A DNA stretch of 64,000 bases from Raillietiella orientalis. Its lineage: Eukaryota. The stretch spans positions 2,542,001 through 2,606,000 of the forward strand of contig JAYWIR010000002.1 in assembly GCA_036172245.1 (NCBI GenBank), read 5' to 3'. Shown piece by piece: positions 1-64,000 of this stretch (its first letter is position 1; each line of letters begins with the position of its first letter). The notes beneath the pieces were generated by a model that saw only the letters and a list, made by a program, of their open reading frames with translations, searched no databases and was not told the DNA's origin. Made by a program: the position numbers and the translations under genes.

Positions 1-243
1 ATAATTATATGTATAGTATGGTTGGTTCCGGCCTAATAGAAATAGGCAACGAAAACTTTTAAAGGTTTCATATATTTGTTAAGGAAATATCAAAACGAAA
101 AATTAAAAATATCTACTCAAAATCTAAATCTGTTGCTAACAAATTCAAAGAATAGCTATGGAGAGCAAAATAAAAGCACACAAAAAATTCAAATATCATC
201 CGTGGAAACAACCTTACATCTTCAACATTTATACTCCGAAAAG

Positions 244-700
244 CTACTTTTCAAAATACTTTAGCAAATTAGATTGAACTCTTAGTGTTCTTCGAATTTC
301 ATACATCTGTGTGTAGAATGTCTTATTCGTGTGTAGGTGAATTCTCATGCTTCGATCGAGGTTAATATCCGTATCCTTGATTGTTTGCTTTACAAATTCT
401 ACAGCCTGGAAGATGTCTTGAAATTCTTTGGGGGCTAACTCCTTCACTTGCACCGTTATCACATTCTTTGGCGTTATTGTCGGCTTCTTCAAATGCTCTT
501 CGTTGATCTAAAAGCAGATCAGCAACCAATTCTTCCAAATGTGAATCGAGCAGTTCTTTCATTTTCTAATTCATCAAGTCCAGGTGTTCTTTTTATATTT
601 TCTATTTCTTCTATAACAGTTTTTTCCTCGAAATGACTATTACCTGTGCAGTGGCACAAAATGCGCTTTCATACTCCGCGCACTCTAGCGGACATGTTCT
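244..700 (-). mobile_element. Degenerate Tigger/pogo-type DNA transposon, transposase C-terminal region (frameshifted)
   Basis: Joining minus-strand frames gives GV*KRILCHC..FEEKTVIEEIENI..GLDELEN / ELLDSHLEEL..LLLDQRRAFEEADN / VQVKELAPKEFQDIFQAVEFVKQTIKDTDINLDRSM..YTQMYE..VQSNLLKYFEK*, which matches the typical Tigger/TIGD transposase tail. Stops and frameshifts are present; no TIR was identified. Confidence 0.7.
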
Positions 701-910
701 GTTGCACCTCTGAAATAATTTCTCCAGAGTTTAAAGAAGTAGCATATTTCCTGGAGTTTTAGCAATTGCTTGTTCAAATGTTTCTCTTATGTAAACTAGA
801 ACTCTGACGTCTAAAACTCAAGCGGGAACCCTGCAATCCTTGCTTCCCAAGCACTAGCCTACAGTAACTGAATTTTGGTTTGGATTCAACATGATCTGTA
901 TTCTTAAAAG

Positions 911-3760
911 AAAAAAATATGCACCATACGGAATTCGCACTATTCGTGTTCTGCCGAAATAGCTAGACAACTTACAAAGTGTCTTTATTAAATGCCTAAT
1001 CATCGTTATTCTACAAAAAAATAAATCCCAATCAAAGCGAAGGGTCACCTCGGAAAACCATGTCCCTGTTATTTGTGTGTGAATTTTACAAGTTTCCAGA
1101 CTCTACATGCATTAGAGTGACAAAGCATTCGAAGAGTTTAAGTGCCCATAAAGGATTAGCTTTGAACTTCGAAATGCGCAGCTTTCGTTTTGCTGGTAAG
1201 TGGATCAGGATTTTTTTTTGCTGCAGCTGCATACGTTTTCTGTGCACAAAGAATGCAAGGAACCCCGTAATATTTGCTTTTACAAGTTTCCTTAGCAAGA
1301 TCCGCAATCACTTAGGAGTCAACGATTTGAAGGGGTTGTAATAGATGCTTTGGTTATTTCGTGAGTGCAACTGAATCCACTGTCCTGAGGGTGTACAGAT
1401 TTCAGCATATACCGCTTGTTTTCACAGGCCGAAGGCTATTTCCCAAACTTTTCTACAGTATGAAAGTAAAGACTCTAAAAATCAAAGTACCAGTTAATTT
1501 CAATTGGGAAGTCCTTATCAAACGGAGAACTAGTCAGAACACTCACAGTTTACTTGTGTTTTTCTAATGCACCCGTGAAACAGAGCCAGTCTTTGCTAGC
1601 TACTAGGTAGCCCCAGGAACTCCTCCTGAAGCTCCTGGAACGCTTGGGATTCCCGGCCGTCTTCCTGGCCTACCTGCGCTCCTGCTGGTGCTTCACGATG
1701 ATAAACATCACTTTCAGAGGCCGGAACGTGTACGGCGTGCCGGTTCGGCGTGGCATCCGGCAGGGTGACAGCCTGAGACCCTTGCTCTTCAGCATCTACT
1801 TCGAGTTGGTGCTGAGGGAATACAGGGAGACTCTGGCAACCCTTCCGAGCTCGTGTCCGGGTACGCCTGTCGTGTCGGCCTATGCCGACGACCTTCTGCT
1901 CCTGCTCCCCGGGTCCACCCCGGCGTCGGCGCTCGAAGACTTCTTTGAGCTGCTGCGCCGCGGGACGGGCCTCGAGGTGAACAGAGAGAAATCAATGATT
2001 GTTCCAACGTCACCATTACTATCTTCAAATACGGCGCGGACCGGACGGTCGGACTGGATCCGCTTGGGGATCCCCACGGGCAGGTGCTTCAAGTACCTTG
2101 GCGTTCCGTTGGGGGACTTCTGCGTTGCAGAAGCCTGGTCCGACCGTCTTCAAAAGGTGGAGTTGGTGATCGGCCCGTTCCGGAACGGCAAGTTTTACTT
2201 GCAGGAACGGGCCGCGGTGTGGAACGCGTTCGCGGACCCCCTCCTTCGCCCCTTACATTTTGTTTCCCCCGCCCACCAATCATAAAGAGACGGGCCAAAA
2301 CCCTCTTAAGGACTGCCCTTTGGGACACAGCGAGGTCCCGAGTCCTCTTAAAAGACTTGTGCGCTCCACGCAGAGACGGTGGCTTGGGCCTCCTGACGAT
2401 GGAAAGCATGGAACGACAGCTCGACTTCAGGAAGCTTATGGATGGACAGCCCTTGCGGCGAACTTATGAATGACGCCTTGGTGCGAACCCGCACGACTCC
2501 TCGTCCGAAGGGCGACCGGCTGCGAAGGATTGTCTTCGATCTTCGTGGCATACCAGCGCAGCCTCAACAACTGTGGCTTTCATCTGCGCCAGATGGTCGC
2601 CCTGATGAGGAAGAACACCTGGATCTCCTGCCTCCCCGCGAACTGCACTGCCTAGCTTCAGGAGTCAGTTTCTGCGTGGACCAAGATCAACGGCTTGAGG
2701 GATGCAGAGTACAACTGCCTCCGTCGAGGCCCCAACGCTCGACAGCCCCTGCAGGAGATCATCAACAACCCGCGGAAGTTTCTGCGGGCTTCTTTCACCC
2801 CCCTTGCCCCCGTTCTGTCCTCCCTCAAGAACATTAGGCGCAGCAACGAGCTGCTCTCAGCACCTCCGGAGGAGGTGAAGTGGCACCCAGCGTGTTGGGA
2901 TAGCGGCACCCTTCCGTTGAAGTGGTAGGAGACGGCGTTGCTCTTTCTGCATTGGAGAATTTTAAGCAGACCACGCCTGTCTCACTGGACACTGGGGAAC
3001 CTGGATGCCCATTGCATCGAGCGCGGTGAAAGGGAAACCTTCCCGCATCTTACATTAGAGTGTGTCGCCCTGGTTGGACTTTGAAGTCGACTTTCCTCAA
3101 TCCTCCTTCTTCCAGTAGGCGACCCTAAGGTCATTTACCGACGCCTCTTTCTGCGTAGACGGCCTAGGCCTTGCTGAGTCTCTAGAAGTCCTCTGCTGCG
3201 TGTGTGGCATCGTGGAAAAGTGGAACGCTAGAAGAGGCCAAAGAAGCAGGGACGCCATTCACTGGACGACGATCTCTTTGGAGACCGCGACAAGGTGGCA
3301 CCTACCACCCAGCATCAAAACAGAACTTGTCAGCATCCTGGACAGGATGCAGAGGATCAATCCAGGCGCCCGGTGATCCCTTCCCTGCCCTCCTTCCCCA
3401 TAAAACTCTCGCCCTCCCCGTTATTTCTCTTTTTATTTCAGTTTCCCCTTCCACTGCGCCTCGGGAGAGGACCGCGCCGGCTCACGATAAGTCCTCAAGC
3501 GTGGTAGAACCAAATGTTCCTCCACGACAGACAATATTTATAGACTTTATTATCTGATTTTGTAAAAAATTAGAATAATAAATGCCCCGGCATATCTGGG
3601 TGATAAATACCAGGTAGTCTGCTGCTATGACTCATAGTCAACGGGTATTTTATCGTGGACTGTCTTCAGATCGTTTTTCATTCTTTTGAAGCTTTGTCCG
3701 AATCAAGATTGAACCTTATTTCATATCTGAATCCAAAAAGAATAATACCGATAGAGGCAA
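911..3760 (+). pseudogene. Highly diverged Artemis/SNM1 (DCLRE1-family MBL/beta-CASP) nuclease-like locus, interrupted by an L1-like insertion; probably a pseudogene
   Basis: Collinear peptides resembling Artemis/SNM1 motifs: HYSCSAEIARQLT (~938-977; cf. LYCSPVTKELL), IRVT..GLALNFE..RIFFCCSCIRF (1060-1341 ORF; cf. VT..PGSVMFLF..LYTGDFR), RFEGVVIDAL (cf. IQSVYLDTT), then after a 38-nt GT-AG intron (1361-1398) FQHIP..KIKVPVNFNWEVLIK (cf. FYQIP..WLNCKAAYGYEYLF). After the L1 comes KYQ|IVFHSFEALSESRLNLISYLNPKRIIP (intron 3614-3669; cf. [24 protein letters not shown]). Catalytic His/Asp motifs are not recognisable and frames do not join cleanly. By-eye similarity only. Confidence 0.45.
1606..3586 (+). 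mobile_element. 5'-truncated non-LTR retrotransposon, L1/Tx1-like ORF2 (RT, thumb, C-terminal zinc knuckle) plus 3' UTR; disrupted
   Basis: GC-rich island. RT motifs RGIRQGDSLRPLLF, AYADDLLL, GLEVNREKS, FKYLGVPL; L1-type PRRDGGLGL; C-terminal HCIERGERETFPHLTLEC knuckle (~3010-3063). Frameshifts and stops after 2280. The 3' UTR is homologous to 52840-53053 and ends at AATAAATGCC (3577-3586) with no poly(A). Confidence 0.9.
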
Positions 3761-4360
3761 ATAAATCCGAGAATGTTTACCGTCCTTGCCCACCAGGCAT
3801 TCTGATTGTAAGCCGGCGGAAAATTCCAGCGACTGAAAAGCTATTAAACTTTTTTGTTCAACAAGTACAATCTTTTAAGCGAAAAAGTTCATCTTATTCT
3901 AATTTATAACAAAAATGCTACTATTGATGCGATCGATGAAACAACTCCAAACGCAGAAATCAAGCCATAATCCTATCCCAGTTCCTAATTACCTAAGATC
4001 TCCACTCCCTGTGAGTTCATATCCGATTTCTTCATCAAAATCACGTTTATTCCAGACGGTAAGCTTCATTTGTCATTTGATTAACTCGTTTCTGTAGTTC
4101 CTAAGCACCAAAGTGTTAGGATACCCAACCGTCTGGGTATGGAACCAAAATTTGTGAAATTTCAGCATAGAAAGGTAATCTAAGTCCACGTAATACAATA
4201 TATAATCAACTACACAACTTGGGGAGATTTCATGTGTTCCAACATGTACAAATGGATTGGATCCTAATTTGGAAGGAAATCCGTCTCAAAGAGAGCCACG
4301 CTCTGCATTGGCTGATGCACATCACGGGTTGTCCATGTTTTGTCCACATTATACGTATAC

Positions 4361-4383
4361 ATATATATATATATATATATATA
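4361..4383. repeat. (AT)n microsatellite
   Basis: Directly visible AT dinucleotide run. Confidence 0.9.
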
Positions 4384-5924
4384 CATACACTGATTGACAC
4401 CACTTCATTAGCAAGTTATGTGAGCTGCCAATTTTCGTGATTTCTCTTTATGCTTCAGTTGAGTTCGTGCCCTGATCCCATCTCGCCTGAATTCACGCTG
4501 GAGCCGAAGCGCCCTTTTCGCAGACGTTGTGCGTAGGTCGTCGGACACGAGATGCAAGAGTGGCATTTCAAAGCACGAGGCACAGTCAGGAGAATCCTAA
4601 AAGCACGGCCTTCTTTCGACATCTTCGGAAAATGCATCCACACATTGACTGAATTCATTTTGGAGAAAAGCTACAGTGGTATCAATGACAAAGCAAATTC
4701 CAGAACGCGTTCCGTAAACGTTGCTAAGAACTTGTTCATTAAGCAGAGGGTATGAATTTTACTTCTGCTGCTGTATGAAGCCATTACTGCTCAGAAGAAA
4801 AGGGACGAATGCATGCACACACACAGATATCGCAAAAAAATGCTGATGGGATATTCGGATTTCGGAAACGCTGGGGGCGATACAATTGGAAAAAAAAAAA
4901 AAACTGCAGTAGTTTTGGAATGCTGGTCCAAAATTCCAGCTGATCCTAAAAAGTAAAGCACTACATTTCACGATAATCATCATACTATCAATGGAAATAA
5001 AGACAACAACAAAAAAAAATCAATAAAGTGGACAACGTGTGTTGGATTATGGGGGAGGGGGAAGCATTTACGAGCGATGTGATTCAAGGACTTTGCTTAT
5101 CTTAAGACATTTTTTTCCACATGCACTTTCTATGGATCTGTGCCGGAATTTATACAAATTCGTCTCGCCAGCCAGCTGCTTACTTAATTTGTGTTGGCGT
5201 GTGACCGGTTACACGTTGTTCCTCATGCTCTAAACTGCGGAGCTTCCATTTGTACGTTTTCCATGGAATATTGCTGATCAAGTATTTATTCCATTTAAGA
5301 TATAAATAATAATTGTTTTTGGCTTTGCAACGGGAATGTAGTGAAATCCTTGGGAACTAGTCGGGGGATTACGGTTGAAATACACGCTCGAGATTCGCCT
5401 CCGCTGCTACAAACTGAATTTCAAGTCCCAAAACCTCAATCACTGAAAGCAACGGTTCAGAAGAAACACTTTGGCAGTTAATTATCAGAAAACCCCTTTT
5501 TTTTTGTTTTCCAGATTAGCACCCGCTTGTTCGCCATACCCCGAAAAACTGGGATTGAAGTGAGAGTCCACCTTCAAAAATGAGAAACACCAAGCATTGC
5601 AAGAAACGAATCTTTACATCCATATTTTGTACATTCCAATGAAACTGTGTATTCAAATATCTGCGTGTACTCAAAATGGTTAAACAGTTTCCGTTCCAAC
5701 CGAATGCGACGCGGTGGTATTGCTGCTCGATGCGAATAACTCGAGAGAGAGGGAGAGAGAGTAACCCAACGACGTCGGCTTGCTTCTTCGGCACTGCCTG
5801 CTTTCCTGCACTCATGCTGCACTTTCCCTTTGCTTCACACACAAACCGTTCCTGGGCATTACGTCTGTGGCCGATCTGGATTCTCCGTCCTGGGAGAACC
5901 AGGAATGGGACCAGATGTGGTGGA

Positions 5925-8900
5925 CTACAGATCACAGTTTTTATCCTGCTTTTCAATGTGATCTTCATTCTCTTGAGAAAACCACGAGATCTTATCTTCT
6001 GACGTGACCAGTTCGACAATGGCTCTGAAAATGATTCACCACTTCAACTGATGGCAAACACAATGCATGCACTACTTAAGGATGTCAGTCTCGTCTGATT
6101 CCACGTCCCAATGTATTGCATTCGGATGTGATATTCTGTATTCCAGGAGATGATCCAATTTATGGCGCAATTTCTAGAAAATCAACAATTCAAGCCATCA
6201 CTACATCCAAATGATGAAATTACGTTTTGTATCACAAGACAACCCGATTTACCGAAGTAAATTGTTTGAAATACAAATAAAAGAACCCGACTGCGTTCGT
6301 TTTCAATGATTGACGTGTGTGTGTGTTCCAAGACATCGGACGCCGGATATTCCCGCAACATGAAAACTTAAAAGCACTGCTATTCGTTTCTAAAAATTTT
6401 CGGCAGGCTGTTCGGTTTGGTTACATCATGAGACTCGAGGCTGACGTGTGATTTCTTTGGAAAAAGTATGTTAACGTACATTCTATGTAATGTGATATTT
6501 TGATTCGTATGAACAAAGTTTAAAATCGCTTGCTAAATAAATAACTCGCCTATTAATAATTTTCACCTAAATAGCTCTCTTGTTAACTGGTCTTATCTAA
6601 ACTTTTGATTGAGATAAAAAAAATGTATGGACCTATCAAAAAGTCATACATTTGTAATATCTCGGATGTTCCTAATGGTTCGAAAAACGATCGCATTCAT
6701 TAATCTCATCACGCTACATTAGGAGAGATTTTATAATGTAATAGGATTTCTTTCACTTCCTAATAGGAATATATAATCCCGTGTGAAAACCATTCAGCAC
6801 GAAAAAAAGAGTCGCAATCTCCTGAATTTCAATATTTTAAGTAATAAAATATTAGCGAATGGCTGTGCATTAATAATAATAATAAAAAAAAAAATCTAAA
6901 CTAGACTCGGACACTTCTGAAACACTTATGAAGCAGAAAATTTGCAAGGCACAACCAAAAATAAAATGAAGCAGTCCAATGGTAACCACGTTTTCGTTTC
7001 ATTTCTTTCATTCCATCTCATTTCTTGCTTACATAACTTCCAACTTGAATTCTTTCTTATCGACCGTTAAGCGCGACGTAGTTCGCACATAAAACAGATA
7101 ATAATATTAATTAATGATGCCATACTCCAAAAAATAACAACTGCTAATATCGCAGCCATTTTTTGATAATAAATGAAAAAAAAAATCTGAAATAACAGAT
7201 GTCACAACAAATGTAAAACACTTACAGCAAACAGTTTTTTATAGGAACACATGAACAATAATTCTCTTTTTTGAAGAATTTTGACGTTAATAATTATTAT
7301 GATTCCTCACGCTGAATTCAAGAAATGAGATACGTCACAAATTTAAAGCTGTTTTTGAATTACAAATAAGTTCCATGATAAAGTGTTAAAATCCATACTT
7401 GAATTGATTCACCAAACTAATAAATTTTGATTGATTAACTGATTCTAATCAATGCAATTCACAGCAATATTACAAGGCGGAAATTATTTCAAGTTATTAA
7501 TTCCGGCGCAAGTTTATTACTACTGAAAAAACTCAACACCAAGTGAAGGCTACTTTATGGATCCGCAAATGCAATGGTAGAAGGCTGGGAAAACTATCCC
7601 TTGAGAATATAGGAAGGCTACTTTTCAACACAGCTGCAATTTCAATGCATCCAAATACTTCCTTCAATTGGATGTTATGATTACTCATTGTTTATTTTAT
7701 TCTTGCTTCTGTAATATTATTCATACTGCATATAAGTAACACTTACAATTTTCTTTACCATGAATATTTTAAACCTTCAAACGAATCAACTCCGAAAAAA
7801 AAATTGATGTGCACGTACATGTTATCAGTATCATAAAGAAATACACAAGTAAATTTTGGAAGATTAACATAGACACATATCAGAATCTAAATACCTGGAT
7901 TACAGCAGCAGAAGCATGGGAACACTTAAATCGAATGAACTTATCCACACAAAGCAGTTCCAAATTATGATGAGGTTCTAAAGAAGGGAATAACCCTTCT
8001 CCAAAAAATAACAACATATAAGGATACACCATGGTACAATCATATAAGTAAATCCTGCTTGATTTCATTTTGTTCTTAAAGACAATAAAATTGCTTTCAT
8101 ATTGACCTTCTCTGTAATTAACTGAACGAGGATGGATACAAACATTACGATCTTCTGCAGTTATTAATTTAGCCTCCTTTATCCTTTTGCCCATTACTGA
8201 AGCAGGTCTATTTTCAAACAACATAACAAGCAAGGGGGCATCAAAATGCTTACCTCACAACTCTAGCTACATTGGGATAAAGACCAGCACAGATCAGTGC
8301 TCGAATCAGTCCTTTGTTTTCAGCATTGATGTTGGCTTTAGGATCAAGATAATTGGAAGACTCAAGAAACCTCAAATTATACAAGTGAGTTGCCAGCTGA
8401 CCTTTCATATTTCTGAACAGATATAAAAAAACAAAACAAAATAAGCAGGATTGGTTAGGTTAGCTACTTCAGCATATGTAAGGTAGATGAGGAGAGGAAA
8501 TTATCCCAGCAGTAGCTCTTGCCATAGCCAGAACTTTCAGCAACTTCCCAGTCACGAAAGACATGGTATAACATTATATGATCTGATTTGCTGCCTGCAG
8601 CCAGATGACGTTTACGGCGATCTACAAATTCTTGCTTGTCCTGGATGACAATCAACACTATCAAAATGAAGTCAAGGTATTTTTTTTACCAAAGGAATTA
8701 CAAATGCATCTTTAAACGATAAAGATGCAGCAATTGTAAGAAGAGGATCCAGACAAGAGAAAATAGCACCCATAAGAATCATCTTGCCTGTTTGTGGATC
8801 CATGGGAAGATTTGCCAAATGGAATCCCAATGGAGTCAAATTTTCCTCTTCATCAATTGCATTGAGTTTGCGTAGCATCTAATAGAATACATAGATTTGA

Positions 8901-11900
8901 AAAATTCCAACAACTCAGATTACTTTGAGAGAATCCTTGATTGTCAATCGAGATGGAGGAGTAAGGACTCGTTCAAGAAAAGAATGCACTTTTCCTAATC
9001 GTAAAATTTTGATTTGTAAAGCCACTTCTTCAAGACGGGATCGCAATAATTCGGGAACCATATGGACATCTAAGAGCTGAGCACGTCCACGATGATACAA
9101 TCGGAAACAAATGCCAGCCTGAAGACGTCCAGCACGTCCCATTCGTTGTTTAGCATTGGCTTGACTGATCCATTCTGGTTGCAGAGTCATCAGTCCACTA
9201 GATGGGTCATAGTTTTTCATCTTCGTTTTTCCACAATCCACAACATAAATAATATCATTGATGGTGATGCTTGTTTCAGCTATGTTGGTAGAAAGGATGA
9301 TTTTCCACACGCCTTCAGGAGGTAAATCAAAAACTTGCTTCTGATTGATAGTGGGCATCATTGAATGAAGTGGAATGAGAAGATGCAGATCTGCTCAATG
9401 TTTCTAAGCGCCCTTAATAATTATGGTTAAATACCTCGTTTATAGAATGGATGATTAGTAAATAATTTATAGAAATTAGAGATATGTTCCCATCCTGGTA
9501 AAAAAACTAAAATAGCTCCAAGAGGCCTTTCACTACAAATATGCTGGATTAGACTAAGAATTAAATCCAGATTGATTTCTTCAACATTAGGATTCCACAG
9601 AGCTTCCACTACTTGACGGGAGTAGGTGCCATCCCTTTCCAGGCATCTAAATTTATGATAGAAAATGAAGTAGGGACTGCAACAAACCTGAAGAAACTCT
9701 CGAATGTTTGCAAGTATGCTTCTGCATGACGATATTGACCACGCAAAGCAGGATACTTTTTTTGCCATTTTTTCAAGGTATGTTCTGGAAAATGGAAGCT
9801 AAACCACTAAATGTTTCCTTTGTTTTCCCCAAAGTACCCAGTTAAGGATAAAACATCTTCCAGAAACAACTCCTGCACTGGAAACATACGCCCTTCTATA
9901 TGCATTATTGGACATTTGCCAAAATAATCACTAAATATGTTGGAATCCATAGTGGCACTCATCAAAATAAGCTTTAAATCTGGTCTCTACACTATTTTAC
10001 TACCTGTTACTTTTAATTTTCTTTTACCTTTTGTATCAAATCTTTAAAGTATGTGAGCAGCAAATCACTCTGGATGTCTCTCTCATGAATTTCATCAATG
10101 ATCACATGGGATACTTGAGCAAGCATAGAATCGTTTATTAAATTCTGCAAGAGGAGTCCAGCAGTACAATATGTGATGGAGCCCATTTCACGGGGTATTT
10201 TACTGCAATTCACAAAAATAAATAAAAGCTGTGCCTTCAAATTCCCCAACACATAGATTTAACACAACAAGCAAACTAGCTACAAAATACAATGAAGGTA
10301 TTCATCATTATGAACCAGAATTGATTAAACGGAATTACGGAACACTTTTCTATCTTTAAAAACGTTTAAATGTCCCCCCCCCCAAAAGTTTTTAATTAAG
10401 CACTTTACCTGAAAACTAATTAAAATGATTACGACAATACTACGTATGCCTTTTTTTTCCTTCTCGTCATGTGAAAAATCGTAAAATCGTAAATTTCGTA
10501 AAATCTGCTGAATAGAAAAAGTTCTTATTTTCAAGTTAGTGCACTGATAATAACATTCTGATGACCAGCATACATTCACAATGAAAATGTAATTCCCAAT
10601 ATGTTTATGGCTAAAGGTAAAAAACGAATTAACAACTCTACATAAAATCCCCGAAAATTTTTCCATGATGATGCCGAGCCTTTCTAAAGGTGTATACAAA
10701 ATAGCTCTCAGTTTCAGCAAAAAGATATACGGACTGTATCACTGAGTTCAAACATGAGTACTTAAAAGACGACGACAACAACAAAACATTTGCATTTCAT
10801 TTTGCTTTTCCTTTAAAGTAATCTATCAATGAAATACCATGGGATTTAAAAAAAGGAATATCTACGAATTTTTTTCTGTAAAAATAAGATGCAATCTAAA
10901 CAAAAGCAATCATCCGTCTCCTAAGCTTTTGTGTTTTCTATATTCGTGGCAACTATGAAGGTTTAACAGCAATTCTGTATCATTAAGTATTTTACTAGAA
11001 CCTAATCAAAAATGATTAGCAAAAACATGGTGATACAAGTATGAAAGTCATCATGTACTTATTACTCATCCACAGAAACAACATTAGTGTCAAATACAAT
11101 GCCAATAAAATCCTGCAATTAGTGAATCAATAAAAAGACAAGATTTTGCATGACTGCAGAATAATATCCTTAATGAAGGACCCAAAATAATTCATTGAAA
11201 AACATGCAACGTGATCAAGAAAACTGTCTCTTGACAGTTGATGCAGCAAAGAAAATGTTTGCCTTGGGCGGTGAAAATATTGCAACTAATGGGATGTGAT
11301 TCTTTTAGACAGGATGTAATATAGGATGTGATTCTTGAAAAATTTTGGATGCTATAAATTCAATATTTTTTGTAGAACTTCAATTCTTAACTTGAACATG
11401 CTACTCAAAATACCAGTCTTAACATCTCCGTAGGCTTACCAATGTGGTGAACACAAAATGAAATTCACCAAATGAAATTCAATAAAAATTGATGGAAATA
11501 CATTACAATCAATGAAAATATTTAGATACACGAATTTTTACATGATACATACAATGTACAGTTAGCTAATCTTTTGGAGAATACAAAAGGATTTTCAATT
11601 CCAAATATGGGCAATGAAAAATTTGAGATCAAATTACTTTTCTAAACGTATATGGTATCCAACCGAGATGCCACAAATTTCATCTCGTTCAGCTGCAACT
11701 CTTTCTGCAACTGCTATTGTACTTATTCTCCTTGGCTGTGTGCAGATGATTTTGCATAAAGATCCTTTCACTCCTGCTAAGTACTCATCCAAAATGAACT
11801 GGGGAACCTGGGTTGTTTTTCCAGATCCTGAACAGTTATCAAACTTACACACAACATATTGGTAAACAAATGTTCAGCACAACATTAAGCTTCCTGCTGA

Positions 11901-14083
11901 ATAAAAAGTAAAATCACTAATATTTAGTTACCTGTGTCACCACTGATAACAACAACTTGATTACTCCGCACAGTTCTCAAAATCTCTGTTCTAGCTGCAA
12001 ATGCAGGCAACTTTTGACGAAATTCAAACATTTTCTGGAACTGTTTGGAATGTTGCTTTGATAAAAATTCTTGTTTGTACTTTTGATCTAGATCATTATT
12101 CCTGACAACTTCATGGTGACTTTGTTTAATTTCATTATCTTCTAAACTGCATAAGACATTGGCTTTTAAATTATCCAAGAACTCTTCTTTAAATCTACTC
12201 TCTTCTATGTGCTTAAACTGTTCTTCGATACTATTACTTATGCTTGCAGCTGATTTTGGACCAATGATCTGAGATTGTAAAATAGGAAGGGAATGCCTTT
12301 GTTCGATGGAAAATGATTTTTCAACTTTCCTGAGTAACTGATTAATTTCCTTTTCTTTGCTGTGTGTAATTTCAATTTGTCCCAACTAGCAAACACATCA
12401 GCTAACTCTATAATAATTTTCACTCACCATTTCCACTTCCCGTTTTTTGGCTTTTTCTTTATTCAGTCGTGCATAGTACATACCTAAAATGCATAATTAG
12501 ACTACTATATAAAGTAATGCTATTTTTGGAGATATAATCATGAAAAACCCAAAGTATCCAAATATGCAATATGTAAAAAAAGGCTATCAAGAAAAAAGAA
12601 TTACACATTCAAAAGCAAAGATCATGCATCAAGTTTTTTTTTTTTTTTTTTTTCAATATATTAAATGCACCAATTTTGTTTTTTTGTGAAGATTCTTGCA
12701 TCCTAACAAATACAAGCAAATCTTCTCAAACAGTCACAAAAAAAGCGACTTGAAATTAAAAGAATCCTTGAGCTTCTGCTTGGAAATCCATGAATCAGCA
12801 ATGTTATTCATCAAATTCCATATGACTTAGGTAAAAAAAAAATAGTTTTGGCAAAAATAAAAACAAGAAGAGCCGGAACTGCTTCTAAAGCCGAATATAC
12901 TTATGAGAAGCAAACAATGATTGAAACACACATGCCATTCTACAGTCATCTATCTGATTACCAAATATAAGATTGTTAATGTTGCCTTAATCCGATCAAT
13001 AACAAAAAGAAATTAGAGTTCCACATAATAAAACTCTTTTTTTGTATTTTTCAAATGCCTGGTTTCATGCAATGTTCCAATGTTTCATACTATGCTTATG
13101 TTTTATACCATTTTTAATGAAAAATAGCAATCATGTCACAATCAAAAAAGATTGGTCATCACTGCAAAAAAAAATGAAGAAGAAAAAAAAAAAGGTATTT
13201 TGACAAACACTCTAAAGTTGTGAAAAGTCAAAATAACTTAAGAACTTGAAAGCATTTGCCATTAGAATAAAATAACATAAAACAACATAGAAACTGAAGA
13301 TAAAATTGCGGACCATACTACAAATTTTAATTGCATAACAAGTTGTAGACATATTAGCACTTCAAAAGAAATTAAAAAATTAACATTTCACTTGGTTCTC
13401 TTGCATATTGGTCCAACTTAAGAATAAAGACAAACATGAATGAAATTATTCAAACAGCCTACACTTCAATGCTAAAGAAATTCAATGCAACATTCATTCC
13501 ATGAATGAAAGTAATCAAATAACAAGAATCAGAAATAAAACAGAAAACACACAAACATCATATGAATATGCTTGAAAAACAACAGTTTTGCAAACTTGGC
13601 AACAAACATTTATGATAGGGAACTATGAAACCAGAAAAGAATGCAATGAAGATGTGATCATCTTTACTGTATTTCTATAACTTACTTTCCAAGTACCCTC
13701 CAGAATAGAAGGTCTATCTATATAAAAGTTTCCAGAATAGAAGATCATTGAAGATCTATCTATTCTGTATGAAAGTTCTGCTTAAAAAATGAAACTTCTT
13801 TGTTTTCTTGAAAGCAGGAATACATAAAGGAAGTTAATCTAACAAAAATGTATAGTTCATTAAATAGTTTTTTGGTTAAATCTGCTTAATGATCCCTCCC
13901 TAATGATACAAAGTTTTCAGAAAATCAATCAATTACATTTTTCGAGAGGAATCATTTTCTAACGTAACAGTGCAATTAAAACCTGTACTTTAAGATCTTA
14001 CCAATTTCTCTGCCTTTCAACCTGGGAGGATGTCTTGTTTTCTTACATTTATTTGAAAAAGATCTGATATTTGTTTCATCCAT
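5925..14083 (-). CDS. DHX36: ATP-dependent DNA/RNA G-quadruplex helicase DHX36 (RHAU/G4R1), 15 coding exons, 975 aa
   Basis: Exons: 14083-14002, 12483-12428, 12385-11932, 11827-11638, 10202-10028, 9986-9838, 9798-9688, 9646-9435, 9390-8924, 8878-8690, 8640-8468, 8412-8254, 8207-7895, 6173-6076, 6024-5925. All introns are GT-AG and phase-consistent (2928 nt). DHX36-specific motif [16 protein letters not shown]; motif [48 protein letters not shown]2 and OB-fold regions. Confidence 0.96.
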
Positions 14084-14429
14084 GAATTTTTCTCTACACC
14101 CTAAAACAAATTGAATAAATACCAATCCTGGAAATACTCAAGATAATCTTCTTTCTTTGAATTATCATAAAAAAAATTCGGGCATTGGAGGAATTGATTA
14201 TACAAAAAAATAGCATGTAATAGAAGATAAATGAGGAACGCTTTCTCCAAGTCCGAAACCTTAAATCCACATCAGAATATGCAAATCAACATGACTGCTA
14301 GACAATGTACGGTACTCCTTTTTGCATAATATATTTAAATACAGTGATTTACCAAAAATTCAGTAACAAGAACAAATAGCATATCCACTGGGAATGCCAT
14401 TCAATTAATGCATGTTATAGATAGATTTC

Positions 14430-14525
14430 TAACCAATTTTTGTCTTGCACACTTAGAAACTAAAAAACGCAAATTTTCATCGAAGTTTAAATTCTTTGCC
14501 AACTGGTTGCACGCTTCCGGCTTAC
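14430..14525 (-). promoter_or_regulatory. Candidate DHX36 non-coding first exon / promoter
   Basis: The ATG exon is preceded by an acceptor (ttgttttag at 14101-14109). A GTTAG donor lies near 14433, with a small CpG cluster and an ETS-like CCGGAAG near 14515-14521. Inference only. Confidence 0.25.
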
Positions 14526-15599
14526 GATGTTACCCATCATATTATTAGTATTCATGGTGCTACTTCCATATTCTTTGAATGCATGACAAAACATCTTCAA
14601 AAATCAAAAAGTGCCTCATAAACTGAGGAACTGATAGCTCAGACCTGATTACAGAAATCATAATGGTAGCACTGGATATTTCACAATAAAAATTTAACAT
14701 GAACTTCTGTGATTCAAGATTTTTGGATCTTAGTAGTTTGCATCTTATTAGGGCATAGATATCCATGCTACACAAATAAGCAACTATTATGCAATGCTTC
14801 CTAATTGCCCCTATGCAATCGATGAGCAGAAGGAAAAAGCCCTGGAGATGATATATACTTCAATGTTTCACGGGCATAATCACAATGAAAAAGTTATTTG
14901 CTGCTGGTGAGTCCCTAATAGATTCTTTAGACCAAATAACATTATGATCAACAATTAATGATTACAACACACATGTAGCATTACTTGGTTATGGGGCTAT
15001 CAATAATTTGCAAGGAATACCATTTACCCGCTCTTATAAAGAACTGTGTAATCCAAATAAATTTAGTCCGTTGTCGGTTTGGAAAAAAAATCATTTTTTT
15101 AACATACAAACTCATCAGAAAATCAGGATTCGGACTAAAATAACCATTCTTTATGGTTTGGGCTTCAGAATATCCTTACCATTATTGTGTTTACTGCTGG
15201 ATGAAGCATGCCCCTCATCTGGGGATTTGAAATGTTTCACCATCCTTTAATAATCCTACAAAATTGTTGAAATTTGTAATATTATGACTGCAATCCAGTT
15301 CTGACTTTTATCATTTTCAAACTATATTTACACGACCACATTGTCAGTACACACCTCCACTTCGTACGTACAGAGTTCCTTAAAAAAACAGTGCATTGTT
15401 AGTAATCATAATTACCAACAACTTTGTGAATATCACAAAACATGAAAACTTGCATTCCAAAACGAAACCAGCTTCTAAATTTATGCGATTAACTGTTAAC
15501 AAATACGTGTGATGCTTAATAACAAGAATATTTTACAAAGCAAGTGATGCAGCGCACGGGTTACGATCATTCCTATTTAAGATGTGGACTTCTATTTAA

Positions 15600-16800
15600 G
15601 ATGTGGACTGAATATCTCGAGCCGCAGCTCTGAGATATTCAGTCTCATGATCAAGTTTTTCACAATCAATACCGGGTGGGTTTTCAGGCTTTGGATCAGA
15701 CATGCTAAAGAGAACAGAAATATATGGAAATCCTTAAGAATGAATACAGAAATGTTGAACCTTTTCGAAAAAGCAGCCAAGCATTATTTAAGGTGACAAC
15801 AAAAATGTAGTTTAGTACACATTGAAAAAAACATAGACATGTTCGGAAGTGAAACTAGAGATACTTTCTTTTACGAAAAACCAAGTTAGCTGCAAGCCGT
15901 ATAGGAAATAACCGCAAAGCATTAAATGGCTTATTATATACAAAGAAATACACGAATCTGTAACTGCTAGAAACCATAGAACAATAGAGACGTTCAAAAT
16001 TACAGGAATGCATTAATTAAAGTGCTTTATTCGTTCTAGATAATCATTTAGTCCTGAATTATTACTGGAGTAAACCATACTGAACTTAATATCGAGAAAA
16101 TGAAGTGAAGAATTAAGTCATTTTTAGATTGTGCTTCGGCTCATTTTTTCCCAAAACTAATCCTCAAACTAGAATACATGCAAGAAAAAAATGCACAGCT
16201 TTTTAGACTAAACATTATTCCAGTTTCCTAAGCTAAGTTCCTTCCAGAGAATGAGACGCATTAAAAAGTTGCAATTTTAGAACAAAACAGTGCAGAATAG
16301 GAAAAAAATAACCAAAATAGCTAGCTATCATATAAAAAGTATTGTTCTTGACTGCTAAAGAGTTTTGATCGAGCCAATCAAAACAAGGCTAGTGTCTTCC
16401 TGCTAAAATCTTTTTCTAAGAAAGAAACGAAAGTTTAATCCACAAAGTTTTCAAAACGAATATGTAATGTGCAGTCACCCTCATTCCATAATAACCACAG
16501 GAAATAATTCCAAACACCTCACTCCTAATGAACTAAAAAGTATGGAATTGACATGGAATTCAGAAAGCAGTGAGAAAAATTTGAGAAGACAAATTTGACT
16601 AATGCCAACGAAGAGATACTATGGACTGTCTAGCTGACTTTGTCAACGCTATCATTGAATTTTATGCTGAAAGATCGGCAACAACTATTGGAGAAACAAC
16701 TCTGGAGGAAAATTGGTTTAAACTCAATAATATTTGTCACCCAAGGGCTAAACAAATTTAAGAATTCTTAAATTTCTTCTCTTTCATCGACCTTTCTTAT
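15600..16800 (+). mobile_element. Possible very old non-LTR RT remnant
   Basis: Scattered weak fragments (KKYGIDMEFRK; LSTLSLNFMLK, cf. LSPLLFN) across frames with many stops. Confidence 0.2.
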
Positions 16801-18023
16801 GTGGCGGAAAATTCTCATATGGCCTTTATGCTCATAATATATACTAAGCTCATATAGGTTGACAATGAATTAAAAGATTTGCATTTTTCTCAATCCATTG
16901 TCCTTAACGCTCGTTTATATCTTGCCTTGATGATGATAATTTCTCATTCTCCAATAAAATTTCATAAATTGCAATACTTCAGTGATCCGCCCTGGATCAA
17001 TGGACTTTAGCGCGTATAGCTGACAAATGGCAGGATTTCGTAGTAACAACCTTTTGCGAAGAACAGTTAACCGTAATTGCTTATAATTAAGAGTGTGAAT
17101 TCCTTATATTTCCACGTGGCACATAAAGCTGAAACAAAAATGCCTTTTATTTTTGGAATTTTTTAAAAATGACATGACACTGTGACATGCATTTGTTAAC
17201 TGCATAGGTTGATTTTATAACATCTTGGATGAATTTTAGATTGAATTACTACGCATATATTGTAATTAGGGCTTCCTCTTGCACATGTGAGCAATTTAGA
17301 ATGTGTTAGAAAATTTCTTTCTAGTTTGCATTCATGCAAATAAAAAAGAAGTGTTAATTATCTTTTTCATCATTACTCACTAAAAACATGTTTTTCTCCC
17401 TTTCCGAAACCAAATACTAGCTTATTGAAATTTTTGTTTGGGTTCTTCAGCTTGCTTCGTTATTTATGTAGTAAAGCAAATCTAGTTTCTTATGAGTTAA
17501 AAGTGATGTTTCGTTTGGGTTTTAGTCCAAGAGCTAAATTTTAGGACAGTTTTCGAAATTGTTCCCAGTATTGAAAGCACCAAAAATAAGCAATAATTAT
17601 GGCCAGAATCGCAATCCATACGAAACTAGGATCTCATACTTTAGTTTAATGTTTTTTGCTTTGTGTTTTTGCTTTGAAAATCAATTGCATTTCCACCTCC
17701 ATCGAGCTTACGAGTTGATTTTAAACCATGTTTCCATTATTTATCATTTTACGTATGTCATTATTTATTCTTGTACTGAGATTATGGATTCAAGTCTCCT
17801 AGCATACCTCAGTTTTAAAGTGTTACATAATGGTTCCCATTTCTAGTCAGATCGTATAAGGTCGTACAGAAGAAACTGAATGTCTGTTTAAAGAGAATTC
17901 AGTTATTCAGTTCCACCAGAGTCATTAAATAAGTATTTTATTTTATTTTGGTCAAAAATTTTACTGAGAACAGGTGAGATTCTATGCACCGTTTTAGGAT
18001 CTCCTTACATGGTAATGTTTCAG

Positions 18024-19578
18024 CAAGTTCTGCTAGATACATGGATGCAGCTTTTGTATTTAGAACAGGGTGTGACAAGTGTCTTAAACAGAGTTGTTAT
18101 CGAGTTCCTAACACCTCCAAAGGGAACTGCTTACAAACGTTTGGGAAATTTTCATGCTGAATTGTTTACGGAGACTGTACGAGTGAGCCGTGTGCAATGA
18201 TCAGAGAAGTTCCACTGTGCTCTTGGTCGAGCGGCGAAACTCGAGACGTGCTGAAGGAACAGCGCCCAGAGGGATTGCAAGTTTCACTTTTAGAAACACC
18301 CAAAGGGGTGACCGGATCGAAATAACACTGCGCGATAATTCACCATTTTAAGGACAACGAGAACTGTGAGGGTGCACTGTGCTGCGCCGTCTCATGAGCT
18401 GTGAAATGATCACCTCTTCGTCGAAGTAGTATCCTGATCGAAACCGTGGAGACGATGAGCAATCCCTCCCTCGCTTCCTTTCGCGTACCCCCCAACTTTC
18501 TGGAAACTTTTACCAGTAAGGGGCAGAGCCCCTTATTTTCAGGTGTCGAAAAGCCAAAAAAAAAAAAAGACGAAGATCACGTGAACAGCTGGTGTCTGCA
18601 TATAAGTACTTTTATTGTCCTCACGATGGGAATAAATCATTTTCTTACAAAAATATTCCCATACAAAACTTCCCAATTGAGCATTTTTTCAAAACCAGAT
18701 TCAAACAGGAGTACAATCTGGCACGAGGTTCGTTCTACCTAACTTGGGTTCTGAAAGACCAAGCGGACGGAGCCTTTGGGATGCTGCAGCTGCTGAGGAG
18801 CTATTCGCAAGCATTGCTGATGTGTAAAGTCAGATATTCGGAAAACCCACATAGAATGATTATAAGAAACACATAGCATGCACTTTGGAGTGTAATACTT
18901 CTGCTAACTTTCTGTTCAAGTCTTGAACTCACACTTTCTAATTGGTGCCTTGGTACCCTCAAGTGTTTTGTTTCCTAGTGAATCTGTTTCGAAAACGTGG
19001 CGAATTCTCATATCGACACTCACTGATGCAATCAGTGCGTTGTTTAGTAGATTGCAGTATTTACACGATTTTTTACACAATATGAGATTGGTGTCAGTAG
19101 CTTTCAGGACAACGCGGGGTAAGCAATCGCCAATCAAGGCATTGGTTTCGAACAAACAAAACCATTGCACATTTATGTGTGTTTGCCGTAATTATTTAAG
19201 TTTAAACAAAACTCTATAAATGGAATTTTCGTTTGGATATTTAGTCCTCACACTTTCAGAAATGAGTCACAAATGCATTCTGTCGATTCTCTTTTCCCCA
19301 TTTGCTTGGCAGATTCAGAAAAGGTATGCTCAGTAGATAAAGTGACAATGTAAATCGAATGTTTATAGACGGAAGGCCCAACTGCAATGATTTCGATCAC
19401 CAAAGAAATCTGGGGTGCACTTTTCTTTCGTTGGGAAAGCTCAAGAGTTCAATCATGTTTTAAAAATGCCAATTCACCTAACTTTACCGTAAATTTGCGG
19501 AACACGTCTTCAAAGCTGCCTTTTTGTGTGCCAAATGCAATGAAGTACAGAAAATGCGTTTCACAAATTGGGCACTAG
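18024..19578 (+). CDS. Candidate spliced gene of unknown function, convergent with the BBOX-like gene
   Basis: Phase-consistent GT-AG chain 18543-18605, 18699-18823, 18921-19118, 19313-19323 (11-nt micro-exon), 19369-19578 (stop), including a 45-nt intron typical of this genome. A possible upstream exon lies at 18024-18182 (QVLLDTWMQL..KRLGNFHAELFTETVR). 5' connectivity is unresolved and no domain is firmly recognised. Confidence 0.35.
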
Positions 19579-20241
19579 ACTTACACCCCTAAATTTCAAA
19601 TTTTTGGCATGAATATTCAGGGAAGTTTCCCTAGTGTACAGCAAAGAGGTTTGAACGTGTTCAATTGCACACAGTGCATTCGAGAGAGTTTTATAACACG
19701 TCGATGAACATACCATTGTAACGCCCAACAAAGATATTGGTCACCATTTGTACCCCAATTGCCAACTGTGGAATATGGAATATTTAGGAATACCTAAATG
19801 GAATGGCTTAAATCGGCCTTATTTCAACTTCTGACATTCACGAAATCGTTGTACACAAAAACTAAGCATGCTTGTTTTTGCACGATGTCAAAATTATCTT
19901 GGATTATTTAGTTGAACTTGCAAAAAATGCTATCACCATACCATGATAACGCTGAACAATTTACATTTCGATTTTTCCTACTTCACTTTTATCACAACAT
20001 AATTTATCCGGTATTAGCCGACGCCTTTCAAATGGTGCCACGGTATATGCAATGCAGAAAGTGGTTTGCTCATCACGTTAAGGATGATTTTAAACGGATT
20101 CGCACGTCATTATACATAATTTATCAGAACAAAAATAATTTCTTATATAATTTCAACGTGTACTTTGCACTTCAGTAACCCTTGTATTCGTTTTATTGTA
20201 CTCAAATGCTTCATTACGTCACCAAAAAGGCTCGACTTGAA

Positions 20242-23200
20242 TCAGGTAGTTTTCTGGTTAAGTAGCATGCTTTCATACTTGGCTAACACTTCATCAAAAT
20301 CTATGTAGCACCCTTGCAAGTATCTAAGAAAAATAATTTCAATATGTTTTGAATATAGCCATGAGTTTCGTATTCCAATAACTGTTTTTTGTAGATGTGG
20401 ATATTTGACTAACCGTTTTGTAACCCGGGGATCAAAAGCTGTCCTTCCATGAAGAACTCTTCTATTATTAAAGGTAATTAAGTCGCCTTCTGCAAGATGA
20501 AAAGCTAACTGTCTGCTTGAATGGCGCAATTGCGTGGCCAAACTCTGATAGGCCGTATAGAAGGGAAAGACAGCATTTGCAGGCACTTGCAAGGGAGCCA
20601 TCGTTCGGTTATTATAATGAATCTCATGTATTTCTCCATCTGCATTTAAGGAAAATATGTTGCATACCTGAGTGTACCGAATCTGAAAAATAAAAAAAAT
20701 TTTTAAAACCTTATTACGAATCAGATAATCAAAAATGACTAGTGCTAACAGTACATATAATGTTTAGGATTTACAAACAAGCAATCCAAGTCCTGGTAAA
20801 AGAACAACAGAACAGAATTAGAATCCGGTTTAAAGTGCTTTCCTGTGTGATAATTTGATAATAGAATCTCACTATCACATGAGAAAGCACTGAGGGGTGC
20901 TGTTTGCATAAAACGTCTTGGGTTCCTTTACTGATGCTTTCAACGTCGTACTTTAGCAATATTCTAAGAAATAGCTGTAATTACTCCTAACAACAATCAT
21001 GCGTGTACTGCTTTGCTGTTGCACATTTGTAAATTCTTTGGAATTTACTAGAAATTCTCTAGAGATATGCCGACTATGTACACTTTGATGCTTCAGAACC
21101 ATGAAAAATGAATTCTGAACATTTTTTATATCCGGATTCTTGCTCTTAAAGACTTTGGTGTTTTGAAGAGTGTTCTGTCTTTATCCAATATTTTTACTCT
21201 AGGAAGTATCTGTTTGGGAATCCCATTTCCTTCCATTGACTTGAATCATCCAGATTTCTGTTTTACATAATTAGAACCTAATCGATAAAAAACTGAAATT
21301 CAGTCTCCACACAGGATCTCAAAGAACACTTAAATGTAAGATTCCTAACTAACCTTGATATGCATTAAAATATAACAAGATCTTATGAACATTCATACAT
21401 TTAGGCTTTTCATTCTCTAAATGTCTTTGTAATTTCCCAAATCCCTCAGATTCTTCTTTCATTCTATTGTTTCAATTCCCACATTTTCAAACATGTTCTT
21501 TTACACAATCAGTATTTTGTTGCTTGATTGGAGGATTCTCGAATTTTTCTTTCATTTATTTTCATGCAAGGGATCTATCACGTTTTCATTGCAAAAGTTC
21601 TGATGGAAAATTCTGATGGTACTAAGCTCCTCTTCAGTAAGCATATTTTCTTTCTTTATACAGGAAAGAGAATCACAAATTCAAGTCTATAGCAATAGCG
21701 AATTCGCGGCAAACTTAAGGGCCTGATTTGCTCTTAAGTTTCTTCTAAACTTAAGGTCAAGTACTTTCAAAAACTTGAATAGCATTCTCTTCTGATCTAA
21801 AGTTCTAATCATCGTTTTTGCATGTTTGCCTGAATTGACTTTATCTCTGATACACCCGAAATTATGGGGCCTCAAAGTTTTCAACTGATTCGCAATAACT
21901 TCTACCATGTGTATTCTTTGCAAATTTGAGAAGGCAACATTCTGGATCTTACAAATATGTTTCAAATAAGAGATGTTCCCTAAATAGAATTTGGCAAATT
22001 GCCATCAAGTTTTAAAAAATGACTTTGAAATACCTGCCTGCTTATCAATTTGCAATATTGTTATAGATGCATACATCTTTGTAAGGTAAGTAAATTACAT
22101 TTGGTTAATTTGTAATCTTATGTGCAAACATACTGCAACCCTGATTTCATCAGAGATCAAAATGTTCTCTTGTACTCAAATACGGGTGTTCAAAAATTTG
22201 TCAGATGTTACTGAATTGAATGTTACTTTTGCAGCATTACACCATTTTGAATTTACTTATTTCAGAACCTTCTTCCTAAGTTATTCACTCTAAACATGGT
22301 GACATTTTGAAAATATTAATTCACTCAGTAAGCAGGGCCCATAATTTATGAGAAATTCCGATTTCTAAGAGCAAACCTTTGTTTTCTATTGAGACCCTAC
22401 TCAATATGTGCTTTCTACGCTTGCATGTGATTACAAATTTTTTTCAGGTTGGTCCCACACCAAATTTAAATTTTATTAAAATCAGCTTTGTTTAAAATTG
22501 ATTACAAATTAATTAAAAGGTAGAAATATCAAAAAGTAGTTTCTTTTGATGAATTGAAAAACTGATGCACTTTTTAATGGTTTGGCTGAATTGTATCTCA
22601 TACTTCCGTTGTTTCATGAGCAAACAGCAATGAAATTCCAAGAAATCAATTATATGAATTATTTGAATTCATGATCGTACTTAATGAAAAATTGAACAAT
22701 ACTGGTGTTAGGAACTTACTTAAATAAGCAATAAGAAAATCATAAAGATTCAAACCATGAAATTACTTACTCCTTTGCTTTTTATATGAAATCTAATTGG
22801 AGTAGAAGCTAATATGTAATATGCTAGTGGTTGATTGTCCTCCATCCATTTAGCCACTTCAAATCCATCAACAAAAAAGGATTTCCCTCCTTGCTGTTTC
22901 CCTGTATTTAACTAAGACTAAATCAAAATTTTGTCTCAAGGGTAACAAAACCTACCTCCAAGCAATGTAGCATCTGAACACCTGGACTTTTTTCACGATA
23001 ATTCATATCTGTGTGATGTTCCAAGTACAATCCAGAAAAAGCCAAGTGAGCATCAGGATCTGGACTATTAATCACATCAAATGTTATTCCATATTGTGTC
23101 TCTTTGACATATGCAATCCGTTTGGCTATTTGAAGAATTGTATCCTAAGGGAAAAATGTACGATATAAATTAAGAGTGAAAAAAAAAAACCACACACTAG

Positions 23201-26200
23201 AAAGTAAACAATACTATAGAAACAGTTGATGCATGCATGTAAAATAGCAAAATTTTTAAATAGTTGAAGCCACGACTGATATTGATTCGAACAATGTGAA
23301 TCTCCAAATAGACATGTACAACAAAAGAAATCTAATAATGTATTAAACTTGTAATGTTGGCATTTTAAAAATTAGAAGCCAGTGATCAAAAAATGCTACT
23401 GATATGGATTTAATTCTGTATTTTTTTGAGGTGTTAAAAACATTTAATCAGATATCAATGTGCTTTTTGCTTCATAATATGTTTCTTTCACCAAGAGTGT
23501 CCATACCTCAAAGAGACTTGAAGATAAAAGATTTCTTATAATTATTATAAATATACTTTATTATAAAAGATTTCTCTTTTATAATAAAGTCTCTTTGGGG
23601 TATGGAGAAACTTATAATCTAATTTCAGCTTCAAATCTAATTTCAGTTTGCAGCATTTTGCAAAGGTTCAACAAAGTGTAATCATTATGTCTTTATTTCA
23701 TCTTTTGTTTGGCCATTGGTAACCTCCAATAGTTTTATGCACACCTTCTGAATGACTGTAGGGCTTAAAATTTCATTATCACCATAATGTACTTTGTTTC
23801 CTTTTATTTTGCATCATTAATTTCCTTGGAATTTTGTATCAAAAACAAACTTTTGTTGTTTCAACCGTTTTTAAAAGAACAGTTTGGAAAACCGATTTTT
23901 CATTATTCATCAACATCTAATTTCCCAGCTGATTGTCTTCAGAATTCCAATCTGCTGTTTCATGTGTCCTCTTCTATATGAATGTTTTATGTTAATATGG
24001 TTTATGAAAAAGTTTTCTACTTGCAAATACAATTTTGTTAAAAGGGGAAATTTCTCTTAAAAACAGTCTGCAGGCTTTATTTCTCACTGATCCCACCATT
24101 TAACAAAAAGGTTTCCATATGATTTTAAATTACTTTATCATGAGCTTATGCTGAAAACTGTGATGTTATGCTGTGCTGTCTAAAAGCATTTGGTAATGAA
24201 AGAGACTTGAGGTACTACAAGAATGAATAGACTCTACAAAATGATGGAGTTCCCTATGATGAAAGGGAGGGAGAGTAGATATGCAACCGAATTTTTCAAG
24301 TTTCAAGCAGAAATTGAATTGTTCAGCAATTATGACTTTCTTAAACACAATACAATAAGGCAAGGCATAATTACCATACTGTTATGTAGCATGCTCAGGA
24401 ATCTTTGGTATTAGATTCATCATGGAATATCATCATATTAGAAATGAAAGTGGATTCTAAACCAGAGCAAGCATACAGGCGTTCACAGAGGTCTGAATCT
24501 TTCAACTTAAGGGTAACATGATAATTAGAAAAATAATGCAGTATTGAAACGAAGTAATGTAAAAGTCGAGAAGTTCTTTCAAGGAGGCAGTCTTCTTAAT
24601 AGGAAATAAGTATTTTTGGGGATGCAGCAAATAAGTTCACATTGGTAAAAATTTAAATTCTGCTGTAAACAGGAACAAAGATCTTCATGATGATGCAAAA
24701 ATAGATTAAAAAATCTTTAAACAATTGCAGCATCAATAACAATGAGATGGTTACATGACTAATTGGTTCTGGAGAAATTTCATTGAAAGAATTACAAAAA
24801 CTGTATGTCAGGCCCATACCACTCACTTATTTTGTCTGAATGTTGCAGTTCGGAGAGCACTTCCTAATTACATGTAAACACAATAATGTTATTTGTATAT
24901 GAAGAAAATATGCACATTTAGACTCCATTACGAACTACTAGATTAAGGACACTATCATGGAAGATTCTAAAAATCCTGTCAAGGGCCTGAAAGTCAGATG
25001 TATCAAAAAGACTTTTGAAAATTATATAGCTTAGTTTGATTTTCATGTACTGTCAGCATTTTGCATATCTCCTCATTTTGTAATAGCTATGCAACATACA
25101 TGACTTCTAAGCACATGCAGTTCAGTTTACTTATGATTTTTTGTAATCAATTCATTATGTGCAGTGCTCTTCAATTTCATTATTACAACTGATGCACTTT
25201 ATAACAAAAATGTTGAAAGTGTAGACCTCAGAGATTTTCACCCTAGGCAAATATGTGCTGATCTTAGTTCTATACCAAATTTGAGCATTGAAGTTTGGAA
25301 CCAATAAACAAAAACTGTAATAAGAGTAATTTTAAAGCTGTTCATTAAATTGAAGACATACAACAGAGCAGTTATGAGAGACAACTAAGAAGAATTTTCC
25401 AAGAATCTAACCTTTACTGAAGGCACATGTCGCATCATCACAATTCCAAACACGTAAAATTTTTCCAACCATTTTTTCATTCCTTCAGTAGAGGACATAA
25501 ATTCTTCATATTCCACCTCTGGAAAAGAGTCACAAAAGGAATTTGCATTCCAGAGGTGCAGTTTTGGTCTCAAGTGATGAATTTCAATATCTTTTTTTGA
25601 AGTTGGAAATGTATTGGGCATAAAACACTGACCATATTTATAAATCCTGGGGGAGAAAGGACAAATTTTTAATCCCTTAAAGTAAACTGTCGTTGCAAGA
25701 ATGTGTTTCACTGAACACAGTTATGCAACTTTCATTTAGTCAAGAAAAACCAATTAAGAAACACTAACCATTTTCCATCAAAAAGGGATTCATGGGTTCC
25801 ATTCTTTTCCGACCAAATAACGTTCAACTTGTTATCTGAAACCTTCAATGACAATGGCCTAATGCTGAGATCAATTGACGCAGTGTCCAATAATTTTTGG
25901 CGTGTTTGTACATGAACACAGGCTGCACATGTACAATTATCTCGGAGCTGAAAATATGATGGGGCATAAGACTTTGAGAGACGCCCCCTCTACCCAAATG
26001 TATTTGAATTCGGCAAACTTTTGATCAGTAAAAGTAATTTTGCAGGACTGATGAGAAATGGGATGGACTGACAAAATGTCTCCACAAGAAGTGGTACCTG
26101 ATACTGATAATGTCAATTGCACAACTACATTGATAAATTGAGCAATCATGCATATATATATAACAATTGCGTACAATTTTTTCTTGCATTGCACACACAA

Positions 26201-26427
26201 TTTTTTTAATACACACTCTTCAGAAACAACTAAACATACAATTACTTTACTAAGACGGATATTCACTTATGTCCACGGCAAATTGATGCAACATAAATAA
26301 TAACTGGGCAATACTTACAGGATGCACTATTTGTTTGATGCCGAAGCCCAGCACTGAATTTTTGCAAGCAAATGTTATTAATGAAACGACGGCAAAGGGT
26401 CAGTTGTGCTCTAAACACCTCATACAT
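20242..26427 (-). CDS. Gamma-butyrobetaine dioxygenase-like Fe(II)/2-oxoglutarate dioxygenase (BBOX/TMLH family), 8 exons, 435 aa
   Basis: Exons: 26427-26319, 26097-25994, 25947-25769, 25646-25412, 23144-22956, 22911-22771, 20682-20414, 20323-20242; GT-AG and in phase (1308 nt). Zn-binding N-domain YIWLRDNCTCAAC..H; Fe motif HHTDMNYREKSPGVQMLHC; GGKSFFVDGF; FNNRRVLHGRTAF; RYLQGCYID. Confidence 0.93.
21000..21960 (-). mobile_element. Possible AT-rich decayed L1-like ORF2 (endonuclease/linker) inside BBOX-like intron 6
   Basis: Weak residual motifs LQRIHM (cf. LQETH), DLGNYKDI*R (cf. L.D.WR) and SQWKEMG..RYF (cf. W.EEGE..YF). Confidence 0.25.
23500..23606. mobile_element. Small palindromic MITE-like element in BBOX-like intron 4
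   Basis: Terminal inverted repeats ccatacctcaaagagactt / aagtctctttggggtatgg (1 mismatch) and an internal perfect hairpin actttattataaaaga-tttc-tcttttataataaagt. Confidence 0.55.
24220..24960 (+). mobile_element. Decayed L1/Tx1-like RT fragment inside BBOX-like intron 4
   Basis: TEFFKF..NTIRQGIITILL (cf. EFYK..S.RQGIITLI.K), followed by weaker RT-like pieces downstream; many stops. Confidence 0.5.
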
Positions 26428-26924
26428 TTTTTGAAAGCTTCCTTGTAAAATGTGTTGGTTAACAACTCTTTGCAAGCTAATGAGATTTAGTCACTCGACA
26501 GCATGGATTCTCGGGCACCCATTCTTGCGAAACGCTGAAGTTATAACAATGCAACTTTTTCCGTTTTTCTTTTTTTTTTTTTAAAAAAAAAAAAAAGAAC
26601 GAAAGGAAGAAAGAAAATCTTTCAATTCTGGCGCATTATCGATTTAACATGAGCTTCTGAGATGAGCGCAGAAACTGCCAAAGCACATGAACACAACTTC
26701 TTTCTCAAGCATTCCTTCGCACAGTTGCTGAATAAAGAAGGTGGCTGATATTCGTCGAGGTTGGGGTTCACGAATTCACGTGATTCCCCGAAGTCACTCA
26801 ACGCGTGCGTGACCTCTCTTCGGTTTGCTACAGTCACCACATGTCTGCTGGCATTCGCGCGAAGGCTGGAGAAGGGGAAATTGCAATGCCGTCGATAGAG
26901 GGACTCGGCAGTTCTACAAAGGTA

Positions 26925-26950
26925 CCCCCCACCCCACCCCACCCCACCCC
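26925..26950 (-). repeat. (GGGGT)n G-quadruplex-capable tract ~500 nt upstream of the BBOX-like ATG
   Basis: cccccc-acccc-acccc-acccc-acccc on + gives five G-runs on -. Confidence 0.7.
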
Positions 26951-28149
26951 GTTCCACAGGGCTCGAATTCTTTGGTCTTCGGGTTCGGTCGGTTACCGAA
27001 GGCGAGACGAAGGCGGAATTTGCGAAACGTCTTCAGCGTCTGTAAAGTTCAAGACCGAGTCTGCGTCAGCAGGATCATCAGAATCATCGCTTTGTCTGAG
27101 CTTGCCAAGATTCGGGAAATTGCGAGACAGCAATGAAAGCACGCTGCAACGGACACGGAAACCTCTGGTCTGTGTCCACAGTACATTACTGAAATTTAAC
27201 GAGAAACTGCTGACAAAATTTGCGTCGAAGCTGTTCGTTACTTTTGATGAAGGTCTCAAAACATTTCTACGAACATCCAGGAGAGCAAGCACATTCCAGT
27301 GTTGAGCATTCTAAATATACGCTTCTTCCCTGTTCTCTTTGTGCACTTTTTTTCTTTTTTTTTTTTTCAAGTACTCTTATTCGATGAGAGCACGCGCTTA
27401 TTTGCTGCTATGCCTGTTTCTGCACATGCACGTCGAGTGCTTCTTCTCCAATCCTTCAGAAACGAAAAAATTCAAAAAGGAAATGAAGAAGCCAAAGAAG
27501 TTTTGAATCGTAGTGACTTACGATCTTCATTGATCGCCGATGCTGCGACCAAGATGTCTCCCAGGTTTCCTGCTTTCATAATATTCATTTCATCTTATTC
27601 TCTTTCATAAACACTCGGACGTTTGGTTTGAAAAGATAAACGGATCGCCAGAATAGATCGCAAATTTCAGGAAATGGAAGGATTTGATTCAATTGAAGGC
27701 CTTCAAGTGCACACGGGCAGCATGGCTTAACGGGTTTACCGGGCTGCAAAGATTGTGCGAGAGAAGCCAGCGAAACAGCCTCTTCAGGAGTATAATAACA
27801 GGAAATGACGAGAAGACCGGAGCAGTTCCAACGAGAGGAGGCGAAGCCCGGGGAAAGAAGCAGCTTCCCGATCTTTTCTCCGAGAGGAGACGCAGTTACT
27901 GAGATAGAAGATGCGACGCCAGAGTCGGTGCAATGAGGTCGCGGATCCTGCTTGAACAGACTGTTCTCAGCTCATGCAGTCAGTGTCCTTTCCTCTGGCT
28001 GCTTCAAAAACAAGCCATTTAGCAGAACCCTGCTGAGTTTTTGGAGATGAATGCGATCGAATTTTGTTTTTTTTTTGAAAAAGAAATCCGAGGTATGAAA
28101 AGCGGGAGGCTGAAAAGGAGCACTGACCGCCCGCAACAAGGGAACATTC

Positions 28150-28520
28150 CGGTTATCCCCTATGCAGCAGACTGCCCCTTTTCCTGAGCCAAGCCAAACG
28201 TCTCCATGATAAGAACGGTTGAAGCCAAAGCTCTGGAATTGTCACAAGGGGCTTGCCTGAAGTCGTGAGAGCTAGAGCAGCTGCTTGACTCATCACGTGT
28301 ACAAACTGAGCAGTGTGACATCAGCTTTCTTCGGGGTTCAGAGTTCATCTCCATTTTCTGATGCACCAACAAGGACATCATTAAGGTTCCTATTCTAATC
28401 CTTTGGTACGCAGACGTATATATCAAATGCCTGCTTTTTCGAGAGTGCGAAGCAGGTCTGATCGGAAAACTTTGGATGAACAACCTGGTGCATTTGAAAG
28501 GCATCTGCATTAAGATGATT
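28150..28520 (-). mobile_element. Possible Ty3/Gypsy RNase H remnant
   Basis: Weak motifs KQAFDIYVCV..LNDVLV and SGKPLVTIPELWLQPFLSW (cf. KPF.L.VDAS..GAVL; G.PF..TDH..L.W). Confidence 0.25.
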
Positions 28521-30479
28521 CCTCATGGAGCGGGAAAAGATCATCGGGCTAAGCTACGTGGCTAAGCAGCCCATGGAAGGAAATGGATCAGTAGGAGAGC
28601 GGCAGCTCAGAGAATGAAGCTGTTGCTTTCACTTTCGCTTCCAACCAAATAAAGTGCTCAAACACCAAACGCGGTCTTGCACGCAGGCAGTGTCTGGAAC
28701 CGACTTTGCTAGATATTGCACGCATGCTGGTTTTGAGAGTTTCACTCCACCGGAAACTGTGAAGCACATTTGATCTGAAGGCACCTCAAGTTGGATTCAT
28801 GCTGTAAAGCGTGGGATCATGGAAAAACTGGATGCACTCTTCCAATAAATGACTTGAAGTCATCAAGAACATAGTAAGGTCGCTCGGGAAAGGAAGAGGA
28901 GAAAGTTTCGAATTTTACTCTTCTTCTTTAGAGGGAAGCACAAGTTTCCCGACAACTTAAAGTCTTAACTTGATGAGAGGAGGTGTTTCCGAAGCAGAAG
29001 CGGAAAATCACGTGAATTCCTTCTGCAAGTAAACACGAGAAGAGGAGGTTCTGATAGCCGCCAAAGATTTCCAGTGGGAGAAAAAACCCTCCTCAGGTTT
29101 CCATCTCGGTTCCAAATCCTCGTCATCTTCATCTGCTTGTCTTTCTTTCCCTTGGTTTTGCTTCTTTCAGAATGTCCTCCTTCGGAGTGATTCTCCTTTA
29201 CATAGTCCTTGACAGTTCGGTTTCCGTGACGGACAATTTGATCAGCAGTCTTTAGTTTTTTCTGTCTTCTCCTTTCTTGCTTCTGTGGAGGAATTGCTAG
29301 AGCATTCGCCTGCCATCACTTTAACCTTACAGTCAATTGGAGGACCTAAGACAGAGGTCGCAAGTTCCTATGGATGTGCTGACGACGCTGTGTACCTAGA
29401 CAAGGTAGGCAGGTAAGTCGGTACTCGAGTGACAACTGCATCTCTGGCTGCTCAACTGCACTTCCAGTACTCTCAAGTCAAAGCCACGTTTCCTGAGACT
29501 GACCATTCCAATGCATGCCAATGGATGTCTGCTGGGTGTGGATGGACGCGGTTCGCCAGCCGCAGCATCGTAGTTCTCCAGTCTCTCCTTAACCACACGT
29601 TCCACACGTGTTCTCAGTGCTTGTTCGTGAGAACCCTGAAACAAAGGCCTTGCAACCAGCATCCGTGCAAAAGATTATAACCTTTTGCACGCGGAACGTG
29701 CGTGATCCTTAGTGAAACCTTCAAGTCCTGTCGGGAATTCACTTGCAGGTTCAGACGTGTTCCGGAATTTCCGTTTCCGATCTATGTTTGTTTTCGCTAA
29801 TAACTCCTACTCCACCTCACTGGAAGCAATCGATCTATTCATTTTTCTGCTCGTCGGACATTGGCAACTTTTGCCTCCGGCATTCACAGCAACCCTGAAC
29901 CCTTTGTGACTAAATTTTCGCTCCAGCTCTGAGAGGGCGATCCCTGCACAGAAAATTTGCAATAAGACAGCTGAAATTAGTTTCATCGAATGTGGAGGAA
30001 GATGGGACCACTAAGAAAATCATTCGGTTACGTAAACAAAAGCGAATGTTTCCCTCTGCGACGCTTCTGTTTATTTGATTAGCCCTGAAGAATCCATGAA
30101 GCTTCATGAATTTCACAAGATCACCAGCGAGTTAACCTTTTTATTTCGAGACATAAAAAGTTCCGTGTCTCCTCAAAAAGCACAAAAACGGGGGGAAACA
30201 AGAGCAACAACCCATCCAATCATCCATCCTTCTGGGTGCTTTCTTCCGCAACCGCAAAACAGACTCGTACACTCTGTCTTCTGGACAAGCTTCCACGAGA
30301 AGCCCAAGGAGCACCTTCCTAGGGGATTGGTTATCTGGATGCCTAACGCTGCCCGAAAGATCATGAACGACTTCCTTCTCTGTTGGGAGGAAGATTTCTT
30401 TTCCTGCTGGCTAGGTCATCCTCGGAAACGACCTGTTGCGCAACTTGAGATCCTGTAAAGTAGGACAAAGGTGGCTACA

Positions 30480-31100
30480 GAGCAAGAATTCCACCGTCGA
30501 TGCTCAGCCTTCGATGCAGAGGTGCGTTTATCCCGGAGCAGCAGGTCGTGTTTTTTTTATCCACGAATGATCTGCACTCGCACGACATTCCCAAGAGCGC
30601 CTGCCTCGATTTCCCATCATTGAATACATCTACGTGCAATGATTTTGGATCCATCAAGGACTCTCTCCTTCCTGTTTTCGATGGACTAGCGTAGGTTCAG
30701 TGCAAGCACGAAGTGTATTCCTTCCTCCCGAGACTAGCGCCTAAATCTTCCCACTCAGACATCTGCACGGGCATTTCGGAGGTTGACGAATTCACAGAAA
30801 CCCCAGGAGCAACATTGGCATTGCATATTCATGCCTGCAAGGCATCATGTAGCTCTGAGACCCCAAATAGTTGTTTCCGCTGTAGCTTGCGTGCATGGAA
30901 ACGTTTGGGGTGATCATCCATCCGTTCGCAATAGCGGCGTGCAGCGCACGCACCGTGGTGTACAATGGTCCTGAACCTGAAGGCTTGAATCTGAAAGCTT
31001 TGCTTTACTGAAGCATACGTTGTTGTCACAGTGACTCCGATGGATTGCGCTTGTCCAAGGATCGGCTCCTTGCGATGTTTTCCATACATCAATCGCACGA
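30480..31100 (-). mobile_element. Possible Ty3/Gypsy RT-thumb/RNase H remnant
   Basis: Weak motifs RKQLFGVSEL..EW and LHVDVFNDGKSRQALLG (cf. LR.FLG..; L.TDAS..GLG). Confidence 0.25.
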
Positions 31101-31495
31101 TTCAGCCATTTTGTTGCTTTCTCGAGCAATGAAGTCGAGAATTCATGCTCGGGAACTGGTTACCAGACTGAATTTTAATAGCAAAAAATTATGCCTTTAA
31201 AACAATATGTCTTTAGGAACTGGTCCAGAATTAAATTGATTACACCTTCTCAGGGGTCCGACAATGCTTTTCAGTAACGCAGGGAGAAACTGTGTGCCGT
31301 TTATCTTTTTCCAAGATTCTGTTTAGACTTCTACATCTGTGATACATTCCGTTTATTCTGTAATTTTCATTCACGTTGTGGACGAAGTTTACGACAGCGT
31401 ACTTAGAAAGGTATTTTCGGTGTTCCTCGTTGCAGCGAAGCGTTGAAATTTCTCCTAAACGAGAAAGAGCAGCTGGGTGTTAAGGTGTCTGGAGG

Positions 31496-31529
31496 AATCA
31501 ATGGCAAGCCAACAGGCTTGCCATTGATT
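31496..31529. repeat. Perfect 15-bp inverted repeat with 4-nt loop
   Basis: aatcaatggcaagcc-aaca-ggcttgccattgatt. Confidence 0.9.
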
Positions 31530-33922
31530 GCTGTGTGCTTCTGGTTTCGATGGATCGCAATGACGGACTACATGGTATATTTGGAATAAGGGAAGGAATG
31601 GCTCTGGTCGTCTCTTGAGATGTCGCACAGGAACAGGTACTCGATTTCGGAAGAGTTCCTCTCCACCAGATTCAGGGGAGCAACCAAACTATGAATTTCA
31701 CGTAGGCGTAGGTAGCAACCCCAAGGATTCCAAGAGTTAATGTGATGGCGAAAGGCACTAGAAGAAGCAGAAAAGAAGGAAAGCTCAGCGGGATATTTGG
31801 TTTTATTTTCCTTCTTCTCAATCGAAGTTTGGACAGACAACAACAACAGCATCAACCACAAAAAAAAAAAAAAAAAAAAAAAAGGCTAACTCGGCGTCGG
31901 TGAGAGCATTGAGGGATGATGAATCTTTCATTTCATGACTCTTAGCAAAAAGCAATAACGTTCCAGCGAGAAGATGAGATCATAAATGCAGCCGTTATTC
32001 GTCATTTCAAACTGAAAGAAATGGAAAACTCTCCTATTTTATACAAGACGCAATGAGGTACGTATTCATTTAATTGATCAAGAATCTGAAACAGAACAAG
32101 AATGCAATAGTTTTCGTTGGATCCGTTCTTTCCCTGGCAGCTTTTTTCCATGCAGAGTTCCTTATCGAGTAGAACGAGCCAAGCAAAGGATCCTATGCTC
32201 AAGGAGTTGAAGAGGACGTCACCTTTTCCATCTCCGTCACAAATCTCTTAAGAACAGAACAGCCCAACTTCAAGTTGTGAAGTTTCGAATCACTTCCTCG
32301 TGGTTTCTCCCAAACTTTAATTCCGATTCCAGCGCTGCTGCTTAATTTTCGTCCTGATTGCTTCGGTAGTGAAAACTGAAAAGGGTTTCTATTAGAATTC
32401 TAAGATCACAGCAGCAACCGTTCCCTCGCTTTTTGTAATCCTCAAGAAACCCATTCAAAGATGGTCCTGAATGTTTTCATTACGATGAACTTTTGATGCG
32501 ATTTCCAGAGTTTGTCTTGTCGAATCACCTTTTATTTTCTTGGAGATCTAGATTAAAGTTACCCTGCTAGTTATTGTGTTCCTGGCAAACTGTCTGAAAA
32601 GAGGGGTGACTTTTTTCTACGACTTTGAACGAAAATCGTTACCTCAACTTTTGGGAAATTGGTCGAATCCTCAAGCAGGGCATCCGTTTGTAGGTAGGGA
32701 ACCGGAAACTTTTTTTTTTTTTTGTGTGGTGCAGGGTATCTCGAGGGCACTGAGAAAATGACACACTTGAAACACACTGCACTTTGATTCAATCGATTTC
32801 TAACATGTGATCCCACATATCTAAAGTGCTCACTCAGATTCTGAGATGTTTCTGGAAGGGAAAAACGTTTTTCCGGACAGTTTGTGTTAGAAGACTGGTG
32901 CAAATGAAATTCAGGAGATTGAGCGGGAATAGATGGTAACCATTTTGTTGAACCTACAACGAAAATCGTGGAATCTCTGGAAGAGAAAACGATATTGGCA
33001 GCACACATTCGAAAAAAAGTTTCTCTCCTCTTGCCTTCTCCATGATCCCAGGGAATCTGGGTGGCAGAATTTCATCTGAAAGTTCCCATTCTCCTGGCAG
33101 ATTCCATGAGGAAAAAAAATTTTTTTTCTTATCCGAACTTCAAATAACGACTTTTTTGTTGAAGACCGTACGTAGGCTATTCAAAATGATAATGCATGAT
33201 TAGACATACGGATTAGGTTTTAATAATGGGATAAGGTTTGATGCAATCTTATGTCATAAGATCATACGTCCTCTTGTATGATCAGCCACCCTGATGAGGG
33301 AAACACGGATCATAAAAAAAGAACACTTGAATACTGAATCCATAGAAATTGCAGGACAAGCCAGGATGAAATGAAACTGCCCGTTTTCAATGCCATCTCG
33401 CTAAAAAATTTGCGGTTAGTTTCTGAATAACCTGTTCCATCATTACTGTTACCGATAAAATCAAAGAGGAAAGTCAGAATGACGTTTGCACTGATTAATC
33501 GAATGCATACTCGAGTGGTCTTCGAGTACATACAGATATACACACCGGAAGCGATCGGTCTAAGTAGAAGCTTGGATGACTTCCTTTGTCAGATAACGCG
33601 AGAGGCAAGCTCAAGTTTTAATAACCAAGTTGACAAGAAAGTCAGGTATACAGATGAGAAAGTGCTTATTTGTGCATGTTCATGCACCAGAGAGGATCTA
33701 GCTGAGAAATCACGAATACAGCTCTGTATCACATCCTTGCTACTCTCTGTATCAACGCTATGTGTCACTAAACACTGAATGACTAATATCTAATCGAAGT
33801 CCACGGGAATGTAATGCAGTAGTTCCATTATTCAACTTTATGCCTCTAAGACTTCGTGTCGTAATTGTCTTGGAATTCTACGGTATTGAACTGCATGTTC
33901 TAAAATTTTTTGAAACAGAAAA

Positions 33923-33925
<3 letters not shown>

Positions 33926-33996
<71 letters not shown>
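33926..33996. repeat. (CA)n microsatellite
   Basis: About 35 CA units; source of the spurious HTHTHT ORFs. Confidence 0.95.
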
Positions 33997-33997
<1 letters not shown>

Positions 33998-35907
33998 CCT
34001 TCGTGGGAATAATTCGATGCCCGTCAATTCTATTCAAAAGATGTTTGAATTGTGTAGAAACGAATCATATCGTTTATGACCTTTGGGGAACACAAAGGTC
34101 ATTCTGTCTTTCTGTCTTTCATGCTCTTGCTTTTAACATGTTATCTGAAATGCCACGAATATGAAAAACATCTGAAAATTTCGATATCCGAACATCTTTG
34201 CAATCCACTTCTCCGGCTTCCACGGCTCTTGCGTTTCCCAGGTTTCGCTACACACACACAAAAAAGTTGATCAGGATTATTTTCCATCCAGTTCATTGTG
34301 AATATGAAACCGTTTTGATTATTTCGAGATCACTTGGATCGCGGTTAAGGTCCTGGAAAAAATCATCATTCCCCGGGATCAAGTCTAAAATCTGAACACT
34401 TACGGGTTTCTCCGTATTCCATTCCCACTATCGTAGTTTTCTGTGTGCAGATCCGGGAAGTAATCATTTGGTATTTTTTCCAACAGATGACTCAACCTCC
34501 CATGCGTGCCTGAGAAACTCACGCATGTCGATCGTTACAGACTCGCACAGCATCGCAGCAGCATGCATCTACCAAGTTTAGGTTTTGTGAGAACGTACCT
34601 GTAGACAAACAAAGACTGAAGCATAAATCAGCAGCTGAAATATGGATGACTATAAAATGACGTATGGGTTTACTTATTCTGCCGTGTTGCAACGCTATTG
34701 ATCGGATCGGGTCCACAGAGCCTACCAAGGATACGAGAACGAAGGATGCCTTTTGCTGACTATCAGCTAAGCGAAGTTTTCTGCTGAAAGGTCAAAGGTA
34801 TCAAGCAGCTGACTCCCGATATTCAGAAATCAAAGGATTCCCCGATGAAAAAAAAAAAAATGTCTTCCTTGTTTTCAAGTTTTTGTTTACACGCGAGGGT
34901 GGGAAGGACTACTACACCACGATGCCTTTAAAGGAAAATGTTTAAAGCCTTTAAAGGAAAATGAAAAAAAAAAAAAAAAACTCAGATACGGCGGCTTGCA
35001 AGGCTATTCTGTGTATGCTGTTCTCAAAGACGTTCGCTCGTCTTCAATGAAGGATCTCGATGAAAAGATAAAGAAACAGATAACGAAAAATTTCGAGATT
35101 ACTGATTCGATCGATAGAATCACTGTTACTTCTTGATTCTTGGTTTCACTTTTATCCTGCTGCAGTCTCATGAAATCGCACTGTGATTCCTATACAGTGA
35201 TGATCCCGTTATACTACTAAAAGCAATATTCCTTCTAACCAGTACTGTATTATTTTCAGTATTTTATTTACACAGATAATGCCTTAAACAGATATCTACT
35301 CATTATGGATTCAGCACTGGGGAGAATGCACAGACTTGAGAACAGGAAAGATCATACATTCCGTCCATCTTCATAAGAAAAGTGGCACTATAGAGTCCCA
35401 ACCCAGGTGAGTTTCAAGAGACTCCATCTTTGTAGAAAGTAGAACACATAGATTGGTTTAGCTACTTTCGAAGCGATCTAGCAGATCAGTCTAGTGAGAA
35501 CCTACATTACTTACATGGACAATGAAGTTGCCATATCAACCGTTTAAGGAAATTCAAACACTAGGGGAACGGACGTTCTCGATGTTTAGATTTTTCGAGT
35601 TCCTCCAAAGTGTCTTCCAAGGAAGCTTATTCCAGCTATGTTGCTCCCCAAAACGACGGTAGAGCAAATGGAAGTTTCGATTCCTCATCCTCAAGTGGAA
35701 CCAGAACGTTCGTTCTTCTTTCACGGAGTCAGGGCTGCAACTCATGTTCGCCTTCCGGCACAAAGGAAATTTCGAGCTAGCATTTGAGATGCTCCGTGAG
35801 GAGGAATGGTAGGTGTCTAAAAGCAATCATCAATTTTTTTTTGCCGGATCTCTTGGACCGAAAATCTGTTCCATTACCAATCAGCTTTTCTGTTTCCATG
35901 GAAACAA

Positions 35908-35950
35908 ACACACACACACGCACACACACGCGCACACACACACACACACA

Positions 35951-36000
<50 letters not shown>
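35908..36000. repeat. Interrupted (CA)n microsatellite
   Basis: CA run with CG/TA interruptions. Confidence 0.95.
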
Positions 36001-36005
<5 letters not shown>

Positions 36006-37179
36006 CTGAACTTTACTGTTCTGAAGTTTTGGATGCAGGTTACAAAACGGAGAGAATCAAGGACCCCAGATGTACACTCCGAGCTGATGGAAGGAGAGCT
36101 GAATCGCGCGCTCCTCGTTGCTGTGCTCTGCGATCAGTGTGCTTCCACAGGCATCCCGAGGAACCTCAGAAGCATCAACAAGGAAGTGATGCGTGTACAT
36201 AACAAACCGCGCGCTTTGAAAAACGGTCCAGGTTCACACTATCCGACAGGCATCGTGAAGCAAGGCACCGAGTGAGCGGGGCACGCGATGCAAAAAAACG
36301 TCTTCGTTACAAAGCCGTCATCCAATTCGAACCGAAACCTTTTGCGCGCGCGTATCTTCGGCTGCGGAGGGAAAATCTTTTCAGTGCAGAACGGAATGAA
36401 AGTGGGATGCACTTTAAAAAGGTTTTCTCTCTCTCCCTCTCCCTCTCTCTATCATTACAAACCCCATAGATGGGGGTCAATGCAACGTAAAGCATCCCTT
36501 CTCGTTGGACAAGAAGCTTGTACAGTACATGGGAATTAAATCGATATAACTGTTTAAGTGTGTCTCGGTATTCCTTCCTCGACGACCAAGAAAGGCACGC
36601 AGATGAATACTTTCAAATGTGAGTAATCAAACAGAAGCATCCTTCATCCCATCTTTCTTATCTTCCGAGATTCGGAAGGAAAAGCTAATGATGCGTTTTC
36701 TGCTCTCCTCGTATAATGAAAAAGAGAGGTCTGCGAGATCCTGATGGATCCATTATTTATTGCAGTTTAAAGCAATCCTTGCAGGATTTCGGAAACAGTT
36801 CCTGAGAGTGTTTGTGTCTGGAGTCCCGAGCATAAGGGAAGAGCGTCGATGCTCTCCAGATCCGGTTAATCAGAGTTATCACAGTGCCGGAGACAAATTT
36901 CAAAAGTTCCCACTCCTCTGCAAAGGAGGAGGAGAGGGGGGAGGCTTGGCTCTTTCTTTTTCCTTTTTGTTGAAGCGCAGGAGAGGATACCCAGGGAAGA
37001 ATCGTCAGCAAGGCCGTATGACCTAGAAAAACGCAGTGAGAGACCGAGGAAACAAGACTCTGACCTCTCATCCTCAGGCAAAGAAAAATATCTCTGGGCA
37101 CTCGACGTCGGAAGCAGCTCGTCCACGTGTGCTCTCGTGACAGGAGCTCGCGGTTTTCCATAGCTAGGGTGGGTAGCTG

Positions 37180-37600
37180 GCCGACCAGAGAGAGTCAGAA
37201 GGGACAAGGCCATCTGCTTGGCAGCATGTGGCAGTGAAAGATGGCAACTTATCTTCAAGTTGTTACAAGGGCTGCATCACAGAAATTCCAGACAACCAAG
37301 AGCATCCCGTGCGCGCACGCATCCAAGTCTTGGGGAAAATGAATGAATGAGTGCTCTTATCCGCTTTTTGAGATGACCACTGATGCCGTAAACCGGAAGA
37401 GCAACCCTCCGTTTCCAACTTTCTGGTCCGAGTTCTGTACTGATCTCCGTCTCTGGCCTTTGTAAATGCAACAATCTTTCCCATGACTTGGGAAATCAAC
37501 TTGGGCAGGAGGGCAATCGGGCACCTCATAGAAAGGTGTACGTGACAACCGCCGGTCGTCAGGGGTCTCACCACTTCTCTCGATGTCGTTCAGCTGCGCC
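37180..37600 (-). mobile_element. Decayed Ty3/Gypsy RNase H fragment
   Basis: RCPIALLPKLIS (cf. RPIAF.SK.LS), ADKSTHSFIFPKTWMRAR..SW (cf. TDHK.L.YI..K.LN.RQARW) and QADGL (cf. N..ADAL), in the expected order. Confidence 0.4.
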
Positions 37601-40600
37601 AACAAACTGAGGGAGGGAAGAAGAAGTGGGATTGCTACGGGAGTGACTTAGAAAATACGGAAGGAGCAAAACCCCTGGAAGGGTAACTAGGGATGTTGTT
37701 GTTGCAGATTGCATGTGGTACAAGGGATGCTGCTTGGCTGCGCGCATGGGAAGGAAGGGGGGAGCGGTGATTTTGTGCAAGTGGGCGAGACCAGAGAATT
37801 TTTTCTGAATGTAAAGAGATTCCCCAAGGGGTGCGAAGTCTCCCTGGGATAGAGAAGGAATTCGGAAACAGGAGCTCTCTCTCGCGGTTGGATGGGTATT
37901 GGACCAAAGCGACAACCTCAAAAGGTCTGAGGAGATGAGTCGGAGGATTCCAAGCTGAGTTGAGCTGGTTTCTTATGAGGAAGGGAAGGGGAGAGGGGGA
38001 ACAATGCGCATAAAAAGCTGACGGAGCAAAACCTGCAAAACGTAAAGATGGTGGAAACAGAATTTCAAACCGGCTGGAAACAGGATAGTGACTCAAAGGA
38101 ATGAAACAGATGCGTGAGGAACGATGGGAAATAATCCGAGTCTGCCCGCAGCGTGACGTGCAAGGAGGGCCAAGCTTCGAGGATATTAAACGTTGTTTAA
38201 GGATGGGACGGATTAGGGATTGTTTCTTGTGGCTCGGTTATTTTTCATGCTAATCTCGGGTGGACTTATAACGGCGCTATCGCTTTTCAAGTGATCTCTT
38301 CGGAGATAATGTTGTACTGACGGGAGGAAGATGATTCGTTGAGAAGAGTTCTTAGCAATGTACGCTCGTGAAACCCCATATTTTTTTTTCTTTTTTTTAA
38401 AGGGGGGAGATTGCTTGAGTGATGAGGATAAACAGAAGGGTCAGGATACGATTTAGCGCTCGACTGGAGATTCTAATCTAATTTTGTGCCTGAATTTTTC
38501 ATCGGAAGCATTCGAGAGTCCGTTTTTTGTGATTACAGGAGCATTCTGAGGATGGAAGACTACGATTCTTCCTTCATATTTGGGCCCAGTGAGGAAGAGA
38601 CTCATTCTGGATGAGAAATCCTTCCATATTTAGGAGATAGCGGAGTTCGACAAGCCCCTTGGCACGAAAGGCATTCACTTTGGAAAGGGACCTTGTCCAG
38701 ACGGAAAAGAAACTCATCCTCCAGGCATCGAGCCCTCACGCATCATCCAAAGAGATGGAAAAGCGACCGCCGGATTGCAGAGTGAATCGAACTCAAGTCT
38801 ACCTTATGCTGCGTTTGCTTGGCAACCACTGGTCATCTGGAGTTTGCGAAGTCAAAGGTCCGGGCTTCCAGATCCCAGCTCAATGCTGCTACCGCTTGAA
38901 CTAAGAGACGTGGCAAAGAGAATAAGGATAGCCATCTTCAGGGAATTGGATGATCTGACGAACACAGGTCCGAATCCTCCTGCACCCGAGTACGTCGATG
39001 CCTTGTTTTGCTGTGTGTCCAGAAGCCAGGAACGTACAAACCAAACCTTCCAGAGGGACGAGCACATCCACGAGACTGCGACCGCAGGAAACTGCTGACT
39101 ACAGTTTCACAGGGGTTTTCCGTGGCGAAGAAAGGTGGACGCCGGCTCGTCATCTTTGGAAACGTTGGTCCGTATCCAGCAGAAGTTTCTTCCGCATCGA
39201 GGGAATGCCTTGATGCCGCAACTCATTTCAGGTGAAATAAGGCTATCGTAAGTGAGAAGTTCAAAAAGACGACCGGAAGGTAAAAGACCTTATAGGATGA
39301 TGTGGTCACGCACGAGATAGTGTAACTGGCTCGCGAAAACTTCGAGGACACAAGTGGAGGTTCACCGCTAGTATCATAAAATCCACCACCTTTCGATGGG
39401 TGCGAAACCTACTTTTCGTCGAGTGCTTTTCGTCATGTAGGCTTTGAACTGTCCCTTCAGATGCCTTCAAAAACAAATTCAGGGACTCAGGATACATTCT
39501 GAAACGTACGACAGCCGCAAAGGGCAACATGAATCGAAAGCGGATACACCAATCCGCAGATGGCTGCGGGGTCTTTGTTTTGACGGCGAGACTTAAAAGC
39601 CGAGGTTAAAGTGGTCCCCATGACGCACTTTGCTGCAAAATGCAGGAAGATGCGATTCGTCCCTATCCTTGCTGAAACCGAATGAAGTCTACCGAGCCCT
39701 GCGGTTTCGTTTATCCACTAATGAACGGACCATCGTTACATTAATGCATAGGACGTGCAAAAATCTTCCACATATCTACATCGAAACAACAGCATTTGCC
39801 AACTACGCTGCAAGAACGTTCAATGGAATTCAGAGATGCCGGATAATCCCTCTCGGAAACGGAAAACTTCCTCTGTGGAAGCGAAAAAAAAGAAGAAAGA
39901 AAAAAAGAAAAACATGAAGGAAACATGGGCAAGGTAAGGGCAACGATTCTTCTGGACAGTGTCTTGTTTTCTTTTAAAGGGGATGAAGCATGGCTGGAAC
40001 GAAGTAAAACTTCAGACAGGAAAAAATTCTTTCACATCATCCAGGGTTGTTCAAATCACACATACACCTTTCTTAAGGAGGAGAACTCGAATCTAGGAGT
40101 CTAGGATCGAAACCAAGGAAACGCTCCCATTAGTTCCCTGCCTACCCGTGCTGGAGCAACGAAACCTTTCGGAGCACCACGCGATCGGATCCTGGAATCC
40201 AAGGTGTCTGTCTCTTTTTACATGCGGTCCAATCTACGCCAGTTCGGTAGATTTAGGGAGCAGCGTACACTTTGCTGTCTCCGAGTTGGATCTGTAGGTG
40301 TTGGCTACACGTCTGCTTAAATTAATCTATCGGGATGGGAGCCACCTATTGTATAGGTGAGACGCTTGCTCTCCGCCGCAGCGGCAACGAAGCTGTTGCT
40401 GACGAAGCCAGGCCTCCATCGGCCTCTGCGCACTGCTTGCTGGAAGGAGGATGACAGCGAAACGTTCGATACGGAAGGGAATGACAGAGAAAAATCATCT
40501 CCTTCTGCATTCGAAGCTGCGAGGAGTGGACAAGAACGACGGTGGTGACTGACGAGTAATGAGCGAGGCCGTTCCTGAATTAAGGCTGCCGTATTTTCTC

Positions 40601-41046
40601 TGAGTTCACTAAAGCCGAGGGCATTTGAAATGCACGTTCCCTTCCTCTTTCAGGAAAAGTAAAGCGAATCAGAAAAGTTGAATGGCGAGAGCTTTTTTGT
40701 TTTTTAAAAATCTTGGTTTCTGACCCGCTCTTGCGCTCTTTTCTTTTTGCACTTGGCAACACTGCTCTTGAGAGGAGCAGTGCTGCCAAGTGCTGCAGTG
40801 CGAGTGCCACTTACAAAGAACAGAAAGACTTGATGACCTCCAGGTCTAGTAGTGGATAGAACAGATACAAGCTCAGGATATCGCGGAAGGAGACCAAAAG
40901 GTGGAACGGAAGCGGAAGGGGAGTTTGCGATCTAGTAGGGTATCGAAGCAGGTGCACCACACATGGCGGTCATCCCTAGTCAGGCCATGTCGAGACCGTG
41001 GAGAGCTCCATGAACGACATCTTTGGGAAGATAATTCTTCAAGACT

Positions 41047-41580
41047 GGGGGTACCCCGGAAGGGGACCACCCTATGAATCCACAAGGGATGCGGAGAAAG
41101 AAGTCCCTTCCTTTCACGCCTGGGAGGGATCCCCGAAGGGGACCCCCACCCTGTTGTCTCCGAAGGAAACCCCGAAGGGAATCTCCTTCCTTTTTCTCTC
41201 CGGGGGGAATGCGCAAGGGAACCGCTCCTGTTTGCTCCTCTGAAGAGAACCCCGAAGGGACACTTCCGGATTTTCTCTGAAGGACGCTCCCCGAAGGGAG
41301 CGGCATGCTTCTTGCACTCAGGAGAGGCATCATCAATCCACTAGCTCCATGGTACGAGACGGAGGGTCCTTTCCCCCCCAGAAGGGAAGAAACGGCTCCG
41401 TTTGCACAACCGGAGGGGAACCCCAAAGGGAACCAGACTTCTCGATTCTGTTTCTTGGAAGGAACCCGAAGAGTCGACTCCCTATCCCGGCCACTCATCG
41501 GGGGCATCCGGTTTGAGCCGCTACCATTTTCACCGCACCCGAATGAATAGGGAGCGACCCGCGTCATCTTGCGGGAAGAA
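41047..41580 (+). repeat. Tandem hairpin array, copy 1 (~11 units, ~39-44 nt period) plus unique 3' segment shared with copy 2
   Basis: Loop centres near 41059, 41135, 41174, 41214, 41254, 41293, 41381, 41425 and 41468. Unit consensus GGAGGG-AA-CCC-GAA-GGG-AA-CC.CTCC followed by a pyrimidine-rich linker. Confidence 0.8.
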
Positions 41581-41649
41581 CTCGAATCCACGACGCAACC
41601 CCCATCTCTCGGCGTCTATTCTTTCAGAGTATTGGAACTTGCGAAGCTT

Positions 41650-42990
41650 GGTGGTGCCACGCGCGGAGACTGTGACCACATGGCCCCGAAGCAGGCTGTG
41701 TGGAGATCACATCTGCCTGAGTACGAACGCTTGCGACCACCTCTAGGCAAGAAGTGCACACGGAGAGGTGTATCTGCTCCTGCCCGGGGAACTGGAAAGC
41801 GCTCCATCTCAGAAGCTGCGAAAGCTGTGACCAAGAAGCAGGAAAGTTCGAAACAAGCGCCATGCGGGCCATCGACTCGAGCTCGACGGTATCTCCAGTC
41901 AAGATCCGCCTCATGACACCCTTTTGAGTCAATCCGGGGCTCGCTTCAGAGGTTCACTGATTCTCAGAAACAGGTTGTCCGGATATCTCTGCAATGTTTA
42001 TCCAGGTGTCAAAACAGCCTTTCTGCCTTCAGGTACAACGTTCCTCATTCAAGCTTGGGCTGGAATGCAGTGACCTCTCCTTCAAGACTTTGCACGATCC
42101 AAAGATCCTTCATCCGATCGCTCCAGTTTGATTAACCGCCATGGTATCCATAGGGTCGACACAACATTCCTGGTAGCTCCAGAAAGTAGGCTGATACTGG
42201 CACGAGTGGATGCTCTTTCTCGTCTATTTTGAAAACTGAAAGAATGCAGAGATGAATTTCTTCAAACCTTCTGAACAGGCTGAAGACATGATCCGTACGG
42301 ATCTGCCCTTCTTCTGGGAAAGTAGAGGTCGAATGCTTGTGGTGACTTTGAAAAATCGGTAGATGCGGTCGAATCCCATCATCAACAGCTGCACGAAATG
42401 ATCTGAGAAAAATCGATCTCACAAGAGAACCACATAGGAGTAGAGGAGGAAGAATTCCCGATAGAGAAGAGTTCCTCATAGAGCATGCATTAGACGATCC
42501 GATCGACTAGCAGACCAATAGTCAAGCGGGAGAATAAACCCCGGCAAGCAGCGTCACAAAATCAGTAAACGTACCTCGTCCCGCAAGCAAACCCATTTAG
42601 ACCTCAAACTCGATAGTTTCAGCATCAGATAGTTCATAAGAGCATCCATCATCACCCAAAGAAACCTGCAAAGCGGGCATCCACATTCTTCCAGGATCAT
42701 ACTGAGGTAGCTTACGCTTCCAGTGAACATTTTTGCAGAGCGATTCTGCTGCGCTTTGAGCCTTCCACGTAGATTTTTCTGGAACGCACGGCCAATCCGT
42801 TCCACTGAAATCTGCGCTTCTACGAGGGTCGGGAACTTGCAGATGTTTCAGGAAGCTCAAACGCCCGCTAGGGGACGTGGTAGCCACGTTCCCGTAATCA
42901 TTCAACCTCGGCCACGGATAGACGCATGTGCCAGGTAGCGTGGAGCCGATCGCTGGGGGATGCAGGAGGCAAGTAGGCAGGGATTTCTAT
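41650..42990 (+). mobile_element. Decayed Ty3/Gypsy pol (RT thumb - RNase H - integrase)
   Basis: In order: VWRSHLPEYERLRPPL (cf. YYRRFIP.YA.IA.PL), RLSGYLCN/LSRCQNSLSAF (frameshifted; cf. RPVAY.SK.LS.AQ.NYSAF), IPGSSRK*AD (cf. IPG..N..AD), FHVDFSG at 42763 (integrase HVDF.G). Confidence 0.55.
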
Positions 42991-43379
42991 CGAGTTCGAG
43001 TCGATGGCGCGCGTCGGATTAGTGTTCGAGCACTAATTCAGTAGCCTAACTCTGTTTCGAAATGGTAGAACTGTTTAAATGGTGAACCTCTGTTTAACCA
43101 TCTCTGTTCAAATGGTGAGCCTTGACCTGCCCACCTGGAATTTTCATCTCCTAGGTCCTCCTAGGTTTCATCCCGCATGTCTCTTTTTCCTGTGCAACGG
43201 TCAATAGCTCGTCGTCCGCCCGCGTGACGCGCGCCCAAACCCAAAACGGGGAGGAAAAAATTTCCTAGTGCAGTATGGCCGCCGAGTCCAAATCATTGCC
43301 GTCGTCCGCACGTTGTTCGACTACCGTGCCAAGCAGCGATGTGCGGGCGACCCGGATGTGTTACCATCCACGCCGTGTG

Positions 43380-44010
43380 GACGGAAACATGCTACTTGAT
43401 GCTGCCTTTGTTCCGTGCATCCAGCTCTGTGTAAGGGGTCCACAAGGGTACCGCACGTGCAAGGGAAGAAAGCGCGTCCCTTGTAGGCAGGTACCGCGGT
43501 ACTACCGTTTTAGCCTTCCTCTCGAAATTCGATGGAATATTCGATGAAAGTCTCGGGGTTCCAGAAATTCGCTCGCAATTACTCTTTAAAGTACAGTTAT
43601 TGCGAAAAGACAGCCGTAATTTGCTCCCTCGCAACACGGCTCTCAGGAAAGCAAGGCCCTTGACGCTCGACGAATTCATCAGCGAAAGATGGTGTTGCCT
43701 GTTTGCTTTGAGAGTCCGCTGGAGGTACATAAGGATGCAATCAACGGACAACGCAACCGGTGAGAGGGAACCATCGAATTCTGTTCCTAAGCAAACAGGT
43801 ATACGTGGCTGTAGGTCATAAAAGAAGAGTCAACATCCAGGATCATTAGCCGCGAAGACAAGTCGAGGGAGAGGTCATTTCTTTGAGCGAGAGACGAGAG
43901 CAGTGAATTTCGTTGTTCCTGAGTGATGGAGGAAATAGTGGATGCTGTTCCTGTTAAAAGCAACTGCCATACACAAAAAAAAGGAAGTCGAGGTTCGCAT
44001 CCAACGGAAG
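43380..44010 (-). mobile_element. Decayed Ty3/Gypsy reverse transcriptase
   Basis: RLPFFCVWQLLLTGT (cf. RFCVDYR.LN..T), LSLDLSSRLMIL (cf. FS.LDL.SGY.QI), SVDCILMY..HHLSL..VKGL (cf. YIDDILIYS..HL..V..GL), PTRDALSSL (cf. PT..LRSFL). Confidence 0.55.
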
Positions 44011-45429
44011 GCATCGTGAGACTGGATGCAGTTCTGCTTTCTGGAACTTCGCTAACTGAGGGATTCTCGGTCGCTCTTCGTAAACAACTGGTAGGTTAAG
44101 CACAGATCAGGAAAGAGGGCAATGATTTTTTTTTTCCACCACAAATGAGGAACTAAGCTTTTCCGAACTATCCCTACCTGAGCTCACGGTTATTTAATTC
44201 GGAGACTCCAGTGGCCAGAGAGCATTTCGTTGCCGAAGAAAGGAGAGCGAAGTCAGAGCTTCAGTTAAGCGATTGACTCGAGCTCAACTGCACGATAAGA
44301 ACTGTCACCTTTTGAATCGATTTTGTATCCTCCACCCAAACACTCCTTGAGGCGAAGGTTCTTTGCTTCCTGCGTGGCTCGATGGGGACCCGGCACGTGA
44401 GTGAGCGTTCACGGGCAACTGGGTATCGGTTCATCACAAGCTGATCTTCCACAGAGAATGAAAGATGAAACCGTATCCCAAGACCATGTTCTTGTGTTGC
44501 ATCTGCATTGAGAAACTTCTGTGGCTGCTTCGGTTCAAGGGTGTCGAATGGTCGCTGGGATCTTCGAGGGCAGTGGTAGGTTTGGTTAAAGCCGAGGCAA
44601 TCGTGGGGCAAGCGCAGGAACGGAAGAGGTTGACAAAGGGAATGGAAGGCGTAGCCATCAATCAGAGGAACTCATGATCCAGAATCCCGTCTTCGCTCCA
44701 GCAAGGGACCGTCAATTTTCTCCACACATGGGGTGCTGATGCTGCAGCTGGATCCACTAAGTATCGGGGAGGTTGAGGAGTCGGAGAAATACATCGTTCA
44801 TGAAGACAGGACTACAGTGAGGCAGAAGTAACATCTACAATATAGGGAGTGTCTCCTTCCCTGATTTTTGTACGTCTGTGACCAACAACAAGGAGACATC
44901 CCAAGTCCAAGTAGGAAGTTTTTCATGCATGTATCCCCATAAGGTTCTGATCTGCACGGATCTTATCTGCAGCAGGAGTGCCACCTCGTGCACGTATCCG
45001 TGCGTCTGCGCTCCCCGAAGCTCCCCGTTAGGAGTGCGTCCACTCTTTTACGAGGTCTCGGCCGGCAAGACGAAAGGGCTGCTTGGGTGGACATCACCAA
45101 AGAACCCAGTCATCACGAAGGAGGAGGGGACACAGCAGCCTGTCTTCAGAAAGATCAGCTTGCCCCAGGAAGATGCGGTTCAGACTCGCGCGACTTCGAC
45201 CGAAGGTCTACCTGGGCCGAAGAGTTCGCAGCCGGACTCGTCACACTTTCCGAGTTCCGAACGCGGTCCCTGCGGCAGAAGATGTGCTCTGTAAAGAGAA
45301 GATCCGTGAGACCTCCCCCAATCAGGCGGAGATGCCTTGGTGTCGAATCTTAAGCTCCTGGGTCCTTCAGCTTGCTTCGCCTAAGGATTCTGGGAGGATC
45401 TTCAAACCTGCGGAGTCCCGGAACCTCTA

Positions 45430-45800
45430 GGAGCAATCAAAAGGAATGGATTTCAGGGAAGACCTGCGAGACTCGAGACGCCACGGTGGGGGGACTCCAC
45501 TTCCTGATCTTCGGCAGAGCCGCATCTCGACTCTTGCACGCCCCCGCGGATGGGTGGGCGGCAGATAAATCAGCTGTCCCCCTCTCCCCCTTCCGCGTAT
45601 TCGGCGAAGCTGCAGTTCGACCAGCAGCTGGCTTAATCCTCTGCAGCTTTCGAGCATATCGGAGATGTCCTGGATGGCGAGGGAATCCGGCGCGCAGGTT
45701 CCTGAGAGCACCGAGCCTTTCGCCCACGTGCTACCCGATCTGCAGGGCTCGAAGAGCGCGCGCGAGCTCTTGCTTGAAGACCTCTTCCTATGGCGGGAGG
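45430..45800 (+). mobile_element. Decayed Tx1-like ORF1 (gag-like zinc knuckles)
   Basis: EWISGKT (cf. GIWTG.R) and YRRCPGWRGNPARRF..TCYPICRARRARASSCLKTSSY (degenerate tandem CCHC knuckles); lies upstream of the ORF2 remnant at 47.6 kb on the same strand. Confidence 0.35.
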
Positions 45801-47619
45801 TAGGAGGATCTCCTTTCGCGGAAGCTCCCTACTCTTCAGAGAGCCTCCCAGAGGTGGAGAGCGCGGGTCCACGGGCTGGAGGAGGAGGCTACGAGACGCG
45901 CGCAGTGGTCTAAACGGAGGTCGTCCTCGTTCCTTCCCGAGGGCGACCGGTTGGTCCAGGTGTTCGAGTCCCCGCGGTCGTTCCTGCTCCTCCCTATTCC
46001 TCCCCGAGGAACTCGCCCTCGGCCTCCGCCCGCGTGCTTCCGATGCTTTTGAGCGCCACTGATGTTTGCCCCCTCCATGCCCAACAATCAGCTGGGAGAA
46101 GAGTGGGAGAGAGGGGTGGGGAGAGAAGGGGATCCCCACGTGCGAGCAACCCTTCGAGTTCATCCCAAATCTTCCTCGTTTTTGACGGATGTGCTTCCGG
46201 ATTTTCATCGGCATCTCCCGGCAATTACTTTGGTACGAGTTTCAATTTATCAGTGTACATCTGTTCCGTAGATTTGATTTCATTCCTCCTTATAGGCTTT
46301 CCCGTGTTATCGTGATTCCATGGTTTCCTTGCTTGTTCTCCTTACATTTCCCAAATGCAATTTTCTGCGGCATCCCTGGGGGACGAAGGAAATCGCAGAT
46401 CCGGGCATTTGTCTAACTAACTTTGCCACGTGATAATGAACTTCGATAAATACGCACGAGGATTCCCCCCCTCCCGCTCCCTTCCCCTCTCTTCCTCTCT
46501 CCCTCTCTCTCTCTCTTTATTTCTTTTCCTTTTCCTTCGCCTTTTGAATTTCAGATGGAGGAACCGTGTTGTGATTCCCACGCTCAGCCGTTCTCCTCCG
46601 CCGTCGCTTCCTTGCTCCGTCCCAGGAACGCCTCGCTTCCCGCCATCCGTTTCCAATATCTCCTCCTGGATGACACCACGATATGCTAATGCTCGTTTGG
46701 AAGGAAGAGGGGTCTTCCTCGCATCTCAGCTGATCGGGAAGCCGGGGTTCCTGCTATCGCGCTCCCTATTTTTCAGATATTCCTTATCACGTGGAGGAAT
46801 TCCTAAGGCACCTTCGCAGGAAAGGATAATCTGAATGCCTCGCTTCCTCCCCTCCTCTCCTCCCTCTCCCCTCATTCTTTTTTCTCATTCTTCTTCTTTC
46901 TCTTCTGAGTCTTCTCGGGAGTCGATCCTCCTGCGGTCGGATGCGGATGCCTCCCAGAAAGCGGTGAGCGCGCGCGAGGGAAGGGTACGGACGGCATCAA
47001 ACCTCCCTCTCCTGTGATCTGAATCTTTTATCTTTCCAAACACTCTCAGGCCCTGGAAGAATAGACGCAGGGCTCCTCCTCTCGCGCCTACGAATCACGA
47101 CGGTTGCTTAGGCGGCGCCGAGCCCCATCCGTCGAGTGATGTCCTCTCTCTTGACGAGGACTTCTCCAAACTCCCTACGAGGTGGGATGCGAGCGCAGGA
47201 AAGAAAAACCGTTGGCGAAGTCCGTGTGGTCCAGTTTTCGGAGTCCGGTATGCTTTGTTAGGGTCCACCCCTCAGCCGCAGCTGCTGCATGGGTGTTGAA
47301 GAATGTCTGCCTTCATGCCTGCTGCTTACCAAGTGACCGCAGAGTGGTGTGTGACCTGCTTTCGGGATGGGTTTCAGGGCATCGTCATCAGTCTCCGAAG
47401 GCGAGAGCGAGGAATCGCTAAGAATGCTCAACCTTCTACTCGTACAGTCAAGGTCTTTCGGCTGAGATCAAAGCACAGTCAAGGACGCTCGTGAAACTTT
47501 TGGCTGTTCCTCATCCGGAATCCCTTCGCCGCAAAACTCATGTTGCCGATGTCTGTGGTGACTACGGAAATGGACTACGTTGGGAATGGGCCTCGAAGCA
47601 CCGGGTTCGACTTCCCTAC

Positions 47620-49120
47620 ATTCTAACAATGGGGGCGCTTGGTCTCCGCGGTCGTTCTCTAGGCATACAGAAAGGGATGCCAGGCATCCGAAGATTCGCC
47701 TCTCCATGCGTGGGAGGGAACTACCTTTTCCTTGACCCCAGCCGCGGGAGCTAGCGGATGGTGGGAAGTGCTGCTGACGGGTGACGAGAATTTTCGAGGA
47801 TTCCCTGAAAGCAGCGCTTCCAGCCGGGCATCCCACCAGGAAAGGTCCTCCGAGAGCACCCTTCTAGACTATTACCGTATCCTGGACGACTTCTCCTCAT
47901 CTTTCTTCTTCTACCCTGGAGGCCCCATCCAGCAAGACCGAAGCTTCCGCACACCTGCCCTCTTCGACTCGATTGGTGCGCCCTCTTCCGGGCAGCGAGT
48001 CGGGAAAGGGAAGTTACACGAAGGATAAACTCCGGAACCCCTCGGCCTTGGTGGCACGCGCCGTTTCTCACCGCCCCCACCGGAAAGGACAAAAAACGTA
48101 ACTAAGAACGCTGTTCCTGGAGACACACGCGGCCTGATTCTTCACCGGAATCCTGATCTCTGCTTGAACCGCGCTTCGTTGGTTCGGGAGGCTCAGGAAG
48201 GAATGCGTCTCCGAGTTGTCGGCTCCTTGCTGTGGTCAGATCAACATCGGGAGTGCCAAAGAAAGAAAGCTACACTTTTCCTGTGCACCCGAGACAAGAA
48301 ATGGTGCAAAGCACAGAGGAAGCAGAGACAGGAAGCAGAATGGAAGAAGGGAGAAGTCAGCACTGCTTTGCTCCTTCACCAAACTGGAAGCTTCGTCTCA
48401 TCGGATGATCGTGCCGGAAGCTACAGGAAAGTTTAAGGAAAGGAGGGGAAACTTCTTGAAGGATGAGTCAAGCAACAGGGTTCTTATTTCTCTCCTTCGT
48501 GTTTTTCTGGCACGGGGACACCTGAGAGGGGGCTGCGAACTGTGCTCTCTTTAGGCTTTGATAGCTTCAGATTGTTTCCCTTTCCTGATTCCCTTTCCTT
48601 GAGATTCAGACCAGAATCTAAGAAAGAAGGGGGAGGGGTGCGTCTGTCGCACCATGGGAGGAGGAGGGATTGAAGCCACAAGAGTGGAGAAGGTCGGAAG
48701 GAACTAAGGCCAGCCGGAGCAGGCTCAGAAACTTCTTTCCGCGAGCTTGGGACTCGTCCAGGCAAATGGACCGAACGGACTCTAGGATGCTCAGCAGCTT
48801 TCGCTCCCCTGCAGGAAAATAGCCTGGTGACGGTCACGGGGCATGCTGATGGTCCCGATCTCTCGAGATTGGGAAGTTTGCCTACACGAGAAGGACCTGA
48901 AAAGGAGAGACAGACGGGTCCGACATTGTGTTTGTCGCTTTCCAGAAGAACCTTCTACAGCCTTAGACCGGTTCTCAGAGACCTTTTCTCCTCAATTCGA
49001 CAAGAAATCACGTAGTCTCCCTCATAGGCAGAAACCTCTCCTCCTCTCGCGACAGCGCGTCGCGAGCCAGATTCCCGAGCTTTCCGGGCGAGCCGCAACC
49101 TTGTACGTTCCCGTCTTCTC
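47620..49120 (+). mobile_element. Decayed L1/Tx1 ORF2 (AP endonuclease, linker, RT N-terminus)
   Basis: In order: GRLVSAVV, VLLTGDENF (cf. GDFN), LLDYYRIL..FFF..QDRSF (cf. L.D.WR..YTF..IDRF), RQEAEWKKGEVST (cf. RA.W.EEGEKST), ANGPNGL (cf. APGPDGL), SQIPELSGR (cf. Q.GF..GR). Confidence 0.6.
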
Positions 49121-49899
49121 CCTCCGTCCATCATCTCAAAATCCTGCAGCTTCTTCAATGGACATGGGAGGAGCAGGAGGGATCCCTGGAGGTAGGTGCC
49201 TCAGAGTTCCAGCTGCTTGGTAACTTTGAAGTGAATAAAAAAAACATCCCTAGCGAGAGGAGGGGAAGCGGGAGACGGGGATGTTACCGTGGCTGCGCGA
49301 AGGGTGACGCGAGTGAGAAACGCGGAACGCTCCCGTGGAGGTGCGAGGAAAGGAAGGAGACACGTTGAACTGCAGGACTTCGCTCATGTGTAGATTGCTG
49401 TTCCTCTTTGCTTCGTTTTCCCTTCCCTTTCATCCTCCCTGTATCCCCTGTTTCTTCCAAGAAAAGAAGATCCGTGCCTCCGCGGTTGCAGCAGTCGGCA
49501 CAAAGGAGATGTTATCCAGTCAGAGGAGCCCTACCGCAGCCGCGTTCTTCCACCTCCGAGATTCCAGGAGGACTCCCTGCTCTGCCTGGATTCCACGAGG
49601 GAAGCGGAAGGACCTCTTTCCCCTGCCTGTCGAGAGCTACAAAGCTCAGGCAAAGCGGGACCCTTTCTGATCCTGCAGACACCTCCTCGATCTGGGATGT
49701 TGGGAAGTTTGAGGGATGAGTCGAAGGGGGAGTCAGGACTTCTTTTCTGGAAACAAGCGTGGTCGGTCGCGGTGTCGCGTACCCTCCGAAGCCAACTGTC
49801 ACCCGCTGCTCACTTCCTCACTGTTCCTCCTCGTGACCGGGAAAACGCTTTAAGCGATGCTCCCAGACCTCCACATTTCCACCATCCATCGGATGTCAT

Positions 49900-50370
49900 T
49901 CCCGGAGGATTTGCGCTTCCTTCTCAGAGGGGTGGATGCTGAAAGACTGGACCTCCAAACTCCTCCACTTCTGATCCTTTGACTTGCCCGGGCCCGCATG
50001 TCTTGGCGCTGAGTGCGCTTTCCCGATCCCCTTCGCCCGGCAGCTCAGAGTCCGGCTCTCCTCTCTGAGCCCATCGTGAACGGCAGCTGCGGGCGCCTCT
50101 GACCGACAGGCGGATCCGACAGAGCGGCAACATCGGTGATGATTTCAAGCCAAAGACAGTAACCTTGATGGGGACGGGCGCTCTCCTCGACTCATCGAGG
50201 GGGAAAAGCGAAGTCTTCACGCAGATTCTCGCACGAGATGGCATTTCCCATGTTTCCTTGAGGAAGTGGACCTCGCCACTCTTCCGGGTGCTTGCAGAGG
50301 GCCGTGCGCACACGGTCGGAGAAGGGAAGTGGGGGGTCTCGCTCGGACGATGCCGACGCTGAAAGACTCT
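49900..50370 (-). mobile_element. Decayed L1/Tx1 endonuclease N-terminal fragment
   Basis: FSVGIVRAR (cf. I.S.NVRGL) and EVHFLKETW (cf. DI.FLQETH). Confidence 0.35.
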
Positions 50371-51149
50371 CTCCCGCCCCCTCTTCTGCACGCAGCCACA
50401 AAGGCAATGGGCATTTCGCTCGAAGTAAAAAAAGAGGCGGATCGGGATTTATCTGTGATGAAGGGTTCTCCGTACTGAGGACAGAGGAGGAGGGTAGCTC
50501 CTTCGCTGAACTCTACGGAGGAACCGTCGGAAGGAGCCGCTTCGCCTGAGGCTGCCACCGCCACCGCCGCCACGTTCCGAACGAGGAACGTGGCGGCGGC
50601 GTTTTCTCACCAAAAAAAAGAAAAGCAAAGGAAAGGAAAGGAAAGGAAAACGCATGCGACTGCAGCCTCTCAGCAACTGAGACCATCGATTTTCATAAAA
50701 GCAGCAATGAGACTCCGCAACCGTTTTGCTCGGAGTGCCATCCTTCCCTCCCGGCGCGCGGCGTCTGTGAATGGAAGAGGCCCTGCGACCTCACTTGTTC
50801 TGCTGCTCATGAGTTTTGCTTCACGAGGACACTCCGGGGAACCCGCTTATTGTTCGGCCTTGGGGCGGTCGCGACATGGCACAACGTGTGGCATGAGACG
50901 CGACGGCATCGAAGGCTCGAAAAGAGCAGCACCCTCATACGGAACGAGGCTGCACATCGACATCGGGATCGGCCAAACAGCTGCGTGGAAACATTCAAAG
51001 GGAAGAGCCGTCATTGTTCTCCCGCAAGGACTAAGACGGACTAATTGCGTTCATGCATCCCTTTTGTTCTAGGACCTTCGAAATCCTCTACGATGAACCA
51101 GAGCAGAGGAAAAATCACTGTAACAGAAGTCATTTATGGCTTTCCCTCA

Positions 51150-51590
51150 TAGCAAAACCCCTCCCGGACCGAGAAAAGGTCACGTCCTGAGTCGGGCGAT
51201 CAGAGCCTTCCCCGTCCGGCGGCGAAAATGGATGTCTCTCCCACCCGCAGGTTTGTCCGCTCGACTTATCGTCTGTACGAGGAAAGTCTCCCAGGGACCG
51301 AGTCGACTGCATGGTCCGCGGGGAGGTGCGTGGCACGGGAAGAGTCACTGAGCCACACTGCAACTGGAACGGGAAGAGAGGCACGACAAACCGGTCGTCC
51401 GGATCGAGGAAGCCAACCCATTCCCGGAACAGATTCAAAGCCACACTCGTATTCTCGGCAATGCCAGGGAAGAGACAACATGGACTCTGCCTTACCTGAG
51501 GAATCTTCTCTGGAAGCGCGAGGGGAGGCAAGAAGAAGGACGGCCCGCCACTCCGGCGACGGAGGGCACCTGCATCCGTCAGAGGGATGG
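51150..51590 (-). mobile_element. Possible decayed L1/Tx1 RT N-terminal fragment
   Basis: VDSVPGRL (cf. Q.GFVPGR) and PDGEGSDRP (cf. LD.EKAFDRV); weak. Confidence 0.25.
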
Positions 51591-51913
51591 TCATAGGACG
51601 CCGAAAACCATGGAATTCGGCAAAGGACGAAGTATCTTAGGAGTACCGGAGGTCGTTAAGCGATGGGCGGTGCACGCACCAATGTGGAGAGCGGTGCGCT
51701 CCAACACAAGCCGCTCGAGGCAAAGCCGCTGGAGGTGCTGGAAATCCCTTTGACGGCTCTTCTGCTTTCTCTGCTCTCCTTTCAGATCTTTTTTTTTCTT
51801 TTTTCTTTTGGGTTCGTCAAGTGCTGAAGAATCATCCACCTCCGCAGGGGGGACTCACGAAGCTCTTAAACTCTGTCCAGGCCACCCGAGGGTGCCTGTC
51901 AGCTCTTCAGGTT

Positions 51914-52310
51914 AGGGGGTAACCCCGGAGGGACCACTCTATGAATCCAGGAAGGCTCTGGAAAAAGGAGTCCATTCCTCTTACGCTTGGTAGGGAATCC
52001 CGAAGGGAACCACCTCTTCCTTATTCTCTCTTGAGGGGTCCCCCAGAGGGGGATCACTCCTCATTTCTTTTCAAAGGGAACCTGAAAAAAACCCACTCCT
52101 GGAATTTTCTTATCTGGAGGGAACCCGCAAGGGAACTGCTCCTGGTTTCCTCCTATGAAAAGAACCTCAAAGGGACACTTCCCAATTTATTTGAAGGGCG
52201 CTTTCCGAAGGGAGGTCGACTTCCAATCACGGTCAGTACGAGGGCAACCGGTTTCCGGTTATCACCAGTGCCGCACCCAATTGCTCGACCTCGTGGACTT
52301 TTCCGCAGGG
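51914..52310 (+). repeat. Tandem hairpin array, copy 2 (~8 units) plus shared 3' segment
   Basis: Loop centres near 51927, 52002, 52045, 52127, 52169 and 52207. Linkers align with copy 1 (ctatgaatcca; gggacacttcc; gtcgact.cc.atc.cgg.ca..ggca.ccggttt..ccgcaccc). Confidence 0.8.
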
Positions 52311-52334
52311 GCGTGATACTGGGTATTTCGTAGG

Positions 52335-53053
52335 AAAACCTGCAATGGGCCCCGGTGCTCATAAACATTCACACCTCCTAAAAGTGGAAGGAGTCGGCGT
52401 TGATGCTGCTGCACTGGGGCCTCCCGTGCAACAGCCGCCGACATCTGTGGACATGGGGATTTGCGAACCCAAACTGTGCAAGGTGTAGGGAGCGGGAATC
52501 CCTCCAGCAGCTCCCAGTGCACTGTGTTGCCCTCCGGCCCCTTTGGGGACGCTTTGCCGCGACCCTTGAAACCCTCCGGCGGCAAAGCTAGAGACGTTTC
52601 GAAGCGTCTCTTCCTGGGCAACGCCCTCACGCCAGCTGCATCCCTAGCAGCATTTTGCTGCCTATGCGGGATCGTGGTTGCATGGAGCAACGCCAGAGGA
52701 GGTCAGAACGACAGAGACGCCATCTATTTCTCTGTCCTCTTCATGAGGACAGCATCAAGATGGCCCCATCTGGGAGTCTTGAAAAAGGAACTTGCCGGCA
52801 TCCTTGTAAGGATACAGAGAACACCCTCCAGCACACAGTGATCCCTTCCCGAATCTTCTCCCCCTATTTTTTGACTTTGTATTTTTTGTTTCATTTTTTT
52901 TTTTTTTGTCTCCCCTTCTCCTGTGCTGCCGACGTGAACCCCGCTGACCTGAGTGCCAGTTCCTGGCAGGTTCTCTCTCGTATTTATAAGCAACGGGGCA
53001 AGATCAAACGTCCAACCACAGACAAATATGTTTATTTTTTATGAATAAATGCC
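52335..53053 (+). mobile_element. 3' fragment of the same L1/Tx1-like family as 1606-3586 (zinc knuckle + 3' UTR)
   Basis: LLHWGLP..HLWTWGFANPNCARCRERESLQQLPVHCVALRPLW aligns with the 2940-3085 translation. Both copies share the stop context gtgatcccttccc and a pyrimidine-rich UTR, and end at AATAAATGCC. Confidence 0.8.
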
Positions 53054-53559
53054 TCGGAGTGACCAATTGTCAACCAGTGCTGCACTCGGAGCCCGTGGGT
53101 CAACCAGCGTTATCCTGAGGAGAGAATTCGAAACCCATGACGCACCCATTCCTCAGCGTGCCGGCTCAGGATCTGGGTATTCAAACCTGCAATGCTTGTT
53201 ACCGCAGGCGGAGCCACATGTCCTCCAACGAGGGCGCGCAGGTTGGGTCACTTGCGGAAGTGAACAAGTCCTCGTTAGAGCTCAGCCACTCGTGGGCAAC
53301 AAAGCGCAAACGGAGATGAAGATGGTGGGATCTCCCTCGGTGTTGGTTGCATCCTCCGGAACATCCTTCGTGAAAGACAAGCACGAAAGAGTTTGTGCAG
53401 AAAAGCAGGAAATCAAGACTTCCATCCAGAAAAAGTTTCGCCTGGTTTGTGGTCAGAAGACCTCTCTGTCGGGAACGTACCTTTGTCCACTTCAAATGCC
53501 CCTTTGTCCTTTGAAAATCTGAACAGAAGGCTGAATAAGAAAGTTCATGAGTAACAGCA

Positions 53560-54700
53560 TCATCAGTTGAGGTGTTCTCTTTCTGGAGAGTCAGCAGCCC
53601 ATCTTATACTGGTGGCTTTGTGAACTGATGGGTCTTCGAAAGATCGTGATTCGATATGAATTCCTGGGAATGTTCTCGAGAGTTTCGGCTGATGAGCATC
53701 CTCATCCTTCCACCTTCTGCAAACAGAAAATCTCATACCAATCAGTAGCCGGTCCACCCGGCTCTATGGAAATGCTCCCCATTCCCCATTTCAAGGAGTC
53801 TCTCATGATCGTCATCTCTGAGGACTTCGTGGAAGAACTTTCGGTCTCCGAATTTTTTTCCATTGAATTTGAAAGTACAAACTGTCCATCTTCTTTCGGA
53901 TACACTCCGGCCAGCTACCTGATCGATCTCATGAGACAGCCTTCCAAGAGCACCACGTGACCACAGAGACTATTGAATGCCACAAAGAGGACATGGAGAC
54001 GTTCTGATACAAACATTCCTTTCCACCAGCAGTAAGAATTGCTGCTTGTATCTTTTCTTGCATCTAAGGGAGAGCGTGCAGGATCTAGAAACGAGAGTCC
54101 AAAATGGACGTTGAATATCCCCGGGGTGTGGTCTTACCAGCTTCTATTCCTTATCACACCCTTGCTTCTCTCTAAGACGGAGGCGCCAAGTCGACCAAAC
54201 GTGGATTCGCCGGCTAATCAGTCTCCCTCATTCTTTTTATGCATCCCTCGGACTTTTCAGTGAAGCGCGCATCAGATCACTCCTCCCAGATGCTCATTCG
54301 GCATGGATAAAAAGAGCAAACATCGAGGAGAGTTGACGCATCCCCAACTCATCTCTTTTTGCGGGGGTGGAGCGCTCTACGATTCATCGCCATAGTATCA
54401 CTCCAGCAATCCGTGATCCAAGGATGACAGATGCTCAGGCGGGAGTTCTGGCGTCGCACTCGGCACAGTATGAACAATTCGGTGAGTCTCGCGTACATGT
54501 CCTTGCCGTAATGTATATCGGAGGAGATTGGTACCATCTTTTTTTTTTTCTCTCTCCACACAGCAAGGAAATCCGAAGGATCTCAGTTCCTTGCGTGACC
54601 GATCTACAGGATACAAGGGACCTCCTATATGCCAGGACCAAGGCTTCCAACGTTGGCTGTGCTCCAGTGGCGACAGCTGGTAAGCTGCATCTCGGTGTAG
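53560..54700 (-). mobile_element. Decayed Ty3/Gypsy pol (RNase H - integrase core)
   Basis: TLEALVLAYRRSL, KRWYQ, DIHYGKDMYARL (RNase H-like), then ERLHVLF, DRSGSWPEC and LKWGMGSISIEPGGP (cf. RLHIDF; D..SKWPE; RFG.P..IVSDNGP). Confidence 0.45.
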
Positions 54701-55317
54701 CCACATCCATCCTTTTTATTCCTGGAATTTCTCAATGGCAGCTGACGCATTCTCCGATGGGCAGGAGATGCCCAGAATGATCATCCGACTGCCCTTCGGC
54801 AAGATACATTCCAGTCTGAATGGGTGAGTGTACTCCTGGAACAACTTGGATGGAGGCTGTTAGTTCCCCTCGATGCTTGCTGCTGCTTCCAATGTACGGA
54901 TGTACCAAAGTGCAGCACCGCGAGGGTGTACCAAAGTGTACTATGTGTGTGGGTGGTTCCAGCTACGGATATCACAAGGTCAAAGAACGCAGCATCTCCT
55001 CGAAGTTGTTTCCAAGCTCTGTATTTTCTTTTTTTTTTGGTTTCTTGGAACGGAAGATCATGTTCATTCTCTCACACTGTGGTATCAAACCACCCATCGC
55101 GAAGGAGCACAGGTGTCTATCGATGCGATCCGGTTGCCAAGGCAGCAGCGTCTTCAGAAAATCCTCAAGCTCTGTGCTCATCATGCTGTCGTTGGTAAGG
55201 GTGGTCGGCGAGTATAGGACCCAGTAAGCAATATGCGCGTACAATAGGCACTGACTTCCGTTCACTCCTCGAAGGAAAGAGCGACGAGGACAGGAAGTGG
55301 AGGAGAAAGAGGACTGG

Positions 55318-55385
55318 AGGAAGGAAGAGGAAGGAAGAAGGAAGGAAGAAGGAAGGAAGGAAGAAGGAAGGAAGAAGGAAGGAAG
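55318..55385. repeat. (GAAG/GAA)n polypurine tract
   Basis: Directly visible purine-only repeat. Confidence 0.9.
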
Positions 55386-55659
55386 TGGAAAATAAGACAC
55401 GGTGGTCCAGCAGCAGCTTCTCCGATTCGCATCAGCGACAGTGCCTCGACTAACGAGTGGGCTTGCTCCTCAGGTATCCGGGTATTCTGCGTGTCTCTCT
55501 CTCCTTTTCGCAGAGGGGTGAACACGCACAATGCACACGTTCGCTCATCTGACCTTGAAGAGGACTTGCCATCATGTTGAGCATGGCTCGGCAGACACGT
55601 CACCCGAGAGATCCAGAAAAAAGGAAAGAAAGGAAGAACGAAAAAGAAGTCCCTAGAGA

Positions 55660-55900
55660 TCATGAGGTGGCAAGGATGAGGAGGAGTCCTGACTCTTTAC
55701 GTTTAAGTTCCAGAGGCCGAGTCCTGAGCTCCCGCATATCTTTCCCTTGAGAAAATCGAAAAGGGCGAAGCCTATCCGAGTCCTCGGAGAGGCCTTCTCT
55801 GGAGTGGAGCCCGGGAACGGAAGGGATCCTTGGAGGGTTTCGTCCGGGAAAAGAATGGACCAGGGGGTGATGCTTCTCGCACGAATCTCGCGGCGGACAC
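55660..55900 (-). mobile_element. Decayed L1/Tx1 endonuclease C-terminal fragment
   Basis: SDRLRP (cf. SDH.P) followed by GLGLWNLNVK (cf. GPGYWKLN). Confidence 0.35.
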
Positions 55901-58900
55901 GTTCAAGGGAGGAGCGGTTATCCTCCGATCTCGGGAAGTGTCGCTTGCACCTCCTCCTCCGAGGAAATCCCTCCCGTTTCTTCGGCAGCAGAGCGTCCTT
56001 CAGTCTGTTTGCTGCTGCAGGAAAACTGGTAGAGGATGGGGGAAGGGAAAAAGGAGGGAACACGCGGAGTTGCGGAACCATTCTTCCCTTTCCCTCTTCT
56101 CACTCCTGATCCGTTGAGAATCTCAGGGCAAAGGAAGAGTCGGATGCTTGGGATCTCTCCAAGCTCACTGCGTGGAGAGGATCGGGCAGCAGGTTCTTCG
56201 TTGCAGAGATTTTCCCTCTCTCCGCCTCTCTTTTCCTCATCTGTCTCGGATCGATGATCCTCCTGAACTTGCAATAAAAAAGGATTCGATCGCTTTCAGC
56301 AGACCGAATCCGGAGAAGCTTTCTTGTCCGCATTACGGGAAGGTCCCCTCCCCCCTCCACCTTCCAGCTGATGTCCTGATGTCTTCTGTGCCTACGTACG
56401 TGCGATATTGGAGGGAACGGCCGTTAGCGACCGAGGTCGGAGACCGAAAGAATGGATTGCCCTCAAACAGAAGGCAAATTACTCTTTCCTACCAGTTAGA
56501 GATGTAGAGGGGGGAGGGGGAGGAAGGGGGGGAGGGTAAGAGAGAGAAAGGCACTTGATGTAGATTTGTGATGGCAAAACAGGTGGAGAAGACCCTCGAA
56601 TTTCACATCAGAATTCACTTGCGTCATCAATTTGACGTTTCCCATTCAGAGCGCGAGGGATAAATTGGGTGGCCCAGTTTCCACAATGCCCATTTCGTGC
56701 CATTATTCTGCGATCTTCGGGACTCTTTTCAAAGCTAACAAACCGAAACGGAGGAGCTACGGAGGTACTTCGGATCGTGACATATTGTCGGATAGCGCGC
56801 GCCATCTGGCCGCTCAAGTTGCCCTTTCAAGTTGGTGCGAGCGGGAGCCGGGAGACGCGCTCCGAACGCACGCAGCACTCGCGCGCGGATTCCAGACGTG
56901 CGGACGGGAAAAACAAAAAAAATCCCCTCGGCATTACACACACGCGCACACAAAAAGAGGAGGAATCGAGCGGGTTCTTCCCGTGACACCGGGACCCGCT
57001 TTCGACCACAAGCGGTCCTCGACGCGATCGTGTGTCATCATCCAGGGAGGCCCTGTGTTCCAGGGAACCGAAACGTCCGAGCACAGGGGACAAACAAACA
57101 AACGTGCAAACAAACGGAACGGAACAGGAGGAGGAAGTCCCAAACAAACACCGCGAGATGATGACGCAACAACGGGCGGAGGCGAACACGCCATGCACCC
57201 CCGATGAGATACACTGCGGCGTTCGCCTCCCGCTCGTGGAACATCTGCCTTTGTTTGATCAGCAGGAGAAAAAAAAAAAAAAAAAAATGCTGTGTCGCCC
57301 TTTGGTCACACGCCGTTCGGGAATCTGCGGAGATGCAGGGAGCTCCTCGGCAGCGTAAATAAGCAGTCGGGGCGAGGGAGACCCGGCCCCATCCGAAGCG
57401 GTCGCAAGAGGAGAAAATCTCTCTCCCCCCTCCCCCCCCCGGCGCGCACACCTTGGCTCGCTGTCGCCCCGCAGCGCCCCGATGGACCGCGCGGAAACAC
57501 CATGGACCAATTCGCATCCTGCTTCCGGATCTAAAACCTCCGCACCGGCGAATTTCCAAGGTCCCTCCCGGTTTCGGGGAACGGTGACTCTTAAAGCGAG
57601 CTGTCTGCGGCATGTCCGCGGCAGCGGCACTGATAACCCCGGGAGCGCAGGAAGACGACTTTCACCCCCCCAAAGGCACCGCGCCCGGCGAATCGCGGAG
57701 TCCTAAGCACCGGCGATGGGAGCATCTGTGGTGTCGGACGCGTGTCGTCCGGCATCGGTTCAGCGGAGCAGCAGCGAAGGCACGCGTGCGCATTCCTTTA
57801 CGTGGTCGAAGTGACGCGGAGGTTCTCCACTGGAGATCGGGCTGGACCGCGGAAGAGAGGAGCGCGCACTGTCTTTGCAAGAGAGCGACGCGAAGACTTT
57901 CCAGGTCTTCCCCGCGTTTGCTGCGTCCACCGCAATGGATGCCGGGTGCACCTGCCATACCGGAACAAGCTCGCCGGTCTGTGCCTAGCGCTACCCCCTT
58001 TCCTCCTTACGATTCCCAAATGATTGAGGAAAAGATCCGGAGTCTGGACTTGTCCCGGCACCCATTCCACGCAAGTGTGCGCGCACGCTACCCGCGGACG
58101 CCCCTATTCGAGTGATCCCGCTGCGGAGGCAGCATCGAGGGTGCTCCCGGTTGTCTGCGCGGAGGCAGGCGCGCGCGCGCGCAAAAACGCACACTGGCTG
58201 CAGATTTCTTCTTCTTCTTCTGCTGCTGCTGCTGCAAGTGCGGGCGTTCACGAGCGCGCACTTCACGCATTTCCAGCTCCCCGGTTCCTTCGAGCGGTTC
58301 GCCTCTGGTCTCGCTAACGAGTCGGAGGTGCATCACGCTGGGGTCCCTTCGCTGGCCGCCTTCCGGCCATCAACCTCGGCGGAAGGTCTCTGCCGTCCAG
58401 ACTGAACAAATGAGCCTTGCCAATTAAGAGATCACCGCGCCGCCGGTGACTGTGCATTATCCCCGACTTCGCTTTCGAGCGCGCGCAGGAACGGAGCCCT
58501 CGAGGCTTCCAAGAACGTCTGCCCTTCCCGTCGCACCCGATTTCCATCCAGCGTGTTCCGAGCAAGGACGGGAAGAGGGAAGCAAAAAGGAACCGAGGGC
58601 AAACGAGAAGATGCTCAGCGAGCATCAGCCAGATAAATAAAAAATGGTGTTCCAGGAGGAACATAAGACGCAGTTCGGGAAGGAGGGAAGGCGGGAAGGG
58701 GGGGGGGGTTCTTACTGTACGGGAAGGCAGTCCAATTACGGCGGAATCTCCACGCACCGGGTTCCTAGGACAGAGCTAATTGCCTCCGTTGAGTGCTCAT
58801 TCCTACTCGGAATCTCCTGCGAGGACGAAACGCTCCTACTGCGGACCTGCCATCCCGTCGGAAGCGGCACGAGGTTCTCTGATCTGTCGAAGCGAGCGGA

Positions 58901-59029
58901 TGGAGGCGGTCCTTGCTCTCCAGGCACGCCTGGAGAGCAAGGACCCGGTCGTCGTCGTCGTCGCGCGGAAGAGAGGAGGAGGAAATGGAAGCCTCCTCCT
59001 TGCTCTTGGTGAGGATGAGGGAGGACCGG

Positions 59030-59400
59030 AGAGTCGGAAAGGAGTTGTCCGGCCTTTGGAGGATCTGGGGACGACAGGGAAGCGAGTACGAGATGGACGC
59101 TTTCTTCCCGTCCTGCTTGCGCCGCAATCCACGGGCACCCTCTCTCAGGACTGCTCCTCGCACCACCTCCTAATTGTTCCACGCTTCTGGAAAAACGTCC
59201 TTTATCCTTCCATCTCGTGACTGGGAGCGGTGCGGTCAGCGTGCGCGCCAACTGCCAGAAAGCCAGCGTGGACAGTTGGGGACAGCCGGGGAGACCAAAA
59301 AAAAAACAAATGTGTCGTCCCGGAGAGCTCACGCTGCGTGTTTCATTGATCTGGGAAGCCACTGGTGCTCAGCTGGGCCAACTTCTTGCGTCCAGAGGGA
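59030..59400 (+). mobile_element. Possible second Tx1-like ORF1 remnant
   Basis: ELSGLW..G..EY then WERCGQR / ANCQKASVDSWGQPG..C (degenerate knuckles). Confidence 0.3.
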
Positions 59401-60689
59401 TGGACAGACAGGGGACCAGCGAGTGAACGGGTGGCGCTTCGTCGAGACTGGACGAGGGAAACGGGCGGACGGTTCGGCCCCGAAAAGAGGAGTCGTCCGT
59501 ATCTGCGCCGCTCGAATTTTTTGGAGGGATCTGTTAACGAACGTTCCCTGCGCTCTCACACCGGTTGCTGCCGGAGGGATGACAGCGCGCCGTGTTGGGG
59601 AGATGCTGGTGATAACGCCCATTCTTCCTCCCCTCCTTCCCACCCGCACCCCGCAAAAAACACACGCACACACGCACATACCCTGATCGACACTGTTGGT
59701 GGGAAGTACTTCCATGGGAACAACGCAGATCCGCGAACACCGGGTTCTCCCTTGATCTCGGAACGGTCACATCACAAGACCGACAGCAGCCGCCAGACCT
59801 GTAGCCGACCTCGGATGCGGAACTGCTTTCGCCTCTATTCAGAAAATGAAAAAACAGAGAAGACCAGCTGCTGTTGGAGGTCGATCTTCGAAACCAAAAG
59901 AATTTGTGCTTGAGGATGCAGGTTTCTTAGCAGCTGATACGTGAGGAGCCTGCAAAGAAGTCAATCAGATGCAGGAGTGAGATTTCCTCTTCGAAGGAGG
60001 AAGGGAGGGAGGGGAAGGAAAGGAGGAGACAGGAAGACAAGGAAGCACAGGGCTTATAGCTGCATGCCGTTCCTTCTTTGTACCAAATCATTCCACGGTG
60101 TGTGTTGCAAAGGATAAATAGCCCCATTCATTAGGTAAAGGTGACCGGGATAGATTTCAGCCACTAGCCATTAGGTAAGCATAACAGTTTCTCGAGTATT
60201 CCAGAAAAATGTTCTGCATGGCAGGTCTCTGCCTACGGGAGCATGGAAGAAATGCTTCGCTGACCATTTGACTCCACTGCTCCATAAAGGTGCCTATGAA
60301 CTCGTATCGGGAGCAGACATCGAAAATTCAAATCAGTAATCGCAGGCTATGCGGCGGGAGATGCCCATGCAGATTCCTTACGGAATTGCAAGACCAACCG
60401 GGGAAATGCTCCGATGACCCAGGAGTCCCGAATCAACACACGGATGAGTGGCAGGGATCGCGGGTTCTGCCCTCAAGTCCCTATACAGTTTAACCGGCAG
60501 ATGTTGGGAAACGGAAGCACGAGGAGACGTGAAAACAACTGCCCTCCGGCATCGATCTGATGGACCTAGTTCCATACTCGGATGGGGAATTTTCGCCACT
60601 CGGTACGTGAAAGAGAATTGTTAGCAGAGAAAATACGCTGCAATCCTGTTAATTCATTATGCAACAAGAGACGTCAATCATCCTTAATA

Positions 60690-61200
60690 TGATTTGTGTT
60701 GTACTGGCTCTGACCGTGGCAGACGAGTCATTGGCCTCTGCAGATCACAACCTAGGAACCGAACTGCTGCTCCAAAACGGACGCCATCGGAAGACGACGG
60801 CTTCCACCTGGAAGCTGCCTGCGCACCGGGATGTGACATGGGGTGGCACGCGAAGTGCAAATCGATCAAAAAGGTTTCCTACACTGTGGCATCTCGCACA
60901 AGTAAGCTCTGCACACCACGATGGTGCATGTGCACTTCAGGGGAAACATCTTGGACGTGTACACATGTCCACCTGGCCGTAGTCGAGAACCAAGGAAGGT
61001 CTTGGAAAATTTGCCCATCCAAGAGGGGGCCTCTGCTTCTGTGTCCTGGAGGAGACTTTGAACACGTGGCTGAGCGGGCGTCAAGAGACCAGGTCCCATG
61101 ACCCCACGACCTGTTTAGGAGATTGAGTTTGACCGTTGAGGATTTTCGATGAATGCACGTTTCCGGGAACTTTTGCTGCCGGAAAATTCGATTGGTGGTG
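60690..61200 (-). mobile_element. Decayed Ty3/Gypsy integrase
   Basis: SWGHG..SATCSKSPP..GPLLDGQIFQDLPW (cf. WWPG..C.TCQ..KP..GLL.PL.IP..PW), YTSKMF, SSDGVRF (cf. SD.G.QF). Confidence 0.45.
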
Positions 61201-61220
61201 ACTGCGAAATGCACGTTTCC

Positions 61221-61275
61221 ATTTCGATTGCCCTCCAAGCTTCCAAGACAGGGAAGCTTGGAGGGCAATCGAAAT
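61221..61275. repeat. Perfect 24-bp inverted repeat with 7-nt loop
   Basis: atttcgattgccctccaagcttcc-aagacag-ggaagcttggagggcaatcgaaat. Confidence 0.95.
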
Positions 61276-62841
61276 CTGCTGCCGCGTGGCTGATGACAAC
61301 AGTGGAATCTCCTGCACGATGGAGTAAGTCGTAGATGCTAACGCTCCTTCGGGCCACTTCAGCGCACCAAAATGAGCGGGACGGTCCATAAAGAGAATCC
61401 AACTCCAGCCCGGACTCGGCTGACATCAGTGTCGTCATCCTCGAGCTTTCTACGTCCCAGGTCCCAAGATGCGTAAGTGATACTTCAAACGAGATGAGAC
61501 AGAGGTCTCGGCAGCGTCAGGTTGTCGGGTACCCCAAAATGCCCTCGGCAGAGATTCCTGATCATGGGTGGCGGGGGCGCATGCTCTCACCTTCATCCGA
61601 CCGTGTAATGGAGATGGACAAATTTCTTTGAAGGCGACAGCGGTTCATCTCGTTCACTAGGTGGTGGGATAAGCCGTCCGCCCGCTGGTTTCCAGTCACA
61701 ACAGTTGCCAGCACCCAAGAGGAAACCCCTGAGAGATCTTGCACAAAGGGAGAGAGAGGAAAAAGCCTTGAAAAAAAAAGGATGGAGAGAGGAAAAGGTG
61801 CGTAATCAGCAGTCATCCGTCACCCGACGGCCGGCCTCGGATCGGGAAATACAAATCATTCATTATCAGTGCATCCCTGAATAAACGTACCTATTACTTT
61901 TTTATTCCTGCCCATCCTACGTGGGATGAATTTCTAAACCTGCAGTCTTTTTCGATCCGAGGAGTGAATGACAGGTTGCATCTCGACACGGAGACGCTCA
62001 GCTAATTTCCAATTTGGGAACGGTGAGGTGTTTGGAAAACCAAACGTGCTTTCCACTAGGGGGAGAGGGAGCCTCCCGGCGTCGAACCATCAGACGTGGT
62101 TTTGAACCAGCCTGAAAAAGAAAATGGATAAGTGGGACTTTTTTCCGATGCCTGCGGATGATGATTTAGGAGCAAGGGGTGGAAACAGAGGTTGGGTCGG
62201 TTACGTTGCAGAAGCTCGTCCTCGGGGCGTTGTCCTCCACGTCGCAGGCTCTGTGCGGGTCTCATTCGATAGACCGGGATAGAGGCGCACCCGTTAGCAA
62301 GCTCCTTGTTTTCCAACGGAGACTGATTTATGTTCGCCTTTATTTGTTCAGGATTTACGTCTCCATCTGAACTGGATAATTGCCTTCAATGAGTACTCGG
62401 TGGTGTTTACACTTCAAAATACTAAGCAACAAAGTTGCTGAGCGCCCATTTATCTCTCGCACAAAGCCTCTCTGATCGATTCAAAAAGAGTGAAGCGGCT
62501 CGCGAATCGTGCCAGTGATTTATCGTCGCGTTAAGCTGTGTCTTTTGAGCTTGAGATGATGTATTTTATCTTTTTTTTTCCTCTCTTTGTCCTCTTCCGA
62601 TCCTAGGATTCCCAGCCTCAGAGAGGTCCCGAATCCAGAGCTTCCTGGAATCTGGGCGCCTGTCTCACGTTCGTGCTCCTTCTGGTGTCAGAGCCTTCCC
62701 CGAGAGTTCTTGACTTTGGTCCAAGGGAGTTTCACTTTCGCGTGCCTTGTCAGGAACGCTCGTTGACGTCATTGGCGCCAGGAGGTTTGCTCTTCAGATG
62801 TGCTCAGCAACTCCCCACGCCGTATTCCCTTTTCTGTTTGA

Positions 62842-62875
<34 letters not shown>

Positions 62876-62994
62876 GTGTTCCTGAGGAATCATTTTCCAG
62901 CGCCTAGCGGATGCGCTATTTCCGATCCATTCTGCGGGAGTGGCGCGATAACATCCTGACGCACGAATTTTCCATGCAGCTGATTTTTTTTCCT

Positions 62995-63780
62995 CAGGGT
63001 GCTTTCACGGGACCCTCATTCCCGAGCTGATTAGGGAGGTCCCCTTCCGAAAACTGGTCTGGTCGACGCTGCGCCTCCAGAACGCGTCGCAAAGACGCTG
63101 CCTCTCTCCATGGTGCGCGAGACCTGCGCAGCAACAGCTCAGTCGACTCCTCGAGTTCTCCTCCCTTCCTCCCCTCTGCTGACGCGCCGGTCTGCGAACC
63201 GGTCACCCGGCGGGTCTCCATGAAATTGTGCGTCGTTGGACCAACGGCCCAACCACAATTCCCCTGTAATGTGATTTGTTTTCGTAATAAACGCCCCGGC
63301 TCACCCGGGTGAAAATCGAGTTCTCCTTCCATGCGCAAGACGCCGCTGGATCTTCGTGGACGGGAACGGTGCTGCCATCTCCATTTCACGTCGAGGAATC
63401 TCTTCCGCCCACAATCCTGCGGTAGCGGGAGAATTTCCGTGGGCTGCTGTTTTTCAAGTCGCCGCTGCGTGCTTGGCATCGGTCCTTACTAGGAAGGTCT
63501 TCCCACTTTTCACTCTGATTCTGCTGACCACCAGCCTTCGTTGTTACCAGGATCCAATGAAGGGAAGGATTAGAAGGATGTTGAGCTGTGGGAGGCACGA
63601 ACAGTGGAAGATATTTGTCTAGAGGACACACCCGTTTTCTCCTCAGGCATACCCACAACGGCTGCCGCAGGGAGCGCCACGCTTGCAACACGCCGCGCAA
63701 CTACCAGCGAGTTGGCGCTGACAAGCGAGTGGAGAAACTAGAAGGATCACGTTCCAAAAAAAATGGAAGGAGATGACTGG
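62995..63780 (-). mobile_element. Decayed L1/Tx1 ORF2 (endonuclease C-terminus and linker)
   Basis: LQAWRSL..PLDKYL (cf. L.DAWR..RLDRF) and LLRRSRAPWREA..LEAQRR (cf. IRSRA.W.EEGE..LEK.R). Confidence 0.45.
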
Positions 63781-64000
63781 AGCGCCTCGGAAAATGAACT
63801 GAAAAATTGTAGAGGGATAGTACTGTCCGGAAAGGAAGATTTCATTTAAAAAGGCTCCGGATCACTAAAGAAATGCAAGGGATGGACTTTTCACAGCTTC
63901 CACATTTCATGACCCTCCCAGTTGTGTCCGTTCTTACGGGGGAAGGGCATCCGGCCTGTCACTAGGACTGGAGAATGGGGAAAGTGAGGAGGGGTTGTCA

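Follow-up and report, generated by a model that had tools for sequence, protein, structure and literature searches.

In hominoid VNTR-composite retrotransposons, exemplified by SVA and LAVA, the central VNTR is described as consisting of GC-rich units of 30-50 bp, with unit types that are non-randomly ordered and keep their order between copies, and with unit numbers that shift at the DNA level via short homologies (PMC4432496). Tetris, a foldback element of Drosophila virilis, carries internal tandem repeats that seed satellites (PMC4079207). Here we analyse two loci of a 64-kb window, i.e. the whole stretch of DNA considered, which probably represent old, decaying copies of a dispersed repeat of ~0.4-0.5 kb, composed of an ordered ~40-nt minisatellite of heterogeneous units followed by a tail of ~79 nt.

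Two homologous copies and their units

The first-pass annotation had placed a diverged, same-orientation pair at 41047-41580 and 51914-52310, and the homology is borne out with copy A at 41036-41544 (+ strand; array and tail, 509 nt; from self-blastn, tail alignment and a unit HMM) and copy B at 51904-52281 (+ strand; seven units and tail, 378 nt; from self-blastn, tail and global alignments and the unit HMM). The underlying self-blastn match joins 41036-41300 and 51904-52214 (67% identity over 314 columns, E 2e-21) and is, apart from CA microsatellites, the sole match in that search of the window. Globally aligned, the copies are identical at 216 of the 272 aligned columns (79%), with 54 further gap columns. 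They form direct repeats ~10.9 kb apart, with a GC content of 51-58%. The homology of ~380-510 nt ends sharply on both sides, and the flanks of A and B are unrelated, as judged from alignment scores of 12 upstream (11.9 +/- 1.7 in shuffles) and 8 downstream (9.9 +/- 1.7); the copies are 21% diverged, and the element borders are fixed only to about +/- 10 nt.

At E<0.05, the unit HMM recovers eight units in copy A and seven in copy B, all on the + strand, while the best match elsewhere in the window reaches only E 0.15. The previously proposed ~40-nt period thereby stands, in degenerate form. Units are spaced by 38-45 nt, each copy having one gap of 74-75 nt and A also one of 132 nt. They are degenerate, are built around the core CCC-GAA-GGG and occur in the same order in A and B; the core loop differs between units (GAA, GGAA, GCAA, AGA, AAA, GGA). 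Tandem Repeats Finder reported no array at a score of at least 30. Allowing at most one mismatch, CCCGAAGGG occurs 21 times as compared to 11.2 +/- 3.6 expected; 11 of the 21 occurrences fall within the two arrays, as do all five exact matches. A peptide repeat was rejected, in agreement with the first reading, as the period is not divisible by 3 and the copies carry their open frame on different strands, - in A and + in B. Protein-level searches with the - strand ORF across copy A and the + strand ORF across copy B each returned 0 matches. An exhaustive search returned one candidate, the 1021-aa tandem-repeat product P0011, which was discarded as spurious, since its E of 1e-14 adds up ten instances of the same weak match and a single stretch reaches a BLASTP E of 0.4.

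The units pair one to one in order, the extras being one unit in B and ~165 nt in A. Counterparts in B exist for the array part at 41036-41310 (+ strand), comprising A1-A6 and a degenerate unit at ~41070-41110, as established from the global alignment and unit folds. The A-only segment at 41311-41465 (+ strand), delimited through alignments, starts with ~50 nt lacking the unit pattern (41311-41360), followed by A7, A8 and the start of A9, and resembles copy B units only as paralogues (score 20 vs 10.6 +/- 1.7 shuffled). Conversely, B4 at 52059-52100 (+ strand) coincides with an alignment gap block without counterpart in A and retains no core stem (MFE -2.4 kcal/mol). In sequence and alignments, B7 at 52180-52224 (+ strand) is a hybrid, its 5' half corresponding to A6 and its 3' half to A9 with the junction within the common core, and marks ~165 nt that were lost or gained through inter-unit recombination. 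Recombination within the repeated core has added or removed entire units. The shared tail spans 41466-41544 in A and 52205-52281 in B (both + strand; local score 26 vs 12.0 +/- 1.7, with a maximum of 19 in 300 shuffles); a common unique tail had indeed been noticed in the first pass, but its length is about 79 nt rather than ~100 nt.

Surroundings and origin of the copies

The surroundings of the copies are non-coding, with a LINE relic. Translating 38001-55500 in six frames, with stop codons entered as X, revealed no Pfam family; in a control, this read-through procedure recovered a decayed RVT_1 at 1611-2282 (E 2e-10). The Gypsy pol formerly assigned downstream of copy A accordingly finds no counterpart, no Pfam family and no reverse transcriptase being detected in six frames of 38001-47002. 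The L1 3' end reported downstream of copy B is on the other hand a genuine LINE 3' end, as 52370-52944 matches 2907-3477 (blastn, 60% identity, E 8e-33). It belongs to a 5'-truncated 3' fragment of a non-LTR retrotransposon located outside of the repeat at 52370-53058 (+ strand), recognized from blastn, protein-level matches and a shared 3' end motif. The relic starts 88 nt downstream of copy B, and this spacer is similar neither to the LINE nor to the copy A flank. The other non-LTR copy, at 1590-3592 (+ strand; Pfam and sequence), retains the second half of RVT_1, a weak zf-RVT and the 3' end. This element is also 5'-truncated, as are thus both LINE copies of the window, which leaves no LINE 5' UTR to set against the array.

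On the best reading, A and B would be remnants of a mobile element, either non-autonomous or fragmentary, that contained a minisatellite. The ancestral unit probably carried an interrupted palindrome, with a purine-rich arm before and a pyrimidine-rich arm after the core CCC-GAA-GGG, and a linker, again pyrimidine-rich, downstream of it; the array would have grown via slippage or unequal recombination. The segment would then have dispersed as, or within, a mobile element, likeliest a non-autonomous one or a non-coding piece of a larger one, and both copies are presumably inert today. The first-pass suggestion of an undescribed non-autonomous element is congruent with the discrete, dispersed character of the repeat (confined homology, unrelated flanks), its mobility being inferred from two copies. 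If this reading is true, the loci are ordinary repeat debris, mainly useful to repeat annotation of the source genome.

Affiliation to established classes and relatives was also assessed. As regards a SINE, ARAGORN detected no gene resembling a tRNA across the window that could serve as head, Rfam gives no match either, and as for the tail, neither element nor flank shows similarity to the LINE copy that lies within 1-3600. Neither tail is followed by a run of A, and searches of the copies revealed no poly(A) tail, target-site duplication or linked ORF. An inverted-repeat search at both loci returned no border pair common to the two copies of the kind that a MITE or foldback element would carry. 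Searching metagenomes with a 20-nt stretch conserved in A and B gave four loci, all ~25-nt chance matches, and a two-unit pattern retrieved two unrelated bacterial loci with 12-nt coding repeats from genomes and 0 loci from viruses; these collections contain almost no eukaryotic genomes, and their blanks weigh little. In the literature, the core motif was encountered only in primers and unrelated sequences.

A same-orientation pair 10.9 kb apart in a repeat-poor window could alternatively originate from a local event, namely a single copying to a nearby site via template switching or ectopic repair, in which case no genomic family would exist. The proximity and common orientation of the copies, the lack of a third copy within 64 kb and the lack of relatives in the collections searched are congruent with such a duplication. 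The latter blanks are however of little weight given the near lack of eukaryotic genomes in the collections, the copies differ by 21%, and a GC-rich segment with internal repeats next to a LINE relic is what mobile-element debris typically looks like; we regard this origin as unlikely.

We similarly find it doubtful that the copies are the LTRs of a single old, non-autonomous LTR element extending over ~41036-52281. Direct repeats of 0.4-0.5 kb have typical LTR size, they share orientation at a distance of 10.9 kb, and no other such pair is present in the window. Nevertheless, no Pfam family is detectable in six frames between the copies by the method that finds decayed reverse transcriptase elsewhere, while gag-pol should remain visible at 21% LTR divergence, and 10.4 kb would be an unusual length for a non-coding interior. 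Reading the sequence by eye, we observed neither TG...CA ends nor matching flanks of 4-6 nt, and neither a primer-binding-site-like start after A nor a purine tract directly before B, all of which is a weak argument given the border uncertainty and the 21% divergence.

Hairpin potential and the proposed RNA structure

The first-pass annotation proposed a candidate structured RNA, be it a retroelement leader or packaging signal or a lncRNA module. Under selection and transcribed from the + strand, the array would then present its GC hairpins, with U-rich linkers in between, as a multivalent protein-binding platform. The claim that the copies keep the stems is overstated, good hairpins being limited to some units: A1, A2, A3, A6 and B3 form hairpins well below shuffles at z -3 to -4. 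A4, A5, A8, A9, B4 and B7 on the other hand remain within about 1.6 sd of their own shuffles, the predicted folds of B1 and B6 differ from the proposed unit hairpin, and A4, B4 and A9 have a disrupted core stem, as B6 has in part. Hairpin survival is uneven between corresponding units, with MFEs (kcal/mol) of -18.0 and -8.4 for A1/B1, -16.3 and -8.9 for A2/B2, -10.3 and -17.9 for A3/B3, -6.8 and -10.6 for A4/B5, and -17.0 and -10.5 for A6/B7. Copy A is somewhat enriched in stable hairpins; 32-nt windows with an MFE of at most -14 occur at three sites in A, at one in B and at 28 in the other ~27 kb scanned, i.e. three sites per 0.5 kb as compared to a background of ~1 per kb. In the units of this same copy, however, the - strand folds equally well or better than the + strand, and the whole-array MFEs, calculated for the two strands against dinucleotide shuffles, all fall within 2 sd (z -1.16, -1.99, -0.11 and +0.44).

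Comparisons with known families and among units similarly argue against a selected structure. Using the Rfam 15 covariance models at gathering score, 0 matches were obtained over the entire window, so no family therein matches either array; at E up to 1, only IRES_FGF1 appears, on the - strand of copy A and with 17.3 bits where the gathering score is 38, and copy B yields none. Among the units there is no covariation beyond column composition, in an analysis that took in 15 of the 16 listed units (A7 omitted): 67.7% of cells are paired as compared to 68.2 +/- 2.0 when shuffled (332 of 500 shuffles as high), with a covariation score of 0.226 vs 0.222. Partner columns slid by -1, +1 or +2 leave 60-64% of cells paired, which we read as equal pairing. 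RNAalifold shows no strand preference, the + and - strands giving -64.1 and -58.8 with five and six double changes, respectively.

An uncorrected permutation at first sight favors + strand pairing between the copies, since 45 of 49 pairs are retained as compared to 37.8 +/- 2.3, a value reached in 8 of 4000 permutations, with nothing comparable on the - strand. We consider this signal false, because changes of the reference copy itself cannot fall in its intact pairs. Assuming an equal split, so that each lineage bears half of the 56 differences, 45/49 and 40/49 pairs are retained in the two directions as compared to 42.9 +/- 2 expected, or summed 85/98 vs about 85.8, a test of low power given only two copies. 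The compensatory changes are at chance level, with one double change vs 0.86 expected and two vs 0.45 expected. The C-G to T-A swap highlighted in the first pass is present in the sequence, but about one is expected by chance. The T-G wobble stem quoted alongside was found as described, and several C-to-T changes leave G-U pairs, on the + strand only. An energy-retention test (3/1000) was set aside as confounded by ancestral state, and we attribute both this and the uncorrected permutation signal to ascertainment, with the equal lineage split assumed. The substitutions between the copies fit neutral decay. More generally, with two copies and a structure drawn from one of them, a permutation test of retained pairs is misleading, the spurious signal here being 8/4000.

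Aggregated, Rfam, fold energies, RNAalifold, covariation, retention and compensatory changes leave the structured RNA, packaging signal or lncRNA module without support, and we consider it improbable. For the decayed repeat, an ancestral unit with an interrupted palindrome means that the hairpin potential would be inherited from this unit and from the purine/pyrimidine composition, rather than being upheld by selection. Least likely of all, the copies would belong to an undescribed non-autonomous retroelement family with a body made up nearly throughout of an ordered row of small GC hairpins, which in the + strand transcript serves as multivalent landing platform for partner LINE proteins, the changes tolerated as G-U pairs and the LINE relic close by being traces of this; the recognition signal of a non-autonomous element would then reside in an internal tandem array instead of a tRNA-like head or a LINE-like tail.

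Comparison with known systems

The Xist A-repeat is a multivalent RNA of 7-9 units, with short GC-rich hairpins and U-rich linkers. The arrays are similar to this layout on paper, and differ by having neither an Rfam match nor evidence of selected pairing. At the level of loops, the C-GAA-G DNA mini-hairpin and the C(UUCG)G RNA tetraloop are very stable motifs, not families. Read along the + strand the unit core is CCC-GAA-GGG, and along the - strand it is CCC-UUCG-GGG, and therefore either strand could form a very stable small hairpin; the loop itself varies across the units.

Among mobile elements, Tetris is similar in that the element body is largely made up of internal tandem repeats (PMC4079207), whereas the long terminal inverted repeats of foldback elements have no equivalent common to copies A and B. 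The repeat further differs from SVA and LAVA by being without Alu-like, SINE-R and hexamer domains, by the absence of a visible poly(A) tail or target-site duplication, and by residing in a different organism, so that sequence similarity would not be expected. Because these other VNTR-composite domains and the hallmarks of LINE-type insertion are absent, the array architecture, while corresponding to that of a VNTR-composite element, signifies resemblance and not membership. This resemblance encompasses GC-rich units (here 38-45 nt, GC 51-58%) that are ordered and conserved in order, as well as a change of unit number by microhomology, as in the hybrid B7, joined inside the common core (PMC4432496).

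Extent and unit anatomy of the two copies

Comparison of the window with itself returned a same-orientation match of 41036-41300 with 51904-52214 (67% identity over 314 columns, E 2e-21), and, by this comparison and reading of both stretches, the two hairpin-unit arrays concerned, copy A and copy B, are the sole non-microsatellite repeat pair in the window. A more permissive search did not yield a longer match. In global alignment, 216 of 272 aligned columns are identical (79%), with a further 54 gap columns, and homology resumes in a shared tail, 41466-41544 versus 52205-52281 (score 26 against 12.0 +/- 1.7, maximum 19, in 300 shuffles). The element thus spans 509 nt in copy A (41036-41544) and 378 nt in copy B (51904-52281), with a copy-A-only segment, 41311-41465, between the array homology and the tail. 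Similarity remained at shuffle level between the two upstream flanks, between the two downstream flanks, and in comparisons of the LINE with the 88-nt spacer 3' of copy B and with the 1 kb downstream of copy A. No related copy was detected in the collections searched, which hold little eukaryotic DNA, so that these blanks weigh little.

The register of the units becomes visible when the copies are printed 40 nt per row, each unit consisting of a pyrimidine-rich linker, a purine-rich arm (GGAGGGAA-like), a CCC-GAA-GGG core and an AACC.CTCC-like arm. A unit profile matched eight times in copy A and seven times in copy B at E<0.05, on the + strand only, while the best match outside the arrays in the whole window reached E 0.15; the profile was made from 16 hand-cut units of these same arrays, and its informative part is the absence of matches elsewhere. 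Units are spaced by 38-45 nt, apart from one 74-75-nt gap per copy, each containing a degenerate unit, and a single 132-nt gap in copy A. With up to one mismatch allowed, the window contains 21 instances of CCCGAAGGG where 11.2 +/- 3.6 would be expected; the arrays account for 11, among them all five exact matches.

Neither array was reported by Tandem Repeats Finder at a score of at least 30, and column identity among units averages 58%; the units are thus already heterogeneous. Since they match one to one between the copies in global alignment, with order kept, this heterogeneity is older than the split of A and B. Copy B carries one additional decayed unit, B4, and its last unit, B7, is a hybrid, with the 5' half resembling A6, the 3' half A9 and the junction within the shared core. 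This hybrid, which accounts for the ~165 nt extra in copy A, indicates recombination between units.

Pairing and folding of the units

The first-pass annotation had proposed, as one candidate, a structured RNA with conserved stems. In a covariation test on 15 of the 16 units (A7, which would need a large gap, was omitted), 67.7% of cells were paired versus 68.2 +/- 2.0 with shuffled partners (332/500 shuffles as high), and the covariation score was 0.226 versus 0.222. With the partner displaced by -1, +1 or +2, 60-64% of cells remained paired, and covariation was as high or higher. Thus, in the outer 'stem' a purine arm lies opposite a pyrimidine arm, and composition alone makes them pair.

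Between copies, the unit hairpins of copy A retain 45 of 49 pairs when read in copy B, and those of copy B retain 40 of 49 in copy A. Permuting all 56 differences gave an expectation of 37.8 +/- 2.3, with 45 reached by 8/4000, and an energy version of the test likewise looks significant. We discarded this apparent significance, as the null is wrong: any change that occurred in the reference copy is necessarily absent from the intact pairs of that copy. Placing half of the differences, which assumes an equal split of changes between lineages, the expectations became 42.9 +/- 1.9 and 42.9 +/- 2.0, with 45 reached by 846/4000 and 40 or fewer by 470/4000; summed over both directions, 85 pairs are kept versus ~85.8 expected. 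For compensatory double changes, one was observed where 0.86 would be expected, and two where the expectation was 0.45 (279/4000). Of the features singled out earlier, the C-G to T-A swap is indeed present, as is the G-U stem, but such changes are expected from decay at this divergence. The commonest difference is C-to-T (C in A and T in B in 14 aligned columns, the reverse in 2). This asymmetry, which could reflect strand-biased deamination in copy B, has no parallel in G/A, with eight differences each way.

Rfam gave no match in the whole window at gathering scores, and a single sub-threshold one in the arrays at E up to 1; tRNA-like genes were not found. Against dinucleotide shuffles, whole-array folds gave z of -1.16 (A+), -1.99 (A-), -0.11 (B+) and +0.44 (B-). 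Among single units, A1, A2, A3, A6 and B3 are far more stable than their shuffles (z -3.1 to -4.2), A4, A5, A8, A9, B4 and B7 lie within ~1.6 sd of theirs, and B1 and B6 are predicted to fold differently from the proposed unit hairpin. Counterparts diverge widely in energy, for instance A1 at -18.0 and B1 at -8.4 kcal/mol. In copy A, unit folds on the - strand were at least as good as those on the + strand. Hairpin sites (32-nt windows, MFE <= -14) number 32 in 36-64 kb, three in copy A, one in copy B and 28 elsewhere, a modest enrichment in copy A only. RNAalifold on both copies, where as in every structure test two sequences confer low power, gave -64.1 kcal/mol with five double changes on the + strand and -58.8 with six on the - strand; strand preference is absent, and long-range pairs replace several unit hairpins.

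Surroundings and coding potential

Six frames of 38001-55500, with stops read as X, contained no Pfam family, leaving the 'Gypsy pol' assigned downstream of copy A unsupported; handled likewise, 1-3602 yields RVT_1 (E 2e-10) and a weak zf-RVT. The LINE 3' end placed downstream of copy B was confirmed, 52370-52944 matching 2907-3477 (60%, E 8e-33) and continuing by eye to a common end motif at ~3592 and ~53058. Both LINE copies are 5'-truncated. The one at 1590-3592 (+ strand, 3' end ~3592) is a non-LTR retrotransposon retaining the second half of RVT_1 (E 1e-11) and a zf-RVT under cut-off (E 0.002); the closest relative of its reverse transcriptase is a metagenome protein (70% identity), named relatives reaching at most 32%.

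Host exons sit in the left half of the window, both on the - strand: those of a DEAH-type helicase gene at 7880-12385 (OB_NTP_bind 7880-8251, Helicase_C 8915-9391), where two more open frames, 9427-9795 and 11924-12382, lacked a Pfam match, and a TauD-family dioxygenase domain exon at 20242-20760 (E 1e-9). Composition is sharply split between gene-bearing 6001-26000 (29-34% GC, CpG o/e 0.58) and 36001-64000 (47-59% GC, CpG o/e 0.88). Two (CA)n microsatellites lie ~2 kb apart at 33902-34008 and 35896-36016. A near-perfect inverted repeat at 40749-40793 (19-nt arms, 95% complementary, 7-nt spacer) is found ~250 nt upstream of copy A and is absent upstream of copy B.

The arrays are non-coding, since the unit period is not divisible by three, on which ground a peptide repeat had rightly been deemed unlikely, the open frames lie on opposite strands (- over copy A, + over copy B), and relatives of neither translation were found. 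The sole match of an exhaustive protein search, P0011, a 1021-aa predicted 'protein' built of a ~70-residue tandem repeat, was rejected as a tandem-repeat artefact: its E of 1e-14 to the copy A - strand frame is the sum of ten weak identical matches, a caution for searches with repeat queries.

Relation to known repeats

Interpretation as an LTR pair, as a SINE or as a MITE or foldback element failed in each case on at least one tested defining feature. Copies A and B fit a discrete dispersed repeat built around an old minisatellite, whose palindrome-bearing units follow a fixed order and at present undergo neutral decay amid non-coding DNA littered with LINEs. Membership in the VNTR composite retrotransposons is out of the question, because their other domains are missing here and the host is different. 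Their VNTR domain itself is the closest analogy, being portrayed as 30-50-bp GC-rich units in a non-random order that is conserved between copies, with remodelling at the DNA level via microhomology (PMC4432496).
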